Source: Dehalococcoidales bacterium (lineage in GTDB: Bacteria; Chloroflexota; Dehalococcoidia; Dehalococcoidales; RBG-16-60-22). Taken from it: a DNA stretch of 56,316 nt. Positions 1 to 56,316 of the stretch are shown here, piece by piece. The position numbers and the translations under genes are program-made. Numbering within the stretch: the first letter of the stretch is position 1; every line of letters begins with the position of its first letter. The DNA lies in NCBI GenBank assembly GCA_016926705.1, contig JAFGOC010000036.1:1-56316 (forward strand), in the 5' to 3' direction. Under the pieces are notes generated by a model. It did not search any database. It was not told where the DNA came from and saw only the letters and a list, made by a program, of their open reading frames with translations.

Positions 1-1227
1 AACGTTATCGAGACCTACTCCGCCGAGGAAGAGGCGCAGTGGGTGGTCAACGAAATCGACAACCTGGTGAGGGGCGGAGAGGTTAAGAGCGGCGACTGCG
101 CCGTGATGTACCGCACCAATGCGCAGTCGAGGGCGCTGGAAGAGGCATTTATCCGGTACGGCATGCCGTACAAGCTGGTGGCGGGGACGCGCTTCTACGA
201 AAGGCGCGAGGTCAAGGATGTCATCGCCTATTTAAGGCTTATACAAAACCCGTTCGATGCGGTCAGTTTAAGGCGGGTAATCAACGTGCCGCAGAGGGGC
301 ATCGGCGAGCGCAGCCTGGACGAACTCACCCGCTGGGCGGAGTCGCAGGGTGTCAACGAATATAAGGCCTTACAGCTATTAGCAGAGTCTAAAGAAAGCA
401 GCGAAGAAATCCCCTTCAGCGCGCGGACGGTCAAGGTGCTTTCCGGCTTCGCGGTGATGATAGAAAACTTTATCGATAAGAGCCGGGAACTGGATATCGT
501 AAAGCTCTTCGACATTGTTGTGGAGAAGTCGGGCTACAAGCAGTACATCACGGGGCTGGTCGACGGGGAGGACCGCTGGGAGAACGTCATGGAACTGCGG
601 GGGGTGGCGCAGGACTACAGGGACCTGCCGCCGGCAGAAGGACTGACGGCCTTCCTCGAAGGGGTGGCGCTGGTCTCGGACGTGGACGACCTGCCGGAAA
701 AAGTAGATACGGTCACCCTGATTACCCTCCACCAGGCCAAGGGGCTAGAGTTCCCGGTGGTGTTCATCATCGGCATGGAGGAGGGCATCCTGCCGCATTA
801 CAAGAGTATCGACGACCCTGCCCAGCTTGAGGAGGAACGACGCCTGTGCTACGTGGGCATCACCCGGGCCAAGAAGAAGGTGTATCTGGTGCGGGCGTTC
901 CGCCGGCACCTGATGGGTTCCAGCACGGTCAACAAGCCGTCGCGCTTCCTGCTGGACATACCGTCGGAGCTGATGACGCGGGGCGGGGTGACGGAAAAAG
1001 AGGATGAGTGGTCGGCGGCCGGCATCGACGCGACGGAACAAGCCATAAAGCCCAATGAAGACCTCCCCGTGTTCAAAGCTGGCGACCACGTAAGGCACGA
1101 CCAGTTCGGGGAGGGGGTGGTGGTGAACTACCACAAGACCAGGAACGACGCCGAGGTGGTGGTAGCCTTCGACGGGGAGGGCATAAAGCGGTTCCTTTTA
1201 AGCTTTGCCAGGATAGAGAAGGTATAG
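1..1227 (+). CDS. pcrA: ATP-dependent DNA helicase, UvrD/PcrA family, C-terminal part (5' end lies left of the window)
   Basis: Frame 1 is open from base 1 (NVIETYSAEEEAQW...), so the listed GTG at 43 is internal. Late SF1 helicase motifs are present: TLITLHQAKGLEFPVVFIIGMEEGILPH and RRLCYVGITRAKKKVYL. The C-terminal GDHVRHDQFGEGVVV tail is typical of PcrA/UvrD. Confidence 0.9.
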   Translation, partial: NVIETYSAEEEAQWVVNEIDNLVRGGEVKSGDCAVMYRTNAQSRALEEAFIRYGMPYKLVAGTRFYERREVKDVIAYLRLIQNPFDAVSLRRVINVPQRGIGERSLDELTRWAESQGVNEYKALQLLAESKESSEEIPFSARTVKVLSGFAVMIENFIDKSRELDIVKLFDIVVEKSGYKQYITGLVDGEDRWENVMELRGVAQDYRDLPPAEGLTAFLEGVALVSDVDDLPEKVDTVTLITLHQAKGLEFPVVFIIGMEEGILPHYKSIDDPAQLEEERRLCYVGITRAKKKVYLVRAFRRHLMGSSTVNKPSRFLLDIPSELMTRGGVTEKEDEWSAAGIDATEQAIKPNEDLPVFKAGDHVRHDQFGEGVVVNYHKTRNDAEVVVAFDGEGIKRFLLSFARIEKV

Positions 1228-1498
1228 GGGAAAGCTCTAAACTTTAAACTCTAAACCCTCAACCATTATTTATTCGTTTTATTTGTTTTTGATAAAATAT
1301 TTTTTAGTATCTTAGCTTTGAGCCGTAGCTGATTTGTTTTTGTTCTTTTTAGTGTTATGTTTAGCCGTTATGTTATCTTAACTAATCCTTGTTGCGTGCT
1401 AGTTAATAATACCGCGTAATGAGTCCGGGGGCAAGGGGAATTTGTCGCGGGGGAAAACCCCCTTAATCCCCCTTTACTAAAGAGGGACGATTTTGCAC

Positions 1499-1666
1499 CT
1501 CCACCCTGAGATTCTTCGCTGCGCTCCAGAATGACAGACGGGGTGTTTAAGAGGGGGACAAAGGGGGTGAGGTAAAGCACCGCTCCACCCTGAGATTCTT
1601 CGCTGCGCTCCAGAATAACAGGAGAAAGGGGTGTTTGAGGGGGGGGGTGGACAAAGGGGGAAAGGC
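1499..1666. repeat. Tandem duplication (84-nt period, 2 copies) of a GC-rich REP/MITE-like unit
   Basis: A 38-nt core ctccaccctgagattcttcgctgcgctccagaat[g/a]aca occurs at 1499-1536 and 1583-1620 with 1 mismatch. Each copy is followed by a G-rich tail (ggggtgttt.agaggggg..acaaaggggg). The core contains nested inverted repeats (caccc..ggggtg; attct..agaat). It sits in a 526-bp non-coding gap. Confidence 0.85.
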
Positions 1667-1753
1667 AAAATATATGCTGAGCTGCGGAAAACAGTATAGG
1701 TAAAATTTGACTGGTGATTGGATAATTCAGGCTAGATTGGTATAAAGCTGGCT

Positions 1754-2305
1754 TTATTTCTCGATTGTTACAGGCTTTTTCTTTTTCTTGATATTATCCA
1801 CTGATTTTTGGAAAATGTCTTTCATTGAGGAGGACATGCTGTTAAGCTTGGCGGCGTCGGTGAATTTCCGCTGGGCGGCGAGTTCTTCCTGTGCCGTGAT
1901 GCGAATAACCCGTATATCGGCCAGGATTTTCTGTATCTCCTCGTTTACCTGGCGCATCATGTCCTCGATTTCCCTCTGCGTTGCCAGGCGAGCATGCAGC
2001 ACCAGTCGATGGGCTTCGCTGCGGGCTTTGATGGCGGTTTCCTGCTGGTATTTAACCGCTTCTGCCTTCATGCGGCGGATTAAATTCAGTTCCTGCTGGG
2101 CGATGGTCCGTATGCGGTGTAAAGAGGTCATCGTCTCGCCGCTGCCTGAAGCGCCGTCTGATACCGGCCTGACGGAAGGCTGCTTGGCGGCATGATACTT
2201 TTTCATAGGCGCCGCCTTAGGCAGAATTTCATTATTCGCAGTCATATCCGCTGCCGGTGTGGCTCTAAACGGCTCAACGCGCACTTTACTTTGCGATATT
2301 TTCAT
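1754..2305 (-). CDS. Hypothetical protein, basic N-terminus plus long alpha-helical/coiled-coil segment
   Basis: 183-aa ORF. The antisense ORF 1788-2195 has Ser/Cys/Arg-rich junk composition. The helical stretch IRRMKAEAVKYQQETAIKARSEAHRLVLHARLATQREIEDMMRQVNEEIQKILADIR resembles ATP-synthase b/E-like helices. The C-terminus is Lys-rich (KKKKKP). Confidence 0.6.
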   Translation of the reverse strand: MKISQSKVRVEPFRATPAADMTANNEILPKAAPMKKYHAAKQPSVRPVSDGASGSGETMTSLHRIRTIAQQELNLIRRMKAEAVKYQQETAIKARSEAHRLVLHARLATQREIEDMMRQVNEEIQKILADIRVIRITAQEELAAQRKFTDAAKLNSMSSSMKDIFQKSVDNIKKKKKPVTIEK

Positions 2306-2500
2306 TTTTTACCTTTTTAGTGACAATCAGTCTCCGTTCTAATATTACATCTAGTAGTGGTAGATACGGAGATGGGTATCACCTAATATTGCTGGGTGTA
2401 ACCCCCTAAATTTACCCGGGCTCTTCATAGCTGGTGTGGCAGGAGTGGCGGTTATGCTAGAATATTAGCGTCATCTGTTCTTGAACAAGGAGGTCAAGTT

Positions 2501-2770
2501 TTGTCGCCTGCTGAATATCTGGGTGTCTTCGCCGGGCTTTTTACCACTTTTTCCACCGTTCCGCAAATATTACGCATATATAAACTTAAAAGCGCCCACG
2601 AGATAAGTTTTCTCTTCAATACGTCATTATTGCTGGGGGTTACCATCTGGCTGGTCTATGGCATTGTACTCGGACTCGTTCCGTTGATAATATGGAATTC
2701 TATCGGCATCATTTTGAACGGCTGGCTATTATTCGCCAAGTTAAGGTACGGCCGGGAAAAGAGTATCTAA
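2501..2770 (+). CDS. SemiSWEET / PQ-loop (MtN3-like) half-transporter
   Basis: 89 aa with three hydrophobic helices and a PQ motif (STVPQILRIYKLK). The TTG start is preceded by aaggagg. Size and motif fit bacterial SemiSWEETs. Confidence 0.75.
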   Translation: MSPAEYLGVFAGLFTTFSTVPQILRIYKLKSAHEISFLFNTSLLLGVTIWLVYGIVLGLVPLIIWNSIGIILNGWLLFAKLRYGREKSI

Positions 2771-3114
2771 AAAGGCTCTTTGCCGCTTGTTTGCCGTATC
2801 TACGACTGAAATAATGATATTTTCTTAAAAATCAGTTTGAAAACCATTGACCAAACGATTTAAATGGTTTACACTATTGATATGCTCCATCCCTATTTGG
2901 CTACAGTGAAAATGAATGTATCCGTTACCGCTGTCTGTCGGTGCCGACAGGATGGTTTATCTGACTATTCAGGGATGATGCGGTATTAGTCGAATCCCTT
3001 TCACAGTTTTCTTTATATTAACTTTTGTTTATAACAGCACATATACTGGATGGGGTTGGGTGATATTCCTGAAAGCCTTTCATGATAATAGCGGAGGAGC
3101 TTACGGAGGGACAT

Positions 3115-3495
3115 ATGGCCGAACAATATAAAAAGCAGCATGACCAGTTAAAGGCTGAACACAAGCGTCTTAACAGCGAGCTGGAGCAGCTACAAACGAA
3201 TAAGTCCACCGCCGAGGAGCGGCGGGAGGGCAGTCCCTTCGGCAAGCGTGAAGAAGAGGCCACCGAGACCCTGGAGCTGGAAAAGCGCCTGACGCTGGAA
3301 AACCGCATCCGCCAGGAAATGGCTGCCGTCGAGCATGCACTGGACAAAATCGAGAAAGGCACCTACGGCCTCTGTGATAACTGCGGCAAGAAAATCGACC
3401 CCGAACGTCTGGAGGCGCTGCCGCAGGCAAGCCTTTGCATGAACTGCAAGGCGCTGTTAGCTAAAAATGCAAAATCTACACCTCCCTCGAGATAG
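3115..3495 (+). CDS. DksA/TraR-family C4 zinc-finger protein
   Basis: A coiled-coil N-terminal half is followed by CDNCGKKIDPERLEALPQASLCMNCK (CxxC-x17-CxxC). The ATG at 3115 has a ggaggg RBS, and I prefer it to the listed ATG at 3082. Confidence 0.8.
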   Translation: MAEQYKKQHDQLKAEHKRLNSELEQLQTNKSTAEERREGSPFGKREEEATETLELEKRLTLENRIRQEMAAVEHALDKIEKGTYGLCDNCGKKIDPERLEALPQASLCMNCKALLAKNAKSTPPSR

Positions 3496-3973
3496 ATGGC
3501 GCGATATTATCTTCGGCAGTGTCGTCGCTCTCGTCATTATCATCGACCAGCTCACCAAAGCATTAGTCAGGGCTAATCTTGCCCTCGGGGAAGTATGGTT
3601 CGATGCTGGTTTTTTGCAGATAATACACGTGCACAATACCGGGGCGGCCTTCGGTATTTTCAAAGACCATTCACTCACCTTTATTATCACGGCCGCTGTC
3701 GGCGTCATTGTAATTCTGGTACTCGTTTTCCTTTTGCGCAGTCGCTGGCGCTTCCTCAAAAGCATGTGGGTGAGGGTAGGGATGGCGCTGGTAATGGGCG
3801 GCATTATCGGCAATAATCTCATCGACCGCATCCGTATGGGGTATGTAACCGATTTTATCGACTTTAAAGTCTGGCCGGCCTGGAATGTGGCAGATGCCTC
3901 GATAACCGTCGGCGTTATCATAATTGCCTACAGGCTTATATTTTATCCCGGTGGTTCTAAAAGCGAAGCATGA
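3467..3973 (+). CDS. lspA: Lipoprotein signal peptidase (signal peptidase II)
   Basis: Motifs HNTGAAFG, GNNLIDR and YVTDFIDF..WPAWNVADASITVG, with four TM segments. It overlaps the upstream gene end and the downstream rluD start (ATGA at 3970-3973). Confidence 0.9.
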   Translation: MQNLHLPRDRWRDIIFGSVVALVIIIDQLTKALVRANLALGEVWFDAGFLQIIHVHNTGAAFGIFKDHSLTFIITAAVGVIVILVLVFLLRSRWRFLKSMWVRVGMALVMGGIIGNNLIDRIRMGYVTDFIDFKVWPAWNVADASITVGVIIIAYRLIFYPGGSKSEA

Positions 3974-4863
3974 CCAGGGAGTATTCCTTTAAGGCTGATG
4001 TTGACGGCGTCCGCCTCGACAAATTCGTCGGGGAGAGGTGCCCGGAGCTTTCACGCACCAACGCCCGGGAGCTTATTGAAGAAGGCCTGATTACCGTCAA
4101 TGATAAAGCGGCCAAACCCAGTCTCAAGCTGAAGCCCGGCGATAAGATAAGTGTTGTTATTCCCCCCGCCCCCCGGCCCGACCTCGAGGCGGAGAATATC
4201 CCCCTGAAAATCATCTATGAAGACGACGATGTCCTGTTGGTGGACAAGCCGGCCGGCCTGGCGGTGCATCCAGCCCCCGGCCACCCCTCACATACGCTGG
4301 TGAACGCCGTCCTGAACTATTTGCCTTCACTGGCCGGTGACGATGATTCGCTCCGACCCGGCATCGTGCACCGACTGGACAAGGATACCTCCGGTCTAAT
4401 CCTGATAGCTAAGAACCGCGTTGCCCAGGCGAACCTTTCGGCGCAGTTCAAGAACCGCGCCGTGAAAAAGACCTACCTGGCGCTGGTAAAGGGGAAGCTG
4501 ACGCCGCAGCAGGGCATTATCGAGGCAGCCATCGGGCGCGACCGCCGTTACCGGCAGCGCATGGCTGTCGTCTCAAAGGGCAGGGAAGCCCGCACGGAAT
4601 ACCGGGTCATTAAATATTACGGCAATCATACTCTGCTGGAAATAAAGCCGGAGACCGGCCGCACGCACCAGATAAGGGTGCACCTGGCCGCTATCGGCTT
4701 CCCGGTCGCCGGCGATGCCGCTTACGGCTTAAAGTCCCCCCGTTTCCCCCGCCAGTTCCTCCACGCCGGCAAGATAGCCTTCCGTTTGCCCTCCACCGGC
4801 GAATTCGTGGAATTTGAGTCCCCCCTCCCCCAAGATTTACAGAAGGTATTGAAAGAAATATAA
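3970..4863 (+). CDS. rluD: RluA-family 23S rRNA pseudouridine synthase (RluD-like)
   Basis: N-terminal S4-like domain (RLDKFV...), catalytic motif HRLDKDTSGLILIAK, and RTHQIRVHLA near the C-terminus. Confidence 0.9.
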   Translation: MTREYSFKADVDGVRLDKFVGERCPELSRTNARELIEEGLITVNDKAAKPSLKLKPGDKISVVIPPAPRPDLEAENIPLKIIYEDDDVLLVDKPAGLAVHPAPGHPSHTLVNAVLNYLPSLAGDDDSLRPGIVHRLDKDTSGLILIAKNRVAQANLSAQFKNRAVKKTYLALVKGKLTPQQGIIEAAIGRDRRYRQRMAVVSKGREARTEYRVIKYYGNHTLLEIKPETGRTHQIRVHLAAIGFPVAGDAAYGLKSPRFPRQFLHAGKIAFRLPSTGEFVEFESPLPQDLQKVLKEI

Positions 4864-4974
4864 TAACCCATCTTTTACATTTCCTAATTTGCATCTCTAT
4901 TCCAAAAGTGATTAAATAATTATTGAGACCATCCCGATATATCGCGTTATTCTATCAATTCAAAGGAGCATCCC

Positions 4975-6174
4975 ATGAAATACCGCAGGTTCGGCAAGCT
5001 CGATTGGAAGGTGTCCGCCCTCGGCTTCGGCGCCATGCGCCTGCCGGTCGTCGGCGGCAACCAGGCTAAAATCGACGAGCCGGAAGCCATTAAGATGATT
5101 CGACACGCGGCCGATAACGGCGTCAACTATATCGACTCCGCCTATATGTACCACATGGGCCAGAGCGAGGTGGTGGTAGGCAAGGCGCTTAAAGACGGCT
5201 ACCGCGAGAAGATGAAGGTGGTCACCAAGCTGCCCGCCCGCATGATTGAGAAAGCCGAGGACTTCGACCGCATTCTCGGCGAGCAGCTAAAGAAACTGGA
5301 TGTCGATAAAATCGATTTCTATCTCCTGCACGGACTCGATAAGACCGGCTGGGCCAAGGTGCGCGGCTTCGGCGTGCTTAAGTGGGCGGAAAAGCAGATG
5401 GCGCAGGGAAAATTCGGCCGCCTGGGTTTCTCTTTCCACGATGAACACGCCGTGTTTAAAGAAATTATCGATTCCTATGATAACTGGGTGCTGGCGCAGG
5501 TGCAGTACAACTACATGGACGAGAACGAGCAGGCCGGCCGCAAGGGCGTCGAGTATGCCGCCTCAAAGGACATCGCGGTGGTCGTCATGGAGCCCCTGCG
5601 CGGCGGCAAGCTGGCTAAAGACCCGCCGCCCGAGCCTGTCGCCAGGGTCTTGAAAGAAGCTAAACGCCAGATGAGAGGTGTTGAATGGGCTTTCAACTGG
5701 CTCTGGAACCAGCCGGAAATCTCCGTTACCTTGAGCGGCATGAGCGCCATGGAGCAGGTCGTGGAAAACCTGGCAATCGCCGACCGTTTCGGTGGGCCCG
5801 GCACGCTCAAAGCGGCCGACCTTGAAGTTATTAACAAAATAAAAGAGGCTTATAAGAGCTTGAGTCCAATTCCCTGCACCGCCTGCCGCTACTGTTTGCC
5901 CTGTCCTAATAATGTGGAAATACCCCGCGTTTTCCAGATTTATAACGACGCCGTCATGTACGACGATATGCAGCACGGCAAATTCATGTACAACGGGCCT
6001 TTCGGGATTCCACAGGACCAGCGCGCCGACCAGTGTACCCGGTGCGAGGAGTGCCTGGAAAAATGCCCCCAGAAAATAAACATCCCCGACTGGCTTGAGA
6101 AGGCCCACGAAGCTCTTTATTCGGATGTGCCGGTCGGTCCGCCCGGCCCTCCGCCCCCTAAACCTAAAGAGTGA
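4975..6174 (+). CDS. Aldo/keto reductase with C-terminal 2x[4Fe-4S]-type cysteine motifs
   Basis: AKR N-terminus (MKYRRFGK..VSALGFGAMRLP, NYIDSAYMY, IDFYLLHG). The C-terminal cysteine motifs are CTACRYCLPCP and CTRCEECLEKCP. Confidence 0.8.
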   Translation: MKYRRFGKLDWKVSALGFGAMRLPVVGGNQAKIDEPEAIKMIRHAADNGVNYIDSAYMYHMGQSEVVVGKALKDGYREKMKVVTKLPARMIEKAEDFDRILGEQLKKLDVDKIDFYLLHGLDKTGWAKVRGFGVLKWAEKQMAQGKFGRLGFSFHDEHAVFKEIIDSYDNWVLAQVQYNYMDENEQAGRKGVEYAASKDIAVVVMEPLRGGKLAKDPPPEPVARVLKEAKRQMRGVEWAFNWLWNQPEISVTLSGMSAMEQVVENLAIADRFGGPGTLKAADLEVINKIKEAYKSLSPIPCTACRYCLPCPNNVEIPRVFQIYNDAVMYDDMQHGKFMYNGPFGIPQDQRADQCTRCEECLEKCPQKINIPDWLEKAHEALYSDVPVGPPGPPPPKPKE

Positions 6175-6187
6175 TAATATTGAAAAA

Positions 6188-6209
6188 AAGAGGGGCTAGC
6201 GCCCCTCTT
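6188..6209. terminator. Bidirectional stem-loop between convergent genes
   Basis: aagaggggc-tagc-gcccctctt forms a 9-bp GC-rich stem with a 4-nt loop. It is flanked by an A-run (5') and ttaaa (3'). It lies in the 45-bp gap between the convergent genes ending at 6174 (+) and 6220 (-). Confidence 0.6.
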
Positions 6210-6219
6210 AAACGCCCTT

Positions 6220-6846
6220 TTACCTGTTTCCTTTGCCCCTCAACATCGCCCAGGACTTTATATCGCTCCCCGGTATTGTCCCTTCTTCAACCACCCTGAA
6301 ACCGAGGTGCTCGTAAAGTGCCACGTTCTGCTCCGCCTGCGTTTCCAGGTAGCACGGCAGGCCATCCTTCTCTATCCTTTCGAGCATTGGCTTCAAAAGC
6401 CGGCTTGCGATTCCCTGTCCCTGGAATTGCGGGTCGACGGCCAGCACCTGCAAATACCAGTGCGGGAAGGGGGCCACCCGCTTACGTACCGCCATGGCAT
6501 ATTTGCCAAAAGCCATCTGCCGTCTGAAAGAAGAGATACCTGCGATAAAAGGCATAACCAAAAACCCACTGGTGACCATACTCCATGTTGAATCTCGACT
6601 GGTAACCGATTTGAACCAAACCGCCACCGCTTCAAATTTAACGGAGGTTGCATAGACTTCACCGTATTTTAAACCGCGCACTATCATCGGTCGAAATATC
6701 GCAGGCTGCCTCTTTCTTCTTTTCGAATCATCCGGAATAAAATACACAGATAGCGGATAATCCTGAAATGCTCTAGCAATCACCTCAACTGCAGGTTTGA
6801 TATCTTCTTTCTTTAAACGTATAAGATTGTTCAAATCAGAGCTCAT
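6220..6846 (-). CDS. GNAT-family N-acetyltransferase
   Basis: Acetyl-CoA binding motif region VLAVDPQFQGQGIASRLLKPMLERIEKDG...YEHLGFRV. Confidence 0.8.
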   Translation of the reverse strand: MSSDLNNLIRLKKEDIKPAVEVIARAFQDYPLSVYFIPDDSKRRKRQPAIFRPMIVRGLKYGEVYATSVKFEAVAVWFKSVTSRDSTWSMVTSGFLVMPFIAGISSFRRQMAFGKYAMAVRKRVAPFPHWYLQVLAVDPQFQGQGIASRLLKPMLERIEKDGLPCYLETQAEQNVALYEHLGFRVVEEGTIPGSDIKSWAMLRGKGNR

Positions 6847-6880
6847 TGTTGACTCCTATCTGGCTTAAACACTACTTATA

Positions 6881-6889
6881 TGGTATAAT
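6881..6889 (+). promoter_or_regulatory. Extended -10 promoter-like element (TGgTATAAT)
   Basis: tggtataat at 6881-6889 lies about 40 nt upstream of the small ORF at 6928. No good -35 is seen at 17-nt spacing. Confidence 0.35.
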
Positions 6890-6927
6890 TATTACCTGAA
6901 ATACGATTGATTTTTAAGGACACCGCC

Positions 6928-7071
6928 ATGACGCCTAAAACAGCTAAACCTGCTAAAACTGATAAGCCCGCCAAGGACCTCAAGGAATTTATCGAGAACG
7001 TCAATAAAAAGGACAAGGTCAACGGTCTTAAGATAACCTTCGGCTTCACCAAGCGCAAGAGGAAACAGTAA
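6928..7071 (+). CDS. Small lysine-rich protein (47 aa), not in the ORF track
   Basis: ATG at 6928 (aagga 8 nt upstream) to TAA at 7069-7071. Translation: MTPKTAKPAKTDKPAKDLKEFIENVNKKDKVNGLKITFGFTKRKRKQ. It fills the gap between two minus-strand genes. The overlapping 82-aa minus-strand ORF looks spurious. Confidence 0.4.
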   Translation: MTPKTAKPAKTDKPAKDLKEFIENVNKKDKVNGLKITFGFTKRKRKQ

Positions 7072-7080
7072 GCCGCTGTT

Positions 7081-8091
7081 TTACCTCCTTCTCTTTCTTC
7101 CCCCTTCTTTAAATGGCTCTTCATCCGTGAAGTCCGGCCGGTAGCTCTCGGTGGATGCCATGCCCTGCAGCCAGCCGTTTTCGACGCCGAGTTTTTCTAC
7201 CAGTGTTACTACCTCCCGGTATTCCTGCGGCAGTATCTTGCGGTCCAGTTCCTTATATTTATAGGCGCGGTGGGTAGGGTAGTACTGCGACATAATGCTG
7301 ACTGCCACGTGCGGTGAAACTTCCTCGACCAGCCAGCGCAGCGAGGACTCGCTGCCGGCGATGTTATTGGGCAATATAAGGTGGCGTATAATCAGTCCTT
7401 TTTGGGCGACTCCGTTTTCATCTACTATCAGGTCGCCGACCTGCCGCTGCATCTCGATAATCGCCGCCCGTGCATGGTCGGCATAGTTTCTCACCCGCGA
7501 GTATTTCCTGCCCAGTTCATTGGAAGCATACCTGATGTCCGCCAGGTAGATGCCGATGATGCCGTCCAGCTCTTTCAAGGTATTCACCGAGTCGTAGCTG
7601 CTGGTGTTATAGACCAGGGGCAGTCGCAAGCCCATCGGCACCGCTTCTACCAGCGCGCGCACGATTTGCGGCACGAGATGCGACGGCGTTACCAGGTTGA
7701 TGTTATGGCAGTGCAGTCCATCCTGGAGATAGAGCATCCGCTCCGCCAGCACGCGGGTGGAAACCTCGTTGTTTTTTTGTAATTCCGGCGACTGGCTTAT
7801 CTGGTAGTTCTGGCAGTAAACGCAGCGCATGTTGCAGTTGCCGAAAAATATTGTCCCTGACCCCCGGTTGCCGGATAGCGCCGGCTCCTCGCCGTGATGC
7901 GCGCAGTACGAAGAGACTATCGGCAGCAATCCTGAATTGCACTTGCCTGCTTTACCTTTGAGACGGTTGGCGCGGCACTCGCGCGGGCAGATGTCGCAGG
8001 CCGCCAGCCGCGCTTCAAGCGCCCGGGCGCGGCGCTCCAGCTCGCCCGTGTGATAAAGCGAGATATATCCCGGTTCAAGATGGTTTGTCAC
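7081..8091 (-). CDS. Radical SAM protein, PflX-like (pyruvate formate-lyase activase-related, COG1313-type)
   Basis: CNMRCVYCQNY (CxxxCxxC) radical-SAM cluster motif, plus N-terminal extra cysteines (CDICPRECRANR...CNSG). GTG start; it overlaps the upstream NfeD gene end by 17 nt. Confidence 0.8.
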   Translation of the reverse strand: MTNHLEPGYISLYHTGELERRARALEARLAACDICPRECRANRLKGKAGKCNSGLLPIVSSYCAHHGEEPALSGNRGSGTIFFGNCNMRCVYCQNYQISQSPELQKNNEVSTRVLAERMLYLQDGLHCHNINLVTPSHLVPQIVRALVEAVPMGLRLPLVYNTSSYDSVNTLKELDGIIGIYLADIRYASNELGRKYSRVRNYADHARAAIIEMQRQVGDLIVDENGVAQKGLIIRHLILPNNIAGSESSLRWLVEEVSPHVAVSIMSQYYPTHRAYKYKELDRKILPQEYREVVTLVEKLGVENGWLQGMASTESYRPDFTDEEPFKEGGRKRRR

Positions 8092-8491
8092 TCTTTTTCC
8101 TGACCTCCAGGTTTAGACCGTTTATCCGCTGGACTTCTACGTCCTCTCCCGTATCCGCGTCTCCGTCGATGCAGGTAGCCTTCCAGTATTCATCTTCTAT
8201 CTTTACTATCCCCTTCGGTTTTAAGGGCTGCGTCACTATACCTGTCGCGCCTATCATTCCCTCGGCGCCCGATGTCTTGCGCCGTCGTATCGCCGGGATA
8301 ACTGCCTTATGCATGATAAGGAAAAAGGCGACTATCGCCACCAGCACGATTAGAATAATCCACCAGGTTATTTCCACGTGGAAGAGCCACAATCCAATAA
8401 AGATAAGCGCCAGCACCACCGCATCATCTATAAGTGATGCTAACACTATCAGCCACGCTTTACGGACAGATATTTCACCCTTCTTATTCAT
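8075..8491 (-). CDS. NfeD-family membrane protein (TM helices plus C-terminal OB-fold)
   Basis: Two or three N-terminal TM helices followed by GATGIVTQPLKPKGIVKIEDEYWKATC..GEDVEVQRINGLNLEV, typical of the NfeD C-terminal domain. Confidence 0.75.
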   Translation of the reverse strand: MNKKGEISVRKAWLIVLASLIDDAVVLALIFIGLWLFHVEITWWIILIVLVAIVAFFLIMHKAVIPAIRRRKTSGAEGMIGATGIVTQPLKPKGIVKIEDEYWKATCIDGDADTGEDVEVQRINGLNLEVRKKSDKPS

Positions 8492-9348
8492 TTAACTCCC
8501 GCCCAGGGGAAACGCATCAGCTGGCCTTTTTCCACCAGTTCGTCCACCCTGTGAGTTGAAGTCCATTTCCCCAGCACTTGTAGGATATGGTCGATGTGGC
8601 GGTTGCGTTCCTCTCTGTCCTTCCATCTGGCGTCGGTCAGGTCTTCCGCCATGCCCTCGGATGCCAGCCATTCTACAAGGGTATCCCAGTGCTGGTGGAG
8701 CGAAACCATTATATAGCCGTCCCGGCAGGGCAGGATATCGAAAGCATTGTTCCAGTGGCAGCTACCCTGCCTTTCAGCAACGACGCCACCGTAAAAATAA
8801 CGCGGCAGAACATGGTCGAGCGTGGCCGCCACACACTCCATTATCGAGATATCTATATGTTGTCCTTTGCCTGTATTGTGCGTCTGCCGCAGCGCCAGCA
8901 GGATACCATTGACTGCGAAGAGCGACGCCGTGTTGTATGACTGCTCCCCGCACAGTTTAAGAGGTTTTGTCGCCTCGCCCGTCACGGAGAGCCAGCCTCC
9001 CAGCGCCTGGTTAATCAAATCCGATGACTTTAAATCTCTGTAAGGTCCGCTCTGCCCGAAGTGGGTGATGGAAACCATGACCAGGCGAGGATTTATCTTT
9101 GCAAGGTCTTTATAGCCCATCCCCAGCGACGCAAGGTATCCCGGCTGAAATGTCTCGATAAGGAAATCGGCCTTTTTTATCAGGCTGCGGAGCCGGTTCC
9201 GTTCCCTTTTCTTTTCAAGATTGAGGCGGATAACGTCAGCACCCATGCCGGAGAGAAGCTTGACGCACAATGAGCCTTTTTCATCGGTCAGATCGAGAAC
9301 ACTGTAACCGGCGAGGGTAGCAATTCCTGGCTTCTCATACATTTTCAA
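8488..9348 (-). CDS. Family III CoA-transferase (CaiB/BaiF)-like, shortened and probably non-catalytic
   Basis: VLDLTDEKGSLCVKLLSGMGADVIRL, ADFLIETFQPG and NTGKGQHIDIS align to the full-length paralog at 14521-15675. However, this protein is 286 aa versus 384 aa. It has an internal N-terminal gap and no C-terminal ~90 aa. YNTASL replaces YADHVAG at the expected catalytic Asp. Confidence 0.7.
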   Translation of the reverse strand: MKMYEKPGIATLAGYSVLDLTDEKGSLCVKLLSGMGADVIRLNLEKKRERNRLRSLIKKADFLIETFQPGYLASLGMGYKDLAKINPRLVMVSITHFGQSGPYRDLKSSDLINQALGGWLSVTGEATKPLKLCGEQSYNTASLFAVNGILLALRQTHNTGKGQHIDISIMECVAATLDHVLPRYFYGGVVAERQGSCHWNNAFDILPCRDGYIMVSLHQHWDTLVEWLASEGMAEDLTDARWKDREERNRHIDHILQVLGKWTSTHRVDELVEKGQLMRFPWAGVK

Positions 9349-9352
9349 AGCC

Positions 9353-11044
9353 TTATTTCTGCTGCTTTTGTATCTTTGCCCAGGTATCCCGTAAAGTCAC
9401 TGTACGGTTGAATACCAATTTCTCGGGAGAAGTATCCGGGTCGACGCAGAAATAGCCTGTTCTTTCGAACTGATAAAGGCTGCCGGCTGAAGCCTTAGCG
9501 AGAGAAGGCTCGACGCGACATGACTTCAATATCTCAAGGGAGTCAGGGTTAAGATAATCCTTGTAATCCGCGCCTGCTTCCACATCCAGAGGATTTTCTC
9601 TGGTGAACAGCTTATCATAGAGGCGCGCTTCGGCTTCGAGCGCGTGTGCCGCCGAGACCCAGTGCAGAGTGGACTGGACTTTGCGTCCATCCGGGGCATC
9701 GCCGCCGCGCGTGGCCGGGTCATAAGTACAATGGACCTCGATTATCTCGCCGGTTTTTTCGTCTTTTTTAACACCCACGCAGGTGACGAGATAGGCGTAG
9801 CGCAGTCTTACCTCGCGGCCCGGTGTCAGGCGGTAGTATTTCGGCGGAGGCACCTCGCGGAAATCATCCTGTTCTATATAGAGGACTTTTGAAAACGGCA
9901 CCTTGCGCGTCCCCGCGCCGGGGTCTTCGGGGTTGTTCACCGCATCTAACTCCTCGACCTGGTTTTCCGGGTAGTTATCAATTATCAGGCGCAGCGGACG
10001 CAGCACGCCCATAATGCGCGGCGCCCGACTGTTCAAGTCCTCGCGGAGACAATGCTCCAGGAAAGCGAGGTCGATGGTGGTGTTGGCTCTGGAAACACCG
10101 CTACTTTCGCAGTAAATCCTGATGGCTTCCGGAGTATAACCGCGGCGGCGCATACCGGAGAGGGTCGGCATACGGGGGTCATCCCACCCACTCACAATTC
10201 CCGTTTCTACCAGCGGCCGGAGTATACGCTTACTCATCACGGTGTAGGTTAAACTATATCTGCCGAACTCAATTTGCTGCGGATGATAGATACCCAGCTC
10301 ATCAAGAAACCAGTCGTACAAGGGACGGTGGTCTTCAAATTCCAGTGAACAGAGAGAATGGGTAATCCCTTCGATAGAATCTTCCAGACCGTGTGCCCAG
10401 TCGTACATCGGGTAGATGCACCATTTAGCGCCCGTATGAGGGTGGGTGGCATGCAGGATGCGGTACATGACGGGGTCGCGCATGTTCATGTTGGGTGAAG
10501 CCATGTCAATCCTGGCTCTAAGAACGCACGAACCATCCGGGAACTCACCGGCCTTCATGCGCTTAAATAAATCAAGGTTTTCTTCTATCGGGCGGTCCCG
10601 ATAAGGGCTCGGTTTACCCGGTTCGGTCAGGGTGCCGCGATATTCCCTGATTTCATCGGCGGATAAGTCGTCAACGTAGGCTTTGCCCTTCTTGATAAGC
10701 TGGACGGCATATTCATACATCTGCTCGAAGTAGTCCGAGGCAAAATACAGGCGGTCTCCCCAGTCCCACCCCAGCCAGTAAATATCCTGTATAATCGCGT
10801 CGACGTATTTTTGTTCTTCCTTGGTAGGGTCGGTGTCATCGAACCTAAGATTGTAAAGGCCGCCGAACTCCTCGGCGATGCCGAAGCTAATCCAGATAGC
10901 TTTGGCGTGCCCGATGTGCAGATAGCCGTTGGGCTCTGGCGGAAACCGTGTGTGCACCCGCCCCCCGAACTTATTGGTCTTAATATCCTGGCGGACAATA
11001 TCCCGTATAAAATCGTCCGGTCGATTAGAATTAGTCGCGTCCAT
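9353..11044 (-). CDS. glnS: Glutamine--tRNA ligase
   Basis: Class I signatures: [14 protein letters not shown] (HIGH) and VMSKR (KMSKS). Length 563 aa, with a GlnRS-type C-terminal beta-barrel region (..TGYFCVD..). Confidence 0.95.
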
Positions 11045-11076
11045 ATTGTCCTCTAGTTATCCCACATCCTATCTTG

Positions 11077-12552
11077 TTAATCACGGTGATTATTCAGCCT
11101 TGATATTGCAGCCTTGATTCTCTTCAGACATCTTTCTTTACCCAGTACTGCCATTGTCTCGAAGAGCGGCGGCGTGGCGTCTCGGGCGGTGGTGGCTACA
11201 CGCAAAACACTAAACAATTGCCCCGCCTTTATTCCCAGGTCATCAGCAAGAGGCCTTAAGGTGTTTTCCAGCTCGTCGCGGTCGAAATTTTCCAGTGAGG
11301 ATAATGTTTCTTCAGCACTTTTTAAAGCCGTTAATGCGGTTTCCGCGTCCATCTTTTTATCGACAAGTTTTGAAGCGTCGTGTTCCAGCTTATCTACGAA
11401 GAAGAAGTCGGCATAGGCAGCCGCGTCTTTCAAGGTATTTATCCGTTCGCGTATCAGAGGCACTATCTGCTTTACGTAATTTACATCCAGAGGCCGCTTA
11501 ATTTCCGGAGGTAAATATTTATCCAGAAAAGGAAGAAGCTTATCCGATAAGTCTTCAACGGTCAAGCCACGGATATAGACACCGTTCATCCAATCTAGTT
11601 TGTCCGTATTGAAGAACGCCCCCGTTTTGCCCATCCTCTCGATAGAGAAGTTCTTTACAATCTGCTCGCGGGTCATAATCTCCGTTTTATCGTCCAGCGA
11701 CCAGCCGATAAGCGTGAGAAAGTTAAACATGGTTTCCGGGAGGTAGCCTATATCTCTGAAATCCAGGAGGGATACCGCGCCGTGCCGTTTGCTTAATTTA
11801 GCGCGGTCCGCCCCCACGATAACGGGGTGGTGGACATACTGTGGAGGCTCGTAGCCAAGGGCCTTATAGATGAGGAGGTGACGGGGCACACTCGATATCC
11901 AGCCCTCGTCGCGGATGACATGAGTTATTTTCATCGCGTGGTCGTCAACGACGCTGGCGAGGTGGTAAACTGGATAGCCGTCAGATTTCAACATGACAAA
12001 ATCATCAAGGGTATTGTTTTCAAAAACTACGTCCCCGTAAATAAGGTCGTGAAAGCTGGTCTGCCCCTGCTCCGGTGTCTTGAAACGCACCACCGGCCTG
12101 ATGCCGGCCGCTTCTTTAGCCGCCCTTTCCTGCGGACTTAAATTGCGGCAGGAGCGGTCATACCCGGATAACTGTTTGCGAGCTTCCTGCTCCTTGCGTA
12201 ACGCCTCGAGGCGCTCCGGGGAGCAATAGCAATAATAGGCATCCCCCTGCGCGACGAGTCGCTCGGCGGCGGCTTTATAAAGTTCCAGCCGCTGCGACTG
12301 AAAATACGGCCCGTAATCTCCGCCAACGTCCGGTCCTTCGTCCCAATCGAGTCCCAGCCACTTAAGGCTTTCCATGATAGCTTCAAGCGCGCCTTCCTTT
12401 TTTCGGGCAACATCGGTGTCCTCGATGCGCAGGATGAACTTTCCGCCGGTATGCCTGGCGAAAATCCAGTCGTACATAGCGGTGCGGATATTGCCCACAT
12501 GGGGTTTGCCGGTGGGGCTGGGGGCAAAGCGTACTCTTACCGGTTCCGTCAC
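11077..12552 (-). CDS. gltX: Glutamate--tRNA ligase
   Basis: RFAPSPTGKPHVGNIRTA (HIGH-type) and KLSKRHGA (KMSKS). Typical bacterial GluRS length of 491 aa. Confidence 0.95.
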   Translation of the reverse strand: MTEPVRVRFAPSPTGKPHVGNIRTAMYDWIFARHTGGKFILRIEDTDVARKKEGALEAIMESLKWLGLDWDEGPDVGGDYGPYFQSQRLELYKAAAERLVAQGDAYYCYCSPERLEALRKEQEARKQLSGYDRSCRNLSPQERAAKEAAGIRPVVRFKTPEQGQTSFHDLIYGDVVFENNTLDDFVMLKSDGYPVYHLASVVDDHAMKITHVIRDEGWISSVPRHLLIYKALGYEPPQYVHHPVIVGADRAKLSKRHGAVSLLDFRDIGYLPETMFNFLTLIGWSLDDKTEIMTREQIVKNFSIERMGKTGAFFNTDKLDWMNGVYIRGLTVEDLSDKLLPFLDKYLPPEIKRPLDVNYVKQIVPLIRERINTLKDAAAYADFFFVDKLEHDASKLVDKKMDAETALTALKSAEETLSSLENFDRDELENTLRPLADDLGIKAGQLFSVLRVATTARDATPPLFETMAVLGKERCLKRIKAAISRLNNHRD

Positions 12553-12696
12553 AGGTAGCCTTTCTCGTGAATTTTACTCCTCCATTCTACCATTCCGAAC
12601 GCTGCAAATTCTAGAAACACTGCACGGTATTGTTTTTTAAAGCGTATTGTCCTAAAATAACACAACGTCCATTTAGGACTGTAACGGAGGTATATA

Positions 12697-13761
12697 ATGC
12701 GCAGGCTTATTAGAAAGAGGTCGGAGAAGGCGGGACTTCCCCCGGGGACACTGGTGTATGTCGGGGAGAAGAAAGTTGAAAAGGTAAAGATATCGATAAT
12801 CGATTACGATGAAAACCAGATAACGGAAAAAGCAGCAGCCACTATTGAGGAGTGCTTCCCGTTTAAAGACAAGCCAAACGTCACCTGGATAAATATCGAC
12901 GGCTTACATGAAGTTGATATCATTGAAAAACTCGGCAGCCACTTCGGATTACATCCTCTGCTTCTTGAGGATATCCTGAACACGGAGCAGCGCCCGAAGC
13001 TGGAAGAATCGGAAAATTATATCTTTTTCGTCCTGAAAATGATTTTTTCCGTTGATAAGGATGAGGAAATGCAAGCGGAACAGGTCAGTATAATACTCGG
13101 CCCCAATTTCGTTATTTCATTCCAGGAACGCCAGGGTGATGTGTTCGATGCTGTAAGGGATAGAATCAGGAAGAGCAAGGGAAGGATAAGAAGGGTCGGG
13201 GCTGATTATCTTGCATATGCCCTGTTAGACGCCATTGTCGATAGTTATTTCTCCGTCCTGGAAAACGTCGGTGAGAAGATAGAAGACACGGAACAACAAC
13301 TGACGGTAAACCCCAGCACCCAAACACTTCAGTTAATCCGCAAGCTGAAAAATGAAATGATTTTCCTTAGAAAATCCGTTTGGCCATTGAGAGAATTGAT
13401 TAGCGGTTTTCAGCGACTGGAGACATCGCTGGTCCAGCAGTTAACAGGGGTGTATATCAGAGACGTTTACGACCACACGATACAGGTCATCGATACTATT
13501 GAAAGCTACCGCGACATGATTTCCGGCATGCTGGATATTTATTTATCCAGTATCAGCAACAGGATGAATGAGGTAATGAAGGTGCTGACTATTTTTGCTT
13601 CCATTTTTATACCCCTGACCTTCTTTGCCGGTATTTACGGCATGAATTTTGAGAATATGCCGGAATTGAGCTGGCAGTGGGGGTATTTCGGCCTTCTCGG
13701 CTTTATGGCAATAATTATAATAGTACTGGTTATCTACTTCAAAAGGAAAAAATGGCTGTGA
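12697..13761 (+). CDS. corA: Magnesium/cobalt transporter CorA
   Basis: C-terminal two TM helices with YGMNFENMPE (GMN motif). Length 354 aa. Confidence 0.9.
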   Translation: MRRLIRKRSEKAGLPPGTLVYVGEKKVEKVKISIIDYDENQITEKAAATIEECFPFKDKPNVTWINIDGLHEVDIIEKLGSHFGLHPLLLEDILNTEQRPKLEESENYIFFVLKMIFSVDKDEEMQAEQVSIILGPNFVISFQERQGDVFDAVRDRIRKSKGRIRRVGADYLAYALLDAIVDSYFSVLENVGEKIEDTEQQLTVNPSTQTLQLIRKLKNEMIFLRKSVWPLRELISGFQRLETSLVQQLTGVYIRDVYDHTIQVIDTIESYRDMISGMLDIYLSSISNRMNEVMKVLTIFASIFIPLTFFAGIYGMNFENMPELSWQWGYFGLLGFMAIIIIVLVIYFKRKKWL

Positions 13762-13880
13762 TTCCTCTGTCCTGATATGTAAGGGATAAAAATCATTTTT
13801 TTATTATGCGGAAGTTATATAATTATAGTAGCTATTTAATCTAAGAGGGGCAAAAAGCCCTGAAAGCGGGAGGTCTCCAT

Positions 13881-14468
13881 ATGGATGAAGATAAAGCAGC
13901 ACCCGTGGATGAAGATAGAATAATACCCGGGGATGGAAAATCGGTCACGGTGGTGGTCAGCCGTGTTGTAAAACCAGGTTTTGAGCAGGAATATGATGCG
14001 TGGGTGAAAAAATTATCGGAGGCTGCCAGGCAGTCGCCGGGCAATACCGGTGTTACCGTCCTTATGCCGCCACCGGGCAAGACCGGGCTGCACCACGTGG
14101 TAATGCGTTTCGCCGACGAAAAGTCCATGCACATCTGGGAGACTTCCTATATCCGTCAAAAGCTTTCCAACGAGGCGGATGCCTTTTCTCGCCGCAGTCG
14201 CCAGGAAGCCACGGGGCTGGAAACGTGGTTCTCCATACCGGACTGCCCGGAACTTGAAACGCCGCCGCACTGGAAAATGGCAGCGGTTACTTTTCTGGCG
14301 GTGTTTGTACTCTCCATTGCTATCCTGAAGCTGCTGCAGTGGCTTTTCCAAGACATGAATTTTTACCTGGAGAGCTTCCTGGTAGCCTTCCTGCTGGTGG
14401 GTATTTTAACCTGGGTGGTGATGCCCTTCTTGAGCCAGCGCGTGTTCAGGAAGTGGCTGTATAAGTGA
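13881..14468 (+). CDS. ABM (antibiotic-biosynthesis-monooxygenase-like) domain protein with C-terminal TM helices
   Basis: An N-terminal ferredoxin-like alpha+beta segment (VTVVVSRVVKPGFEQEYDAWVKKL..HHVVMRFADEKSMHIWETS) is followed by two hydrophobic helices. The family assignment is by recollection of the architecture only. Confidence 0.5.
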   Translation: MDEDKAAPVDEDRIIPGDGKSVTVVVSRVVKPGFEQEYDAWVKKLSEAARQSPGNTGVTVLMPPPGKTGLHHVVMRFADEKSMHIWETSYIRQKLSNEADAFSRRSRQEATGLETWFSIPDCPELETPPHWKMAAVTFLAVFVLSIAILKLLQWLFQDMNFYLESFLVAFLLVGILTWVVMPFLSQRVFRKWLYK

Positions 14469-14520
14469 GGAAGACATTCTATAGATATATAGCTTTAATT
14501 CGTGTTTAAAGTCATAACAA

Positions 14521-15675
14521 GTGATGGTGAAAAAGACCAATCAACCAATCCTCCATAATATCCGCGTTCTTGATTTTACCTGGGCGCTGGCGGGGCCTTA
14601 TGCCACGCGGCTTCTGGCGGACTTCGGGGCGGAGATAATCAAGGTACAGTCGCCGCTGATGGAGGAAGCCGACGATGTTACGATGCGGGGGTATTACGAT
14701 ACCTGGAACCGCAATAAGCTGGGAATTACGCTGAACATGAACAAGCCGGAGGGGGTGGCGCTGGCAATAAGGCTGGCGCTCATATGCGACGCGGTGGCGG
14801 AGAATTTCACGCCGCGGGTGATGGCCAACTGGGGACTGGACTATAAAAACCTGAAAAAGTTAAAACCGGATATCATCATGGTAAGCCTGTCCGTGATGGG
14901 TGGAAAAAGCCCAAAGAGCTATTATTCAGGTTACGGGCCGGCGGTTCACGCTCTATCAGGCATGACAAGGCTGACGTCTTTCCCGGGGCAGCCGCCGACA
15001 GGGCCGGGTTTTTCCTATGCCGACCATGTGGCGGGACTGTATGCGTCGATGGCCCTGCTGGGGGCGCTGGAAGAGCGGCGGAAAACGGGCAAAGGGCAGC
15101 ACATAGACATCTCCGAGAATGATGTTGTGAAAGGCCTGCTTAAGGTAGCCGCTAAAGAACCGATGGGCAACGATTCTTTAATAGCGGCGCCGCATAATGT
15201 TTACCGCTGCAAGGGCAAAAACCGCTGGTGCGCTATCGCTGTGATTACGGAGGAGGAGTGGCGGGGACTGACGCAAGCGCTGGGGAATCCAGGCTGGGCG
15301 GAGGACACAAGATTCGTCACGCTTTCCTGCAGGCAGGGGAACAGGATTGAGCTGGACGGGTTGATAGCGGACTGGACGAAAAAGCATACCGCCGAGGAAG
15401 TGATGTCATTACTGCAGAAAAACGGCGTGGCGGCGGGTATCGTGCAGGATGCCTCCGACCTGGCTAAAGACCCGCAATTAAAAACGCGGGGATTTTTCGT
15501 AAAAGATGCAGAGATGCCGTTTATCGACGCTTCGCCGATTAGAGTGTCGGAATCGACTGCGGAGTACAGGCGGGCGGCTCCGGAACCGGGGCAGGATAAC
15601 GACTACGTTTACGGGGAACTGCTGGGCGTCAGCGGTAAGGAGATGGCAGAGCTCAAGAGAAAGGGCGTGATTTAA
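14521..15675 (+). CDS. Family III CoA-transferase (CaiB/BaiF), full length
   Basis: IRVLDFTWALAGPYATRLLADFGAEIIKV, AENFTPRVM, YADHVAGLYASMALLGALEERRKTGKGQHIDIS, and a C-terminal small domain. GTG start. Confidence 0.85.
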   Translation: MMVKKTNQPILHNIRVLDFTWALAGPYATRLLADFGAEIIKVQSPLMEEADDVTMRGYYDTWNRNKLGITLNMNKPEGVALAIRLALICDAVAENFTPRVMANWGLDYKNLKKLKPDIIMVSLSVMGGKSPKSYYSGYGPAVHALSGMTRLTSFPGQPPTGPGFSYADHVAGLYASMALLGALEERRKTGKGQHIDISENDVVKGLLKVAAKEPMGNDSLIAAPHNVYRCKGKNRWCAIAVITEEEWRGLTQALGNPGWAEDTRFVTLSCRQGNRIELDGLIADWTKKHTAEEVMSLLQKNGVAAGIVQDASDLAKDPQLKTRGFFVKDAEMPFIDASPIRVSESTAEYRRAAPEPGQDNDYVYGELLGVSGKEMAELKRKGVI

Positions 15676-15755
15676 CGAAAGGGCAGGTGCGGTTGACGGC
15701 GGAACCGGCTGGCGACTAGAATAGCAGGAGCGAAGGTCAGGAGAGGGCTAAAGCA

Positions 15756-16229
15756 ATGAAATTTGTCTGGGCGCCGTGGCGAATCGAATATATCAAGGCG
15801 GAAAAGCCGGCCGGCTGTATTCTTTGCGATAAACCGAAAGAAAAAAAAGATAAAGATAACTACATTATTTATCGGGGCAAGAAGAATTTTATTATGCTGA
15901 ACAGTTACCCCTATAATCCCGGCCACCTCCTGATAGCCCCTTACCGGCATACGGGGAACCTGGAGGAACTCACGGAAGCGGAACGTAACGAGCATTATGA
16001 ACTGGTAACCCGGTGCATTGAGGTATTAAAAAAGGTCTTGAAACCGGCAGGTTTTAACATAGGGGCGAACCTGGGGAGGGTGGCCGGTGCGGGGATAGAA
16101 GACCATTTTCACAGTCATGTGGTGCCGCGGTGGCAGGGCGATAACAATTTCATGCCGGTGCTGGGGGACGCTAAGGTGATACCGCAGGCACTGGCGGACA
16201 CTTACGATACTCTAGTAGATAGTTTTTAA
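15756..16229 (+). CDS. HIT-family nucleotide hydrolase/transferase
   Basis: Histidine triad HFHSHVVPRW, with the N-terminal WAPWRIEYI motif seen in the Ap4A-phosphorylase-like HIT subgroup. Its stop codon overlaps the stop of the convergent kinase gene. Confidence 0.85.
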   Translation: MKFVWAPWRIEYIKAEKPAGCILCDKPKEKKDKDNYIIYRGKKNFIMLNSYPYNPGHLLIAPYRHTGNLEELTEAERNEHYELVTRCIEVLKKVLKPAGFNIGANLGRVAGAGIEDHFHSHVVPRWQGDNNFMPVLGDAKVIPQALADTYDTLVDSF

Positions 16230-18235
16230 CTGCTGACTTGTTTTTTCTTACGTCGGGATTTGCTGTTGTTATTTTCATCGGGTGCTATTTCCAGCGGCAG
16301 GGTGAAGTAACAACGTGTCCCGGCGCCTTCCTGGCTGTCAATCCAAATTCTACCCCCGTGTGCCTCAATCAGTCTTTTACACATGGATAAGCCGAGTCCG
16401 GCACCGGGAACACCGAATTTCTGACCTCGCGTGGAATGGAACATACGCTGAAACAGCCGGGGTATATCTTTTTTCGGTATGCCTGCACCGTGGTCGGTTA
16501 CGGTAAATAGCAGTTCGTTCTTGACTTTCTGTAGAGAAAGAGTTATTTCCATGCCGGGGTTGGAGTACTTGACGGCATTATCGATGATGTTATCCAGTAC
16601 CTGGCGGATACGCCGTTCATCGATATTGATTTTCGGCAGGCTGGCCGGCAGCTCGGACTTGAAAATGTGTTCCGAAGACCTGATGCTGGCTTCGCTGATA
16701 ACTGTCTGGCATAGTGTGAAGATATCAGCCGGAGATTTTCTAATGGAAAACATGCCGACGCCCAGGCGGGACATTTCCAGTAACTGCTCGATTAATTCCA
16801 CGAGGCGGTCGGCGTTTTTATCGATGGTTTCGAGGTATTCCCGTTTTTCACCGGATTTGAGTCTTTTACCGTAGTCAATCAGCATGGTGGCAAACCCTTT
16901 GATACTGGCAAGCGGGGTACGCAGTTCGTGGGAGACATTGGCTAATAGTTCCGTGCGGAGTTTATCCAGTTGCTTCAGATTTTCCGCTTCGAGGGCTTGT
17001 GCTTCTATTCGTTTGTAATCGGTGATATCGACAGTGACAGCCAGCACACATGGTTCACCATCAAGCTCAATCTGGTCGGAGGACCAGAGCATGGTGCGTA
17101 TGTCACCGGATTTGGTGCGGTACAGATATTCTTTATTACTGACCCGCCCGTATTTTTTCAACCCGTTAACCATATCTTCGCGGTCTTTCTGGGTTACCCA
17201 GACGCCCAGTTCCCCGGAACTGCGGCCAATCACTTCTTCACGGGAAAAGCCCAAAATACGGCAAAAGCTTTCATTAATTTCCTTGAAGACTCCGTCTGAA
17301 AGTCTGGTAATACTCATTACCTGAGGGCTGGCGCGGAAAGCTATGGAAAATTTTTCTTCAGAATCGCGCAGGGCTTGTTCTATTTTCTTAAGCCCGGTGA
17401 CATCGGTTGAAGAAGAAATGATGCATTCTTCACCGCCGATAGTAATTTTCTCTGCGGAGAATAATAGGGTTTGTATATCACCGGCTTTTGTGTAGAATTC
17501 TAGCTCTTCATTGTCCACCCGCCCCTTTTTCTCAAGTATTTTCATGATTCTTTTGCGTTCGGTCTCACTTACCCACATGTTAAGTTCTGCCGATGTATGA
17601 CCGATGAGTTGATCATGTGTGTATCCGGTCATGCGGGAGAGACTATCATTAGCTTCGAGGAATTTTCCTTCTTTAAGAGTAGTGATGCTGATTGCCTGTG
17701 GACTGGAGCGGAAAGCTACGGCGAGCTTGCTCTCTGATTCTCTTAAAGCATTCTCCATTTTACGTAGCTCGGTGACATCGGTAGCTACGGCAATCATGCA
17801 CTCATCACCATCTAGGTCAATAATCTCCGCAGAGCAGAGCCACGTTCGGATTTCACCGGACCTTACGCGGAAGTGATACTCTTCGTTTTTCAAACTGCCG
17901 GTTTTCTGTAAAATACGCATCATGTGCGCCTGTTCTTCAGGGCTGACGAAGAGATTAAATTCATCGACGGTATGCCCGATAAGCTCTTCGCGACTGTAAC
18001 CGGTGTTGCGGACAAAACTATCATTTACATCTACGTATTTACTGTCCTTGATGGATGAAATGATTATCATATCGGGTGATGAGAGGAAGGCCTTGTAGAA
18101 TTTGTCTTCCGACTGATTTAAATCCCGGCCGGCCTTTTTACGCTCAACTTCAGCGGCCGCCAGCGTTTCAAGCTGCCGGCGGGCTTCCTGCAGTTCGCTG
18201 ATGAGTTGTTTACGGGTTTTTTGAGAGTCTCTCAT
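16226..18235 (-). CDS. Soluble sensor histidine kinase with three PAS domains
   Basis: N-terminal coiled coil, then three PAS-like repeats (each ..TGY[ST]..ELIG[HR]..). H-box ANVSHELRTPLASIKG. HATPase_c motifs DNAVKYS, DHGAGIP and GAGLGLSMCKRLIEAHGGRIW. No TM segment and no adjacent response regulator. Confidence 0.9.
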   Translation of the reverse strand: MRDSQKTRKQLISELQEARRQLETLAAAEVERKKAGRDLNQSEDKFYKAFLSSPDMIIISSIKDSKYVDVNDSFVRNTGYSREELIGHTVDEFNLFVSPEEQAHMMRILQKTGSLKNEEYHFRVRSGEIRTWLCSAEIIDLDGDECMIAVATDVTELRKMENALRESESKLAVAFRSSPQAISITTLKEGKFLEANDSLSRMTGYTHDQLIGHTSAELNMWVSETERKRIMKILEKKGRVDNEELEFYTKAGDIQTLLFSAEKITIGGEECIISSSTDVTGLKKIEQALRDSEEKFSIAFRASPQVMSITRLSDGVFKEINESFCRILGFSREEVIGRSSGELGVWVTQKDREDMVNGLKKYGRVSNKEYLYRTKSGDIRTMLWSSDQIELDGEPCVLAVTVDITDYKRIEAQALEAENLKQLDKLRTELLANVSHELRTPLASIKGFATMLIDYGKRLKSGEKREYLETIDKNADRLVELIEQLLEMSRLGVGMFSIRKSPADIFTLCQTVISEASIRSSEHIFKSELPASLPKINIDERRIRQVLDNIIDNAVKYSNPGMEITLSLQKVKNELLFTVTDHGAGIPKKDIPRLFQRMFHSTRGQKFGVPGAGLGLSMCKRLIEAHGGRIWIDSQEGAGTRCYFTLPLEIAPDENNNSKSRRKKKQVSS

Positions 18236-18578
18236 GATTTATTAAATACATTATAATACAAATATAGCTAAAAGGGTGTTAAATTTTTATTAAAAGATAT
18301 ATTACTGATAATTTCTAACATCTGGCCTTGTCTATGTCAAGGTTCAAAAGTAAGAAAGAAAAAATTCGTAATCCCCCTTTGGTCATACTTGCATGGATTT
18401 CCTTATTTGCCAGCTGGTTGGAGTAAACGGTGAGTGGGCGATAAGAGCATATTATTACTATACGTGCTGCTTTTAATGGTGAAAAATCGACGGGCTAACT
18501 TGAAGTTTCAGGCCTGCGGTGACATAATGCTCAAGATAACCGCTTTTTAAAGAATTTCTTTTATGGAGCGTTTTTAGA

Positions 18579-19940
18579 TTGGAGACCGTAGCCCAGGTAA
18601 TTGCATTCGTAGGTATCCTGGTATTTCTGGCGCACCTGTTTTCCAGCATCTTCAGCCGGACGAGAATACCGGATGTGCTTTTATTGATAATCATCGGCAT
18701 CTGTGTAGGGCCGGTGCTGGGGCTGGTGACGCCGGCGGAATTCGGGTCGGTGGGGCCGGTCTTTACGACGATTACGCTAATCATCATTCTTTTTGAGAGC
18801 GGCATCGCTTTGAAGCTAAGCATGTTGCGTTCCGCGCTGGGCGGGGCGATGATACTGGCCCCTTTGAGTTTTTTCCTGACGATGTTCGTGGTGGCCGGAC
18901 TGGCTATATGGGCGACAGACCTGGAAGTCCTGCCTGCCTTCATACTGGGGGCGATAGTGGGTTCCACATCAGAGGCGGTGGTGATACCGCTGGTCAGGCA
19001 GCTCAAGGTGAAAGAGGAAACGCAGACGCTGCTTTCGGTGGAATCAACTGTGAACGACGTATTAAGCATCGTCATCACCGTGGCGCTGGTGCAGGCATAT
19101 ACCGCCGGCACTTTTGAGTTTGCATCCGTTTCCGGCAAGCTGATAGCGTCCTTTGTCGTAGCCCTGATATTCGGCATCGTCGGCGCACTTTTATGGTCGG
19201 TCCTGCTGAATAAAATACGCATCATCAAAAACGCCATATTTACCACGCCGGCGTTCGTTTTCATCATCTACGGCGCGGTGGAGATACTGGGTTTCAGCGG
19301 GCCTATCGCCGCCCTGGCTTTCGGGGTGACGATAGGCAATATAGAGTCGATTCACATCCCCATCTTCAGGACGTCGACAATGAAGGAGCCGGTGGGGCTT
19401 AGCGAGACGGAGAAGATATTCTTCAGCGAGGTGGCTTTCCTGCTGAAAACGTTTTTCTTCATCTACCTGGGGATTTCCCTGGAACTCATCACCAGCTGGT
19501 TTATCATCTTGGCGCTGATATTTACCGTGGTGGCGTTTGCTTTGCGCATACCAGCAGTGAAGGTATCCATCAGGAAAGTTTTGCCACAGAAAGACCTCTC
19601 GGTGATGGCGGTGATGGTGCCTAAAGGACTGGCAGCCGTGGTGCTCGCCAGCCTGCCGATACAGCAGGGAGTAGTCGGCGGTGATATAATAAAGAATATA
19701 ACCTACGGCATCATCGTTTTCAGTATTATTTTCACATCCATACTCGTACTGTTGCTGGAAAAAACACCCCTGCCTAAATTTTATGCTAAAATTTTAACGC
19801 CGAAATGGCCGTGGTTCAGGAGGAAAAGAGTGGGGGAGGGGGTAATGGAGACGTTAGCAGAAGAGAAAGCTGCCGAACCAGAACCGGTAAAAAGAGCGAG
19901 GAAAAGAACAAAGAAAGCCCCGCCCGACGATAAAAAATAA
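18579..19940 (+). CDS. Cation:proton antiporter (CPA1/NhaP-like) with basic C-terminal tail
   Basis: About 11-12 TM helices. Typical Na+/H+ exchanger segments are present (FESGIALK, ESTVNDVLSIV). TTG start. The 264-aa antisense ORF is a shadow. Confidence 0.8.
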   Translation: METVAQVIAFVGILVFLAHLFSSIFSRTRIPDVLLLIIIGICVGPVLGLVTPAEFGSVGPVFTTITLIIILFESGIALKLSMLRSALGGAMILAPLSFFLTMFVVAGLAIWATDLEVLPAFILGAIVGSTSEAVVIPLVRQLKVKEETQTLLSVESTVNDVLSIVITVALVQAYTAGTFEFASVSGKLIASFVVALIFGIVGALLWSVLLNKIRIIKNAIFTTPAFVFIIYGAVEILGFSGPIAALAFGVTIGNIESIHIPIFRTSTMKEPVGLSETEKIFFSEVAFLLKTFFFIYLGISLELITSWFIILALIFTVVAFALRIPAVKVSIRKVLPQKDLSVMAVMVPKGLAAVVLASLPIQQGVVGGDIIKNITYGIIVFSIIFTSILVLLLEKTPLPKFYAKILTPKWPWFRRKRVGEGVMETLAEEKAAEPEPVKRARKRTKKAPPDDKK

Positions 19941-19988
19941 TCTAACTATTGATATATCCCGGAAAATACTAAGGAGGAGCTGTTTTCA

Positions 19989-20675
19989 ATGGACGTTATC
20001 CAGGCAATTAAGGAAAGAAAAAGCATACGGGCATTCAAGCCCGACCCCGTGAAGCTGGACTTGCTTAAGACGATAATCGAACAGGCGCAAAGGGCGCCGT
20101 CGTGGGCGAACACCCAGCCCTGGGAGTTCGCCGTGGCTGCCGGTAAAAAGCTCAAGGCGATAGAGGAAGCTTTCGTAAAACGGGGCGCGCAGGCCATGCA
20201 GAATACCCCGGCGGAAGTGGCGCGCCCTTATGAATACCCCGAGCCTTATATCTCGCGCATCAAGAGCATGCAGGCACAGGAAAACCGTGGGCGCACCAGC
20301 GAGATGACAAAAGAAGAAGGCGAGGCCCGTATGATGGACAACTTCCGGCATTACGGCGCACCGGCGTGTATCTATCTGCTGGTGGGGAAAAATTTCCTGC
20401 TCCAGTCCCAGGGGGTCAATGTCTGGGCGATGTACGACTGCGGTTCGGCGGTGCAGAACATCATGCTGCTGGCGGTTAATTACGGGCTGGGCACAATCGC
20501 CCAGGCGATGGCGGTGGCTTACCCCGATATAATAAGGAAAGAGCTGGGTATCCCGGAGGACAAGCTTATCGCGCTGGGCATAGCTATAGGCTACCCGGAC
20601 CGGGACAACCCGATTACTAAAGATTTCCGCGAGAGAGTGCCGCTGGATGAAATAGCCAGGTTCTACGGATTTTAA
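19989..20675 (+). CDS. Nitroreductase-family flavoprotein
   Basis: RKSIRAFKPDPV...AQRAPSWANTQPWEF is the typical FMN nitroreductase N-terminus. A strong RBS (aaggagg) is present. Confidence 0.8.
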   Translation: MDVIQAIKERKSIRAFKPDPVKLDLLKTIIEQAQRAPSWANTQPWEFAVAAGKKLKAIEEAFVKRGAQAMQNTPAEVARPYEYPEPYISRIKSMQAQENRGRTSEMTKEEGEARMMDNFRHYGAPACIYLLVGKNFLLQSQGVNVWAMYDCGSAVQNIMLLAVNYGLGTIAQAMAVAYPDIIRKELGIPEDKLIALGIAIGYPDRDNPITKDFRERVPLDEIARFYGF

Positions 20676-21227
20676 GTGAAACTGCGGGAACATACTTTTA
20701 AGCTTAAAGGGGACCGCGTTTTCCTGCGTCCTATGACAGAGAATGATTGGGCGATAGTAACGAAGTGGGAAACCGACCCTGAAATTCTCTATTGGGCCGA
20801 TACCGAACCTATTGAATCCCGAACGCTTGAAGAAGTCCAGACGATTTTTCGTACTGTATCGCAATATGCCTATTGCTTTATTATTGAGTTTAATAACAAG
20901 CCGGTTGGCGACTGCTGGCTTCAAGAAATGAACCTAGAGAGGATTCTTAAAGAATATCCCGGAAAAGACTGCCGTCGTATTGATCTAGTTATCGGGGAAA
21001 AGGGATTGTGGGGGAGGGGGATAGGAACTGACGTTATACGAGTATTGACCCGATTCGCTTTCGGTCATGAAAAAGCGGATATGGTCTTTGGTATCTCCGG
21101 CGATTACAACAAGAGAAGCCAGCGCGCTTTTAAGAAATCGGGATATAGGTCTGTAATGAAGCTCAAGGAGTCACCGCCGAGCAAAGCCAGGTATAGCTAT
21201 GTTTTGGCTATCGAAAATAGGCACTAA
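20676..21227 (+). CDS. GNAT-family acetyltransferase (RimJ/RimL-like)
   Basis: LRPMTENDW...IGEKGLWGRGIGTDVIRVLTRFAF...NKRSQRAFKKSGY. The GTG start abuts the previous stop codon. Confidence 0.8.
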   Translation: MKLREHTFKLKGDRVFLRPMTENDWAIVTKWETDPEILYWADTEPIESRTLEEVQTIFRTVSQYAYCFIIEFNNKPVGDCWLQEMNLERILKEYPGKDCRRIDLVIGEKGLWGRGIGTDVIRVLTRFAFGHEKADMVFGISGDYNKRSQRAFKKSGYRSVMKLKESPPSKARYSYVLAIENRH

Positions 21228-21239
21228 AGGAGAAAGAAA

Positions 21240-21695
21240 ATGGCAGAATTAAGGACTAGCAAATATATAATAACCGACGTCAAAGCTGATAAGCTGTTCC
21301 CCGGGGAGAAGAAGTGGGCGGGCAGGGCCCCGGGCAAAGGACCGAATATGCCCACGCACGTGATGTGGCTGGATGGGGACGTGGTGCCCGGGGCTTTCTA
21401 TTCCGAGAGCGTGTGGATATGGCCGGAGTGCTCCTCGGAGGAGCCGGCCGCTCAAGAACATACTCACGATTTTACCGAGGTGGTGACCTTTTTCGGCACG
21501 GACTTCGAACACCCGCAGGAGTTATGCGGGGAGGTCGAGCTGTGGCTGGACGGTGAAAAGCATGTCATGACGAGGAGTTTCCTGGCCTACATTCCGGCGG
21601 GAATGAAGCACTGCCCGCTTATCGTGCGCAAGGTCAAAAGGCCGATATTCCATTTTACGGTGGGGCTGGGGGGAGATTACGTCCGCGGGAAATAA
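21240..21695 (+). CDS. Conserved hypothetical, cupin-like (paralog family member A)
   Basis: 151 aa with HTHDFTE...EVELWLDGEKH...AYIPAGMKHCP (HxH..E...H cupin-type ligand pattern). It is a clear paralog of 43332-43787 and of both halves of 39683-40696. Confidence 0.7.
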   Translation: MAELRTSKYIITDVKADKLFPGEKKWAGRAPGKGPNMPTHVMWLDGDVVPGAFYSESVWIWPECSSEEPAAQEHTHDFTEVVTFFGTDFEHPQELCGEVELWLDGEKHVMTRSFLAYIPAGMKHCPLIVRKVKRPIFHFTVGLGGDYVRGK

Positions 21696-21719
21696 ATAAC
21701 GGTATTTTATCTTGTTTTG

Positions 21720-24233
21720 CTAGTCCTTTTTCATCCTGCGGAACAGGGGTGACGGCCACCAGTTCCAGCGTCCCAGCAGGGTCGCCAGCGACGGCACCAG
21801 AAGGGCGCGCACCAGGAAAGTATCGATCAGAACGCCGATAGCAATCGCCACGCCTATCTGGAGCACCATGGGGAAGGTGGAGCTTGCCAGGGTGGCGAAG
21901 GTGCCGGCCAGAATAATGCCGCAGGAAGTGATGACATTGCCGGTATTGGCCACGGCGTGGTGCACCGCTTCTTTAATAGACTTGTTTTCCGATTCTTCAC
22001 GGATACGCGATACGAGGAATATATTGTAGTCCGCGCCCACTGCCGCCAGCATGACGAAGACGAACACCGGCAGCATGTTAATCAGGCTTTCGAACTTCAA
22101 TATGTCTATGAAAATCCAGGTTATAATGCCGAGCGTGGCGCCATAATTCAGCAATACCGTGATAACCATATACAACGAGGCTAAAAGACTGCGCAGCAGG
22201 ATAACGATAACGGCCAGGATGCCGATAGAGGTAACGACGATGACAATAGTCAGGTCGTCGTTGCTGGTACTTACCATATCCGCATAGAGGGCTGTCTCCC
22301 CGCCGACATAATGCTCGATTTCACCGAGGCTGGAGGTGGCTACGGTAGAAGTCACGGCTTCACGGATTCTCGGCAGGGCGAGCGAGGCTTCATTTGAGTA
22401 GGGGTCGATATCCAGTATCAGGTACATCCTGGCGACCGTGCCGTCGGCGGAGAAGTAGACCGCCTTAAGCCGGTCGACAAACGGGCCGCTGCCTTCCATG
22501 CGGAACTCATTACCCAGGGCGGTCAGGGCGTCACCGAGGTCGTAAAGCGAGGTCTGAAGCTGTGAAATAAGGCCGGGCAGTTCCGAAGGCGATGCCGTAA
22601 CAAGCTGTTCTGCCAGCGACGACACCTGCGCAAGTATAGCCGACGACGAGATAAAATTAGGGCTTTGCGCAACGCTCGGGTACTCCAGCGTCAGGGCTTC
22701 CAGCTGGTCGGCCTGGGACTGCAACATGGACAGGCTGCTTAAGCTGAAACCGGGCGAAGTTATCATATCTCCAAGACCCTTGACCTGTTGCCCGAGACCG
22801 ATGAGCTGGTTACCGACCAGGGAAGGATAGTCCACTCTTGACAGGTCTTCGGCTCTGGTCAACTCCTGCGCCATCTGGTCGATGCCCTCAAGCGAGTCCG
22901 GAGTAAGCAGGCTGCCGCTTTCCGACTGTAATACCAGCGTCAATGGTGATAGCTCGCCCACCGGGAAGTGGTCCCTGATGATATTCAGCCCTTGGCTGGA
23001 TTCCTCGCTGGGAGAAAGCTGGGTCAATACATTGGCGGACAGTGTGAGTCCCGGTATGGCGAAGTAGGGTATAATCAGCACGATAATTATCGGCACGGCC
23101 GTCAGCACCGGGTGGCGGGAAATCCATTCGCCGGTCTTGGCCCAGCCCCAACGCCTCTTTTTAAGTTTCTCATTATCTTTCGGCTTGTTCTTGGTCGGCC
23201 AGAAGAGGAAGCGCCCGAAGATAGACATCAGGGCAGGCACGAGAGTAAGTCCGGCGGCCAGGGTAACGGCAATACCGATGGCGAGGGCGTAGCCGCTGGT
23301 CTTGGTCATACCGAAGCTTGACACGCTCAAGCACAGGAAGGCGATGATTACCGTAACAGCGCTGGCCAGGATAACGGGCCCGATTTGTCTCATCGTGAAA
23401 TCGATTCCCCGGGTGTTCTCGGCGCGTGCCGTTTCTTCCCGGTAACGGGAGATGATAAACAGACAGTAATCGGTACCCACGCCGAAGATGGTGACCACCA
23501 TGTAAGCGTCGATTACCGTTGAAACGTCCAGTCCGGCCTGGGCGAGAAAACCGATAATGCCGCGCGCCACCAGGAAACTGATACCGATGGCTATCAGAGG
23601 CACCAGGGCGGCAAACGGGGAGCGGTAGACTATGAGAAGAAGGACAATGACCAGGATAATCGTTACCAGTGTAGTATTGTCAATAGTGCGCTGAACGGAT
23701 TCAAAAAGGTCGTGGATGAAGCCCACGTTGCCGGTGAAATAGAAAGATGTCTCCGGGTAAAGGTCGAATTGCTGGCGGATTGTTTTAATCGCCTGCTTTG
23801 CTTCTTCATCCAGCGCCGAGGAGGAAAACGCCACGGACATCATCATGGTGGTGTCGTCCTTGCTGACGAGGGACGCGCGCAGGGCTTCGCTATCGAATAT
23901 CGAGGTAACGCGGGTGACCGGCCCGGGGCCGTTATCGGAAATGAGCCAGTTGCGCAGTTTCAAGGCCTCGTCCATGTCCTGCTGGTTGAGGCCCTGTTCG
24001 TTGTAAACGACGATCAGGCCGCTGCTTTCCTGCACACCCGAGCCGAATTTTTCATTCAGGAGGTTGCGGGCATAGACGGACTCGGTCTTTTCCGGGAGAA
24101 ACTGGCTCTGGTCGGTAACACCGACCTCCGATAGAGGAGGCGCTTGAAATACGAGAAAGATAGTAATAACCAGCCAACACGCGAGGATGTAGAACCTGTA
24201 TTTGTGGGCAAAGCTACCCAGCGCGGAAAACAT
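21720..24233 (-). CDS. MMPL/RND-superfamily membrane transporter
   Basis: 837 aa with two blocks of about 6 TM helices, each preceded by a large extracytoplasmic loop. Motifs such as GVGTDYCLFIISRYREE and AVGADYNIFLVSRIREE are typical of MMPL proteins. Confidence 0.85.
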   Translation of the reverse strand: MFSALGSFAHKYRFYILACWLVITIFLVFQAPPLSEVGVTDQSQFLPEKTESVYARNLLNEKFGSGVQESSGLIVVYNEQGLNQQDMDEALKLRNWLISDNGPGPVTRVTSIFDSEALRASLVSKDDTTMMMSVAFSSSALDEEAKQAIKTIRQQFDLYPETSFYFTGNVGFIHDLFESVQRTIDNTTLVTIILVIVLLLIVYRSPFAALVPLIAIGISFLVARGIIGFLAQAGLDVSTVIDAYMVVTIFGVGTDYCLFIISRYREETARAENTRGIDFTMRQIGPVILASAVTVIIAFLCLSVSSFGMTKTSGYALAIGIAVTLAAGLTLVPALMSIFGRFLFWPTKNKPKDNEKLKKRRWGWAKTGEWISRHPVLTAVPIIIVLIIPYFAIPGLTLSANVLTQLSPSEESSQGLNIIRDHFPVGELSPLTLVLQSESGSLLTPDSLEGIDQMAQELTRAEDLSRVDYPSLVGNQLIGLGQQVKGLGDMITSPGFSLSSLSMLQSQADQLEALTLEYPSVAQSPNFISSSAILAQVSSLAEQLVTASPSELPGLISQLQTSLYDLGDALTALGNEFRMEGSGPFVDRLKAVYFSADGTVARMYLILDIDPYSNEASLALPRIREAVTSTVATSSLGEIEHYVGGETALYADMVSTSNDDLTIVIVVTSIGILAVIVILLRSLLASLYMVITVLLNYGATLGIITWIFIDILKFESLINMLPVFVFVMLAAVGADYNIFLVSRIREESENKSIKEAVHHAVANTGNVITSCGIILAGTFATLASSTFPMVLQIGVAIAIGVLIDTFLVRALLVPSLATLLGRWNWWPSPLFRRMKKD

Positions 24234-24404
24234 AGTTACTTATTATTATATTTCGCTACTCGGGGGGTTGTCTATACCTCTAGTAGCTATGGGTTATCTC
24301 AATCACATCACAAGACGGAAAGGTTATGGAAAGGGGAGGATATTCCTTTAAAATTAAACACGTCCAACTGCTTTGAATCAATAAGGCAATTGTTTTTCAG
24401 GTGT

Positions 24405-25736
24405 TTACTTTTTAGAGGCTCGTTTTTTGCTCCTGGGCGCCGGCTTGAACTCCGGTTTATCTTTCACTCCGGCAAGTTTTAGAGTACGGTTGGCTATCGC
24501 CGTTGCCTGGTTGACGATGCTGGTCCATTTTTCACCGGCTTCACTCTCTGCATTGACTATAATATCCCTGGCTTTTTGTTTTGCCTCACGGATGATTTCT
24601 CCAGCTTTTTCCCGGCTTTCTTTAATTAATTGGGCGGACTCCGCAGCAGTTTTGGCATCGGCTTTTAACTTGGCCGTTAGAGATTCGGCATCTTTTTTTG
24701 CTTTGGCGATAATTTTAACGGCCTTGCTGCGGGCATCGGCAAGAACCCTGGCGGCGTCTTCCTCGGCATCGGCTCTGGCGCGGTCGGCAATTTCAGCGGC
24801 GGCTCGCTTTGCTTTAACAGTAATTTGCGCCGCTTTTTTACGCGCCTCGGCGGAAAAGCCGGCTGTATCACCGTCTGCCTGTTTTTTCGTTCTAGCGGAA
24901 ATTTCAGCAGCTGCCTCTTCGGCTTCGTGTATAATTTGCTCGGCTTCTTTGCGGGCATCGGATGTTATAGCAGACGCGTCGGTCGCTGCCTCGGCCTTCA
25001 TTTCACGGGCGACTTCCGCTGCTTTCTTGCGGGCTTCGGTGATGATTTTGCCTGCTTCCGCTTCCGTATCTTTAGTTAAATTGTCTTTAGCAGTCAGCTG
25101 TCGGTTGGCTGCCAGGGCATCATGGATTATTTCCTCTGATTTCCGGCGCGCTTCGCTGACAAGTTTGTCCGCCTCCACCTTCGCCTTGGCGTAAATATCG
25201 TCCTGGGCCATCATCTCCCTGGCGGTGAGTTCCGCCACGTCGATTATCTGGTCGGCTTTCTCGCGGGCTTCCGCGATGATACCGGACGCGGTGGCCTCGG
25301 CTTCGGTCTTGATTTGATGCAGTATGTGGGCTGCCTGTTGTTCCGCGTTCTTGATGATTTGCTCGGCTTTCCCCTTGGTTTCGTCGATGAGCTTGGCGGT
25401 TTTTGTCTCCGCTTCATTCTGGCCTTTGGCTTCTATATCCCTGGCTACCTGTTCCGCGCGGGAGATTATTTGAGAGGCTCTTTGCTTGGCATCGTTGAAA
25501 ACCAGCGTCGACGGCTCGGTGCGCTCCTCCGGTTTCTCCTTAGGCGATGTTTCTTTCATCCGCTGCGGGAAACGATCGATGGAGGGGAATTGGGGACGAT
25601 TCGCCCCGGATTTTTCAAGTTCCTTTTTCCCCTTTTTTTCAAAAGGGCGGTTCATTGTCAAAGGCTGGTGGCACCAGCGGCAGACTGTGCCGAAAGCTTC
25701 CTGGCCGCAGTTTGGGCACTTAGGACGTGTTCTCAT
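24405..25736 (-). CDS. Zinc-ribbon protein with nine ~37-aa alpha-helical repeats
   Basis: N-terminal CPNCG-x8-CRWC zinc ribbon, then a basic/Pro-rich linker. The motif A[KR]x[KE][AS]xxII recurs at approximately aa 83, 121, 157, 196, 235, 261, 298, 335 and 374. The C-terminus is basic. The 255-aa antisense ORF is Ala/Ser-rich shadow. Confidence 0.75.
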   Translation of the reverse strand: MRTRPKCPNCGQEAFGTVCRWCHQPLTMNRPFEKKGKKELEKSGANRPQFPSIDRFPQRMKETSPKEKPEERTEPSTLVFNDAKQRASQIISRAEQVARDIEAKGQNEAETKTAKLIDETKGKAEQIIKNAEQQAAHILHQIKTEAEATASGIIAEAREKADQIIDVAELTAREMMAQDDIYAKAKVEADKLVSEARRKSEEIIHDALAANRQLTAKDNLTKDTEAEAGKIITEARKKAAEVAREMKAEAATDASAITSDARKEAEQIIHEAEEAAAEISARTKKQADGDTAGFSAEARKKAAQITVKAKRAAAEIADRARADAEEDAARVLADARSKAVKIIAKAKKDAESLTAKLKADAKTAAESAQLIKESREKAGEIIREAKQKARDIIVNAESEAGEKWTSIVNQATAIANRTLKLAGVKDKPEFKPAPRSKKRASKK

Positions 25737-26207
25737 ACAAATTACCTCTTATAAAAAAACAACGATAGCACGCTCTGGAGATTCATCGGTTCTTGCCCGT
25801 ACAAAACACATAAGATACCCGGTTAGCATGATTATAACATATCGAGGCAACCAACTTAAGCCTCCATTTTGAAAAATTGCATCAAAATTTTTCAGCTTGA
25901 TTTTAACCTGAAAATACTCAAAAGAACCTCAAGTTTTCACAGGCGTAAATTGATAGCCAGAACCCAGATAACATTGGTGTTTCCCCTAGTGGAAAATCAG
26001 GGGAATCTTACTATCGACTTACTGTTCAAGCAAGTAATATCAGAGGTATAAACCTTTATCACACCATATCAAGCTAACAATAAGGATGTTAATAAGTTGA
26101 CCTCCGAAGCTAACCGATTTTACGAGGCCCATATCACACCCTCGTGTTGTCAAAGAATTTCACCTTCCATTTAATATAAGGAAAGTCTTAAGAAAAGGAG
26201 GGAAAAT

Positions 26208-26582
26208 ATGAAAGGCTTTGCGAAAAAGAGCAGCAGAGGTGAAAAAGGTTTTACCCTGGTCGAGCTACTCATCGTGTTTACCTTGCTGGGTATCCTGGCC
26301 GCAATCATGATTCCTAACGTGTCGGGATTAATCGGCTATGGTCAGACACAAGGCGCCGGAGCGGAACTCTCCATCATACAGACAGCAATGGATACTATGA
26401 TGGCTAAAGAGAATCTGGATGGTGTGGACGCAGTGGACGCTGCAGCTGCTACAAGCAACATGTCCAATTTCACAGCAGCCCACCCGCTTTATCCTAATTA
26501 CGTGCGGTTTGAATCAGCCACGGGTAACTACACCTGTGACGATACCGGCCTGGTTGTACAAACTCTAACCGGCTACGAATAG
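26208..26582 (+). CDS. Type IV pilin (prepilin with class III signal peptide)
   Basis: MKGFAKKSSRGEKG|FTLVELLIVFTLLGILAAIMIPN has the canonical G/FTLxE cleavage-methylation site with Glu+5. Strong RBS aaggaggg. The mature protein is about 110 aa. Confidence 0.85.
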   Translation: MKGFAKKSSRGEKGFTLVELLIVFTLLGILAAIMIPNVSGLIGYGQTQGAGAELSIIQTAMDTMMAKENLDGVDAVDAAAATSNMSNFTAAHPLYPNYVRFESATGNYTCDDTGLVVQTLTGYE

Positions 26583-26662
26583 AGTAGCGGCGTATAAGTT
26601 AGTAATTAGTAACTTGTAAGCAGAACAACTGCAAAGCAAAACCGGGTATTAGTGAGTGTTTT

Positions 26663-28927
26663 ATGCCGATGAACACAACAACTGCAAAAAGCGGTATAAA
26701 TAGTGGCGATAAGCTGGAGACAACGGCTGCGCTGAACACTAAGACCGGTGAGGAGACCCAAGAGGCAGCCTCTTTGAATAGCGACTCCAAAGAGTTGCTG
26801 TTGAGAGCGCAACAAAGCGCTCTTGAAGCTAAAGAGGCTGCCTTGGGTGCCATTAACCGGTTTTATAAGGAAAGCAAAGCTTCGGAAACCAGAGCCTCGA
26901 AAATGCTGAATGAGCTGGAAGATGCGCTTCAGCTGGCTCTTCAGGCCACGAGAAAGTCTCGAGGCTCTAAAAACAACAGCCAGGGCACCGGCGAGTCCGC
27001 CGCAGTACCGCATGACGAAACGAATTTAAAAGAACCTAGTAAAATCTTTCATGCCAATCCATTCGGCATTGTCACGGATTTAAAGAGGTCCCTTTTAAAG
27101 ACTAAACCTACCGATGCCGAAGTCAAAGAAGAATTCTACCGGCTGGTAATGCGCAAGAGCCCCCAACTGCGCCAGCTTATTAATGATTTAACCGAAGATA
27201 AAGCTAAAGCCAGAATTGATGAAGTCATTTCAGAAGCTAAATCTGAAATAGCGGCGGCCCGCGCGGCGGTAATTAAGGTCCAGCAAGAGGTCAATACCAC
27301 CAGGGAAGAAGCTAAAAAGACCTACCTTGATGCCGAGAACGCCCGCAAAGCTGCTGAATTACTGGTTAGCCAGGTAAAGCAGGAAACAATTACCAAGGCT
27401 GCCGATGAGATTGTAAGAGCCCGCGAAGAAGTGAAAGCAGCTAGAGAGGCTGCCGGCATGGCCGTTCAGCGGGCTGAAGATGAAATCAGGAAAAACTGCG
27501 AAGAAGCGGCTACCGTAGATAAAAATGCCCAGGTGACTGTTGCCTTAGCCAATGAGAAATTAAAAAAGTATGCCGAGGAACTGAAGGCCTATAAAATTCA
27601 GGCGCACATTGCGGTGAAGCAGGCCAGGGATGAGGCGAATAAAGCCAGGGCGGAGGCTGAAGTAGCCCGCCGCGCAGTCCAGGAAGCGGTTGAAAAAGCA
27701 GCTCTGGAAAGCCAGCAGGCCAAAGCAAATATTGAGACCGCGCAAAAAATGATGCAGGAAGCCACGATTATAGCGGAAAAGCATGCTTATGACGAGTTCC
27801 TTGAAGAAGTCCAGAATATGCGGCAGGAAATCAACGCTATTAGTGCCAAAGCGCGTGAAGCTATAAACAAAGCACAGCGCGAAAGCCGCGAGGCCAAAGA
27901 AGAGTTGGCTATGGTAAAAAAGACCAGCGAAGAAGCGGTAAGTACGGCGCGCCAGGAAGCTCTTGAAGCCCGCGAAGAGGCTGAAAAAGCCAAAAAGTCG
28001 ATGATTGATACTAAAAATCGAACTAAAGAAGAAACCCGTAAAATGCGGCAGCAAGCAGAAACCAGCGTGATAAGGGCCAGCGAAACTATAACGCAGGCTA
28101 AGAAAGATATTATAAATATTACCCGTGATGACATCATCAGGGCGAGGCAGGAACTCGAGGTGCCTTTTAAAGCGACCAAATCTGATGATAAGCAGGCATC
28201 CGAGAAGCTGGATGCCGAATACGTGGCTGCTGTATTACATGAAATGCGCAGCCCGTTGCACTCGATTTCAGGGTTTACCAAATTACTGAAAGAAGATGGT
28301 GTTACCGATGAGGCCACGCGGCAGGAATTCCTCTCCATCATGGAGCAGCAGAGTGAAAGCCTGAACAAATTAATCGATAACCTGTCAGATATTTTAAACA
28401 ATAAAACCGAAGGACTGACCGTCAATGCCGTAGCGGTTTCTCCGTACGTCATGATTACCGAGGCTATAGACGGTGTAAAATCGATGGCGCAGAAGAGGAA
28501 TAATCTGATAGGCCATGACCTTACCCCCGAACTCCCGGAGGTAAAAGCCGATGCATTTCGTATCAAGCAGGTAATTACCAACCTGCTGACCAATGCTATC
28601 AGATACAGCCCTGAAAACCGTCCTATATTCGTTAAGGCCCAACCGCAGGATAATGAACTGCTGGTGCAGGTGGTTGATTATGGCATCGGCGTTCCTAAAG
28701 GGGAACTGAAGTCTATTTTCAACAAGGGGCACCAGGCCAGCAACCGCGGCGACGTGGAGGGCAATGGGCTGGGACTTTATATTTGCCGTCAGATAGTTAA
28801 AGCGCACGGTGGGAAAATCTGGGCGGAAAGTGTGGAAGGAGAAGGCAGCACGTTCAGTTTTACTCTGCCGATTAATGCCGTGGAACAACTGGAAAGTAAA
28901 ATCGTAGAGAAAAGCTATGTCGGGTAA
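26663..28927 (+). CDS. Soluble histidine kinase with ~500-aa coiled-coil N-terminal region
   Basis: No hydrophobic segment. A long helical region is rich in AR[ED]EA motifs. H-box AAVLHEMRSPLHSISGF. HATPase_c motifs NLLTNAIRYS, DYGIGVP and GNGLGLYICRQIVKAHGGKIWAES. It overlaps the next gene by 11 nt. Confidence 0.85.
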   Translation: MPMNTTTAKSGINSGDKLETTAALNTKTGEETQEAASLNSDSKELLLRAQQSALEAKEAALGAINRFYKESKASETRASKMLNELEDALQLALQATRKSRGSKNNSQGTGESAAVPHDETNLKEPSKIFHANPFGIVTDLKRSLLKTKPTDAEVKEEFYRLVMRKSPQLRQLINDLTEDKAKARIDEVISEAKSEIAAARAAVIKVQQEVNTTREEAKKTYLDAENARKAAELLVSQVKQETITKAADEIVRAREEVKAAREAAGMAVQRAEDEIRKNCEEAATVDKNAQVTVALANEKLKKYAEELKAYKIQAHIAVKQARDEANKARAEAEVARRAVQEAVEKAALESQQAKANIETAQKMMQEATIIAEKHAYDEFLEEVQNMRQEINAISAKAREAINKAQRESREAKEELAMVKKTSEEAVSTARQEALEAREEAEKAKKSMIDTKNRTKEETRKMRQQAETSVIRASETITQAKKDIINITRDDIIRARQELEVPFKATKSDDKQASEKLDAEYVAAVLHEMRSPLHSISGFTKLLKEDGVTDEATRQEFLSIMEQQSESLNKLIDNLSDILNNKTEGLTVNAVAVSPYVMITEAIDGVKSMAQKRNNLIGHDLTPELPEVKADAFRIKQVITNLLTNAIRYSPENRPIFVKAQPQDNELLVQVVDYGIGVPKGELKSIFNKGHQASNRGDVEGNGLGLYICRQIVKAHGGKIWAESVEGEGSTFSFTLPINAVEQLESKIVEKSYVG

Positions 28928-30104
28928 AGTATTAGTAATTGAAGACGACCCGACCTCTTTGAGGTTGATAGAGTACGCTCTTAAGCAGCGTGGCTACCAG
29001 GTCATGACTACTCTTAACGGGCTGGAAGGCATTATTACCGCCCAGAAAGAGGAGCCGGACCTTATTATCCTGGATATCATGCTGCCGGGGATTGACGGCT
29101 TCGAGGTATGCCGCCGGCTGCATTCCGGTTCGCAAACGACGAAGATACCTATTCTGATTATATCTGCCAAGACGCAAAAAGAAGATATCAACGCCGGCTT
29201 CAAGGCTGGCGCTGATGATTACCTGCTGAAACCGGCCTCCCCGACCGAAATTATTAATCGTGTGGAGAGCCTGCTTTCTAAGAAAATAACCGGCCAGGCT
29301 CGGGTGGTATCTTTTGTCAATACCAGTGAGATTCCCGGCTTGACTATGGTCATGGTGAATGTCGCGGCGGCGCTCGTAGAACAGGAAAAGCGGGTTACGC
29401 TCATCGATGCTTCAAACAGTTACAAAGGACAACCCGGTAAGAACAAAGTATCCTCTGAACAGGACGGCCGGGTCATTCTGGAGGTGGATACTAATGGTAA
29501 CGGCGGACAGGAGCCGGGACTGGAAACACTGCCTTCCGGCATAAGAGTCCTGCACGTGGACGATGTGTTTGACGATAACAATGGTGCATCAGAAGTCAGC
29601 CTCGACCTGGTGCAGAAAATCGGCAAGTCCAACGATTACCTGCTGGTTGATCTGCCCCTTAAGCCCAGTCACTTTACCACCTCGATACTTAAGAGCAGCG
29701 ACCTCGTGATGATATTAAGCGATTACCGCATCGATAACCTCATTACCACCAGGAACGCCGTTACACTGCTTAATTTCCTCGGCATTACGGCGGAAAAAAT
29801 GGCCGTCGTGCTGGCGGACTCGGAGGGCAAGAACCAGAACCTGACGACCGCCAATATGAAGCCCTTTGTGGAAGCCAACCTGGGGATTATGCTGGTGGAG
29901 GTCGTTTCTTTCGATGCCAAGATGTACCAGCTGTTCTACCTGGACAGCCAGCCTGTAATACAGTCTAATCCGAACCAGAAACTGGCCCAGGACTTAAAGC
30001 GTATCGCCCGTTACGTCGCTACTTATAGCTATACGGGGCAGGAACCCAAGCAGTCAAAAAAAGCGACTCCTCCCGCGGAGGTAAAAATTGACGCTGACAA
30101 ATAA
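28917..30104 (+). CDS. Response regulator: canonical receiver domain fused to a ParA/MinD/TadZ-like domain with a degenerate Walker A
   Basis: REC domain: VLVIEDD, DLIILDIMLPGIDG (acceptor Asp), ILIISAKT, DDYLLKP. C-terminal domain: RVVSFVNTSEIPGLTMVMVNVAAALVEQEKRVTLIDAS aligns by eye to xIAVxSxKGGVGKTTxAVNLAAAL, with both P-loop lysines replaced. A LLVDLP Walker-B-like strand is retained. Confidence 0.8.
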   Translation: MSGKVLVIEDDPTSLRLIEYALKQRGYQVMTTLNGLEGIITAQKEEPDLIILDIMLPGIDGFEVCRRLHSGSQTTKIPILIISAKTQKEDINAGFKAGADDYLLKPASPTEIINRVESLLSKKITGQARVVSFVNTSEIPGLTMVMVNVAAALVEQEKRVTLIDASNSYKGQPGKNKVSSEQDGRVILEVDTNGNGGQEPGLETLPSGIRVLHVDDVFDDNNGASEVSLDLVQKIGKSNDYLLVDLPLKPSHFTTSILKSSDLVMILSDYRIDNLITTRNAVTLLNFLGITAEKMAVVLADSEGKNQNLTTANMKPFVEANLGIMLVEVVSFDAKMYQLFYLDSQPVIQSNPNQKLAQDLKRIARYVATYSYTGQEPKQSKKATPPAEVKIDADK

Positions 30105-31776
30105 CAGGCCGAAAGGCACGCTGGGAGAATCGCTGGTCCAGAGGCAGATAATCACTGCAGAACAGCTTGAGCAAGCCCAGGAAAAACAGAAGGAGCAGGG
30201 CGGCAAGCTTAGTGAAATCCTGGTCAATATGGGTTTCGTTAAAGTTGAAGAGCTGGCATCATTCCTTAGCATCATGTGGAATGTGCCTCTAATCGACCTG
30301 AAGACACATGTGGTGCAGCCGGAAGCCCTGGCATTGATACCGGAAGAACTGGCCAGGAAGCATCTTTTTATTCCTTTACAAATCATCGGCGATTCGCTGA
30401 TGGTGGTGATGGCTGACCCCGATGACTATATTACCATCGGGGATATTTTTGCCAGGACCAATATGAAGGTGCAGGTGGCGTTTGCCAGCGCTGCGGACAT
30501 CCGGCGCGCTATAAATATTTACTACCGCGCTACCGATGAAATTCAGGAGAAGGTTAGCGAGTCCCTTCCGATAGACATCGGCGACCGGGGGTCCGCCGTT
30601 GATTTCAGTGTTGAAACACCCATCACGGAAAGCCTGGACCTGCTTATTGAACAGGCTATCAGAGACCGGGCGTCCGATATTCACCTTGAACCCCAGAACG
30701 ACCGCCTGCGTATCCGTTACCGTATCGATGGCGTACTGTATGATATGAACTCCGTGCCCATCAGTGTGCACACGGAACTGGCTTCCAGGATAAAAATACT
30801 GGCGGAAATGGACGTTACCCGCTCGAAGCAGGCACAAGACGGGCAGTTTTCTATAAAAATAGGCGATAAAAGCATCGATATCCGCGTCGCCAGCGCCGAT
30901 ACCATCCACGGCGAGCGGATTACCCTGCGTCTGCTGGATAAATCGGTATCGCTTTTTACGCTGCCGGAGTTGGGTTTTTTGCCGGATACTCTAAAAAAAT
31001 ACCGGGCGCTTTTGCACTATCCCTTTGGTATGGTTTTAGTAGGGGGCCCGACCGGTTCCGGTAAAACGACCACGCTTTATACATCGATAAATGAAATCGA
31101 CCGTAAAAGATATAACATTATGACCATCGAAGACCCGGTGGAATACCAGTTCGAGAACATCACCCAGAGTCAGGTAGACCCTAAAACCGGGATTACTTTC
31201 GCCAGCGGACTGCGGGCATCGCTGCGGCAGGACCCGGATGTCATCCTCGTGGGAGAAATCCGCGATAAAGAGACCGCCATTACCGCCGTTCAGGCCGCTC
31301 TTACCGGGCATCTGGTATTTTCGTCAATCCATGCCAATGATGCCGTCAGCATGATTACGCGCCTTCTTGACCTCGGGGTTGAGCCGGGGCTGATATCCTC
31401 AACGCTTATCGCTTTATTGGCGCAGCGCATGGTACGCCGCATCTGTACCAATTGCCGCGTTGCTGCTCCGCCCAATGCCGTGCAGCAGGAGATATACCGC
31501 AAGGAAATGGGGCAGGAATTAACTTCCGTATACAAAGGCACCGGTTGCCACCTTTGCGGCCAGACCGGCTACATGGGCAGAATCGGTATCTTTGAAATGC
31601 TCGTCATGAGTGAAGAAATACAGAAAATGCTGATTAGCGATGTCAGCATAGGGACATTAAGGGAAGAGGCGATTCGTGAAGGCATCTATACCATGAAGCA
31701 TGACGGGCTGTTGAAAGTAAAAGAAGGAATCACCACTTTCGAAGAAGTGATGAACAGCGTATTTACGATTGGGTAA
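30088..31776 (+). CDS. pilB: Type IV pilus assembly ATPase (GspE/PilB family)
   Basis: N-terminal T2SSE_N/MshEN-like helices, Walker A GGPTGSGKTTTLY, Asp/His boxes (VGEIRD, LTGHLVFSSIHAN), and a tetracysteine motif CTNC...CHLC. TTG start overlaps the upstream gene by 17 nt. Confidence 0.92.
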   Translation: MTLTNNRPKGTLGESLVQRQIITAEQLEQAQEKQKEQGGKLSEILVNMGFVKVEELASFLSIMWNVPLIDLKTHVVQPEALALIPEELARKHLFIPLQIIGDSLMVVMADPDDYITIGDIFARTNMKVQVAFASAADIRRAINIYYRATDEIQEKVSESLPIDIGDRGSAVDFSVETPITESLDLLIEQAIRDRASDIHLEPQNDRLRIRYRIDGVLYDMNSVPISVHTELASRIKILAEMDVTRSKQAQDGQFSIKIGDKSIDIRVASADTIHGERITLRLLDKSVSLFTLPELGFLPDTLKKYRALLHYPFGMVLVGGPTGSGKTTTLYTSINEIDRKRYNIMTIEDPVEYQFENITQSQVDPKTGITFASGLRASLRQDPDVILVGEIRDKETAITAVQAALTGHLVFSSIHANDAVSMITRLLDLGVEPGLISSTLIALLAQRMVRRICTNCRVAAPPNAVQQEIYRKEMGQELTSVYKGTGCHLCGQTGYMGRIGIFEMLVMSEEIQKMLISDVSIGTLREEAIREGIYTMKHDGLLKVKEGITTFEEVMNSVFTIG

Positions 31777-31806
31777 AAGGCCGTTTTTTTGTACAGGGGA
31801 ACATGA

Positions 31807-33021
31807 ATGTACCAGTATGAAGCATACACTCTTGATAAAGAGATTGTTCAGGGCACTATCGATGCTCCGAACGAAGGCGTAGCCGAGGAAAGACTCAATG
31901 GGGCCGGTTATCACCAGATATTAACTCTGAAAAAGACCTCCCCAACACTTTCCGCATCTGTCAAGAGACTGTTTCACCTCCCCTCCTCCGTAAAAAAATC
32001 AGAATTCACTGATTTTTTCTATCAACTCGCCACGCTTTTGGATTCCCGGATGCCCTTTGTGCAGGCCCTTTGGGTACTGGCCGAGCAAACCCATAATCCG
32101 GCTTTGAGGGATATTATTAGCAAGCTGGGTAGAGATGTGTCCAGTGGTATTCCTTTCTCTCTGACGCTGGGACAGTATCCTAAGCTGATATCAAGCCATT
32201 ACTGTCAGGTAATCAGGGTCAGTGAAAAATCCGGCGACCTGACGCGCGGTTTGAGACTGGTGGCCGGTTACATCGAGAAAGAGGCCTCACTAAGCGGCCA
32301 CGTTAAGCGTATGTTGTCTTATCCCTCGTTTCTGGGTTTAGCATCGCTGATTGTAATAATAATCGTGGCTACCGTAGCGGTGCCGTCTTTAACCAAGCTG
32401 TTCGATTCGCTCGGGGTTGATTTGCCCCTGGTGACGCAGATACTTGTTGCCTGCGCCGGTTTCATTACAACCTATAAGTTCCACCTTGGGGCTGGAATAC
32501 TGGCAATTATCGGTATTGTTTTCCTCATAAAAAAATCACCCGGCGCCAAGAAGTATTTAGACATGCTGGCGTTAAGTCTGCCGATTGTCAGCAATATCGT
32601 GATCATGCGTAATATCTGCCGGTTCTGCCGCAGCAGCGCTATGTTGATAGAGGCCGGTCTTACACTCCCGCAGGCACTTAATGCGATTATCGGCACGATA
32701 GACAATACCATCATAAGAAATGCGCTAAAAGAAATCCGACAGGAGACTATCAAGGGTAAAGGTCTTTGGCAGCCGATGGAGAAGTCCGGACTTTTCCCCA
32801 GGTTGCTGGTGGACGTGGTGGCTATCGGTGAAAAGAGCGGCTCTTTACAGTCCTCGTTTTCCACGATGGCGGACTATTATGAGAAAAGGCTTGACCAGAG
32901 GGTACAGAAGCTGCTTTCGATGATTGAACCGGCTTCTATTATACTCGTCGGTCTGATTATCAGTTTTATCGGTATAGCAATTATTACGCCGCTATATTCA
33001 ATATATCAGAACGTAGCCTAA
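31807..33021 (+). CDS. pilC: Type IV pilus platform protein (GspF/PilC family)
   Basis: 404 aa with two GspF-type repeats and three TM helices. The ending IITPLYSIYQ is typical of PilC/GspF. Confidence 0.9.
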   Translation: MYQYEAYTLDKEIVQGTIDAPNEGVAEERLNGAGYHQILTLKKTSPTLSASVKRLFHLPSSVKKSEFTDFFYQLATLLDSRMPFVQALWVLAEQTHNPALRDIISKLGRDVSSGIPFSLTLGQYPKLISSHYCQVIRVSEKSGDLTRGLRLVAGYIEKEASLSGHVKRMLSYPSFLGLASLIVIIIVATVAVPSLTKLFDSLGVDLPLVTQILVACAGFITTYKFHLGAGILAIIGIVFLIKKSPGAKKYLDMLALSLPIVSNIVIMRNICRFCRSSAMLIEAGLTLPQALNAIIGTIDNTIIRNALKEIRQETIKGKGLWQPMEKSGLFPRLLVDVVAIGEKSGSLQSSFSTMADYYEKRLDQRVQKLLSMIEPASIILVGLIISFIGIAIITPLYSIYQNVA

Positions 33022-33027
33022 AAAACG

Positions 33028-33435
33028 GTGTGCATAATGATAAGGATGTTAAAAAGGCTATATAAGAAAACGCAACGGCAGGGAGGCCAGAGGGGCATGA
33101 CCATGCTCGAAGGCCTGATATGCATAGGTATATTGGGCGGTGTTGTGATATTGATGGTATTCGCCATGTCCGGCGGAGCTCTGGCGGTAAATGAAAACGA
33201 GGAGGAGACGGCGGTTCAGAATCTGGCCAGAAATCAGATGGAGTATATCAAAAGCCTGGCATATAATCCTGGGGCTTCTACTTACCCTACCATAAGCACT
33301 CCGCCCGAATACAGCATTACTGTGAGTGTTACTGCGGTGCCGGATACCAACAATAACATTCAGAAGGTTACGGCGAATTTCTACCGTAATAGCACGCTCC
33401 TCATGACCGTATCAGATTATAAGGTAAACCGATGA
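33028..33435 (+). CDS. Minor pilin / pseudopilin with prepilin-type N-terminus
   Basis: ..QRG|MTMLEGLICIGILGGVVILMVF has Gly followed by Glu at +5 and a hydrophobic helix. The start is ambiguous: GTG 33028, ATG 33037 or ATG 33046. Confidence 0.65.
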   Translation: MCIMIRMLKRLYKKTQRQGGQRGMTMLEGLICIGILGGVVILMVFAMSGGALAVNENEEETAVQNLARNQMEYIKSLAYNPGASTYPTISTPPEYSITVSVTAVPDTNNNIQKVTANFYRNSTLLMTVSDYKVNR

Positions 33436-33878
33436 AAGGAGAAAGGGGATATACTCTAGTAGAAGGGCTGATAGCTATTGCCATTACCGGCTTTCTGGTG
33501 ACAGCACTTAGTATAGTGGTGCAGCAGATGGTTGTTGTGCCCGAGCGGGGTGATGACCAGATTGATGCCATTCACCCGGTGCAGAACGCAGCCCACTGGC
33601 TGACGCTTGACGGTCAGACCGCTGAATCGGCCAGCGGCGGCAGCAGCCTGATGCTGACTTTACCCAATGAGAATATCATCACCTATACGTTTTCCGGCGA
33701 TAAGCTCTTTAGACTTTACGGCAGCTCAAACCGGACGATAGCCGATAATGTCGCCAGCGCCAATTTTACCGTCCTGGACAGGGTTATTTACATGACGATT
33801 GCCACCTTGCCGGACAGTCGCTGGAATATAAGTGAAAATTATACCTACCGGGCTTATATGCGCCCGACGGAAACATAA
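33432..33878 (+). CDS. Minor pilin / pseudopilin with prepilin-type N-terminus
   Basis: MKGERG|YTLVEGLIAIAITGFLVTAL has a canonical G/xTLxE site. ATGA overlap with the upstream gene. Confidence 0.75.
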   Translation: MKGERGYTLVEGLIAIAITGFLVTALSIVVQQMVVVPERGDDQIDAIHPVQNAAHWLTLDGQTAESASGGSSLMLTLPNENIITYTFSGDKLFRLYGSSNRTIADNVASANFTVLDRVIYMTIATLPDSRWNISENYTYRAYMRPTET

Positions 33879-33881
33879 GAA

Positions 33882-35195
33882 ATGAAGATGAAGATAAACG
33901 GAGAAAAAGGCCAGGCTCTGCCACTTGCGATGATCGCCGTCATTTTGGGCGCGCTGGTGATTCCGCCCTTTGTGGGTTATGCCGGCAGCAGCATAATCGG
34001 CTCTCATGCTTACGGGGATGCTATACGCTCGCAGTATGCCGCCGACTCCGGCGCCGAGCACGCTATCTGGAGATTGACTGATGACGGCTTGATGGATATT
34101 TTAACGAGCGCCGGTAGTATGGTCAGTTATACGCTGGACGAAACTCTAAACGGCCTGACAACGAACGTAACCGTTTGTAACGCATGGCAAACTATTGCCG
34201 ATGATGACTTCAACAGTGGTGGCTGGTCGGGAGGCACAGGCTGGCTCGATGACTGGACACATTCAGGAGACAGCGCCGTAACTTCTTCCGGGAGTCCTTA
34301 TGAAGGTCCTTATCACTTGAGATTGAGGGGTGGCAGTGCGATTGCGCAACGACCCGTGGACCTTTCTCATCAGATAGATATTCATCTCCGCTTTTGGGCT
34401 AAAGTCAATTCTTTTGAAACGTGGGATACCGCTACCTGCCAGGTCAGCAGCGACGGTATAAATTGGAACACCGTCTATACTTTTACCGATGTCTTAAGTG
34501 ATGATATTTATCGTTATTATGATTTTGAGCTGTCTTCATATAAGATGACCGGCCAGTTCTGGATTTCTTTTAACTCCAATATGAGTAGCACAGGTGACTA
34601 CTTTTATGTTGATAAACTGGATATAGTATGGCTGGTGGCTAATCCCGTTACCTTTGCTACAGAAGATTTTGAAAGTGGAGGTTGGTCCGGCGGCACCGGC
34701 TGGCTTGAGGATTGGACACATACCGGTGCTTCTTCGGTTACTACCTGGAGTTCTCCTTACGAAGGCTATTATCATTTATTGCTGCAAGGTTCCAACGGTG
34801 ATGTGCAGCGCCCGGTTGACCTCTCTGCGGCCGGTATAGTCTACTTGAGATTCTGGGCTAAGGTCTCCGGTTTTGAAAGCAGGGATAATGTTGTATGCCA
34901 GGTGAGTCCCGATGGCTCAACATGGTCAACTATCTATACCTGGACGACGGCCCATGACGATAATGATTATCACTATTACGCTATCAGCCTGGCACCTTAT
35001 GAGATGACCAGCGAGTTTTGGATTCGTTTCAGTAGCAATTGTAATAATCAAAACGATTATTTCTTTGTTGATTTAATATCGCTGGTAAACCTGGATGCTT
35101 ATGGTGTAACAGCTAAAGCTGGCGATAGCATCATAAAGGCAAAGGTCTTTGTCGATTCAGGAGTTGTCACGATTATATATTGGTACTACGTTTAA
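33882..35195 (+). CDS. PilX-N-like pilus protein carrying two tandem ~145-aa beta-sandwich-like modules (putative tip adhesin)
   Basis: The N-terminus GEKGQALPLAMIAVILGALVI resembles the PilX N-terminal segment, with no Glu+5. Two internal repeats (aa ~106-249 and ~259-402, offset 153 aa) share DFxSGGWSGGTGWLxDWTH..SPYEGxYHLxL.G....QRPVDLS....LRFWAKV..FE....CQVSxDGxxWxTxYT......YY...L..YxMTxxFWIxFxSN....DYFxVD. Confidence 0.65.
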   Translation: MKMKINGEKGQALPLAMIAVILGALVIPPFVGYAGSSIIGSHAYGDAIRSQYAADSGAEHAIWRLTDDGLMDILTSAGSMVSYTLDETLNGLTTNVTVCNAWQTIADDDFNSGGWSGGTGWLDDWTHSGDSAVTSSGSPYEGPYHLRLRGGSAIAQRPVDLSHQIDIHLRFWAKVNSFETWDTATCQVSSDGINWNTVYTFTDVLSDDIYRYYDFELSSYKMTGQFWISFNSNMSSTGDYFYVDKLDIVWLVANPVTFATEDFESGGWSGGTGWLEDWTHTGASSVTTWSSPYEGYYHLLLQGSNGDVQRPVDLSAAGIVYLRFWAKVSGFESRDNVVCQVSPDGSTWSTIYTWTTAHDDNDYHYYAISLAPYEMTSEFWIRFSSNCNNQNDYFFVDLISLVNLDAYGVTAKAGDSIIKAKVFVDSGVVTIIYWYYV

Positions 35196-35230
35196 TGAAT
35201 TGAATATGAAAAAGAGAGTAAATTTGATAG

Positions 35231-35854
35231 ATGAGTTTAAGTATAGCGGAAAGAAATAAAATTAATAAAAAGTCCCGGTCTTTGACTAACTGGCTGTGGG
35301 TGATAGGGATTATTGCCATTATCGTGGTCAATATCATCATCTGGAAAAACTATCTCGGAGAAAAATCTGAAATCGAGGTTTTACAGAATGAAATAGCGCT
35401 CGTAAACCAGCAAATTGCCCAGGCGGCGCAGCCCCCAACCAATCTTGAATCTGAATTGGAAAGAGCCCAGAGTGAACTTGCGGCAGCCCTGGAGGTTTTT
35501 CCGGAGAGAATCGACAAGACCGACGTGGTTGATTTTATTATTAATACCGCAGAAGCATGCGATGTCCGGATTATACCTCTTATATGGGAAGGACAAAAGG
35601 TTAGTGATACCGGCCAATCGTACGTAGTGCTGCAATATAGCGGAACCGTCATCGGTAAATTGACCGATGCCACCAATTTTATCACCATGCTTAGAAACGG
35701 CGATTATTCTACCATTATCATCACCGAGTGTACCGTTGAAAGGACGTCTGCACTGGATAGTGATGTATCGAGTAGTGAAATCAATGTGACCATTGACCTT
35801 GTGTTTTCTCTCTATGCCATTTCCATCCTTGACAGTAAGGATAGCATTTTATGA
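35231..35854 (+). CDS. PilO/PilN-like bitopic pilus alignment protein
   Basis: Short cytoplasmic N-terminus, one TM (WLWVIGIIAIIVVNIIIW), a coiled coil (EIEVLQNEIALVNQQIAQ...ELERAQSELAAAL), then a globular domain. Stop/start overlap with the next gene. Confidence 0.55.
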   Translation: MSLSIAERNKINKKSRSLTNWLWVIGIIAIIVVNIIIWKNYLGEKSEIEVLQNEIALVNQQIAQAAQPPTNLESELERAQSELAAALEVFPERIDKTDVVDFIINTAEACDVRIIPLIWEGQKVSDTGQSYVVLQYSGTVIGKLTDATNFITMLRNGDYSTIIITECTVERTSALDSDVSSSEINVTIDLVFSLYAISILDSKDSIL

Positions 35855-37308
35855 AAATAACGACGCTAAATATAAGCTCCAACGTAATAAAGTACGTTAC
35901 CACCAACGGCAACGGTCAGGTCAAACACGGCAGCATTACGCCGGACGGCCTTATCAATAACGGCCTGATATTACAGCCTGATGCTATCGCCAGTCAGATA
36001 AAGACCATGTTTGCTGATAACGCCCTTCCCAAGAACAAAGTTATCTGCAGCATCAATGGTCTGCCGTTTTCCTATAGGCTGTTTACCCTCCCGAAGATGG
36101 AGCCGGCGGCTTTTGATGAAGCTATTATCAGGGTAATCAGGAAAGAGATGCCCATTTCTCCGGATGAAATGTACCTGCTGTGGCAGGCTTATCCCACGGA
36201 AAATAAGGAATGGCAGGTGCTGGTGGCGGGCATAACGCGCCAGCCTGTTGATAACCTGGTGAAAACATTATCGGCAGCTGGCATCAAGCCGTATTTTCTT
36301 GACCTTCAGCATCTTTCTCTGGCCAGGTTGAGCGGTGAGTCCGATGCAATAATCGTCGAATGTGAAAAAGACTACTCCAATATCGTGATGCTGGTAGAAG
36401 GAATACCGCAGGCTTTACATATCGTTCCGTCTCTGGGGGCAGAGGCTGCTGTTAAGGATGAAATCCGCCAGGTTGTCAGCAGACTCAATAAGATGGTCAA
36501 TTTCTATAACAACAATCATCCTAAAAACCCCATTAAAGAGGATTCCAAGGTCCTGCTGACCGGCGAACTGGCAAACGAGGATGGTGTGGTAGAGCTTGTA
36601 CAGAAGGAAGTAGATTATACGGTAGAGCTTTTATCACCGGCCGACAAAGTGGTTTCCGGCATGCCTTTGCATGATTTTGCCGTTAACGCCGGCTCGATAC
36701 TCATGAAGACTGCGCCGGAAAAGGAAGCCGGCAAAGACGCTACTCCTCATCGCAGTATCAATCTCGCCAGGGTTGCCAGGCAGCTGCAAAGTATTAATAT
36801 TTCCAGTATTTCCAACGCAGTAATCGTAGGTTCGATTGCCGCTTTCGCCGGCGTCGTTGCTCTGGTATTCGGATTTTTATCGCTAAATCAAGTACGGGAA
36901 GACTTAGCTCTGGCGCAGGGGCAATTGGTCAAGGCTAATGCGGAATACAGCACCATAACAAGTACGCTCGCCGCCTCCCAGGCTGTGCAGGATAATATCG
37001 ATGAAGTTAAAGCGCAGATACATTTGATAAACGCCGATTACGAATCGATATTGAATTCGACGGATCATGTAGCCGATATTGCCGCGGTCACCCAGTCCGT
37101 TCCTGACGACCTTGTGTTTACCGATTTAGAAATTACGTCCGACCAGATTTTCGTATATGGCAGAACCTACGAGCCAGCGACGGTCGTCCAGTTCGCACGG
37201 AATCTTGAACTGATCGGCGATTTTTCCAAAGCTGATATCCAGCGTATCGACTGGGCAAACAGCACCTCCGGCCCTTCACTGTCTTTTATGATCGTTATCA
37301 ATAAATAG
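35851..37308 (+). CDS. PilM (actin-like ATPase fold) fused to a PilN-like TM/coiled-coil C-terminal region
   Basis: The N-terminal ~300 aa has PilM-like organisation (ITTLNISSNVIKYV..., AGIKPYFLDLQHLSLARL). This is followed by a TM helix (VIVGSIAAFAGVVALVFGFLSL), a coiled coil and a C-terminal domain. Confidence 0.7.
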   Translation: MKITTLNISSNVIKYVTTNGNGQVKHGSITPDGLINNGLILQPDAIASQIKTMFADNALPKNKVICSINGLPFSYRLFTLPKMEPAAFDEAIIRVIRKEMPISPDEMYLLWQAYPTENKEWQVLVAGITRQPVDNLVKTLSAAGIKPYFLDLQHLSLARLSGESDAIIVECEKDYSNIVMLVEGIPQALHIVPSLGAEAAVKDEIRQVVSRLNKMVNFYNNNHPKNPIKEDSKVLLTGELANEDGVVELVQKEVDYTVELLSPADKVVSGMPLHDFAVNAGSILMKTAPEKEAGKDATPHRSINLARVARQLQSINISSISNAVIVGSIAAFAGVVALVFGFLSLNQVREDLALAQGQLVKANAEYSTITSTLAASQAVQDNIDEVKAQIHLINADYESILNSTDHVADIAAVTQSVPDDLVFTDLEITSDQIFVYGRTYEPATVVQFARNLELIGDFSKADIQRIDWANSTSGPSLSFMIVINK

Positions 37309-37475
37309 GGCCGGCATGATTATCTTCGCTTAATCTCCCCCCTTATTCACTTAAGGTGCTTTTGGTTGTATTGCGCCTGATTGTGTGGTAAAAGTGTCTC
37401 TAAGAATGTTAAGATAAACTGGTACGTTTTAGTCATATCGGTTCAATGACTTTACATCAATTAGAGGAGGGCTCG

Positions 37476-38558
37476 ATGAAAGCAGCGGTCTGTTACGAAT
37501 TCGGCAAGCCATTGGTGATAGAAGAAGTGACATTATCCGAGCCGGGTGATATGGATGTTAAGGTACGCCTGACGGCGACGGCAATCTGCCACAGCGATAT
37601 CCACGACTGGAAGGGAGAGCTTCCGGGGGGCCTGCCTTTCGTCGGTGGGCACGAGTCGGCGGGGTACGTGGAAAAAGCAGGGCGGGGAGTAATTTCCGTA
37701 AAAGCCGGCGACGCGGTGGTTGTTTCGCTGCTGGCTTCATGCGGTAAATGTTATTACTGCGCCAGCGGTCTGCCGCACCTCTGCGAGCACAGGTTCGACC
37801 CGCCTCCCAACCCGCGTGTGCACAATAAGAAAGGACAGTCTCTGGAACTTAAGGGCAATATCGGCGGCTTCGCCGAATACACCGTCGTTGACGAGTCGCA
37901 GGTCGTGAAGGTGCCGGAGGATATGCCCCTGGACCGGGCGTGCCTGCTTGCCTGCGACGTGATTACCGGTTTCGGCGGCGTGGTCAACCGCGCCAGGGTG
38001 CGGCCTTTCCAGAGCGTCGTGGTCATGGGCGTGGGCGGTGTCGGTATCAATGCCATTCAGGGGGCCGCTTACGTGGGCGCTTATCCCGTTATCGCCGTGG
38101 ACATGCTGGATGCCAGGTTGAAAATGGCCATGGACATGGGGGCTACGCATACGGTCAACGCCGGGCGTAAAGACGCGGCGGATGTTATAAGGGGGCTGAC
38201 GGATGGGAGGGGGGCGGATTTCGTCTTTGTGACCGTCGGCAGTATCGCCGCAATCAAGCAGGGGTTTTCCTTCACCGGTCTGCGCGGCACCACCGTTCTT
38301 ATCGGCCTGCCTAAATATACCGACCAGTTTTCCTTCGCCCCGCTGGAACTGATACCGACCGAGAAGAATATCATCGGCGGTTTCATGGGGGCCACAAATC
38401 TGAAACTGGACATCCCCAACCTGGTGAACCTGTACCGGGCGGGGCGTCTCAAGCTGGACGAGCTGGTTACCGGGCGCTTTCCGCTCGAGCGCATAAACGA
38501 GGCGATAGCATCGACGGAAAAAGGCGAAGGCCTGCGTAACGTTATCATGTTCAAGTAA
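37476..38558 (+). CDS. Zinc-dependent alcohol dehydrogenase (MDR family)
   Basis: Catalytic CHSDIH and GHESAGYV, structural zinc motif CGKCYYCASGLPHLC, and Rossmann GVGGVG. The ATG at 37476 with a gaggaggg RBS is preferred over the listed 37446. Confidence 0.9.
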   Translation: MKAAVCYEFGKPLVIEEVTLSEPGDMDVKVRLTATAICHSDIHDWKGELPGGLPFVGGHESAGYVEKAGRGVISVKAGDAVVVSLLASCGKCYYCASGLPHLCEHRFDPPPNPRVHNKKGQSLELKGNIGGFAEYTVVDESQVVKVPEDMPLDRACLLACDVITGFGGVVNRARVRPFQSVVVMGVGGVGINAIQGAAYVGAYPVIAVDMLDARLKMAMDMGATHTVNAGRKDAADVIRGLTDGRGADFVFVTVGSIAAIKQGFSFTGLRGTTVLIGLPKYTDQFSFAPLELIPTEKNIIGGFMGATNLKLDIPNLVNLYRAGRLKLDELVTGRFPLERINEAIASTEKGEGLRNVIMFK

Positions 38559-38590
38559 CATTACATAAAGTATTAAGTAGAGGTGTATCA

Positions 38591-39676
38591 ATGAAAGCGG
38601 CAATCTGCTATGAAATTAACAAACCTCTGGTTATTGAAGATGGTGTCACCGTGGCTCCTCCCGGCAGGGGCCAGGTAAAGGTCCGCGTAGCGTTTACGGC
38701 TGTATGCCACAGCGACCTGCATTTTCTCACCGGGGAAATCCTTTCGCCGCTGCCCGGACTGGCCGGCCACGAGACCTCCGGGTATATCGATGAAGTGGGC
38801 GAGGACGTAACCGGACTTAAGGAGGGCGATACCGTCGTTGTCGGCACAGTTACCTCCGGCTGCGGCCGGTGCTATTACTGCACCATCGGCAAGCCGCATA
38901 ACTGCGTGGAAAGGCACGCTTTCATGGCGCCCAAACACAAGAACAAGAAAGGCGTGCCCCTGGCGCTGATGGCGGGGCCGGTCGGGGGTTTTGTCGAGTA
39001 CACTACGGTTCCCCAGGAACTGGTCACTAGAATCCCCGAGGACATGCCTCTAGACCGGGCGTGTTTGCTTTCATGCGGCGTTTCATCGGGTTTCGGCGCC
39101 GTGGTCAACCGCGCCAAAGTCCCGGCGATGAGCAGCGTGGCGGTGGTGGGGACGGGAGGCGTCGGGCTAAATTCGATACAGGGGGCGGTTTTTTCCGGGG
39201 CTTACCCTGTAATCGCCGTGGACGTGCTGGACAGCAAGCTGAAGACGGCCAAGACGTTCGGCGCCACGCACACAGTCAACGCACAAAAGGAAAAAGACCC
39301 CGTTAAAGCCGTGCGGGACATGACTTCAGGCAGGGGAGCGGACTACGTTTTTGTTACCGTGGGTAAGGTGGAGGCTATCAGGATGGGCTTTTCCATGTGC
39401 GGGGACATGGGTATGACGGTGGTGGTAGGTTTAGCCGGCGGCAACATGGCCGCCTTCGAGCCGATGGAGTTTGTCTTTACGGAAAAAATCCTGACGGGGT
39501 GCGGGGGAGGCTCGCTGCGCACAAGCGTAGATATTCCTTTCCTTGTGTCGCTTTATAAGGCGGGGAAACTCAAGCTCGATGAGCTTATCAGCGGCCATTA
39601 CCCGCTGGAGAGAATCAACGATGCCGTCGAGTCCCTGAAAAAGGGCGACGCGCTGCGCAATATTATTACGTTCTAA
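38591..39676 (+). CDS. Zinc-dependent alcohol dehydrogenase (MDR family), paralog of the preceding gene
   Basis: CHSDLH, GHETSGYI, CGRCYYCTIGKPHNC and GTGGVG. It is collinear with 37476-38558 throughout. Confidence 0.9.
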   Translation: MKAAICYEINKPLVIEDGVTVAPPGRGQVKVRVAFTAVCHSDLHFLTGEILSPLPGLAGHETSGYIDEVGEDVTGLKEGDTVVVGTVTSGCGRCYYCTIGKPHNCVERHAFMAPKHKNKKGVPLALMAGPVGGFVEYTTVPQELVTRIPEDMPLDRACLLSCGVSSGFGAVVNRAKVPAMSSVAVVGTGGVGLNSIQGAVFSGAYPVIAVDVLDSKLKTAKTFGATHTVNAQKEKDPVKAVRDMTSGRGADYVFVTVGKVEAIRMGFSMCGDMGMTVVVGLAGGNMAAFEPMEFVFTEKILTGCGGGSLRTSVDIPFLVSLYKAGKLKLDELISGHYPLERINDAVESLKKGDALRNIITF

Positions 39677-39682
39677 TAAATA

Positions 39683-40696
39683 CTATTTTCCCCCGCGCCA
39701 CTTGGTGACCCCCAGACCAACCGGGAATGACATCATGTAGAATATCTGCTTGCGGATATTGCGGATAATCATCGGGCCCTGCTTGACGTCCGGCGGTATG
39801 TACGCCCCGAAGGTTTTATTGATGATGTGCTTCTCACCGCCTATCCATAGCTCCACTTCCGCGCACAGGTCGGTAATGTCATCATAATTCATCGCCTGGA
39901 AAACGATTGACGTGCCGTGGGAAACGGTGTGCTCCTTCATCATCTCGTAGCCGGCTTTTGACTTATCGCCGGGCAGCAGCCAGAGCGTCTCGCAGCCGAA
40001 CTCGCAGTCGGGAATGACCGTATCGTCGATATAGGCCATGGGGCGCACGTACTTGGGGTCGTAGGGCAGCATGTAATATTTCCTGGCCTGACCCGGCTTC
40101 GTCCCGTACACAAAGTATTTAGCGTTATTATATTCCCGCTTGGCCCCCGGCTCTAGGGGAGGGATGGGTTTTTTCCTGTTTTCTTCGTCTGACGCGTGGC
40201 CTTTTTCTCTATCGTAGAAGCCAGGGCCGGATGTCCAGTGGCAGACCGGTATGGTCGCCCTTTTACTTTGAGGACTGCGCGTAGGCATGTGCGGCATGCC
40301 AGCGGGGATGTAAGCCACCCAGCTTTTTTCCAGCGGGATGTTCTCGTCCTCCATCAGCATGCCCATGCCACCGGTGTTCTCCGGGCGGTCGGGGTCGGTG
40401 CCCCACCATGCAAGCAGCTCGGGGAAATCGTGAGAGTGGGGGAACATGGGCTTATCGTTGGTGGGCAGCTTCATCTGCTCCTCCATGGTAATCTGCCCGG
40501 GGTAGGTAGGAGGCCATATCCACGTAGCCTCGCCGTAATAGGCGCCGGGGATTATCTCGCTGTCAATCCAGAGGGTGTGCTCCATGCTGATGCGCTTGCC
40601 CGCGGCGGCCAGTTTATCACGTGCCTCCGGGGTGGGACCGGGCAGCATGTGCCGTTTATGGAGTGTCGTGCAGATGTATTTATCGTATTGACCCAT
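39683..40696 (-). CDS. Bicupin-like protein (tandem duplication of the local cupin-like family)
   Basis: The N-half has HSHDFPE...AYIPAGMPHMP. The C-half has HTVSHGT...AEVELWIGGEKH...AYIPPDVKQGP, so the ligand pattern is degraded. Both halves align to 21240-21695 and 43332-43787. Confidence 0.65.
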   Translation of the reverse strand: MGQYDKYICTTLHKRHMLPGPTPEARDKLAAAGKRISMEHTLWIDSEIIPGAYYGEATWIWPPTYPGQITMEEQMKLPTNDKPMFPHSHDFPELLAWWGTDPDRPENTGGMGMLMEDENIPLEKSWVAYIPAGMPHMPTRSPQSKRATIPVCHWTSGPGFYDREKGHASDEENRKKPIPPLEPGAKREYNNAKYFVYGTKPGQARKYYMLPYDPKYVRPMAYIDDTVIPDCEFGCETLWLLPGDKSKAGYEMMKEHTVSHGTSIVFQAMNYDDITDLCAEVELWIGGEKHIINKTFGAYIPPDVKQGPMIIRNIRKQIFYMMSFPVGLGVTKWRGGK

Positions 40697-40740
40697 CGGT
40701 ATTCTCCGCTCCTTCCCAATAGCACTTATATATTAGTAGA

Positions 40741-42216
40741 TTATTCAGTTTCTATTAGTAGTTCGTAATCTGTTACGTTACTACAGGAGCCCCAGCAGGG
40801 AATTATCATATCCACACTCTGGTCCGGCATCAAATTGCCCGTGCTGTCGATAGATGTATCCACCAGATTTCCTTGAGAATCGAGGAAGCTTACGGTGACC
40901 TTTACGAGACTAATTTTCGTGCTGCCGGAGTTCCATAAAGTCAGATAGACCATAATCCTGCCGGATGCGTCGGTGGCCATCTCTTCGTGCGTGATTACCA
41001 GCCCGCCCGTTGGTGTTGCCGTGCTGGTCACTGTTATTGTCGATGTCGGCGTCGGCGTTGCGGTGCCGGGATTCAGTTTATAGACCCCGTAATAAGCGCC
41101 GGCATAGATAGTGGAGGGATAATGGTAATCGGTAGCGAAGCAAATAAAAGAGGTGGACTGGAGGCCCGTAGCGATTTTCTCCCATGTCTCGCCGTAGTCC
41201 AGCGAGCGGTAGGGGACAGCTTCGAGGGCGCCGTCGGGTCCGGTCGCTGTGACGGGGATGGCGTACACCTCGTTATGGGCGGAGGGGTTGACCAGGACGC
41301 TGCATACATGGCAGCCGTCGAAGCCGATATTCTGCCATGACTGCCCGCTGTTGGTACTCTTCCAGATGCCGCGGTAGCTCGGTCTATCGCCTGAACCCAG
41401 GCAACCGGCATAGATGACGTTGCTGTCTACGGGGTCGACGGCGATGCAGTAGATTTGCACATCGTCGGGTCCCATAGCATGGAAGGTAGCGCCGCCGTCG
41501 GTGGACTTATAGACACCTCCCTCGGATAGTGAGCCCCAGTTGTTCCCGCCGACATAAACCGTCTGCGGATGTGCCGGGTCGACGGCGATGGTATTGACAT
41601 CGCCCATGGAAATGGCGGTAGGAGACCATGAGTTGCCGGCATCGGTGGATTTCCAGAGTCCCTGGTCGTTATAGGAGATATAAATGATGTTGCTGTTGGT
41701 CGGGTCGCAGTAGACCTTTTGAACGGGGTAGTTGGCGATAGCCGACCATGAGTTGCCGCCGTCGGTGGTGCGGAACAGCGCGCCAGGCTGGGCGGCGGTG
41801 CCGGCATAGGCAATATTTGAATTGCTCGGGTCAACGGCGATGGAATATATTTTATTGTTATAAATCCCGCTGTTTATAGGCGTCCAGGTGAGGCCGCCGT
41901 CGGAGCTTTTACTGATGCCGGCGTAATAGCTGGCAAGATAAATGGTCTGTGAGTCAACGTGTGAAATAGCCAGCTCCCGACCTTCAACGTCGTCCGGCCC
42001 CAGGTACGTCCAGGCGGCCGGCTGCGGCGTCGTTGTAGTCGGCTCGGAAGCCGGCGGCGTGGTTTGCCCGGGACCTGTTGTGGTGGGTGTCGGTGTTGTC
42101 AGTCCGGGAGTCGTCGATGTCGATGGCTGTGATGTACATGAGGGCAGAATAGTTAAAGCCGTGACGAGGAGAGCAATTAACAATACAAGAGCTACCGGAG
42201 AGACAGGTTTAGGCAT
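40741..42216 (-). CDS. Secreted/lipid-anchored BNR (Asp-box) beta-propeller protein with C-terminal Ig-like module
   Basis: Signal peptide ending ..TILPSC, then a Thr/Pro-rich linker. Six Asp-box-like motifs follow (SSDGGLTW, TTDGGNSW, STDAGNSW, STDGGATF, STNSGQSW, SLDYGETW). A second T/P-rich linker precedes a ~85-aa C-terminal domain. Confidence 0.75.
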   Translation of the reverse strand: MPKPVSPVALVLLIALLVTALTILPSCTSQPSTSTTPGLTTPTPTTTGPGQTTPPASEPTTTTPQPAAWTYLGPDDVEGRELAISHVDSQTIYLASYYAGISKSSDGGLTWTPINSGIYNNKIYSIAVDPSNSNIAYAGTAAQPGALFRTTDGGNSWSAIANYPVQKVYCDPTNSNIIYISYNDQGLWKSTDAGNSWSPTAISMGDVNTIAVDPAHPQTVYVGGNNWGSLSEGGVYKSTDGGATFHAMGPDDVQIYCIAVDPVDSNVIYAGCLGSGDRPSYRGIWKSTNSGQSWQNIGFDGCHVCSVLVNPSAHNEVYAIPVTATGPDGALEAVPYRSLDYGETWEKIATGLQSTSFICFATDYHYPSTIYAGAYYGVYKLNPGTATPTPTSTITVTSTATPTGGLVITHEEMATDASGRIMVYLTLWNSGSTKISLVKVTVSFLDSQGNLVDTSIDSTGNLMPDQSVDMIIPCWGSCSNVTDYELLIETE

Positions 42217-42357
42217 TAAGTTTAACCTCCAATTTCAGTTGTTAGAATATACCATAATATTATACTGTATAATTAGTGAAAATATCATTATTTTAATTAA
42301 CACAAAATTATCACAAATTTATTATACCCGGATAGCTGAAAAGGAGGATTATATAAC

Positions 42358-43323
42358 ATGGTATATGGCAAAGGTAAATATACCTATGAACTGGTCGACT
42401 GGCGGGCCAGGTTCCCTGAAGGTTGGTCGCCCATTGAGGTAAACGGACTGGCTATTGATTCTCAAGACAGGCTCTACGCGTTCAATACGGGGGAATACCC
42501 GGTAACGGTCTTCGACCGTGATGGCAACTTGCTTGATACATGGAGCGAGGAGTCCTTTAAACATAACCACGGCGCCGTTATCGGTTCTGATGATTGTATT
42601 TATTGCGCTGACGACGGCAACCATACGGTGAGTAAATTTACGCTTGACGGTAAGGTGCTCCTTACGCTGGGCAGCAAGGACAAGCCTTCCGATACCGGTT
42701 TTACCTGGGTGGATGAGAAGGGCAAAAGGCTCGATTTTATGGCGGCGATGACATCTACCAAGCGCAGCGGGCCCCCGTTTAACAGTCCCACGGATGCCGC
42801 TCTCTCTCCCTCGGGTGAAATTTATGTATCCGACGGCTACGGCAACGCGCGGGTGCACAAGTTCTCTCCCGACGGCAGGCTGCTTCTTTCTTGGGGCGAG
42901 CCGGGCAAAGGTCCCGGCCAGTTTATCGTACCCCATTCGGTGGCGGTGGATAAGCAGGGCAGGGTGCTGGTTGCCGACCGGCATAACAATAGAATCCAGA
43001 TTTTCGATGCCGGGGGGCATTATCTTACCGAGTGGGATGACGTTATCCTGCCGACTAATATATTTATCGACGATGAACAAGCGGTATATATTTCCGAGCT
43101 GCATCCCAGGCTTAGCATATTCGATATTAACGGCAGGCTGCTGGCGCGCTGGGGCAATGAAGGAAGGACCAAGGAGGACCCCCTCTTCGTTACGCTTCAT
43201 ACGGTGGCTGTAGATTCACGCGGTGATATCTATGTCGGTGAAGTCATGGGTATTTATAAGGGAGACCCTTTCCTGGATACCCGCAAGACCAGGATGATAC
43301 AGAAATTTACCAGGAAATCCTAA
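42358..43323 (+). CDS. NHL-repeat six-bladed beta-propeller protein (peptidylglycine amidating-lyase-like)
   Basis: Repeated NHL-type blades are present (FNSPTDAALSPSGEIYVSD..N.RVHKF; GPGQFIVPHSVAVDKQGRVLVADRHNNRIQIFD; ..HTVAVDSRGDIYVGE). No signal peptide is seen. Confidence 0.75.
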   Translation: MVYGKGKYTYELVDWRARFPEGWSPIEVNGLAIDSQDRLYAFNTGEYPVTVFDRDGNLLDTWSEESFKHNHGAVIGSDDCIYCADDGNHTVSKFTLDGKVLLTLGSKDKPSDTGFTWVDEKGKRLDFMAAMTSTKRSGPPFNSPTDAALSPSGEIYVSDGYGNARVHKFSPDGRLLLSWGEPGKGPGQFIVPHSVAVDKQGRVLVADRHNNRIQIFDAGGHYLTEWDDVILPTNIFIDDEQAVYISELHPRLSIFDINGRLLARWGNEGRTKEDPLFVTLHTVAVDSRGDIYVGEVMGIYKGDPFLDTRKTRMIQKFTRKS

Positions 43324-43331
43324 ACGCCTTA

Positions 43332-43787
43332 CTACTTGGTGAAATTTCTGCCGATTATAGTCGAATCAAAAGACGGCGCAAACATAATGTGCCCGAACAT
43401 AATCGGCTTGTCTACCCGCTTGAAGTCCAGAGGGCAATGCATTACATTTGCCGGGACGTATACCCAGGTAGTGGCTGTGATGGTATGTATTTCCGCATCC
43501 TCGCCCTCGCCTATCGTAAGCTCCACCTCCGCCCCGAATTCCTTGAAGTTCATCGGGTCGCCGCCGATAAAATAAAGGATTTCAGCCACGTTGTGTTTAT
43601 GACCGTCGGGTATCATTTTATAGGGCCGGTAAATGGGGCGCAGTACCTGGGTCAGGGGCTCGTCCCACCCCTCGACAGGAGCCCTTTGTCCTATTCCTAT
43701 ATATACCGGCGCATCTGGAGGAGTGCCCGGATGAATGATTCCCCAGGGTTCTTTCAAGAAATATTTATCATATTTTCCCTTAGCCAT
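43332..43787 (-). CDS. Conserved hypothetical, cupin-like (paralog family member C)
   Basis: 151 aa with HKHNVAE...AEVELTIGEGEDAEIH...VYVPANVMHCP. It has the same length and pattern as 21240-21695. Confidence 0.65.
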   Translation of the reverse strand: MAKGKYDKYFLKEPWGIIHPGTPPDAPVYIGIGQRAPVEGWDEPLTQVLRPIYRPYKMIPDGHKHNVAEILYFIGGDPMNFKEFGAEVELTIGEGEDAEIHTITATTWVYVPANVMHCPLDFKRVDKPIMFGHIMFAPSFDSTIIGRNFTK

Positions 43788-44089
43788 GACAGGTGCCTCC
43801 TAAAATCTAAAAATCGTGGGCGCTATTGTTTGATTGCAGAACGCGTAAACCGAAATTGACCTTATTAGTCTATCTTTATCTTTCTGCCAATAGTAATTTT
43901 AACAATTAGCGTTCTTTCACGCAACAGACAACACGGATGTGCGGTCTGGTCCGTGGATTTTTATAGGTAAAAAACCTTCGACTACGTTGATTAAACCGGG
44001 CGGGAAGCATTATCATAGTTAGAAGCAGGCGCTTTTGCAGCTAAGGTTGTAACTCCCTCATGAGCAGGGGACTTATTCAGGAGGAAAAG

Positions 44090-44896
44090 ATGACACTAAA
44101 AGGAAAAACGGCACTGATAACCGGTGGCGGCACGGGCATCGGAGCGGCAATCGCCCGCAGGTTTGTAAAAGAAGGAGCTAAAATCTGTATCGTCGGACGC
44201 CGCCGCGAAAAACTGGAGCAGGTTGCCGGAGGGCTTCCGGAAGGTTCGGTGCTTGTCTTTACCGGGGATGTCTCCCGTTATGAAGAAATAAAGGCCATGG
44301 TGGCGGCGACGGTGAAATTCGGGGGCGGACTGGACATACTGGTAAATAATGCCGCCACGGACTCGCTGGCGCGCATTACCGAACTCGACCCGGATGAATG
44401 GCGCAAGGTCATCGACGTGAACCTCACCGCGCCTTTCCTGTTCATGAAGGAGAGTATCCCTCATATGATTAAAGCCGGGAGCGGCTCGGTCATCAATATC
44501 GCCTCTCTGGGCGGACTGCGCTGCATACCCGCCTGCCCGGCCTACAGCACTACCAAAGCCGGCCTCATCATGCTGACGCAGCAGGCGGCGCTGGACTACG
44601 GCCAGTACAAAATACGGTTCAACGCGGTCTGCCCGGGTGCCACCCGGACGGACATGCTCGAAAAAATGGTCGTCCCGCTTTCAGAAAAGCTGGGGACGGA
44701 TAAAGCCGGTGGTTACGCTCATTTTACGAAAGACGTACCGCTGCGGCGTACCTGCTCCCCTGACGAGATTGCCGGTCTCTGCAACTACCTGGCCAGCGAC
44801 GAATCGTCTTTCATGACCGGCTCGGTTTTATTGATGGATGGCGGAGCGGCGATTGTGGATGTTTCCGGGGCGGCGGTGAGTGATGCCGGACTATAA
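44090..44896 (+). CDS. Short-chain dehydrogenase/reductase (SDR)
   Basis: TGGGTGIGAA (TGxxxGxG), NNAA and YSTTK (YxxxK). The ATG at 44090 follows caggagg and is preferred to the listed 44060. Confidence 0.9.
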   Translation: MTLKGKTALITGGGTGIGAAIARRFVKEGAKICIVGRRREKLEQVAGGLPEGSVLVFTGDVSRYEEIKAMVAATVKFGGGLDILVNNAATDSLARITELDPDEWRKVIDVNLTAPFLFMKESIPHMIKAGSGSVINIASLGGLRCIPACPAYSTTKAGLIMLTQQAALDYGQYKIRFNAVCPGATRTDMLEKMVVPLSEKLGTDKAGGYAHFTKDVPLRRTCSPDEIAGLCNYLASDESSFMTGSVLLMDGGAAIVDVSGAAVSDAGL

Positions 44897-44940
44897 TAGA
44901 TTTTTGCGGTTGAGCTAACAATAGGAAAAAGGAGAAATTA

Positions 44941-45783
44941 ATGGATTTTAAAGGTAAAATGGCGCTTGTTACCGGTTCTTCCGGGGGTATCGGCAAGGCG
45001 GTAGCCGTCGCGCTGGCGAAGGAAGGTGCGGATGTAATACTGGCGTCCCGTAATGTACCCAACATGCAGTCCGTCGTAAAGGAAATTGAAGCCCTCGGCC
45101 GGAAAGCGGTCGCGATTCGGTGTGACGTTGCCGATGATAACAGCGTCGCTGCCATGAAGGAACCGGCCCTTAAAGCCTTCGGAGGTATAGATATACTCAT
45201 AAATAACGCGGCTGTCGGCATTCATGGTCTGCCGGAATACGTCAGCCTGGACGACTGGAAATACATCATCAACACCAACCTGATGGGATATATACGTGTC
45301 TTAGAAGCATTCCTGCCGCATTTTATGGAACGCGGTAGCGGCTATATCGTCAACGTTTCCTCTATACAGGCGCTTGCCTACGGCTCCGACCCGCTGAATA
45401 CCGCGTATATCACCACTAAAGCCGGTATCCTCGGGCTGACGGAATGTCTTTCCGCCTACCTGCGCCCTAAAGGCATCGTGGTTTCCTGCCTCATTCCGGG
45501 CGCAGTCAAAACAGGAATACATCAAAATTCCCATTTTGTCGGGACTGAAGAGCAGATAAAGAAAATGCAGGAGCAAGCTAAGGAAATCTGGAAACTCCCC
45601 ATTTTCCTCTCTCCCGGGGAATGCGCGGAAGGCCTCCTGAAAGGGATGAAAAAGGAAGAATACCTTATCGTCGTCCCGGCTCAAATGATTGAAATGGTCA
45701 AGGCGCAGGGACGGGATATTGCCAGGCTCAATGCCTGGGCGGCCAATCCGCCTCCCCCGAGGATGCCCCCGCCGAGGCAATGA
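44941..45783 (+). CDS. Short-chain dehydrogenase/reductase (SDR)
   Basis: TGSSGGIGKA, NNAA and YITTK. The C-terminus is proline-rich (PPPPRMPPPRQ). Confidence 0.9.
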   Translation: MDFKGKMALVTGSSGGIGKAVAVALAKEGADVILASRNVPNMQSVVKEIEALGRKAVAIRCDVADDNSVAAMKEPALKAFGGIDILINNAAVGIHGLPEYVSLDDWKYIINTNLMGYIRVLEAFLPHFMERGSGYIVNVSSIQALAYGSDPLNTAYITTKAGILGLTECLSAYLRPKGIVVSCLIPGAVKTGIHQNSHFVGTEEQIKKMQEQAKEIWKLPIFLSPGECAEGLLKGMKKEEYLIVVPAQMIEMVKAQGRDIARLNAWAANPPPPRMPPPRQ

Positions 45784-45846
45784 TATAACGGCTTGTTTTA
45801 CATCTGGACGGTTTATATAGAAAACAATGATATATCGGGAGGTATA

Positions 45847-46653
45847 ATGGAAAAAGTCACGGACAACGTATATACCTTATTGAACACCAGGGGGTGCAAC
45901 TCCAGCTTCGTGGTAACGGCGGAAGGCGCGGTGGTCATCGATACCCCCATGGTACCGGCTGACGCTAAAAAATGGCGCGAAGAAATACAGAAATTCGGCG
46001 AGATACGGTACGTCATTAACAACGAGCCCCACAACGACCACGTGGCCGGGGACTGCTGGATGGGGGGCATACTGGTCGCCCACGAACTCACCCGCGAGGC
46101 AATCAAGCACAACCGTCAGGAAGTACTTGAAGGCCAGATGCAATGGATGGCCCCCGATGCGCTGCCGCTGGATAAAGGCTTCCATTACCGCCTGCCGGAT
46201 ATTACGTTCTCGGAGGAAATAAAATTTCACCTGGGCAAGCATACGATTCACATTATTTCCGCGCCGGGGCATACGCCTTCCCAGACGGCCGTGTTCGTGC
46301 CGGAAGAAAGAGTAGCTTTCACCTCGGACAACGTCACCATGATGATGCCCATCATGATAGACGCGGTGCCTGAAGAATGGCTGAAATCACTGAAAAAACT
46401 AAAAGCGCTGGATATAGATAAAATTGTTCCCGGGCACGGCCCGGTATGTGATAAAAAGGCGCTGGACGTGACCTACGGCAACGTTGAATACATCACCGGC
46501 GAGCTTAAAAAAGCCATCGATAAAGGGTGGAGCCTGCAGGAAATACAGGAGAAGGTTACTTTTGCGGAGAGGTTCCCCCTGATGCCGGGCGACCCCATGA
46601 AAATGATGCGCCATGAAAGCATCGCCCATTTGTATGAAGTATTGAAAAAGTAA
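45847..46653 (+). CDS. Metallo-beta-lactamase-fold hydrolase
   Basis: NNEPHNDHVAGD (an ExHxDH variant of HxHxDH), ISAPGHTPS, FTSDN and VPGHG. The ATG at 45847 follows gggagg and is preferred to the listed 45793. Confidence 0.8.
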   Translation: MEKVTDNVYTLLNTRGCNSSFVVTAEGAVVIDTPMVPADAKKWREEIQKFGEIRYVINNEPHNDHVAGDCWMGGILVAHELTREAIKHNRQEVLEGQMQWMAPDALPLDKGFHYRLPDITFSEEIKFHLGKHTIHIISAPGHTPSQTAVFVPEERVAFTSDNVTMMMPIMIDAVPEEWLKSLKKLKALDIDKIVPGHGPVCDKKALDVTYGNVEYITGELKKAIDKGWSLQEIQEKVTFAERFPLMPGDPMKMMRHESIAHLYEVLKK

Positions 46654-47250
46654 CTATCTGCCCGCGCTTTTCGCGGCGATTACCAGGTAGTCTTCCTTAC
46701 TGTCGCTGATAGTGATGTCTTCAAATCCGGCGTCGGACAGCATCCCGCGCGTATCTTCGTTTTCCGGAAACAGGTGGCTGCACACCTCCGGTATGCTTTT
46801 ATGAACTTCATTTATCGCCTGCCGACTTGAGCTATGGCAGATATACAGCCTGCCGCCTTTTTTTAATAAACGGTAAATTTCCTTAAAAGCCTTCATTTTA
46901 TTATTAAAGTGCGGGAAAACGGAATAACAAACGACGGCATCGAAGGAATCGTCTTCCAGGGAGTTATTTTCGATATCGGCGCATAAGTAATTGATATCGC
47001 CCTTAAAGCCCTTTTCCCTGGCTATCTTGAGCATCTCTTCGGCAAAGTCGAGGCAGACGAGCTTTCCCTTCCCGCCTATCTTTTTGAGGAGGAAAGGCAC
47101 GAATACCCCAGTGCCGGTGCCTATGTCCAGTACGGAATCTCCGGGCTTAATATCGAGGCGTTCCGCTATCGTCTCTAACCTGGATATATCTTTTTCCGCT
47201 ACCTCGTCATCCCAGGCAGCGGCTCTCGAATTAAAGAAGTCCCTGCTCAA
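46654..47250 (-). CDS. Class I SAM-dependent methyltransferase
   Basis: VLDIGTGTGVF (motif I), LVCLDFAEEM, and FDAVVCYSVFPHF...LKKGGRLYI. ATGA overlap with the upstream ABC permease gene. Confidence 0.8.
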   Translation of the reverse strand: MSRDFFNSRAAAWDDEVAEKDISRLETIAERLDIKPGDSVLDIGTGTGVFVPFLLKKIGGKGKLVCLDFAEEMLKIAREKGFKGDINYLCADIENNSLEDDSFDAVVCYSVFPHFNNKMKAFKEIYRLLKKGGRLYICHSSSRQAINEVHKSIPEVCSHLFPENEDTRGMLSDAGFEDITISDSKEDYLVIAAKSAGR

Positions 47251-48095
47251 GGCGTATTTTCTCCCAGAGGTTTCTTCTCCCAGCGTTTCACCTTCCGCTT
47301 AGGCGAAAAGACTACCGCGAGTAAAAATATCACCGATGAAGTCACCACGATGGTAGCGCCGCTGGGAATATTGAAAAAATAGGAAATCAGCAAACCTATC
47401 CAGCCTGATAAAACGCCGAACACCGCGGCAAGGATGAACATCTTTTTCATGCTGTAGGTAAGCTGGTATGCCGCCGCGGCCGGATTAAGAATCAGGCTGA
47501 AGATAAGCAGCCCGCCGATAGAACTGAACGAAGCGGTGATGGTGGCGCCCATCAGGAAAAGGATACTGTAAAGCATTATCGTGGCCGGTATGCCTACGGC
47601 CCGCGCCATGTCGCGTTGGAACACCGTGGCCTGAATCTCCTTGTAAAATACGAATATGATGCCTACCACCAGCACGGCTACTACCGCCAGAACCACGATG
47701 TCGCCGCGGGTGTTGGTAAGGATGCTCCCCCAGAGCAGCTCGAGGGCCGCGGACTTGGGGCCGGACATCAGCCCCATGAAGAGGAAGGCAAGACCGAGCA
47801 TGAGAGAAAAAATGACCCCGACCGATGTCTCCGGATTAAGGTCGCCGCGGTCGGCAAGCGGGCCGACTACCGCAGCGGCGCCGAGACTAAAGATGAAAGC
47901 CCCTATTAGTGGATTGAAGCCCAGCCATAGTCCCAGGAGCGCCCCGGCGAAAGCGGCATGGGACATACAGACCCCGATAAACGGCATGTGCAGCAGGACT
48001 ACGAAAACGCCGATAACGGAGCAGGCGATGCCCCCGAGAAAGGCGGAGAGAATGGCGTTCTGCATGAACGGGTAAGTAAAAATGGATAAATCCAT
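47247..48095 (-). CDS. Metal (Zn/Mn/Fe) ABC transporter permease, ABC-3 family
   Basis: 282 aa with about 8-9 TM helices, placed between ZnuC-like and Zur-regulon-like genes. Confidence 0.85.
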   Translation of the reverse strand: MDLSIFTYPFMQNAILSAFLGGIACSVIGVFVVLLHMPFIGVCMSHAAFAGALLGLWLGFNPLIGAFIFSLGAAAVVGPLADRGDLNPETSVGVIFSLMLGLAFLFMGLMSGPKSAALELLWGSILTNTRGDIVVLAVVAVLVVGIIFVFYKEIQATVFQRDMARAVGIPATIMLYSILFLMGATITASFSSIGGLLIFSLILNPAAAAYQLTYSMKKMFILAAVFGVLSGWIGLLISYFFNIPSGATIVVTSSVIFLLAVVFSPKRKVKRWEKKPLGENTP

Positions 48096-48114
48096 AAATG
48101 CAAACCTTATGGCA

Positions 48115-48909
48115 TCAAACTAGCGCAGCTTCACTGCGCCTTTTTTCCACCACGGAAACGGGCAAATCATAAAGCTGTGAGAGTATTTCATCGGTCAGCA
48201 AACCCCTGGGCGGGCCCTCGTTCCAGATAAGTCCGTCTTTCATCAGCACCACCCGGTCGCAGGCAATGGGAAGAGCGCTTAAGTCATGGGTCACAAACAG
48301 GGTGGTCAGGTTCCTCAAGTCATGTATGCGCTTGACCAGTTCCATGATGTCGGTTTTCGCTTTCCAGTCCAGCGAAGCCGTAGGCTCGTCGAGCAGGAAA
48401 ATTTCGGGCTCCTGCGCCAGGCAGCGGGCGATGGCGACTCGCTGCTGCTCTCCGCCGGACAGGTGCCCGATGGGACGCTTCGCCAGATGGGTCATGCCTA
48501 CCAGCTCCAGGGCTTTATCCACGATTTCCCAGTCTGTTTTCCCCGGCCTCCTGAACAGGCCGAGTCGGCCGTAGCGGCCTATCATCGCTACCTCGCGGAC
48601 AATCATCGGCATACGGGGGTCGATGGTCTCCACCTGTGCTACGTAGCCGACCTTTTTCCGCAGCGAGTGGCCGTTGCCGGAAGTCAGATTCTGGCCGAGC
48701 ACGACCACCCGGCCGTGGAGCAGTTTGCCCATCCCGTTAACGATAGTAAGCAACGTGGTCTTGCCGGCACCGTTAGGACCGACGACCCCGATAAATTCGC
48801 CGTGTTTTACCTTGAGAGATACGCCTCTTAAAGCGATATCCTCGCGGAAAGAGACCACGGCGTTATCGATGTCGATAGAGTAGCCGTTCTTGTTAATTAC
48901 TTCTGACAT
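48115..48909 (-). CDS. Metal ABC transporter ATP-binding protein (ZnuC-like)
   Basis: Walker [12 protein letters not shown], signature LSGGEQQRV, Walker B IFLLDEPT. Confidence 0.9.
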
Positions 48910-48918
48910 AACCGCCCG

Positions 48919-49764
48919 CTAATCGTTGAATGCGTCTAGAATCAAATCGATATTAAAATCGATAGCCTGCTCCCATGTATCGGTGTTCTCATAGCCGCCG
49001 GGGAAATTTGAAAGTACGATATGCGCTACCCCGAGTTCTTCTGCCAGGGACTTGCCCGATTCTCCGCCCGTCTGCATGTTGTCGATGACCAGGGTAACGT
49101 CGCCTTCTCTACCCGTGTCCACCAGGTCTTTAATTACCTGTGGTGTGAATGTCTCCGGTCTGCCGTAGGTGGCGATTATATTAAGACCTGTCCATGCTAC
49201 GAAACCTGTCTGCTGCTCATCGCACAGGACATTGATTGCTGATAAATCCACCTGGCTTAGCCTTGAATTTATCTCCGATTCTTTAGCCGTTACTTCGGCT
49301 TTATATTCATCAGCGGCATTTTGATAGAAAGCGCTGTTATCGGGGTCAATTTGTATAAGGGTAGCGGCGATTTTATCGGCGGCTTCACGCTGGACCGGAG
49401 GCGTCATCCAGTTGCCCGGCACTTCAATCATGACCTTTACAAGCTCTTCGTTATTAGCCGAGGCAATCAATTCATCGGAGAACTTCTCTCCCTGCCAGTT
49501 ATGGATGAGGAAAAGCTGTGCGTTAGACAGAAGCTGGACGTCACCCGGTTTGATATCGAAATGACCGGGACATTGCGCCGGAGGAATCACATTGGTCACG
49601 CTAACCATATCGCCCCCGATGCGTTCGACTATCTGGGCAAGCAGGGATGTGCTGGTAACCACTTTAAGTTTTGCTGAATCTACCGCAGCGCATCCGCTGA
49701 AAAAAGCACCCGCTCCCAGACTTAAAACCAGAATAACAGCGAAAATTATACCTAGATTCTTCAA
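48919..49764 (-). CDS. Metal ABC transporter substrate-binding lipoprotein (TroA/ZnuA cluster-9 family)
   Basis: Signal peptide with lipobox-like FFSGC, and TroA-type organisation (VVTSTSLL..., PGHFD, ..HIVLSN). TTG start. Confidence 0.85.
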   Translation of the reverse strand: MKNLGIIFAVILVLSLGAGAFFSGCAAVDSAKLKVVTSTSLLAQIVERIGGDMVSVTNVIPPAQCPGHFDIKPGDVQLLSNAQLFLIHNWQGEKFSDELIASANNEELVKVMIEVPGNWMTPPVQREAADKIAATLIQIDPDNSAFYQNAADEYKAEVTAKESEINSRLSQVDLSAINVLCDEQQTGFVAWTGLNIIATYGRPETFTPQVIKDLVDTGREGDVTLVIDNMQTGGESGKSLAEELGVAHIVLSNFPGGYENTDTWEQAIDFNIDLILDAFND

Positions 49765-49840
49765 ATTCTGTTTTTCCTTTCAGCTTTTGCTTATTATTTG
49801 CTTTGTTCCAAAATACTCCTGGAGTAATTTTCACATCATG

Positions 49841-49864
49841 GTTATTGCAACAAATTGCAGTAAC
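49841..49864. promoter_or_regulatory. Candidate Fur-family (Zur) operator: 10-4-10 inverted repeat
   Basis: GTTATTGCAA-caaa-TTGCAGTAAC, with arms complementary at 9 of 10 positions. It lies in the 113-bp gap between the fur-family gene and the binding-protein gene, about 77-100 nt upstream of the latter's start. Confidence 0.35.
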
Positions 49865-49877
49865 AATGAAAAATTTT

Positions 49878-50297
49878 TTATTTATTTTTATTTTTACATT
49901 TCTCGCAGAGTCCGCTCATAACGATATGCTTGAAATCAACATTAAAGCCGTATTTCTCCGCCAGCGATTTTTCAAGGTTCGTGAAAAAATCTTCATCGCA
50001 CTCGATAGTCTTGCCGCAGCTGCTGCAGACAAGGTGATGATGGTGGTGCCTTTCATCGACATGGTGATATACAGAACGTTCTCCGACTTCACTCTTGAAG
50101 ACGCAGCCGTATTTCTCCAGCAGCTCGAGAGTGCGGTAGATGGTAGATTTATGCACCTCCGGCATCCTTGCCTGGACATGGGTAATAATTTCTTCGGCAG
50201 TCAGGTTAGTATCAATATCGTGAATGGCATCCACGATAAGCCTGCGCTGCGGGGTAAGTTTTAGTCCCTTTTCTTTTAACGTCTTAATGCAACTCAT
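49878..50297 (-). CDS. zur: Fur-family metalloregulator (Zur by context)
   Basis: Winged-helix N-terminus (KLTPQRRLIVDAI..TAEEI..STIYRTLELL), a His-rich site (HHVDERHHHHH) and two CxxC pairs (CSSCG, CEKC). I take the ATG at 50297 as the start because the listed TTG at 50318 lies inside the predicted -10 box. Confidence 0.85.
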   Translation of the reverse strand: MSCIKTLKEKGLKLTPQRRLIVDAIHDIDTNLTAEEIITHVQARMPEVHKSTIYRTLELLEKYGCVFKSEVGERSVYHHVDERHHHHHLVCSSCGKTIECDEDFFTNLEKSLAEKYGFNVDFKHIVMSGLCEKCKNKNK

Positions 50298-50317
50298 CGG
50301 TATTGCACCTGGTCGCA

Positions 50318-50347
50318 ATTATACTTTATATGGGTGAATTTTGTCAA
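50318..50347 (-). promoter_or_regulatory. Sigma70-type promoter for the zur-znu operon
   Basis: The minus strand reads TTGACA-(18 nt)-TATAAT, with perfect hexamers, about 20 nt upstream of the ATG at 50297. Confidence 0.55.
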
Positions 50348-50445
50348 ACTGTTGTATGAAGGATAGACGTTTGTTACTTGTTTCTTGTATCTTGGTTATT
50401 GGGGATGTAGAGCAGGGTGGGGTATCACGGGTAATCTATATGCTT

Positions 50446-51792
50446 CTACTCAATCATTCTTTCTATAGTTTCGGCGGCCAGTGCTATAGGTTCCATTCCC
50501 GGGTCCGGAGACAATTCCGGCTGTCCGGCACATCTAAGTGTTGCCAGTTCCAGTGCTGTCCAGCGGGCTCTTATGGCTACGGCCAGTACATCGATATGCT
50601 TTACCGGGCACTCACTATCGCTGACGATCTGGCCACCTATGATTCTCTTATCTTTCTTATCGAATATCAGTTTAACCGTATAGGGTTTTCTTCCCCTCAT
50701 CATGGAGTGTTTGCTTGCTGAAGATTGTATGGTACTTACTACATCGTAGCCTTCTTTTCGTGCCTCCGATTCCGTTATACCCGTCCCGGCAATTGATTTG
50801 TCAAAAAATTTAGTGGCGAAACTGTTAACAAGTGGCGGGTATTCTATGCCGTAGCCGAGGATATTTTTAGCAATTATCCTTCCGCCAATTACGGCATTAG
50901 GCCGCAGTTGGCCTCTTATCGGCTTGCCGGTGATATAGCTCGGATACTCAATAAGGTCGCCCGCGGAGTAAATATCGGGGTCGGAAGTCTGGAGATACCT
51001 GTTGACTTTCAGCCCCAGTTTACCCATTTCAAGACCGGATTTTTGAGCCAGTTCACTTCGCGGCTGGGCCCCGGCACAGATAATGACCATATCTGCTTTG
51101 ATTTCCTCACCTGAAGCCAGTAACACACCATCGACCTTACCATTCCCATTTATTGTTTTAACCTGTTCACTCAAACGCAGGTCTAGACCCTGCTCTTTCA
51201 TATAGCTCTCCACGCCTTCACTCATATCAGGGTCCAATGCGCTCGGCAGTATATGTTCAAGCATTTCAACCAGTGTGACTTTTATGCCGTGCTGGGCAGC
51301 CAGATAGGCGATCTCTATACTGATAGCGCCGCCGCCTATAAGAACGGCACTCTTTACCCGGTGAGTGTTTAGCCAGTGGAGGATGTTGATGGCGCTGCCG
51401 CTGGTGCGGAGCGTGAAAACACCCGGCAGGTCGGTACCGGAAATAGGCGGCACTATGGACTTGGCTCCGGTGGCCAAAACCAGCTTGTCATATGAATAGT
51501 CCTTGCCATCGGCGGTAGTTACTTTCTTCCGCTCTCTATTGATATTTTCAGCCCTTACGTTAACCAGATTTATTCCCGGCTTTGTAAAGATACTATCGTC
51601 TTTATAAGAAGGGTCAGCCAGCACGTGCCCGAAACAGATATACGGCGTGGCGCATCTGGTCAGAAGTCCCTGCTCCTCCTCTTCTCTAATAATAGTCACA
51701 TCTAAAGAGGGTTCGAGATTTTTTAACATGCGCGCCGCTAAGGCGCCCGCGCCTGAACACCCTATGACTACGACTTTCCCGACTTTATTCAT
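50446..51792 (-). CDS. FAD-dependent pyridine nucleotide-disulfide oxidoreductase (NADH oxidase/CoA-disulfide reductase family)
   Basis: VVVIGCSGAGALAA (FAD GxGxxG), a single redox Cys context LLTRCATPY near aa 47, and a second dinucleotide fold AVLIGGGAISIE. Length 448 aa. Confidence 0.8.
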   Translation of the reverse strand: MNKVGKVVVIGCSGAGALAARMLKNLEPSLDVTIIREEEEQGLLTRCATPYICFGHVLADPSYKDDSIFTKPGINLVNVRAENINRERKKVTTADGKDYSYDKLVLATGAKSIVPPISGTDLPGVFTLRTSGSAINILHWLNTHRVKSAVLIGGGAISIEIAYLAAQHGIKVTLVEMLEHILPSALDPDMSEGVESYMKEQGLDLRLSEQVKTINGNGKVDGVLLASGEEIKADMVIICAGAQPRSELAQKSGLEMGKLGLKVNRYLQTSDPDIYSAGDLIEYPSYITGKPIRGQLRPNAVIGGRIIAKNILGYGIEYPPLVNSFATKFFDKSIAGTGITESEARKEGYDVVSTIQSSASKHSMMRGRKPYTVKLIFDKKDKRIIGGQIVSDSECPVKHIDVLAVAIRARWTALELATLRCAGQPELSPDPGMEPIALAAETIERMIE

Positions 51793-51824
51793 GATTCCAC
51801 CTCAAATTAGTCTGCATTTTAAAT

Positions 51825-52124
51825 TTATATACTGTCGTACCACTTTTCTTTGAAAGTCCTTAGATATTCTTCGTCCGGGTATGTACGGGATACATCCTCC
51901 TGCTTGAAGCTATATTTATATCCGTCGCAGTATTCTATGATAAGTTTGTAGGCTCGGTTTAACCGTTTCATAGTTTCGCTTTCGGCATTGTCAGATCCTC
52001 CATGCTTATCGGGGTGGTGGCGATGGGCCAGTTTCCTGTAAGCCTTTTTTATTTCCTTAAGAGTCGCTGTCTCACCAAGCCCCAGCAATTTTCGTGCTTC
52101 TTCTATCTCATTAAAGTTAGCCAT
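51825..52124 (-). CDS. J-domain protein (DnaJ-like, J domain only)
   Basis: LKEIKKAYRKLAHRHHPDKHGG contains the HPD motif. It is 99 aa and lacks the G/F and zinc-finger regions. Confidence 0.85.
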   Translation of the reverse strand: MANFNEIEEARKLLGLGETATLKEIKKAYRKLAHRHHPDKHGGSDNAESETMKRLNRAYKLIIEYCDGYKYSFKQEDVSRTYPDEEYLRTFKEKWYDSI

Positions 52125-52228
52125 AACTGTTTACTTAAACTCCTCATTTGATAATATCCCTGCGGCCGTTATCCTGTAGATGATTCACGTCCATTAGCTT
52201 CTTATGATTCTTCTATGCGGATGTACCA

Positions 52229-52576
52229 TTATTTATCATCGGTTGCGGAACTCTTCAGGATGCCGTCTACCATCATCCGGATCATATGCTCCGGGACTGC
52301 GCCGAGGATTTGGTCAACCTGCTTACCGTTTACAAAGAACATCTGCATCGGTATGCTCATAATCTGGTATTTTCTGGCGGTGTCCTGGTTCTCATCCACA
52401 TTTATTTTGCAGAACTTGAATTTACCGTCATACTCCTCGGAGAGCTTATCATATATCGGGGAAACCATCAGGCACGGACCGCACCATGGCGCCCAAAAAT
52501 CGACCTCTGTAGGTATATCTGACTTCAGGACTTCTTCCTCAAAATTACGGTCCGTAACTTCCACTACTTTGCTCAT
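52229..52576 (-). CDS. trxA: Thioredoxin
   Basis: FWAPWCGPC active site. Length 115 aa. Confidence 0.92.
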   Translation of the reverse strand: MSKVVEVTDRNFEEEVLKSDIPTEVDFWAPWCGPCLMVSPIYDKLSEEYDGKFKFCKINVDENQDTARKYQIMSIPMQMFFVNGKQVDQILGAVPEHMIRMMVDGILKSSATDDK

Positions 52577-52616
52577 ACTGCCTCCTTCTAGATTAGTCAG
52601 TTAAAATAGGAAGGTA

Positions 52617-52886
52617 CTATACCTTCTCCCTTAGTCTCTCAATTTTGGAGATAAGGTCTTCCACTTTATCCTTCAGTCCGGTAACGTTAGCCTGTAATTC
52701 ATGCTTAGATACCGGAGCGACTTCTATAATAACCCCCTGGGGACAGGCCTCAACGCAGCGGCGGCATTGGTTACACCTTTCCTGGTTTATATGAGCAGTA
52801 TTAGAAATAAGCGTAATGGCCTGCTGCGGGCAGCTCTCGATACAGAGCCCGCAACCGCGACACAGGTCTCTTCTTACTATCAGCAT
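52617..52886 (-). CDS. 2x[4Fe-4S] ferredoxin domain fused to a short C-terminal coiled coil
   Basis: CRGCGLCIESCP and CNQCRRCVEACP, followed by ..LQANVTGLKDKVEDLISKIERLREKV. I take the ATG at 52886 (RBS ggagagg, 1 nt after the upstream stop) rather than the listed 52988, which would overlap the methyltransferase gene. Confidence 0.75.
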   Translation of the reverse strand: MLIVRRDLCRGCGLCIESCPQQAITLISNTAHINQERCNQCRRCVEACPQGVIIEVAPVSKHELQANVTGLKDKVEDLISKIERLREKV

Positions 52887-52887
52887 T

Positions 52888-53658
52888 TTATAACCTCTCC
52901 GAAGTGGGGTTTTTTTTCCTCCGCTTGACCCCGACGAGGATAGTGAATCCGGCTTCTGGGTAGTAGCCGTCTTTCGGTTCTTCAACAACAGCTACATCCC
53001 CGGGCTTTTGCATAAGCGTTGAAATCATAACTTCTCCCACAAAACCCGCCTTGAACATAAGTCTTACTATCTCACGGCAGCTATAAAATTTTGCGTATTT
53101 GTAAAAGCGGTGTCCTTCATCTTTCTTTTGCTGGTACAGCTTGCCCCAGGGGCTTTCCTTCAGGACGAGTCCGAGCACCAGCTTGCCGCCCGGCATCAGG
53201 ATACGGTTAGCTTCCTTCAGGGCCTCAAGCGGTGAATCCAGAAAACACAGTGTAACAATAAGAAATACCGTTCCATACGATTCATCATTGAAGGTCAGCT
53301 CTTCTCCCCGGCCGATAGATGCATTTATTCCCCGGCTCCTGGCAATTTTTATCAGTTCATTGGAGGGGTCGATGCCGGTATCAATGCCGAGAGCTTGCGC
53401 GAAACGCCCGCTGCCGACACCTATTTCCAGCCACGGCTTCGGCAGATAAGGTAATATCTTCTGGAATGCCTGTACTTCATTGGCGAAGATAAGACTCCCT
53501 TCTCCATCGTACCAGGCATCATATTCCTTAGCCAGGTCATCGAAGGGAGAACCGAGGCTTTTAGCTTGCTTTCTTCCTGCTATCTGCCGTGCGGCTTGAT
53601 AGTTGGTTGATGGTGTCCTCTTTCTCTTATGAGGATTTTTCGGCTTCATGTTGCTCAT
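52888..53658 (-). CDS. Class I SAM-dependent methyltransferase
   Basis: WLEIGVGSGRFAQAL (motif I), GTVFLIVTLCFL and LMPGGKLVLG. The basic N-terminus overlaps the CooT-like gene end. Confidence 0.8.
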   Translation of the reverse strand: MSNMKPKNPHKRKRTPSTNYQAARQIAGRKQAKSLGSPFDDLAKEYDAWYDGEGSLIFANEVQAFQKILPYLPKPWLEIGVGSGRFAQALGIDTGIDPSNELIKIARSRGINASIGRGEELTFNDESYGTVFLIVTLCFLDSPLEALKEANRILMPGGKLVLGLVLKESPWGKLYQQKKDEGHRFYKYAKFYSCREIVRLMFKAGFVGEVMISTLMQKPGDVAVVEEPKDGYYPEAGFTILVGVKRRKKNPTSERL

Positions 53659-53833
53659 CTAATAATATCCTGGAAGCGGTAAAATCCACTTCGATTAATT
53701 TACCTGCTATGACCTTTTCCTCACCCATCAGGGTCTCCAGTTCCACCCGGCCGTCACGCAGCCGCATATGCGCTATGTCCTCAAGCGCTGATTTATTGTT
53801 CCAATTGTTAAAATAAGCCTTAGCCAGACACAC
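53627..53833 (-). CDS. cooT: CooT-family nickel-binding protein
   Basis: 68 aa starting MCLAKAYF (Cys2 is the Ni ligand in CooT), with beta-rich pattern ..RDGRVELETLMGEEKVIAGKLIEVDF. It lies immediately downstream of the cooC-like gene. Confidence 0.7.
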   Translation of the reverse strand: MCLAKAYFNNWNNKSALEDIAHMRLRDGRVELETLMGEEKVIAGKLIEVDFTASRILLDEQHEAEKSS

Positions 53834-53868
53834 TTTAATCCTCCATTCTCTTTATAAAAGTGGCTAAA

Positions 53869-54648
53869 TCAGGACAGAGTTGGCATACCTGCCTTCGAAA
53901 TTATGCTGTTCATGACTTCTTTAATCTCTCTTACGGCTGCACCTTTCGCTGGGATTCCACCGCCTAGGCTCGAACTGAAGATATCGGCGTCATAGTAGAT
54001 GCACCCGACTACTACGATTTTACGCTTCTCCAATTCCGCCTTTAGTCTGGTGTTTATCTCCTCCGACGGCACCTTATTCATTATAGCCCAAATATTCTTT
54101 ATGCCGATTCCTGAAGCCAGGTCATGTATCTTCTGACCGACGTTTACAGATTCCAGAGGGGGCTCGATAACGATAAGTATGCTGTCGATACTGGTATCTA
54201 CACCCCGGCCGAAATGTTCAACTCCGGCCTCCATGTCCACGATGGCCAACTCGGTTTCCTCTAAATCGAGTTTTTTCAGGAACTCTCGGCTTAATACCCC
54301 CATTGGACAGGCACACCCCTCCAAAGACTGAAGTATCTTACCTATGCTGACCAGCATAAGGCTGTCTTTCCTTAGCAAATATTCCGCGGGGATTTGCGCC
54401 GTCTTGATACTGGTTTCTTTAAGAACGTTGGGCTGGCGCATCTTTTGTTGCAGCCCCTTTTTACCGCCGACAAGCTCCATGAGAGGCACCGGTGGATGGT
54501 CAAAGCCCAGCATGCGGAAAAGTCCCGTGTTTGATTCATCGGAATCCACCACCAGTACATGATAGCCCCTGGCGCGTGCTTCATTCGCCAGCAGGGCGAC
54601 TACGGTGCTTTTGCCACTGCCTCCTTTGCCACAGACCGAAATTTTCAT
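53869..54648 (-). CDS. cooC: CooC/AcsF-type nickel-insertion ATPase (MinD/ParA class)
   Basis: P-loop CGKGGSGKST and the CxC metal motif EGCACPMG characteristic of CooC. Walker B IVDMEAG. Length 259 aa. Confidence 0.85.
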   Translation of the reverse strand: MKISVCGKGGSGKSTVVALLANEARARGYHVLVVDSDESNTGLFRMLGFDHPPVPLMELVGGKKGLQQKMRQPNVLKETSIKTAQIPAEYLLRKDSLMLVSIGKILQSLEGCACPMGVLSREFLKKLDLEETELAIVDMEAGVEHFGRGVDTSIDSILIVIEPPLESVNVGQKIHDLASGIGIKNIWAIMNKVPSEEINTRLKAELEKRKIVVVGCIYYDADIFSSSLGGGIPAKGAAVREIKEVMNSIISKAGMPTLS

Positions 54649-54668
54649 CTTTTACCTGCTTTCCTTGC

Positions 54669-54881
54669 TTACATTGTTACTATATCGATTGCTTTCAGGG
54701 AACAGGCGCGGACACAATCACCGCAGCCGCGGCAGAGGAACGGGTCTGTCATCGGTATCTCATAGGGTGCTTCTTGCTTAAGCAGTTTATGAGAGCATGC
54801 CAGAGCCGCCGCACAAACTCCGCTGTCACACTTCTCCGGATGACATTTTTTATAATCTACCAGAGCCATCTTGCTTGGCAT
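54669..54881 (-). CDS. Small dicluster ferredoxin-like protein with one atypical cysteine motif
   Basis: CHPEKCDSGVCAAALAC (atypical spacing, reminiscent of the ABCE1-type Fe-S domain) plus the canonical CRGCGDCVRAC. Confidence 0.7.
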   Translation of the reverse strand: MPSKMALVDYKKCHPEKCDSGVCAAALACSHKLLKQEAPYEIPMTDPFLCRGCGDCVRACSLKAIDIVTM

Positions 54882-54893
54882 AATATCGCCTTC

Positions 54894-55058
54894 TTAATCT
54901 CTTTCACTTTCAGTGTCTTCAGATTTGCGTGCCTTCTCCAGTTCGTCTTCCAGCTCCTCCAATTGCTGCCACATCGATGGCGGCACCGAATGGGCCGGCC
55001 AGCGTGCCTTAAGGTCGGCTATTTTCTCTTCAATCTCTCTTACTCTGTCATTGTTCAC
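54894..55058 (-). CDS. Small coiled-coil protein (54 aa), not in the ORF track
   Basis: GTG at 55058 (RBS ggagag upstream) to TAA at 54894-54896. Translation: VNNDRVREIEEKIADLKARWPAHSVPPSMWQQLEELEDELEKARKSEDTESERD. It fills the gap between URO-D-like and ferredoxin genes on the same strand. Confidence 0.4.
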   Translation of the reverse strand: MNNDRVREIEEKIADLKARWPAHSVPPSMWQQLEELEDELEKARKSEDTESERD

Positions 55059-55114
55059 CCTATAACTCTCCGGTTCTTATACCGGGGTTTCACCCGGATG
55101 CAATGCGGGGATTT

Positions 55115-56316
55115 TTATTTTTTATACGTGCCGTATTCTTTGGCAGCTTCCATTACAGCGCGCAGGTTATCCGGGTTTCCCCTGTCCATGGTTGCCCCGC
55201 CGGTCAGTATGTATCCGCCTCCCGGTGCACATGACTCGATAAGCTTCCGGCAATGCTCTTTTACATCTTCCGGCGTCCCGGTGCAAAGTGCCGTAACGGG
55301 GATATTGCCGGCGATACAGGCGGTATTGCCGAGGACTTTTTTAGCCTTAGCCATGTCCATATGTTCGAACCACCATATCATCGAGCCACGCGGCATATCT
55401 TTGATTATCTCGAGGCGCGGTTCGTAGTTCCCTTCGGCGAAGGGCATCGGGACCAGGCCCTCGTTGATGAGCCCCAGGAGTATCTTTTTGAAAGTGGGCC
55501 AGTAGAAAGTCTCGAACTGCTTGTTGGACATGAACCCGCCTGTGCCTTTATGCAGAGGCATCACGATAATCGGGCACCCCGAGGCGTTTGACGAGGCCAC
55601 GGCCTCGTCGATGGCTATAGGCACCAGCTTCTCCATCGCTTCTTTTAGCTTTTCCGGCCGCTGGAACATATCCATCATTATCCCGTTAGTCCCCCGCAGC
55701 ATATCGCCTATCATGTCGAAAGGCGCCCCTGACATGCCGCCCCAAAATGAAGGCAGTCCCGCCTCAAGCGATTGCCTGTTGACATCGTTGACTGTTTCAT
55801 ACCATTTCATGGTTTCAATACCCGCCTCAACCAGTGCCTTTAGTGAGGCCTGGACCTCCGGGTCGGCATAGGCCCCAACATAAAAAACCGGTATCCCGAT
55901 AAACGCTGTCAACTGTGGAAGTTTTTCAAAAGCCTTAAAAGCGCCGGCAGAGCGCGGAAGGAATTTCCTTAGCCAGAAATCGGAAGGGTCTTTAATAAGC
56001 GCATCGTACTCATCGGCCTTCATATACTCTTTTTCCACGAACTGGTAAGTCTCGATGTCGTCAGCCAGCCCGTGGCCCGGCCACTTTTCCAGTTTATAAT
56101 CGATAATTTCAAGGACTCTGCCGGGGAAGACCAGTCCCGGTCCGATAAACGTGTCCATGTCCGGTCCGAATTCATGAAGGAACTTTATCCACGCGCGACG
56201 CAGTGTGTCATAATCGTACATGGCTGTCTTCAGGTTGCTGCCGGCCAGATAAGCCGGGATATTTCCCGCCGGCAGGATAACCGGCACGCGGTCGTCTGGC
56301 TCCTCCAGCTTGATTG
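55115..56316 (-). CDS. Uroporphyrinogen decarboxylase (URO-D) family protein, MtaA/CmuA-like; 5' end probably beyond the window
   Basis: The frame stays open to the window edge (..IKLEEPDDRVPVILPAG), which matches the PDRVPV start region of URO-D family proteins. So the listed GTG at 56287 is probably internal. The rest has URO-D TIM-barrel length and pattern. Confidence 0.75.
   Translation of the reverse strand, partial: IKLEEPDDRVPVILPAGNIPAYLAGSNLKTAMYDYDTLRRAWIKFLHEFGPDMDTFIGPGLVFPGRVLEIIDYKLEKWPGHGLADDIETYQFVEKEYMKADEYDALIKDPSDFWLRKFLPRSAGAFKAFEKLPQLTAFIGIPVFYVGAYADPEVQASLKALVEAGIETMKWYETVNDVNRQSLEAGLPSFWGGMSGAPFDMIGDMLRGTNGIMMDMFQRPEKLKEAMEKLVPIAIDEAVASSNASGCPIIVMPLHKGTGGFMSNKQFETFYWPTFKKILLGLINEGLVPMPFAEGNYEPRLEIIKDMPRGSMIWWFEHMDMAKAKKVLGNTACIAGNIPVTALCTGTPEDVKEHCRKLIESCAPGGGYILTGGATMDRGNPDNLRAVMEAAKEYGTYKK

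Follow-up and report, generated by a model that had tools for sequence, protein, structure and literature searches.

A pilus locus in a metagenome-assembled genome of Dehalococcoidales encodes a regulator that joins a canonical receiver domain to a MinD/ParA fold, and its gene lies before that of a PilB-type motor. This regulator is the real novelty of the locus; our literature search found no description of the arrangement, which is conserved in related Chloroflexota. Control of type IV pilus motors is usually described in terms of transcription (PilS/PilR), second messengers (c-di-GMP via MshEN or PilZ/FimX), or CheY proteins like those of chemotaxis. The locus family ties an organizer of the TadZ kind to a PilB-type motor, the receiver being a genuine phospho-receiver with a kinase dedicated to it, and it is spread over an entire phylum whose members dominate in the environment and are mostly uncultured. 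Computation established which genes it contains, the states of their domains and motifs, the fold, and the conservation of gene order.

Organization of the Locus

Within the window (the whole 56-kb stretch of DNA that was analyzed, 56,316 nt), the ORF list places ten ORFs at positions 26208–37308, all on the + strand, in the order pilin, HisKA kinase, REC plus ParA-like regulator, PilB, PilC, two minor pilins, a 437-aa pilin-like protein, a PilO-like protein, and PilM::PilN. The features of the locus and its upstream flank are as follows, with a slash at the class III site of pilins.

24405..25736, −: zinc-ribbon and Ala/Glu/Lys-rich coiled-coil protein, 443 aa, divergent neighbor
26082..26144, +: relic of a MerR/HTH_17 regulator, C-terminal 21 aa (tblastn)
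26208..26582, +: major type IV pilin, 124 aa, class III signal ...GEKG/FTLVE (Pfam N_methyl 3.9e-8)
26663..28927, +: soluble histidine kinase, 754 aa (HisKA 519–576, 5.5e-12; HATPase_c 630–737, 9e-29)
28917..29282, +: receiver domain of the response regulator (Response_reg 5–117, 9.9e-29)
29301..30104, +: MinD/ParA-fold domain of the regulator (AAA_31 129–269, 2.8e-7)
30088..31776, +: PilB-type extension ATPase, 562 aa, N-terminal MshEN / c-di-GMP-type motif (T2SSE 4.6e-120; MshEN 1.8e-17)
31807..33021, +: PilC/GspF-type platform protein, 404 aa (T2SSF 4e-51, two stretches)
33028..33435, +: minor pilin 1, up to 135 aa, cleavage site ...QRG/MTMLE (weak PilV 5e-5, ComGE 2e-4)
33432..33878, +: minor pilin 2, 148 aa, ...ERG/YTLVE (N_methyl 2.3e-6)
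33882..35195, +: large modular pilin-like protein, 437 aa (AF2 model, Foldseek)
35231..35854, +: PilO-like bitopic protein, 207 aa (topology, size, position)
35851..37308, +: PilM::PilN fusion, 485 aa (PilN 1.8e-6; PilM_2 4.5e-6)

Gene order and junction coordinates match those of a first-pass annotation of this DNA exactly, and the Pfam profile check that it had proposed, run together with NCBIfam, gave family calls for most of the locus proteins. The regulator start at 28917 lies inside the end of the kinase gene (stop at 28927), the TTG start of PilB at 30088 is ahead of the regulator stop at 30104, and 4-nt overlaps occur at 33432/33435 and 35851/35854; the remaining intergenic gaps are 6–80 nt. 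Such tight packing agrees with the earlier suggestion of a single translationally coupled unit, and the ten genes are probably co-translated. Because the gene arrangement recurs in about 40 independent contigs, it is not a product of chance.

Eleven proteins had originally been counted. The eleventh gene of relatives is here the 21-aa relic, which has lost its HTH part and is 71% identical over 21 aa (E 6e-6, tblastn) to a 75-aa protein of related locus L001. Intact 75-aa MerR/HTH_17 genes precede the pilin in loci L001, L002, L004, L089, L098, L099, and L113. The 443-aa neighbor has a marginal DivIVA match (28.3 bits versus a cut-off of 28; Pfam) and is kept beside MMPL, upstream of the pilin, in the close clade (L001, L002, and L085–L087). 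We found no sequence similarity between it and the helical region of the kinase, and its membership in the pilus system is uncertain.

Pilus Machinery

The core of the machine is classified from its proteins as type IVa-like, in the single-membrane form. The major pilin has a single TM helix (residues 12–44), matches GspG, PilA, and ComGC at its N-terminus (NCBIfam), and is 42–75% identical across 25+ related loci. Minor pilin 1, the real start codon of which is probably internal, has a class III site (G/MTMLE) and one TM (residues 23–56), and its position is kept in all related loci. The position of minor pilin 2, with a TM at residues 6–37, is conserved among relatives. Gly-1 and Glu+5 are present in the class III sites of three pilins.

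PilB scores best in NCBIfam with the PilB model TIGR02538 (537 bits, yet below the equivalog cut-off of 675), followed by GspE (504), ComGA (254), and the TadA family (52). Its full-length PDB matches to T4aP PilB and PilF range from 5e-138 to 2e-130, headed by T4aP PilB 5TSG (5e-138) and then Thermus PilF and Myxococcus PilB. By profile scores and PDB matches it is nearest to T4aP motors. The c-di-GMP motif of PilB scores 58 bits against a cut-off of 38 (NF053729); as an MshEN-type motif it could be a second, possibly dominant, input to the motor, which counts against a reading centered on the regulator. The platform is, as in T4aP, a single PilC/GspF protein with two T2SSF domains; it has TM helices and scores 262 bits with GspF, 230 with Thermus PilC, and 127 with ComGB (NCBIfam).

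PilM and PilN are present as a single fusion protein, in which a cytoplasmic actin-like PilM (TIGR01175 pilM 7.5e-11; Thermus PilM 2YCH 3.5e-11) is followed by one TM (317–348) and the PilN domain. The 207-aa protein has one N-terminal TM (residues 17–43) and a conserved position before PilMN. Its profile (A5) aligns in register with Myxococcus xanthus PilO (3JC8_O) at a nonsignificant E of 0.18; on topology, size, position, and this one sub-threshold match, we call it PilO-like. Neither the 207-aa nor the 437-aa protein has a family match in Pfam or NCBIfam.

This inventory resembles that of monoderm T4aP such as those of Streptococcus sanguinis and Clostridium (Denise et al. 2019), in which PilB, PilC, PilM, PilN, and PilO(-like) proteins, one major pilin, minor pilins, and a pilin with an adhesive module are encoded in one cluster lacking secretin and PilP (PMC6916266). 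It differs in the fusion of PilM to PilN and in having no PilD or PilT in the window, and a kinase and REC-MinD-like regulator between pilin and PilB were found in no described monoderm T4aP locus in the literature. The first-pass annotation had suspected an undescribed type IV filament subtype, but PilB, PilC, and PilM/N are all T4aP-like. It had also treated the lack of a secretin as distinctive, whereas this is expected in single-membrane bacteria: secretins are routinely absent from monoderm T4aP and Tad systems (PMC6916266, PMC6668835). Its report that prepilin peptidase, PilT, and secretin are missing from the window is borne out: in Pfam, none of 40 other ORFs of the 56-kb window, a set with nearly every non-overlapping ORF that encodes 150 aa or more, matched Peptidase_A24, PilT, or secretin. 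Absence of PilD and PilT from 56 kb does not imply absence from the genome, and PilT may lie elsewhere in it; a true PilT/PilU directly follows PilMN in a sister clade (L107: TIGR01420 459 bits, cut-off 319).

Regulator

The receiver keeps D10/D11, D53 (nt 29073–29075), S83, Y102, and K105, with D53, S83, and K105 invariant among 96 homologues, and is modeled with pLDDT > 90. No other part of the regulator is as conserved (70–97% identity in the close clade versus 37–88% for the C-terminal domain). The MinD/ParA domain carries a disordered insert (residues 168–200) and a disordered tail. Over its whole length its profile (A3) matches MinD-1 1HYQ in the PDB (1e-7), with KGGTGKT aligned to sseipglt, and Foldseek superimposes it on MinD 1HYQ with a TM of 0.76. 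The P-loop is degenerate, reading FVNTSEIPGLT where xKGGxGK[ST] is expected. Both Walker A lysines are missing from all 15 aligned homologues, and the set of 96 conserves neither. Sister Chloroflexota clades have, at the equivalent place in the locus, GAKGGVGTTT or intermediates such as GPKGKAGTTT. As read from these alignments, the clade of the window has lost the Walker A lysines, and the C-terminal domain is predicted to have lost nucleotide binding. Pfam and NCBIfam detect no DNA-binding domain, Sigma54_activat, or HTH in the regulator, in agreement with the original description of a regulator devoid of DNA-binding output.

That description left the domain combination unrecognized; it is the architecture of TadZ/CpaE, in TadZ's gene position. 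Both domains of the AF2 model (pLDDT 77) match TadZ of Eubacterium rectale (3FKQ; 395 columns, E 4.7e-10) in Foldseek. In both proteins a receiver-fold N-terminus precedes a MinD/ParA-fold C-terminus, the gene is immediately upstream of that of the filament motor ATPase, and there is no DNA-binding output. Some Chloroflexota relatives carry the JGI label "pilus assembly protein CpaE". TadZ is a hub that positions the Tad motor, and its gene adjoins tadA (bioRxiv 10.64898/2026.07.08.737194; PMC6668835). MinD-like organizers of the TadZ/CpaE type have been described as accessories of Tad only (PMC6668835, PMC6916266, bioRxiv 10.64898/2026.07.08.737194).

The two differ in ways that concern both halves of the protein and the machine beside it. 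The receiver of TadZ is atypical and non-phosphorylatable (Pfam TadZ_N), whereas that of the window is canonical and has no TadZ_N match; TadZ keeps an ATP-binding Walker A-like K/RGGxGxS/T, whereas the regulator of the window lacks the lysine. The motor here is PilB with an MshEN N-terminus instead of TadA/CpaF, a single PilC stands in place of TadB plus TadC, and the pilins are of the GFTLVE kind, not Flp-like. Common descent with TadZ is unproven, since the profile of the C-terminal domain matched archaeal MinD-1, Wzc, and Soj in the PDB and not 3FKQ, and only 1 of 84 outgroup relatives matches TadZ_N.

Pairing of the Regulator with PilB

The regulator gene is directly before PilB in 39 of 41 related loci with downstream DNA, across a range of C-terminal-domain identity from 88% down to 21–26%; the two exceptions are REC-less short paralogues. 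Where genes have been called (the window and six loci), the regulator stop and PilB start overlap or are at most 32 nt apart. Other Dehalococcoidales have a single-domain REC (55–59% identical) directly before PilB (49–59% identical), and because a plain REC also holds this place, the pairing of receiver with PilB is the constant element. More distant REC-ParA proteins are outside pilus loci, and the combination of domains is therefore not in itself a pilus trait. Synteny of kinase and regulator with pilus genes in related genomes, on which the first-pass reading depended, is present.

Known regulators of type IV pili share some of these features. CheY-like proteins (PilG/PilH of Pseudomonas aeruginosa, PixG/PixH of Synechocystis, and the PATAN-CheY protein PixE, with PilB1) are also non-transcriptional receiver proteins, and the single-domain REC before PilB in sister Dehalococcoidales loci resembles them. 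Their phosphorylation state controls PilB/PilT function or polarity, and the Synechocystis PATAN-CheY proteins provide a precedent for receivers that act directly on PilB (bioRxiv 10.1101/2021.06.11.447907; PMC11181946). They are, however, single-domain or PATAN-REC proteins served by CheA-type kinases and chemoreceptors, whereas the window encodes a HisKA-type soluble kinase and a receiver with a degenerate MinD/ParA output domain. PilS/PilR is, like the pair described here, a two-component system that serves type IV pili specifically and has its genes close to those of the pilus, but PilS is a membrane kinase and PilR a sigma-54 activator (AAA+, HTH) of pilin transcription; the kinase of the window has no TM and the regulator neither of these domains.

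Kinase

The kinase has an Ala/Glu/Lys-rich helical N-terminus of ∼500 aa, a DHp with H526 (nt 28238–28240), and HATPase_c; its H-box reads LHEMRSPL, and N, G1, and G2 boxes are likewise readable in its sequence. In a Kyte–Doolittle test with a 19-residue window, the kinase, regulator, and PilB have no hydrophobic segment (window maximum < 1.6), and the kinase is thus without a TM segment, as first annotated. Residues 1–505 match no Pfam family even at E 1, and there is no Pfam Scy/DivIVA support in this kinase. Residues 167–500 contain only 2 Pro/Gly and have a hydrophobic period of 3.6. Kinase and regulator together show the sequence hallmarks of a two-component phosphotransfer pair, namely the H-box His, the N/G1/G2 domain, and an adjacently encoded receiver with an Asp pocket.

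Across loci the kinase is the variable partner. The sensor differs by clade, the gene is missing from some loci, and in several distant-clade loci no kinase lies between pilin and REC. One subclade (L004, L097, L099, L100, and L102) has pseudokinases that carry the ∼500-aa helical N-terminus and end right after DHp; the DHp helix and coiled coil are kept, the His and CA domain are lost, and a phosphotransfer pair is not present. The pair had been called private to the pilus locus, but it is less so: the REC(-ParA-like) protein is constant beside PilB, and the kinase is variable, absent, or a pseudokinase in relatives. As the kinase is not universal and is a pseudokinase in one subclade, phosphorylation by the kinase of the window is not the conserved core of the mechanism.

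DivL of Caulobacter retains its CA domain, and Tyr replaces the His. The subclade proteins are like it in keeping a DHp helix without the phospho-acceptor His, unlike the intact kinase of the window. The analogy suggests that these pseudokinases may bind the receiver rather than phosphorylate it.

Models for Control of the Motor

We consider it likely that the pilus machine is controlled post-translationally through the regulator, and control of assembly or placement at this level was also the earlier proposal. In the mechanism that we favor, a type IVa-like motor would be under a dedicated, non-transcriptional phosphorelay, in which the soluble kinase autophosphorylates at H526 and passes phosphate to D53 of the regulator. 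The regulator has the build of TadZ/CpaE with the states of its two halves reversed, the receiver being canonical and the ATPase-like domain without P-loop lysines. Because the receiver is canonical while the P-loop lysines are lost, we propose that receiver phosphorylation substitutes for ATP binding and would switch the MinD-like domain between oligomeric or conformational states. The switched regulator would then dock on the PilB hexamer or the PilM/PilC platform and license or position pilus extension, with either sign (on or off). We infer this scheme in its entirety, phosphotransfer and regulator–PilB contact included, and lean slightly toward a phosphorylation-gated, nucleotide-independent TadZ-like adaptor that acts on the pilus motor. 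The specific phospho-for-ATP switch acting on PilB falls just short of an even chance. Should contact between regulator and PilB not be borne out, the locus would be an ordinary, well-conserved monoderm T4aP cluster with an adjacent orphan signaling pair.

On a broader and more tentative proposal, which we regard as somewhat doubtful, type IVa-like pili of Chloroflexota would form a distinct regulatory subtype. A TadZ-like partner of PilB would have become a pseudo-ATPase switched by aspartate phosphorylation only (in the clade of the window), and the kinase a pseudokinase scaffold (in one subclade). If so, these loci would be a natural series from an ATP switch to a phospho-switch in a ParA/MinD-family organizer. 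The gradient of P-loop decay exists in nature and is amenable to in vitro testing, and kinase, regulator, and PilB, all of them soluble, make a compact model for communication between a MinD/ParA fold and a secretion-superfamily ATPase.

Alternatively, the regulator could be a TadZ-like localization hub, together with the helical kinase and perhaps the coiled-coil neighbor, such that phosphorylation shifts the place of the machine and not motor activity; the kinase would be a DivL-like scaffold whose DHp helix binds the receiver. The two-domain fold match to TadZ is consistent with a hub, as Tad machines are localized by TadZ/CpaE (bioRxiv 10.64898/2026.07.08.737194), and so are the conserved, uninterrupted helical region of ∼330 aa in the kinase, the retention of coiled coil and DHp helix by pseudokinases that lost His and CA domain, and the conservation of a marginally DivIVA-like neighbor in the close clade. 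But MinD/ParA positioning normally needs ATP-dependent dimerization and surface binding, and the P-loop is gone here. The disordered tail of the regulator shows no amphipathic helix for membrane targeting, and the kinase helices show neither similarity to the neighbor nor, in the window, a Pfam Scy/DivIVA match. We judge a hub of this kind unlikely.

It is improbable that the pair is merely co-expressed with pilus genes and has its output elsewhere, in partner-mediated transcription (e.g., through a MerR-like protein), as a phosphate sink, or in another envelope process. Such an output would fit the MerR/HTH_17 genes that several relatives have before the pilin, the additional single-domain REC genes and kinases of sister loci, which suggest branched signaling, and distant REC-ParA homologues without pilus genes. 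However, the MerR gene is a mere relic in the window while the kinase–regulator–PilB block is intact, and adjacency and overlap of regulator and PilB persist over deep divergence, whereas all that lies upstream is variable, as would be expected if the regulator were a physical partner of PilB.

It is very improbable that the machine, instead of being an adhesive or retractile pilus, is a monoderm pseudopilus for DNA uptake (Com-type) or secretion (T2SS-like). In favor of a pseudopilus, the pilin N-terminus scores alike for GspG, PilA, and ComGC, the minor pilins weakly match ComGE/ComGF, GspF is the top NCBIfam match of PilC, and PilT is missing from the window. Against it, full-length PilB is nearest to T4aP PilBs with ComGA far lower, the locus encodes PilM, PilN, and a PilO-like protein, a bona fide PilT/PilU follows PilMN in the sister clade, and a large pilin with tandem CBM-like modules is typical of adhesive modular pilins.

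Modular Pilin

The AF2 model of the 437-aa protein (pLDDT 89.7) consists of a helix (residues 9–67) followed by beta modules; the pilin alpha-1 helix is without Glu5 (..EKG/QALPL..). Its top Foldseek match is the tandem CBM22-1/CBM22-2 (4XUP, 5e-13); reelin repeats and meprin MAM come next. Model and matches together identify two tandem CBM-like beta-sandwich modules, and the protein has an internal duplication (55% identity over 154 aa). Only the N-terminal ∼100 aa are conserved in the distant clade. On the modeled structure, this protein is a candidate tip adhesin, and a CBM-like tip pilin would be a candidate handle on surface attachment by Dehalococcoidia, of relevance to microbial communities in the subsurface and in bioremediation.

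Organization of the pilus locus

Judged from sequence, the locus at 26208–37308 appears to encode a monoderm pilus of T4aP-like type into which a non-transcriptional module of kinase and receiver-MinD-like protein is embedded, here in a form that has no nucleotide loop. Ten successive plus-strand ORFs make up the locus. The first-pass annotation spoke of eleven genes, and the ORF coordinates and junctions it gave are all as found here. Kinase and regulator genes overlap by 11 nt (28917/28927), regulator and PilB genes by 17 nt (30088/30104), and there are 4-nt overlaps at 33432/33435 and 35851/35854. Kinase, regulator, and PilB are each free of hydrophobic segments.

Genes of the pilus locus, in order, and the two genes upstream
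21720–24233, minus strand: MMPL transporter, divergent, upstream of the pilus locus
24405–25736, minus strand: zinc-ribbon and Ala/Glu/Lys-rich coiled-coil protein with a marginal DivIVA match
First gene of the locus, plus strand: class III pilin (Pfam, NCBIfam)
Second gene, plus strand: kinase (HK), 754 aa, HisKA/HATPase_c (Pfam, NCBIfam)
Third gene, plus strand: regulator (RR), 395 aa, Response_reg (1e-28) then AAA_31 (2.8e-7) (Pfam, NCBIfam)
After the regulator, plus strand: PilB, T2SSE and MshEN (Pfam, NCBIfam)
After PilB, plus strand: PilC, two T2SSF domains (Pfam, NCBIfam)
After PilC, plus strand: two small pilins with Gly-1/Glu+5 sites
33882–35195 and the gene before PilM::PilN, plus strand: 437-aa and 207-aa proteins, neither with a Pfam or NCBIfam family
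Last gene, plus strand: PilM::PilN fusion (Pfam, NCBIfam)

Pfam searches of 40 other ORFs from all over the 56-kb window returned no Peptidase_A24, PilT-type ATPase, or secretin, in agreement with the earlier statement that prepilin peptidase, PilT, and secretin are missing from the window. The lack of PilD and PilT on one contig cannot be generalized to the genome. The missing secretin had been presented as distinguishing, but absence of secretin and PilP is the rule in monoderms (PMC6916266; PMC6668835), so being secretin-less is not novel.

In relatives, a 75-aa MerR/HTH_17 gene precedes the pilin; it is intact in seven related loci on other contigs (L001, L002, L004, L089, L098, L099, and L113). 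The window keeps a 21-aa relic (26082–26144) in which only the last 21 codons are recognizable, and the closest relatives, L085–L088, also lack the gene. Positions of the zinc-ribbon coiled-coil and MMPL genes are conserved in L001, L002, and L085–L087. AT skews on either side of position 26000 are strong and opposite (−0.23 and +0.26) because two A-rich helical coding regions lie there. We dropped the idea that the kinase helices and the neighboring coiled-coil protein are paralogs because no BLAST similarity was left after composition correction. Minus-strand ORFs inside the kinase gene (e.g., 27787–28593) were taken as shadows of the A-rich coiled-coil coding region, with its AT skew of 0.26. 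Counts of promoters and terminators in 25600–37600 equaled the shuffled expectation and are evidence neither for nor against internal signals, and the window gave no Rfam or tRNA hits.

Conservation of a receiver next to PilB

More than 100 full-length homologs of the regulator occur in metagenomes, with identity down to 48%, and every one of the few with a named organism comes from a Dehalococcoidales or Chloroflexi MAG. Three homolog contexts, two of them on contigs of 1.47 and 1.23 Mb, have the order pilin, helical kinase, regulator, PilB, PilC, two minor pilins, 437-aa protein, ∼200-aa protein, and PilMN. A metagenome scan with the C-terminal domain alone as query added 36 loci. In a tblastn comparison of all loci, 41 have 200 nt or more of downstream sequence, and in 39 of these PilB is the next gene after the regulator; short paralogs without REC account for the other two. 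The pair noted in the first-pass annotation is thus syntenic with pilus genes in relatives, and this conserved synteny rules out chance adjacency. Paralogs of ∼215 aa of the P-loop-less MinD-like domain, lacking REC and the disordered insert and not adjacent to PilB, are seen in loci L115 (∼800–1480) and L119 (∼2200–2850).

A scan of genome contigs with the full-length regulator alignment, the source of loci L005–L007, is uninformative on distribution among GTDB species: among the matches listed, 77 of 80 loci are unrelated response regulators. One of its back-translated patterns is a generic receiver motif, and the sole result of a local HMM search for ParA-like ORFs in its loci was an unrelated Pseudomonas ORF. 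In three more Dehalococcoidales loci, a kinase gene is followed by one for a plain single-domain REC, 55–59% identical to the window's receiver, and then by PilB. Therefore, the invariant is a receiver followed by PilB, on which the MinD-like domain and the particular kinase are layers specific to lineages.

A MinD-like regulator without a P-loop

The receiver has D10/D11, D53, S83, Y102, and K105, with D53, S83, and K105 invariant across 96 homologs. No other part of the regulator is as well conserved: identities within the close clade of related loci are 70–97% for the receiver versus 37–88% for the C-terminal domain. The AF2 model (pLDDT 77) places a MinD/ParA fold at residues 129–370, with a disordered insert and tail. 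Foldseek aligned archaeal MinD (1HYQ; TM 0.76) and, over both domains, Eubacterium rectale TadZ (3FKQ; E 4.7e-10). A profile of the C-terminal domain by itself matches MinD-1 over its whole length (1e-7), with the MinD KGGTGKT motif opposite "sseipglt". Both Walker A lysines are absent from all 15 aligned homologs, and neither is conserved across the 96. A conventional CbiA/ParA-type P-loop protein encoded elsewhere in the window (53869–54648, minus strand) is unrelated.

In an HMM search, exhaustive over 1.8 billion cluster representatives, no more than 12 clusters reached E < 1e-30. Beyond them is a cloud of 370–430-aa proteins that align from residue ∼125–145 on. Among 84 of these, a canonical Response_reg is found in 69, AAA_31 in 80, and TadZ_N in one. 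The cloud's consensus P-loop is GAKGGVGTTT, and there are intermediates such as GPKGKAGTTT. Its nearer members are Chloroflexota proteins, some named "pilus assembly protein CpaE" by JGI. In the three contexts read for these, their genes directly precede those for an MshEN-T2SSE PilB, PilC, minor pilins, and PilM, and the kinases nearby are quite different; more distant REC-ParA members are outside pilus loci. Accordingly, the window's regulator is a derived, P-loop-less member of a PilB-linked REC-MinD/ParA clade.

In the literature searched, TadZ counts as specific to Tad: it is called "uniquely found in Tad systems" (bioRxiv 10.64898/2026.07.08.737194) and counted among the "Tfpc-specific proteins" (PMC6916266), and archaeal components match its profile "but not … profiles from the bacterial systems" (PMC6668835). 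The window's regulator matches TadZ in its two-domain fold but lacks TadZ's atypical receiver, Walker A-like motif, and Tad context. Since three of the four defining features fail, we do not file it as TadZ, although by analogy it may work like one. A study of Anaerolineae reports ordinary Tad loci only, and we found no description of the arrangement at the window's pilus locus in the literature searched on Dehalococcoidia/Chloroflexi pili with response regulators, CpaE, or PilB.

Variation of the kinase

The H-box (H526) and the N, G1, and G2 boxes of the kinase are intact. Its N-terminal 505 aa match no Pfam family at E up to 1, so a weak "Scy" match on a homolog was set aside. Residues 167–500, with two Pro/Gly and a hydrophobic period of 3.6 residues, are indicated to be a long stretch of helix or coiled coil.

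Across relatives, it is the kinase that varies. Other Dehalococcoidales/Chloroflexota have dCache-HAMP-PAS, REC-PASx5, GAF-PAS, or hybrid forms, and several distant-clade loci have a second single-domain REC instead of a kinase between pilin and REC. In one subclade, the helical protein ends directly after the DHp, without HATPase_c, and Asn, Arg, or Asp replaces the phospho-acceptor His in an otherwise conserved DHp helix.

Truncated kinase homologs of the subclade, by related locus
L004, 8042–9919
L099, 7655–9550
L100, 550–2469
L097, 1–285
L102, 2–238

Their genes are still directly ahead of the REC-ParA-like gene and PilB, so these proteins are predicted to be pseudokinases or scaffolds.

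Proposed action on the pilus machine

Beyond the observed composition, motif states, folds, and conserved gene order, we infer phosphotransfer from H526 to D53. The lysines for ATP-dependent sandwich dimerization are lost from the MinD-like domain, and receiver phosphorylation would be the remaining switch. We hypothesize that the target of the switched regulator would be PilB or the PilM/PilC platform. Such action would resemble the role of TadZ as a hub for TadA (bioRxiv 10.64898/2026.07.08.737194) and parallel Synechocystis, in which CheY-like proteins bind PilB1 (bioRxiv 10.1101/2021.06.11.447907; PMC11181946).

A second input to PilB is likely, given its MshE-type c-di-GMP motif (58 bits, cut-off 38; window 30121–30270, PilB residues 12–61). 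Compared by eye with the textbook MshEN motif, which contains RLG and a Gly, the first PilB repeat starts TLG and has Gln at the Gly position, and this departure makes c-di-GMP binding uncertain.

The main rival to a phospho-switched regulator is a role in localization alone, in which the helical kinase would serve as a scaffold, a function that the pseudokinase subclade supports. Co-expression of the genes without physical coupling is less likely.

Pilus core and pilin-like proteins

The whole length of PilB can be aligned with T4aP PilBs of solved structure, best with that of Geobacter (5TSG; 5e-138), then Thermus PilF and Myxococcus PilB; GspE, PilT, and BfpD are well behind. NCBIfam scores are highest for type IV-A PilB (537 bits) versus ComGA (254) and the TadA family (52), and a filament of Com/T2SS-like identity is less likely. 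PilM matches Thermus PilM (3.5e-11). In a sister clade (regulator C-terminus ∼30% and PilB ∼61% identical), a genuine PilT/PilU directly follows PilMN (459 bits, cut-off 319). Together, these PilB and PilM matches and the sister-clade PilT identify a monoderm T4aP-like core. The PilT/PilU gene is at 17615–18679 in locus L107 and is likewise found in L103, L108, L114, and L116; all five have an extra single-domain REC gene immediately ahead of the REC-ParA-like gene.

The 207-aa protein resembles PilO in topology, size, and position alone; among PDB profile matches, the best is Myxococcus xanthus PilO at E 0.18. The 437-aa protein has no match in PDB by sequence. Its confident model (pLDDT 89.7) has a pilin alpha-1 helix (residues 9–67) followed by two tandem beta-sandwich modules of ∼155 aa each, 55% identical to each other and both containing the W-rich motif GGWSGGTGWLxDWTH. 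By fold, the tandem CBM22 pair of a xylanase matches best, then reelin repeats and meprin MAM. The protein is a modular pilin and probably forms the adhesive tip. Only the N-terminal ∼100 residues are kept in the distant clade, in which the head is swapped, with a beta-helix repeat in L107.

Ahead of the pilus locus, two members of the pseudokinase subclade (L004, 1–7145; L099, 437–6423) encode a second T2SSE ATPase, a kinase, a double-REC protein, a hybrid kinase of REC-GAF type, and an OmpR-type regulator, which are possible trans-acting phosphodonors. Just upstream of the pilin in L107, a distant-clade locus, a 389-aa protein (6786–7955) has a partial FtsZ/tubulin match, scoring 59 bits against TIGR00065, far under the cut-off.

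Follow-up and report, generated by a model that had tools for sequence, protein, structure and literature searches.

The window analysed here is a stretch of DNA of 56,316 nucleotides from an uncultured member of the Dehalococcoidales. It carries a type IV pilus gene cluster in which a histidine kinase gene and a response regulator (RR) gene lie between a pilin gene and pilB. The RR is the focus of this work. The features of the cluster and of the RR are as follows.

26208..26582, + strand: candidate type IV (N-methyl class) major pilin, first gene of the cluster (Pfam N_methyl)
26663..28927, + strand: partner histidine kinase, 754 aa, soluble (Pfam HisKA, HATPase_c)
28917..30104, + strand, stop codon included: RR with a degenerate TadZ-like MinD/ParA-fold output domain, 395 aa
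28926..29273, + strand: receiver (REC) domain of the RR, residues 4-119 (Pfam Response_reg)
29073-29075, + strand: putative phospho-acceptor D53, within REC
29301..30026, + strand: MinD/ParA-fold (TadZ/CpaE-related) domain, residues 129-370 (AAA_31, profile, Foldseek, hhalign)
29319..29348, + strand: degenerate P-loop NTSEIPGLTM, residues 135-144, in register with G-x-K-G-G-x-G-K/T-[ST]-[ST]
29418..29516, + strand: variable insertion in the MinD/ParA fold, residues 168-200, predicted disorder
29634..29657, + strand: Walker-B-like strand DYLLVDLP, residues 240-247, aligned with MinD Walker B
30027..30101, + strand: disordered C-terminal tail, residues 371-395 (AF2 pLDDT below 50)
30088..31776, + strand: PilB-type assembly ATPase, MshEN N-domain plus T2SSE (Pfam T2SSE E 5e-120, MshEN E 2e-17)
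31807..33021, + strand: PilC-type platform protein, two T2SSF domains in one polypeptide (Pfam T2SSF)
33028-33435, + strand: minor pilin 1
33432-33878, + strand: minor pilin 2 (N_methyl match)
33882-35195, + strand: 437-aa pilin-like protein, two tandem ~150-aa repeats seen in the translation
35231-35854, + strand: 207-aa membrane protein
35851..37308, + strand: PilM::PilN fusion, last gene of the cluster (Pfam PilM_2, PilN)

Pfam confirms the neighbours of the RR that the earlier note had named, with the kinase at 26663-28927, PilB at 30088-31776 and the PilM::PilN fusion at 35851-37308. The 3' end of the kinase gene runs 11 nt into the RR gene, and the RR gene in turn runs 17 nt into pilB. 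Synteny is kept in every related locus. The pilin position upstream of the kinase and RR is conserved, as are the gene order from pilC to the 207-aa membrane protein and the PilM::PilN fusion at the cluster end. The RR lies directly upstream of a PilB-type (non-Tad) ATPase in the window and in 40/40 of the retrieved loci that have downstream sequence. Judged by gene order, the RR belongs invariably to a Dehalococcoidales type IV pilus operon of the PilB/PilC/PilM-N (non-Tad) kind.

The partner kinase is comprised of a ~510-aa Ala/Glu/Lys-rich coiled coil followed by HisKA (H526, H-box HEMRSPL) and HATPase_c, and neither a transmembrane segment nor a sensor domain was found in it. The pairing of the RR with this adjoining kinase, proposed in the earlier note, holds in the window, where the genes overlap, and in 12/12 loci of the window clade, where an intact orthologous gene with the His retained lies directly upstream of the RR. 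It breaks down in a subclade in which D10 of the receiver is replaced by Ala ("EAD"). There, in 5/5 loci, the coiled coil and a DHp-like segment are retained in the upstream protein, but its phospho-acceptor His is replaced by N, R or D and its catalytic domain is missing; loci with this pseudokinase carry another intact histidine kinase gene ~4 kb upstream. Hence, not every member of the RR family would be phosphorylated by the product of the adjoining gene, and the role that the family conserves may be structural in part. The coiled-coil partner in one related locus (L002) gives a weak Scy-like match.

The open reading frame at 28917-30104 (+) is genuine, and its 395-aa translation is 100% identical to an NCBI protein of a Dehalococcoidales MAG. 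Pfam finds Response_reg and AAA_31 in it. The best explanation is a predicted cytoplasmic two-domain protein, in which a linker of ~9 residues joins a canonical phosphorylatable receiver to a MinD/ParA-fold domain. The full-length AF2 model has a pTM of 0.58 and its inter-domain geometry is uncertain. A hydrophobic-moment scan of the 395-aa protein found no amphipathic membrane-targeting helix after the last fold helix. The disordered tail contains a short conserved motif, [IV]-P-x-L-E-[KR], and its E388 is invariant in the homologs.

The Response_reg match spans residues 5-117 (E 1e-28) and REC is modelled with pLDDT 85-94. The domain carries E9/D10/D11, D53, S83, Y102, and K105. The segments IEDD, IILDIMLPG (D53), ISAKT (S83), and LLKP (K105) were all found, in agreement with the earlier claim that every phosphorylation residue is kept. 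In an alignment of 109 homologs with 48-100% identity to the window protein, E9, D11, D53, S83, Y102, and K105 are invariant (109/109), while position 10 is D in 83, A in 23, and N in 3. Mean pairwise identity over REC is 81%, 58/115 positions are invariant, the alpha4-beta5-alpha5 region is nearly so, and dN/dS is 0.01-0.05. On these sequence comparisons, the strongest constraint in the protein falls on the receiver.

The C-terminal half had been likened by eye to MinD/ParA/TadZ, and Pfam, profile and structure searches concur. AAA_31 matches residues 129-269 with 31.1 bits, over the gathering cut-off of 27, alongside weak BcsQ, CbiA, and ParA matches; no other Pfam or NCBIfam ATPase model exceeds its cut-off on the window protein. 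The family profile matches archaeal MinD (1hyq) over the whole domain (E 1.8e-6). An AF2 model of the C-domain alone (pTM 0.74) shows structural similarity to the ParA/MinD fold in Foldseek, retrieving 1hyq, FleN, FlhG, MinD, and ParA 3ea0 (E 2e-12 to 5e-10, TM 0.6-0.74), and the full-length model matches TadZ 3fkq (E 1.8e-10). Insertion 168-200 has pLDDT below 50 in both AF2 models and is the least conserved stretch of the protein (mean top-residue frequency 0.44). Against the three closest orthologs, C-domain dN/dS is 0.09-0.20, and the best-conserved C-domain residues in the 109-homolog alignment sit outside the nucleotide motifs.

NTSEIPGLT aligns exactly, and with no indel, at the KGGxGK[ST] of relatives. 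The alignment bears out the earlier observation that it replaces KGGxGKT and that both P-loop lysines are gone. Because both lysines and the Gly-Gly are absent in all 109 homologs, none of which has an intact KGGxGK[ST], the loss is family-wide and not that of one decayed copy. The signature-Lys position is S/G/N/T/D/A (K in 0/109) and the catalytic-Lys position M/L/I/T/V/S (K in 0/109). The first Gly is E/D/N in 85/109, the second is I/N/S, and Pro follows the replaced pair in 82/109. The catalytic Asp position is S/A/T/V and never acidic. LLVDLP, read earlier as Walker-B-like, does align with Walker B; its Asp (D245) is D in 92/109, V/I/L/A in 16, and E in 1, and D240 is D in 107/109. The loop segment (residues 131-156) has a dN/dS of 0.05-0.12 against the three closest orthologs. 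By these measures, the P-loop is erased family-wide under purifying selection.

The C-domain is most likely a pseudo-ATPase that has lost nucleotide binding, because every nucleotide-contacting side chain of the deviant Walker A is gone. The change of Gly-Gly to an acidic and a branched residue followed by Pro, the never-acidic catalytic Asp position, and the hydrophobic residue at the Walker B Asp in 16/109 argue for this as well. The earlier note had considered ATP binding unlikely since the lysines were gone. The wider motif loss favors that view, but the lysine argument alone is unsafe. According to PMC10482377, citing Xu (2012), Eubacterium rectale TadZ is reported to lack both lysines and still to have ATPase activity, with a lysine of a neighbouring helix compensating. 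Lysine loss alone is therefore no proof of ATP blindness.

The window C-domain is, by profile and loop comparison, derived from TadZ/CpaE-like domains of a class with a KGGxGT loop. An hhalign comparison with this REC-KGGxGT sister class gives a probability of 99.8% (E 3e-30, 246 columns) and sets NTSEIPGLTM directly over GAKGGVGTTT. The sister class matches the CpaE-homolog model TIGR03815, which the window protein itself does not, and is named CpaE, pilus assembly protein, or "response regulator/pilus assembly protein" by NCBI and JGI. The loop is GxKGGVGTTT in sister proteins encoded in pilus clusters of this type, and intermediate loops occur. Within one cluster type the series reads GCKGGVGTST, GSK[RG]GVGTTT, SSREGVGTTS, SPKEKVGTTT, and N[ST]x[ED][IV]PG[ML]T. 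A TadZ-type loop, [KR]GGxG(not K/R)[ST], is found in 77/150 of the nearest C-domain representatives. Many of these 77 have a fully canonical receiver, and some of the latter adjoin classical Tad loci with kinases (L091). The description of TadZ as the inverse case, with an unphosphorylated receiver and a nucleotide-binding ParA domain, thus fits classical TadZ but not its relatives at large. Because many loop carriers have a canonical receiver and were already named by NCBI, phosphorylatable TadZ-like proteins are not new; the pairing of a canonical receiver with a TadZ-like domain is common. The novelty here is the complete loss of the loop together with the PilB-type context.

Like TadZ/CpaE (solved example 3fkq), a ParA/MinD-like factor that positions type IVc (Tad) pili, the window protein combines a REC-fold N-domain with a MinD/ParA-fold C-domain at similar total length, has an atypical Walker A without the catalytic Lys, and is encoded beside a pilus ATPase gene. 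TadZ is treated as Tad-specific in the literature (PMC6668835). Unlike classical TadZ, whose receiver is an atypical, non-phosphorylatable ARD, the window protein has a canonical receiver, for which a cognate kinase gene is present, and the whole KGGxG core is lost in its family, not one lysine only. The TadA/CpaF-TadB-TadC-Flp set is replaced by PilB(MshEN)/PilC/PilM-N and N-methyl pilins, and the C-terminal amphipathic helix and the TIGR03815 match of TadZ/CpaE are absent. The "response regulator/pilus assembly protein" class, which is an annotation name only and has the loop G-x-K-G-G-x-G-T-[ST]-T, shares the architecture, the canonical receiver residues, and a homologous C-domain. It occurs in Dehalococcoidales PilB/PilC/pilin/PilM clusters, often with a kinase upstream (L090, L115-L128, L085, L086, L088); other members lie beside classical Tad loci (L091) or in no pilus context (L087, L092). 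Unlike the window family, it keeps the signature Lys/Arg and Gly-Gly and is therefore presumably nucleotide-binding. No experimental study of this class was found in the literature searched. The C-domain has its best structure and profile matches in MinD/FlhG (FleN)/ParA proteins (1hyq, 5j1j, 4rz3, 4v03, 3ea0), with which it shares strand order, an LPSG-type loop, and the Walker-B-like strand. Those proteins need KGGxGK[ST] for ATP-sandwich dimerisation and use a membrane-targeting helix or DNA binding, whereas the window protein has neither that loop nor an amphipathic helix and carries a fused receiver.

The best reading of the RR is a pseudo-ATPase under phospho-switch control, gating or placing the pilus machine. 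We give about even chances to its fuller form, in which a TadZ-like adaptor, phospho-switched and probably nucleotide-independent, serves a non-Tad pilus. It is unlikely, though deserving of attention, that the C-domain is instead a still nucleotide-binding, possibly weakly hydrolysing ATPase like E. rectale TadZ, integrating ATP with the phospho-switch. TadZ has an atypical Walker A, yet binds ATP and has low ATPase activity (PMC6668835), and the reported E. rectale case (PMC10482377) adds the compensating helix lysine. In the window family the P-loop length is unchanged and the loop is under purifying selection. G141 (103/109), T/S143 (86/109), D/E164 (108/109), and D245 are mostly kept, and the conserved K158, R210, R271, K315, and K335 might compensate. 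However, acidic and bulky residues and then Pro stand where the phosphates would lie, no catalytic Asp is present, only AAA_31 among the ATPase models reaches its cut-off, and the base-binding strand of the sister class has become an invariant D-P-E-G. Residue 143 is Ala in 17 of 109 homologs; with the hydrophobic residues at 245, this suggests that the Mg2+ and phosphate ligands are dispensable for function. A decaying, non-functional TadZ-like copy was also considered and has next to no chance of being correct. The erased P-loop and the incompletely conserved Walker B would fit decay, but the same loop pattern recurs in over 100 orthologs that are intact, full-length and as little as 48% identical. 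Together with the C-domain dN/dS and the synteny this refutes it, and the confident AF2 fold also speaks against it.

Rather doubtful is a phosphorylation-independent scaffold, whose receiver would dock the DHp-like bundle of the partner and tether the motor to a coiled-coil landmark, phosphotransfer being secondary or vestigial. The "EAD" pseudokinases, the sensorless soluble kinase with its coiled coil and the L002 match, and the role of the ARD of classical TadZ as a protein-interaction module are in its favor. Nevertheless, D53, S83, Y102, and K105 stay invariant even in the pseudokinase subclade, which is hard to explain other than by phosphorylation chemistry; the kinase is intact in the window and its clade, and the pseudokinase loci have their upstream kinase. 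A role in gene expression, as a FleN/FlhG-like anti-activator or transcription-factor partner for pilin genes, is quite improbable. FleN and FlhG score among the top structural matches, and L002 and L004 have small MerR-family genes immediately before the pilin gene, but no MerR gene was identified in the window. Positionally, the kinase-RR pair resembles the PilS-PilR two-component pair, whose genes adjoin those for pilin and PilB; in some bacteria pilSR lies between them, as the pair does here. PilR, a sigma-54 AAA+ activator of transcription, has a DNA-binding domain, and PilS senses from the membrane, unlike the dead MinD-like output and soluble kinase of the window. No DNA-binding domain was found in the RR, and the cluster encodes neither a sigma-54 activator nor a FleQ-like partner. 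The nearest homologs are CpaE/TadZ-like pilus-assembly proteins and not FleN. Additionally, the overlap with pilB and the adjacency in all 40 loci argue for a stoichiometric machine component.

In the phospho-switched reading, the soluble coiled-coil kinase would phosphorylate D53. This would alter the alpha4-beta5-alpha5 face, as in OmpR/PhoB/PleD-type receivers, so that the dead MinD-like domains dimerise or re-orient, a step that would stand in for the ATP-dependent dimerisation of MinD, ParA, and TadZ. The assembly would then dock on the PilB motor or the platform and license, block or position pilus assembly, much as in the Caulobacter Tad machine, where CpaE/TadZ dimers have been modelled in a ring around the CpaF motor. 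That arrangement involves REC-REC contacts and an ATP-dependent dimerisation of CpaE (PMC13170226). We infer the phosphotransfer from the 26663..28927 kinase, the phosphorylation-driven dimerisation, the PilB or platform target, and the sign of regulation; gene adjacency by itself does not identify a binding partner. A phosphorylation switch may thus have taken the place of the nucleotide switch by which pilus machines are normally organised. Response regulators acting directly on PilB/PilT are already known. Among them, Synechocystis PATAN-REC, Pseudomonas PilG/PilH, and Xanthomonas DrdR share the concept of phosphorylation-dependent control by protein contact, exerted post-translationally on the activity or polarity of PilB/PilT. 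Their outputs are PATAN, none, or tandem REC, without a MinD/ParA fold, and they belong to chemosensory-type pathways, whereas the window has a dedicated kinase-RR pair inside the pilus operon.

The open reading frame 28917-30104 (+) encodes a 395-aa protein, here called RR, in which a receiver domain (REC) precedes a degenerate TadZ/CpaE-like domain of the MinD/ParA fold (C-domain). All the RR motifs quoted in the earlier note are present in its translation. RR lies in a pilus cluster of the window with the following genes.

From 26208, + strand: pilin, first gene of the cluster
From 26663, + strand: kinase (26663-28927), overlapping the start of RR by 11 nt
From 28917, + strand: RR, overlapping the start of PilB by 17 nt
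From 30088, + strand: PilB with an MshEN domain, directly after RR
From 31807, + strand: single two-domain PilC (two T2SSF), then two minor pilins
Between the minor pilins and PilM::PilN: 437-aa repeat protein, then a 207-aa protein
From 35851, + strand: PilM::PilN, last of the listed genes

Pfam matches place this cluster with PilB-type (T4aP-like, monoderm) systems, as it contains MshEN-PilB, a two-T2SSF PilC, PilM, PilN and pilins with class III signal peptides. Neither the cluster nor the neighbouring ORFs that were scanned yielded a prepilin peptidase or a PilT-type retraction ATPase. A promoter and terminator scan of 25600-31900 gave counts at shuffle level. It placed no terminator on the plus strand from the pilin gene to pilB, which is compatible with a single operon. 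For comparison, 44 related loci were retrieved, 37 by a metagenome scan with family-specific C-domain motifs and 7 by protein look-ups. PilB immediately follows RR in all 40 loci that have downstream sequence, and the downstream gene order is the same as far as the contigs extend. TadZ has been described as unique to Tad systems and as carrying an atypical receiver (PMC13170226). TadZ and CpaE lie in tad loci (TadA/CpaF, TadB, TadC, Flp pilin, TadE/F/G), whereas RR lies in a PilB-type cluster. In Tad systems TadA/CpaF has no MshEN domain, TadB and TadC are separate, the pilins are of the Flp type and PilM/N are absent. The RR cluster, in the window and in the same 40 loci, has MshEN-PilB, a single PilC, N-methyl pilins and PilM::PilN. 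On this component content a Tad system was rejected. The PilM::PilN gene (35851-37308, +) encodes one 485-aa fusion; its counterparts in two related loci (L001 and L002) have 489-492 aa, and a separate 311-aa PilM was called in the more distant L090.

The C-terminal half of RR has the ParA/MinD (SIMIBI) fold proposed in the earlier note, of the seven-stranded alpha/beta type. Pfam AAA_31 (ParA/MinD-type) scores 31.1 bits over residues 129-269 (cut-off 27), and BcsQ, CbiA and ParA match the same half more weakly. Against NCBIfam, the receiver gave only partial matches and the C-terminal half gave weak archaeal-MinD, BcsQ and ParA matches. No TadZ-specific N-domain model was among the Pfam matches at E up to 0.1. 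The AF2 model of the whole protein, built from an alignment of 109 family members, has a mean pLDDT of 76.7 with both domains confident, and it matches the solved TadZ structure 3fkq in Foldseek (E 1.8e-10). Since full-length Foldseek was swamped by receiver matches, the C-domain was also modelled separately (pTM 0.74). This model matches solved structures with E of 2e-12 to 5e-10 and TM of 0.6-0.74, among them archaeal MinD 1hyq (TM 0.74), FleN, FlhG, bacterial MinD and the ParA-family 3ea0. The family profile also matches 1hyq over the entire C-domain (E 1.8e-6). Archaeal MinD being the best structural match agrees with the profile similarity of TadZ to archaeal, not bacterial, pilus components that is reported in PMC6668835. 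Residues 168-200 and 371-395 are predicted to be disordered. The former (window 29418-29516) form a variable insertion of about 33 residues, located after strand 2 and before the LPSG loop, that is found across the whole RR family and is hardly conserved. The tail 371-395 (window 30027-30101) carries a conserved [IV]-P-x-L-E-[KR] motif, with E388 invariant in 109/109, which may be a linear docking motif. TadZ/CpaE proteins have a C-terminal amphipathic helix for membrane association, whereas a heuristic scan found none in RR, whose tail is hydrophilic and Pro-containing. RR as a membrane-tethered MinD-like protein was rejected on this basis.

The main finding concerns the P-loop. Where RR reads NTSEIPGLT, Soj, MinD and ParA have KGGxGK[ST], and the two stand in register without gaps. 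The search gave over 100 full-length homologs, about 390 aa long and with 48-100% identity, of which 109 were aligned.

Nucleotide-motif positions in 109 aligned RR homologs
137, signature Lys: S/G/N/T/D/A; K in 0/109
138 and 139, Gly-Gly: E/D/N in 85; I/N/S and others
140, variable: Pro in 82/109
141, Gly: G in 103/109
142, catalytic Lys: M/L/I/T/V/S; K in 0/109
143, Ser/Thr Mg ligand: T/S in 86, Ala in 17
166, switch I catalytic Asp: S/A/T/V, acidic in none
245, Walker B Asp: D in the window protein; V/I/L/A in 16/109

Gly-Gly is found in 0/109, and the first acidic residue of switch I is retained (D/E164 in 108/109). Functional ParA/MinD ATPases have KGGxGK[ST] and a catalytic Asp, and the RR family has neither. 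An intact KGGxGK[ST] occurs in 0/109 homologs, so the erased Walker A belongs to the family and not to one decayed copy. The best-conserved C-domain residues lie outside the nucleotide motifs (LPSG205-208, D240, D301-x-x-G304, K315-P-x-x-E319, S331-x-D333 and E388). The loop with helix 1 has a dN/dS of 0.05-0.12 against the three closest orthologs; against six orthologs the receiver has 0.01-0.05 and the C-domain 0.09-0.20. Conservation and dN/dS together rule out, for practical purposes, a decaying pseudogene.

The family is narrow, as its C-domain profile retrieved only 12 of 1.84 billion representatives at E ≤ 1e-30 and 36 at E ≤ 1e-10. The next-nearest proteins mostly have 375-405 aa, with the match beginning at residue ~130-145. 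Among the best 150 C-domain matches, 77 have [KR]GGxG(non-K/R)[ST], in which the signature Lys is kept and Thr replaces the catalytic Lys, and 30 have the classical KGGxG[KR][ST]. Many of the 77 carry a fully canonical receiver, and these form a sister class annotated as "response regulator/pilus assembly protein" or "Flp pilus assembly CpaE family ATPase". Sister-class C-domains match NCBIfam TIGR03815 (CpaE homolog/Ssd) with 73-81 bits; the window RR alone does not. Aligned profile to profile, the RR family and the sister class match over 246 columns (probability 99.8%, E 3e-30), with NTSEIPGLTM directly over GAKGGVGTTT. This indirect but strong evidence argues for homology of the RR C-domain to CpaE/TadZ-type MinD-like domains. 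Relatives carry intermediate loops (GCKGGVGTST, GSEGGVGTST, GPKGKAGTTT and SPKEKVGTTT). A tblastn search of plasmids with one sister-class C-domain, aimed at annotated cpaE genes, gave no match at 1e-8. Sister proteins with GSK[RG]GVGTTT-type loops are found in clusters of the same kind as that of the window (L090, L115-L128, L085, L086 and L088), and the tail motif is absent from the group with KGGVGT loops. Other members of the wider class lie beside a classical Tad locus (L091) or without pilus context.

The classical TadZ/CpaE receiver is an atypical one (ARD) without phosphorylation residues, whereas that of RR is fully canonical. Response_reg (PF00072) matches residues 5-117 (E 1e-28) and is covered over positions 1-111 of 111. 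The predicted fold is CheY-like (beta/alpha)5, with pLDDT of 85-94 and many REC structures at an rmsd of ~1 Å in Foldseek. The phosphorylation quintet and aromatic switch are complete (E9/D10/D11, D53, S83, Y102 and K105). Apart from D10, which is A in 23 and N in 3, each of these residues is the same in all 109 sequences. The receiver, including its alpha4-beta5-alpha5 region, is the most constrained part of RR: 58/115 of its positions are invariant at a mean pairwise identity of 81%, compared with 12/209 and 54% for the C-domain. Its best partial NCBIfam matches are of the OmpR/PhoB/PleD type. Receivers of this type dimerise via alpha4-beta5-alpha5 upon phosphorylation.

The gene that overlaps RR upstream encodes an intact HisKA/HATPase_c kinase. 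It is soluble, with no TM segment, and consists of an Ala/Glu/Lys-rich coiled coil of ~510 aa followed by an H-box at H526 and the catalytic domain. No recognisable sensor domain was found in it. In L002 the ortholog weakly matches a Scy-like Pfam model, and the window kinase may be a cytoskeletal or landmark scaffold. A subclade of 23/109 RR homologs carries the D10→Ala change. In all five of its loci with upstream sequence, the coiled-coil ortholog has N, R or D in place of the His, lacks HATPase_c and stops 112-142 nt before RR, which leaves no room for a catalytic domain. These pseudokinase orthologs are as follows.

L004:8042-9919
L111:~3799-5514
L112:565-2409
L109:13-249
L114:26-181

All 12 window-clade loci with EDD or END retain the His and ~500 nt of catalytic domain. 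The losses in the D10→Ala subclade are probably one evolutionary event, so the 5 and 12 loci are not 17 independent observations. A further intact kinase lies ~4 kb upstream in L004 and L111.

The earlier note held that ATP binding is unlikely because both P-loop lysines are gone. Their absence holds across the 109 homologs, but the step from lysines to ATP blindness is unsafe. Despite its atypical Walker A, TadZ reportedly still binds ATP and has low ATPase activity (PMC6668835), and in E. rectale TadZ both lysines are reported to be lost, with a helix lysine compensating (PMC10482377, citing Xu 2012). From this precedent, ATP blindness cannot be concluded from lysine loss alone. The acidic, branched and Pro residues of the loop, Ala at the Mg ligand, a hydrophobic Walker B and a base-binding strand changed to D-P-E-G make loss likely, and the RR C-domain probably no longer binds nucleotide. 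A still-functional, atypical nucleotide binder of the E. rectale kind is unlikely.

The best-supported model, drawn by analogy with CpaE, is a phospho-switched MinD-like domain that docks on PilB or its platform. The kinase would phosphorylate D53, and the receiver would change conformation or dimerise, taking over from the dimerisation that ATP drives in the MinD-like domain. The resulting complex would then dock on PilB or its platform and license or position pilus assembly; phosphotransfer, dimerisation, target and direction of control are steps that we infer. CpaE is known to localise the pilus machine and to surround its motor ATPase; six CpaE dimers have been modelled ringing CpaF with REC-REC contacts (PMC13170226). 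Response regulators that act on pilus motors have already been described. In its strongest form, in which the nucleotide switch of a MinD/ParA organiser is replaced outright and Asp phosphorylation, in place of ATP binding, makes a dead TadZ-like domain dimerise and dock on a PilB-type motor, we regard the model as tentative and possible. RR could instead be mainly a structural scaffold whose receiver docks a DHp-like partner. Pairing with a pseudokinase in the D10→Ala loci would suit such a role; the invariant D53 and K105 suit phosphorylation, and we consider the scaffold rather improbable. Still less credible is a FleN-like transcriptional role, with FleN among the structural matches on one side and the fixed place before PilB on the other.

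The REC + CpaE-like architecture is already annotated, and a literature search found no experimental study of the class. A search on Dehalococcoidia and Chloroflexi pili with response regulators found no description of the RR protein. What is new is a conserved lineage with its P-loop completely erased under selection, TadZ-like genes fixed in PilB-type clusters of Dehalococcoidia, a natural series of loop intermediates and a pseudokinase subclade. These findings come entirely from sequences of uncultured organisms. ParA/MinD proteins are defined, in mechanism, by ATP-dependent dimerisation; if phosphorylation has indeed taken over, the RR lineage would show the same scaffold with a different switch and be the first ATP-independent member of this positioning class. 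TadZ-like modules would then be integral to a non-Tad type IV pilus of Dehalococcoidia, and one subclade would go further, with RR apparently paired with a pseudokinase. The loop series KGGVGT to KEKVGT to SEIPGL makes this transition directly testable. A TadZ-type module, said to be unique to Tad and once a "forbidden" gene in T4aP models, is seen here in PilB/PilC/PilM-N clusters. Dehalococcoidia are environmentally important, hard to culture and have tiny genomes. A dedicated kinase and regulator inside the pilus operon imply that piliation is signal-controlled, which bears on how the cells attach and aggregate, and possibly on DNA uptake or syntrophy.

Several further observations were made in and around these clusters. 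The 437-aa pilin-like protein (33882-35195, +) has an N-terminal hydrophobic segment, two tandem repeats of ~150 aa (DDFxSGGWSGGTGWLxDWTHxG...YFxVD) and a faint galactose-binding-like match. Only its first ~100 residues are conserved in several related loci, which points to a variable module serving as tip or adhesin. The genes flanking the cluster encode an MMPL transporter (21720-24233, -) on one side and two zinc alcohol dehydrogenases (37446-39676, +) on the other; 16226-18235 (-) encodes a soluble PAS histidine kinase. Just upstream of the cluster, a divergently oriented gene (24405-25736, -) encodes a 443-aa protein whose N-terminus carries a zinc-ribbon-like CxxC...CxxC motif and which also contains a long, repetitive coiled coil. 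Its DivIVA, ATP-synt_B and V-ATPase_G matches are below threshold, and it was not seen at the equivalent position in L001 or L004. In L086, a stand-alone ParA/MinD-type gene (3-779; Pfam ParA, BcsQ and AAA_31) directly precedes a REC-TadZ-like gene (825-2006) with the loop GCKGGVGTST, followed by PilB; the locus may thus combine an intact ATPase with an atypical partner. The Tad locus L091 (1-12740) has CpaF-TadB-TadC-TadE-TadE-TadG, an anti-sigma-like HATPase gene and two PAS histidine kinases, then two tandem canonical-REC + ParA-like genes, with hybrid kinases and an Hpt protein nearby. This locus indicates that phosphorylatable TadZ-like proteins accompany true Tad systems too.

What the first reader, a model, noticed from the sequence alone, without database searches (positions are those of the whole stretch)
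34197..35087. Two tandem ~145-aa modules in the PilX-like protein: candidate pilus-tip adhesin
Residues ~106-249 and ~259-402 of the 33882-35195 product are clear duplicates, offset by 153 aa. They share DFxSGGWSGGTGWLxDWTH, SPYEGxYHLxLxG, QRPVDLS, LRFWAKV, CQVSxDG..W.T.YT, FWIxFxSN and DYFxVD.

The strand-like pattern and conserved aromatic residues recall MAM / CBM / LamG-type beta-sandwiches; that fold assignment is inference only. At the DNA level the copies are well diverged, so the duplication is old and has been retained. A minor-pilin-associated protein with twin binding modules would define what the filament attaches to.
Basis: partly seen in the sequence, partly recalled or inferred. 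Interest (0 to 1): 0.6.

Follow-up and report, generated by a model that had tools for sequence, protein, structure and literature searches.

The report
Pilus cap protein carrying twin sugar-binding-like modules
An uncultured Dehalococcoidales bacterium encodes, in its type IV pilus operon, a cap-type pilin-like protein with two copies of a carbohydrate-binding-module-like beta-sandwich inserted into it, which most likely sets what the pilus sticks to; this is a fresh variant of the known "modular pilin" idea, not a new principle.

Summary
Residues 104-252 and 257-405 of the 437-aa product of 33882-35195 are 55% identical (E 9e-49), and every quoted motif is present.

AlphaFold2 models are confident (full protein pLDDT 88.5, module 96.8). 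Each module is a beta-jelly-roll. Its best PDB matches are glycan-chain-binding CBMs (CBM61, CBM16, CBM4-2, CBM22, a porphyran CBM; TM 0.6-0.75), then MAM and reelin domains. By sequence the family is a divergent branch of NCBIfam "choice-of-anchor J", a surface-protein domain.

The protein starts with a pilin-like leader (invariant Gly, never Glu5) and a 56-residue helix. It follows two Glu5-bearing minor pilins in a secretin-less type IV pilus operon that is syntenic across Dehalococcoidales.

The N-domain and the 32-aa C-terminal tail form a carrier. A paralogous pilus locus in a relative has the same carrier with about 52-aa repeats instead of jelly-rolls.

Module number varies from 1 to at least 3, with duplications arising repeatedly. 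The same module also sits in archaeal-type pilin-like proteins and in secreted proteases.

Best reading: a GspK/PilX-position tip subunit displaying tandem lectin-like modules. Binding, ligand and tip location are untested. It is a new variant of a known kind.

The parts
33882..35195 (+). Whole gene: 437-aa cap-type (K-position) pilin-like protein with two inserted jelly-roll modules
   Evidence: ORF and translation. AF2 model has mean pLDDT 88.5 and pTM 0.73. There are 213 or more homologues, mostly from Dehalococcoidales/Chloroflexota MAGs.
33882..33911 (+). Short basic leader MKMKINGEKG ending in a conserved Gly (putative prepilin-peptidase site)
   Evidence: Gly10 is present in 43 of 43 aligned homologues that have this region. 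The following residues are Q-A-L-P-L, and position +5 is Leu, Ile, Met or Val, never Glu. A prepilin peptidase gene exists on contig C15.
33912..34190 (+). Carrier N-domain (residues 11-103): hydrophobic segment plus a long alpha-1 helix (residues 12-67), then beta-strands 80-84 and 94-100
   Evidence: DSSP on the AF2 model. It is homologous to the N-domain of a second large protein that follows two N_methyl pilins on contig C4 (35% identity, E 5e-11). It is also homologous to the ~504-aa family P0266-P0282 (49% identity, E 2e-25).
34191..34637 (+). Module 1 (residues 104-252): beta-jelly-roll, CBM-like, divergent choice-of-anchor J type
   Evidence: AF2 pLDDT 96.8 and pTM 0.91. Foldseek PDB hits: CBM61 2xon (E 1.5e-7, TM 0.68), porphyran CBM 8xmz (TM 0.70/0.75, rmsd 2.8 A), and CBM16, CBM4-2, CBM22 and MAM.
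34650..35096 (+). Module 2 (residues 257-405): second copy, 55% identical to module 1
   Evidence: The full-length model's best PDB match is the tandem CBM22-1/CBM22-2 of Xyn10C, 4xup (E 3.8e-13). Weak choice_anch_J hit at 12.8 bits.
35097..35192 (+). Carrier C-terminal tail (residues 406-437): three beta-strands, with Trp434 invariant
   Evidence: DSSP strands 406-413, 416-425 and 428-436. The tail is conserved after 1, 2 or 3 modules. A profile of the tail hits the extreme C-terminus of the repeat-cargo paralogues P0282 (38.2 bits) and P0266 (19.1 bits).
33028..33435 (+). Minor pilin 1 (G|MTMLEGLI, has Glu5), weakly PilV/GspI/ComGE-like
   Evidence: Sequence. NCBIfam sub-threshold hits: PilV 5e-5, ComGE 2.4e-4, GspI 0.03.
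33432..33878 (+). Minor pilin 2 (G|YTLVEGLI, has Glu5), N_methyl motif, weakly ComGF/GspJ-like
   Evidence: Pfam N_methyl at 27.4 bits, above the cut-off. NCBIfam sub-threshold hits to ComGF, GspI and GspJ.
26208..26582 (+). Candidate major pilin (GEKG|FTLVELLIV)
   Evidence: N_methyl hit at 35.1 bits in the own-genome search. ORF. The same position is occupied by an N_methyl gene in the syntenic locus L006.
30088..33021 (+). PilB-type assembly ATPase (30088-31776) and PilC-type platform protein (31807-33021)
   Evidence: Pfam T2SSE 4.6e-120 plus MshEN; T2SSF 4.2e-51.
35231..37308 (+). PilO-like bitopic protein (35231-35854) and PilM-PilN fusion (35851-37308)
   Evidence: Pfam PilN 28.3 bits, PilM_2 26.3 bits; NCBIfam pilM 7.5e-11. 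The same genes follow the homologue in L006, L008 and about 30 other loci.

Best explanation
The 33882-35195 product is the cap (K-position, GspK/PilX-like) subunit of a monoderm-type type IV pilus in an uncultured Dehalococcoidales bacterium.

Its pilin-like carrier has four parts:
- a short leader ending in Gly;
- a hydrophobic alpha-1 helix without Glu5;
- a few beta-strands;
- a 32-aa C-terminal tail that returns to the carrier.

The carrier is interrupted by cargo: two tandem 149-aa beta-jelly-roll modules. These have the carbohydrate-binding-module / MAM ('galactose-binding-like') fold and are divergent relatives of the 'choice-of-anchor J' surface domain.

Inferred mechanism:
1. The protein associates through its helix with the two upstream Glu5-bearing minor pilins to form the priming complex.
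2. Because it lacks Glu5 and is bulky, it stays at the distal tip as the major pilin polymerises beneath it.
3. It presents two lectin-like modules that bind an extracellular polymer, most likely a glycan chain. Two copies would add avidity.
4. PilT-like ATPases encoded elsewhere in the genome could then retract the pilus against the bound substrate.

What is shown here: the repeat, the fold, the locus, the N-terminal signature, the carrier-plus-swappable-cargo architecture, and the extracellular distribution of the module. What is inferred: tip location, incorporation into the filament, binding, and the ligand class.
For: Repeat:
- 55% identity, E 9e-49.

Fold:
- AF2 pLDDT is 88.5 for the full protein and 96.8 for the module.
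- Foldseek gives probability 1.0 to tandem CBM22 (4xup, E 3.8e-13).
- The module alone matches CBM61, CBM16, the porphyran CBM 8xmz, CBM4-2, CBM22, MAM of enteropeptidase and LAST-MAM, and reelin (TM 0.6-0.75).
- Sub-threshold Pfam hits among family members all point to the same fold class: F5_F8_type_C_2 in 12 of 45, plus MAM, Endotoxin_C and CBM_4_9.
- NCBIfam choice_anch_J is hit by 15 of 45 members. P0081 reaches 46.8 bits against a 30-bit cut-off, across the whole module.

Pilus context:
- The gene order is major pilin, HK, REC-ParA-like, PilB, PilC, two Glu5 pilins, this gene, PilO-like, PilM-N.
- The order is fully syntenic in a 53%-identical relative and in about 30 of 56 genome loci.

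Pilin-like features:
- A 56-residue N-terminal helix.
- Invariant Gly at -1 and no Glu at +5 in any of 45 homologues. Absence of Glu5 is the hallmark of the K subunit (PMC9934059).

Carrier with inserted cargo:
- The C-terminal tail is kept after 1, 2 or 3 modules.
- The tail is also kept in the ~504-aa paralogues, where about 52-aa repeats replace the jelly-rolls.
- One such paralogue sits in a second complete pilus locus on the same 1.47-Mb contig as a two-module orthologue.

The module is an extracellular, filament-associated domain:
- It is also embedded in DUF7289 archaeal-type pilin-like proteins in a Pilin_N/TadA/TadBC-type locus.
- It occurs in a giant N_methyl protein, and in S8-protease, PKD and Ig-domain proteins.

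Supporting genes: a prepilin peptidase and PilT-like ATPases are present in the genome.

Precedent: S. sanguinis PilC is a pilin with a lectin module that binds glycans, and sits in a tip complex (PMC9934059). Modular pilins are widespread (PMC8179133).
Against: - No binding, localisation or expression data exist.
- The window's own protein matches no curated pilin model: not N_methyl, PilX_N or T2SSK.
- Its own modules score below the choice_anch_J cut-off: 12.8 bits for module 2 and nothing for module 1.
- Profile searches of PDB sequences find nothing significant, so no CAZy CBM family membership can be claimed.
- A CBM-like fold does not prove sugar binding. MAM and reelin domains of the same fold bind proteins.
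- The packing of the C-tail strands onto the N-domain could not be inspected because model coordinates are not exposed.
- +1 Gln is unusual for a prepilin peptidase substrate, so the protein might remain an uncleaved membrane anchor.
- The I- and J-like assignments of the two upstream pilins rest on sub-threshold hits.
Confidence: 0.6

Rival explanations
1. Same tip subunit, but the modules bind protein rather than carbohydrate. They could act homophilically or against another cell's surface layer, as MAM domains do, so that the pilus mediates cell-cell aggregation or syntrophic partner contact rather than attachment to polysaccharide.
For: MAM domains (enteropeptidase, LAST-MAM, meprin) and reelin subrepeats are among the significant fold matches. 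Pfam MAM or InhA-like_MAM is hit by some family members and related proteins. The curated relative, choice-of-anchor J, has no assigned ligand.
Against: The best single-module matches by E-value and TM-score are glycan-chain-binding CBMs, and the best full-length match is a tandem CBM22. The only near-significant PDB sequence-profile hit is a porphyran-binding CBM.
Confidence: 0.15
2. A purely structural cap or priming subunit. The jelly-rolls serve only as a bulky plug that initiates assembly and blocks further addition, much as the GspK alpha-domain has no known ligand.
For: The K position, the absence of Glu5 and the inserted-domain topology parallel GspK (PMC8179133 discussion). Modules 1 and 2 share the same 37 conserved positions and have no fixed differences, which could reflect structural rather than ligand constraint.
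Against: The cargo is swapped between paralogous pilus loci (jelly-rolls versus ~52-aa repeats versus larger inserts) and varies in copy number. This pattern is expected for a specificity determinant, not a plug. The same module is reused on unrelated secreted enzymes and on archaeal-type pilins. Its most conserved segment is a Gly/Trp-rich surface loop rather than a strand.
Confidence: 0.12
3. Not a filament subunit. It would be an uncleaved, membrane-anchored component of the machine whose lectin-like modules hold the apparatus to the cell's own S-layer or envelope glycans. That would be a functional substitute for the missing PilP/PilQ-type outer parts in a wall-less monoderm.
For: There is no N_methyl or PilX_N match, and +1 is Gln. 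The gene lies directly before the PilO-like and PilM-N alignment genes. One homologue was labelled TadG by its source. By my recollection TadG is membrane-anchored.
Against: Gly at -1 is invariant and follows a short basic leader, as in prepilins. The continuous 56-residue helix followed by a small sheet is the pilin trademark. The gene is translationally packed with the two minor pilins: 33432/33435 overlap and a 3-base gap at 33878/33882. The same module occurs on bona fide class-III-signal proteins of another filament type.
Confidence: 0.1

Closest known systems
GspK / PilX-type 'K' subunit of the HIJK (or GspI-J-K) tip complex of type 4 filaments
   Same: It is the last gene of a minor-pilin set. 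It has a pilin-like N-terminal helix and lacks Glu5. It is the largest of the set because an extra domain is inserted within the pilin fold, so it can only sit at the tip (PMC9934059, PMC8179133).
   Different: There is no sequence match to PilX_N or T2SSK models. Only two, not three, partner minor pilins precede it. The inserted cargo is one to three beta-jelly-roll lectin-like modules rather than the GspK alpha-domain. The system is a secretin-less monoderm type.
Streptococcus sanguinis PilC (and PilB): modular pilins of the PilABC tip complex
   Same: A functional module not specific to pilus biology is carried by a small pilin moiety in a monoderm type IV pilus. In PilC the module is a lectin that binds glycans, shown experimentally (PMC9934059). 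The general principle of modular pilins is in PMC8179133.
   Different: PilC has a canonical class III signal with Glu5. Its ConA-like module, a different fold, is appended C-terminally after an Ig-like domain. Here the carrier is Glu5-less, the cargo is a CBM4/16/22/61-like jelly-roll in tandem, and the cargo is inserted so that the chain returns to the carrier. No binding data exist here.
NCBIfam NF038128 'choice-of-anchor J' domain
   Same: Family members P0081, P0106 and P0094 pass the curated 30-bit cut-off over the whole module, and 15 of 45 members hit it. It is a surface-protein domain, as here.
   Different: The window's own modules fall below the cut-off: 12.8 bits and no hit. By my recollection, choice-of-anchor domains are defined by alternative C-terminal sorting signals. 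Here the 'anchor' is a pilin-like carrier. No function is assigned to the family.
Glycan-chain-binding carbohydrate-binding modules: CBM61 (2xon), CBM16 (2zey), CBM4-2 (1k42), CBM22 tandem (4xup), porphyran-binding CBM (8xmz)
   Same: Same beta-jelly-roll fold, at TM 0.6-0.75 and Foldseek probability 1.0. The tandem arrangement resembles CBM22-1/CBM22-2.
   Different: Sequence identity is 13-21%. There is no significant sequence-profile match (best E 0.34). The module has a distinctive, highly conserved Gly/Trp-rich loop (SGGWSGGTGWLxDW) after strand 1. Ligand-binding residues could not be compared. It is not attached to a glycoside hydrolase.

Membership tests
Type IV pilin (class III signal peptide, Pfam PF07963 / TIGR02532) | Match to the N-terminal methylation motif model | tested here: not met
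   P0001 has no N_methyl hit in Pfam or NCBIfam. The own-genome scan with PF07963 finds the two neighbouring pilins but not this gene.
Type IV pilin (class III signal peptide) | Short basic leader ending in Gly, followed by a hydrophobic stretch of about 20 aa and a long alpha-1 helix | tested here: met
   MKMKINGEKG|QALPLAMIAVILGALVIPPFVG. The Gly is invariant in 43 of 43 homologues. The AF2 helix spans residues 12-67.
K-type minor pilin (GspK/PilX) | Lacks Glu5 while the partner minor pilins keep it | tested here: met
   Position +5 is Leu, Ile, Met or Val in all 45 homologues. The upstream pilins read G|MTMLE and G|YTLVE.
K-type minor pilin (GspK/PilX) | Sequence match to PilX_N (PF14341) or T2SSK models | tested here: not met
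   No hit for P0001 or any of the 45 homologues. The genome scan with PF14341 hits only the C4 paralogue, at 17.8 bits against a 25.5-bit cut-off. That paralogue shares the N-domain with P0001 (E 5e-11).
K-type minor pilin (GspK/PilX) | Extra domain inserted into the pilin fold, with the chain returning to the pilin sheet | tested here: inconclusive
   The C-terminal 32-aa three-strand tail is conserved whatever the cargo: 1 to 3 jelly-rolls, or ~52-aa repeats. Model coordinates could not be inspected to confirm that the tail pairs with strands 80-100.
K-type minor pilin (GspK/PilX) | Encoded after I- and J-like minor pilins in one operon | tested here: inconclusive
   Two pilin genes directly precede it, with overlapping or abutting reading frames. 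Their I/J-likeness rests on sub-threshold NCBIfam hits: PilV 5e-5, GspI, ComGF, GspJ.
Modular pilin (sensu Raynaud et al. 2021, PMC8179133) | Pilin moiety plus a module that also occurs outside pilus biology | tested here: met
   The module is found in an S8 protease with PKD domains, in LamG+Kelch proteins and in Ig-domain giants, as well as in pilus-locus proteins.
Choice-of-anchor J domain (NCBIfam NF038128) | Score of at least 30 bits against the curated model | tested here: not met
   The window's module 2 scores 12.8 bits and module 1 gives no hit. Homologues of the same family pass: P0081 46.8, P0106 38.5, P0094 32.9 bits. It is therefore a divergent relative, not a scoring member.
Galactose-binding-domain-like / CBM beta-jelly-roll fold | Structural superposition on solved members | tested here: met
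   Foldseek probability 1.0 and TM 0.60-0.75 to CBM61, CBM16, CBM4-2, CBM22 and 8xmz; 219 PDB chains at E <= 1e-3.
A specific CAZy CBM family (e.g. CBM22, CBM61) | Significant sequence similarity to family members | tested here: not met
   phmmer and hmmsearch against all PDB sequences give no hit below E 0.34. Pfam CBM_4_9 is hit by 1 of 45 members, at 0.0027.
MAM domain (PF00629) | Pfam model match | tested here: not met
   No hit for the window protein. Two of 45 homologues hit, best at 7.9e-6. Fold similarity to MAM is present.
LamG / ConA-like lectin | Fold or sequence match | tested here: not met
   No LamG or ConA-like entry appears among the top 50 Foldseek matches of either model, and there is no Pfam hit.
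Adhesin / lectin (functional class) | Demonstrated ligand binding | not testable with these tools
   Requires purified protein and binding assays.

The most novel reading that the evidence does not exclude
Dehalococcoidia would use a dedicated Glu5-less carrier (N-domain plus C-tail) as a plug-in socket for the pilus tip. Different cargo would be inserted into it: 1 to at least 3 jelly-rolls, a propeller-like repeat array, or 400-700-aa inserts. These would be exchanged between paralogous pilus loci. The same jelly-roll cassette would also have been grafted independently onto archaeal-type (Pilin_N/DUF7289) filament subunits in related genomes. On this reading there is a shared, mobile adhesin cassette moving between two different type IV filament classes, aimed at a common and abundant ligand of anoxic sediments or peat.
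Probability: 0.3. Interest if true: 0.6.

Novelty: new variant of a known kind. Interest (0 to 1): 0.45.

Why it matters
Type IV pili of uncultured Dehalococcoidia are unstudied, and what they attach to is unknown. This protein gives a concrete, expressible candidate for the specificity determinant.

It also extends the 'modular pilin' concept to Glu5-less cap subunits. Motif-based surveys that rely on IPR012902 cannot see these subunits. The cargo here is inserted rather than appended, and it is swappable and variable in copy number.

If the ligand is a plant or microbial polysaccharide, or a partner's surface, it would say how these slow-growing anaerobes hold on to substrates or syntrophic partners. 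The conceptual advance is moderate, because lectin-bearing tip pilins and an inserted-domain K subunit are both already known.

Tried and rejected
- Sequence searches of the full protein, the family profile and the module profile against all PDB chains gave nothing significant. The best was E 0.34 to 8xmz.
- A Pfam scan of the window protein alone gave only a sub-threshold F5_F8_type_C_2 hit. NCBIfam gave nothing.
- A PilX_N scan of the whole genome did not hit this gene.
- I looked for positions fixed differently in module 1 and module 2, as a sign of divergent specificity, within the 17-protein clade of the window. There were none, against 37 shared conserved positions. I make no claim that the two copies bind different ligands.
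- Literature searches on Dehalococcoidia or Dehalococcoides pili, on choice-of-anchor J and on CBM-bearing minor pilins found nothing on this family.
- The weak 'tapirin' NCBIfam hits in 2 of 45 members (5e-4) were not pursued. By my recollection tapirins have a different fold.
- The LamG reading was rejected for lack of any match.
- The model coordinates are not exposed, so the C-tail/N-domain packing and the ligand cleft could not be examined.
Full report
**1. The observation**

The ORF 33882-35195 (+) encodes a 437-aa protein. Residues 104-252 and 257-405 align without a gap at an offset of 153 residues. Identity is 83/150 (55%), BLASTP E = 9e-49. Shuffled copies never exceed 15% identity.

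At the DNA level the copies are 58% identical, and 44% at third codon positions. This is therefore not a recent duplication or an assembly artefact. A profile of the module finds exactly these two copies in the 1.73-Mb genome.

**2. Fold of the module**

An AlphaFold2 model of the whole protein, built on 45 homologues, has mean pLDDT 88.5 and pTM 0.73. A model of module 1 alone, built on 36 module sequences, has pLDDT 96.8 and pTM 0.91. Each module is a sandwich of nine main strands.

Foldseek results against the PDB:
- The full model matches best to the tandem CBM22-1/CBM22-2 of Xyn10C (4xup, E 3.8e-13). Next come reelin repeats, the CBM-like domains of GH101 enzymes, Cry protoxins and Vip3, and MAM-containing proteases.
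- The single module matches CBM61 (2xon, E 1.5e-7, TM 0.68), CBM16 (2zey), a porphyran-binding CBM (8xmz, TM 0.70/0.75, rmsd 2.8 A), CBM4-2 and CBM22. MAM and reelin follow.

By my own knowledge, these are the beta-jelly-rolls of the galactose-binding-domain-like superfamily, and the top CBM families bind single glycan chains in a cleft on the concave sheet.

Sequence evidence agrees but is weak for the window protein itself:
- Pfam gives only a sub-threshold F5_F8_type_C_2 hit for the window protein.
- Among 45 family members, 12 hit F5_F8_type_C_2, 2 hit MAM, 2 hit Endotoxin_C and 1 hits CBM_4_9.
- NCBIfam is more informative. Fifteen of 45 members hit 'choice-of-anchor J' (NF038128). P0081, P0106 and P0094 score above the curated 30-bit cut-off over the entire module.
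- The window's module 2 reaches 12.8 bits and module 1 reaches nothing.

The module is thus a divergent branch of a curated surface-protein domain of unknown function. No PDB sequence is significantly similar.

**3. The rest of the protein**

The N-terminus reads MKMKINGEKG|QALPLAMIAVILGALVIPPFVG. In 45 homologues the Gly is invariant. The residue after it is usually Gln, and position +5 is always hydrophobic and never Glu.

The model gives one continuous helix from residue 12 to 67, then strands 80-84 and 94-100, then the two modules, then three strands at 406-436. A long N-terminal helix is the pilin trademark. Absence of Glu5 is the mark of the K subunit that caps the minor-pilin tip complex (PMC9934059).

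The protein does not match N_methyl, PilX_N or T2SSK models.

**4. The locus**

On one strand, tightly packed, lie:
- a candidate major pilin (26208-26582);
- a histidine kinase;
- a receiver-ParA-like protein;
- PilB and PilC;
- two small pilins with G|MTMLE and G|YTLVE N-termini;
- this gene;
- a PilO-like gene;
- a PilM-PilN fusion.

There is no secretin. The whole order is conserved around a 53%-identical orthologue on a 1.47-Mb Dehalococcoidia contig. It is also conserved in about 30 of 56 genome loci recovered with the module profile.

The genome also encodes a prepilin peptidase and PilT-like ATPases on other contigs. The two upstream pilins give sub-threshold hits to PilV/GspI/ComGE and to ComGF/GspJ respectively.

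**5. Carrier and cargo**

Three observations show that the N-domain and the C-terminal tail form a carrier into which cargo is inserted.

- *Same ends, different module number.* Orthologues with one module (about 280 aa), two modules (about 435 aa) and at least three modules (P0106; Zixibacteria-labelled L028) all keep the same N-domain and the same tail, YG(I/V)..(K/R)AGD..(I/L)KA.V......V...(S/Y)W.
- *Same ends, different cargo.* A search with residues 1-103 alone recovers a second family of about 504 aa (P0266-P0282). It has a 49%-identical N-domain (E 2e-25) and a matching extreme C-terminal tail (profile scores 38.2 and 19.1 bits). Between these ends it carries tandem repeats at a spacing of about 52 aa (six matches to the AI[AV]Y motif in P0282) instead of jelly-rolls. 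One of these proteins, P0282, sits after two small pilin-size genes (one with a weak N_methyl hit), PilB and PilC, and before PilO-like, PilM-N and a PilT-like ATPase. This is a second pilus locus on the same contig as the two-module orthologue P0038.
- *A paralogue in the window's own genome.* Contig C4 carries a PAS kinase, a receiver-HD-GYP protein, two N_methyl pilins and an 822-aa protein. The N-domain of that protein is 35% identical to this one (E 5e-11) and gives a sub-threshold PilX_N hit.

Larger variants of about 1,100 aa, with the N-domain and two modules, also occur in pilus loci (L054, L060, L061).

**6. History of the duplication**

I built a maximum-likelihood tree of 96 modules. 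In the window's clade (17 proteins, down to about 50% identity), the second modules form one well-supported clade (98/94). The first modules group apart from them. In that clade the duplication therefore predates the divergence of the orthologues.

In P0076, P0081, P0079, P0064, P0059/P0070 and P0106, the modules of one protein are each other's closest relatives. That indicates independent duplication or gene conversion.

Within the window's clade the two modules share 37 conserved positions and show no fixed differences.

**7. Distribution**

The module alone hits 730 cluster representatives (E <= 1e-3) among 1.84 billion proteins. It occurs in proteins of 136 to 4,771 aa, with 1 to 11 copies.

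Partner domains, apart from the N-methyl motif of one giant protein, are extracellular ones:
- S8 subtilase, PKD and fn3;
- LamG and Kelch;
- Ig-like domains;
- an N-methyl motif on one giant protein.

Named genomes are mostly Dehalococcoidia. There are scattered Zixibacteria, Planctomycetota, Verrucomicrobiota, Pontiella and archaeal hits.

A notable second context is a family of 570-620-aa proteins in Dehalococcoidia MAGs. They have an archaeal-type class III N-terminus (RG|VSVVIGAILML) and a DUF7289 region, with one embedded module. In L024 the gene lies next to a Pilin_N pilin, a TadA-like ATPase and two TadB/C-like genes.

Prevalence of the module:
- 13 of 18 genomes of the window's genus. 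Of the five without a strong match, four are 56-88% complete and one (G211, 95% complete) has only a weak partial match.
- 5 of 19 other genera of the family.
- 9 of 201 genomes sampled evenly across the class.

**8. Interpretation**

The best-supported reading is a K-position, Glu5-less cap subunit whose pilin-like carrier displays two lectin-like jelly-rolls at the pilus tip.

| Step | Status |
|---|---|
| Complex formation with the two upstream pilins | Inferred |
| Priming of assembly | Inferred |
| Tip retention | Inferred |
| Multivalent binding of an extracellular polymer, most likely a glycan chain | Inferred |
| Optional retraction by PilT-like ATPases | Inferred |

These steps are inferred from the established behaviour of GspK/PilX-type subunits and from S. 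sanguinis PilC, a pilin with a glycan-binding lectin module in a tip complex (PMC9934059, PMC8179133).

Rivals:
- a protein ligand or homophilic contact (MAM-like);
- a purely structural cap;
- an uncleaved membrane-anchored machine component that grips the cell's own envelope.

None of these is excluded by sequence analysis alone.

**9. Comparison and novelty**

Lectin-bearing modular pilins and an inserted-domain K subunit are both known. What differs here is:
- the two features occur together in one protein;
- the cargo type is a CBM-like relative of choice-of-anchor J, in tandem;
- the copy number varies;
- the cargo is evidently swapped between paralogous pilus loci;
- the same module is reused on archaeal-type filament subunits.

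The carrier lacks the IPR012902 motif. It would therefore be invisible to the published motif-based census of modular pilins (PMC8179133). I rate it a new variant of a known kind, of moderate interest.

**10. Limits**

- The I/J assignments of the partner pilins are sub-threshold.
- The genome is a 79%-complete MAG.

Noticed in passing
own genome, contig C4 (L075:82-5936): A second 'two N_methyl pilins plus large Glu5-less protein' cassette. It comprises a PAS histidine kinase, a receiver-HD-GYP protein, pilins of 116 and 175 aa, and an 822-aa protein. That protein's N-domain is 35% identical to the N-domain of this finding's protein (E 5e-11) and gives a sub-threshold PilX_N hit. No PilB or PilC lies next to it on this 9.3-kb contig.
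   Followed up: partly
L076:3231-11856 (same 1.47-Mb contig as L006): A relative carries two paralogous pilus loci. One has the two-jelly-roll cap protein (P0038). The other has the same carrier with tandem repeats at a spacing of about 52 aa (P0282, 503 aa; propeller-like by inference), plus a PilT-like ATPase. The repeats match no Pfam family.
   Followed up: partly
L024:1337-6984 (also L019, L023, L030, L043): The same jelly-roll module is embedded in 570-620-aa DUF7289 proteins with an archaeal-type class III N-terminus. In L024 the gene sits in a locus with a Pilin_N pilin, a TadA-like ATPase, two TadB/C-like genes and two receiver proteins. This is a second, archaeal/Tad-type filament system in Dehalococcoidia that uses the same module.
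   Followed up: partly
L038 and L039 (also G187:C322:11522-13986): Three consecutive genes each carry one copy of the module (about 766/715, 340/338 and 431/426 aa). The last has the carrier N-domain. L039 has a major-pilin-like neighbour.
   Followed up: no
L054, L060, L061: Cap proteins of about 1,100 aa with the carrier N-domain, two modules and about 700 further residues that match no Pfam family, all inside pilus loci.
   Followed up: no
L028 (MAG labelled candidate division Zixibacteria RBG_16_53_22): A syntenic pilus locus (HK, REC-ParA-like, PilB, PilC, two pilins) whose cap protein has at least three modules, in a genome labelled as another phylum. This reflects either horizontal transfer or a mis-binned contig.
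   Followed up: no
own genome, contig C15 (1-957, 4328-5149, 7472-7540, 8209-8547): Another pilus-related cluster: a PilB-like fragment at the contig start, a PilT-size ATPase, an N_methyl pilin (the best-scoring one in the genome) and the only prepilin peptidase gene found.
   Followed up: no
window 33882-35195 family: Two of 45 family members give weak NCBIfam hits (5e-4) to 'tapirin'. By my recollection tapirins are the cellulose-binding proteins encoded next to the Caldicellulosiruptor pilus locus. The hits are probably compositional, but the functional parallel is worth a look.
   Followed up: no
window 34209-34256 and 34668-34715 (module residues 7-22): The most conserved segment of the module is not a strand. 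It is a Gly/Trp-rich loop, F.SGGWSGGTGWL.DW, lying between strand 1 and strand 2. G14, G15, W18 and W22 are invariant in 36 modules. It is a candidate functional or metal-binding loop with no counterpart noted in the matched CBMs.
   Followed up: no
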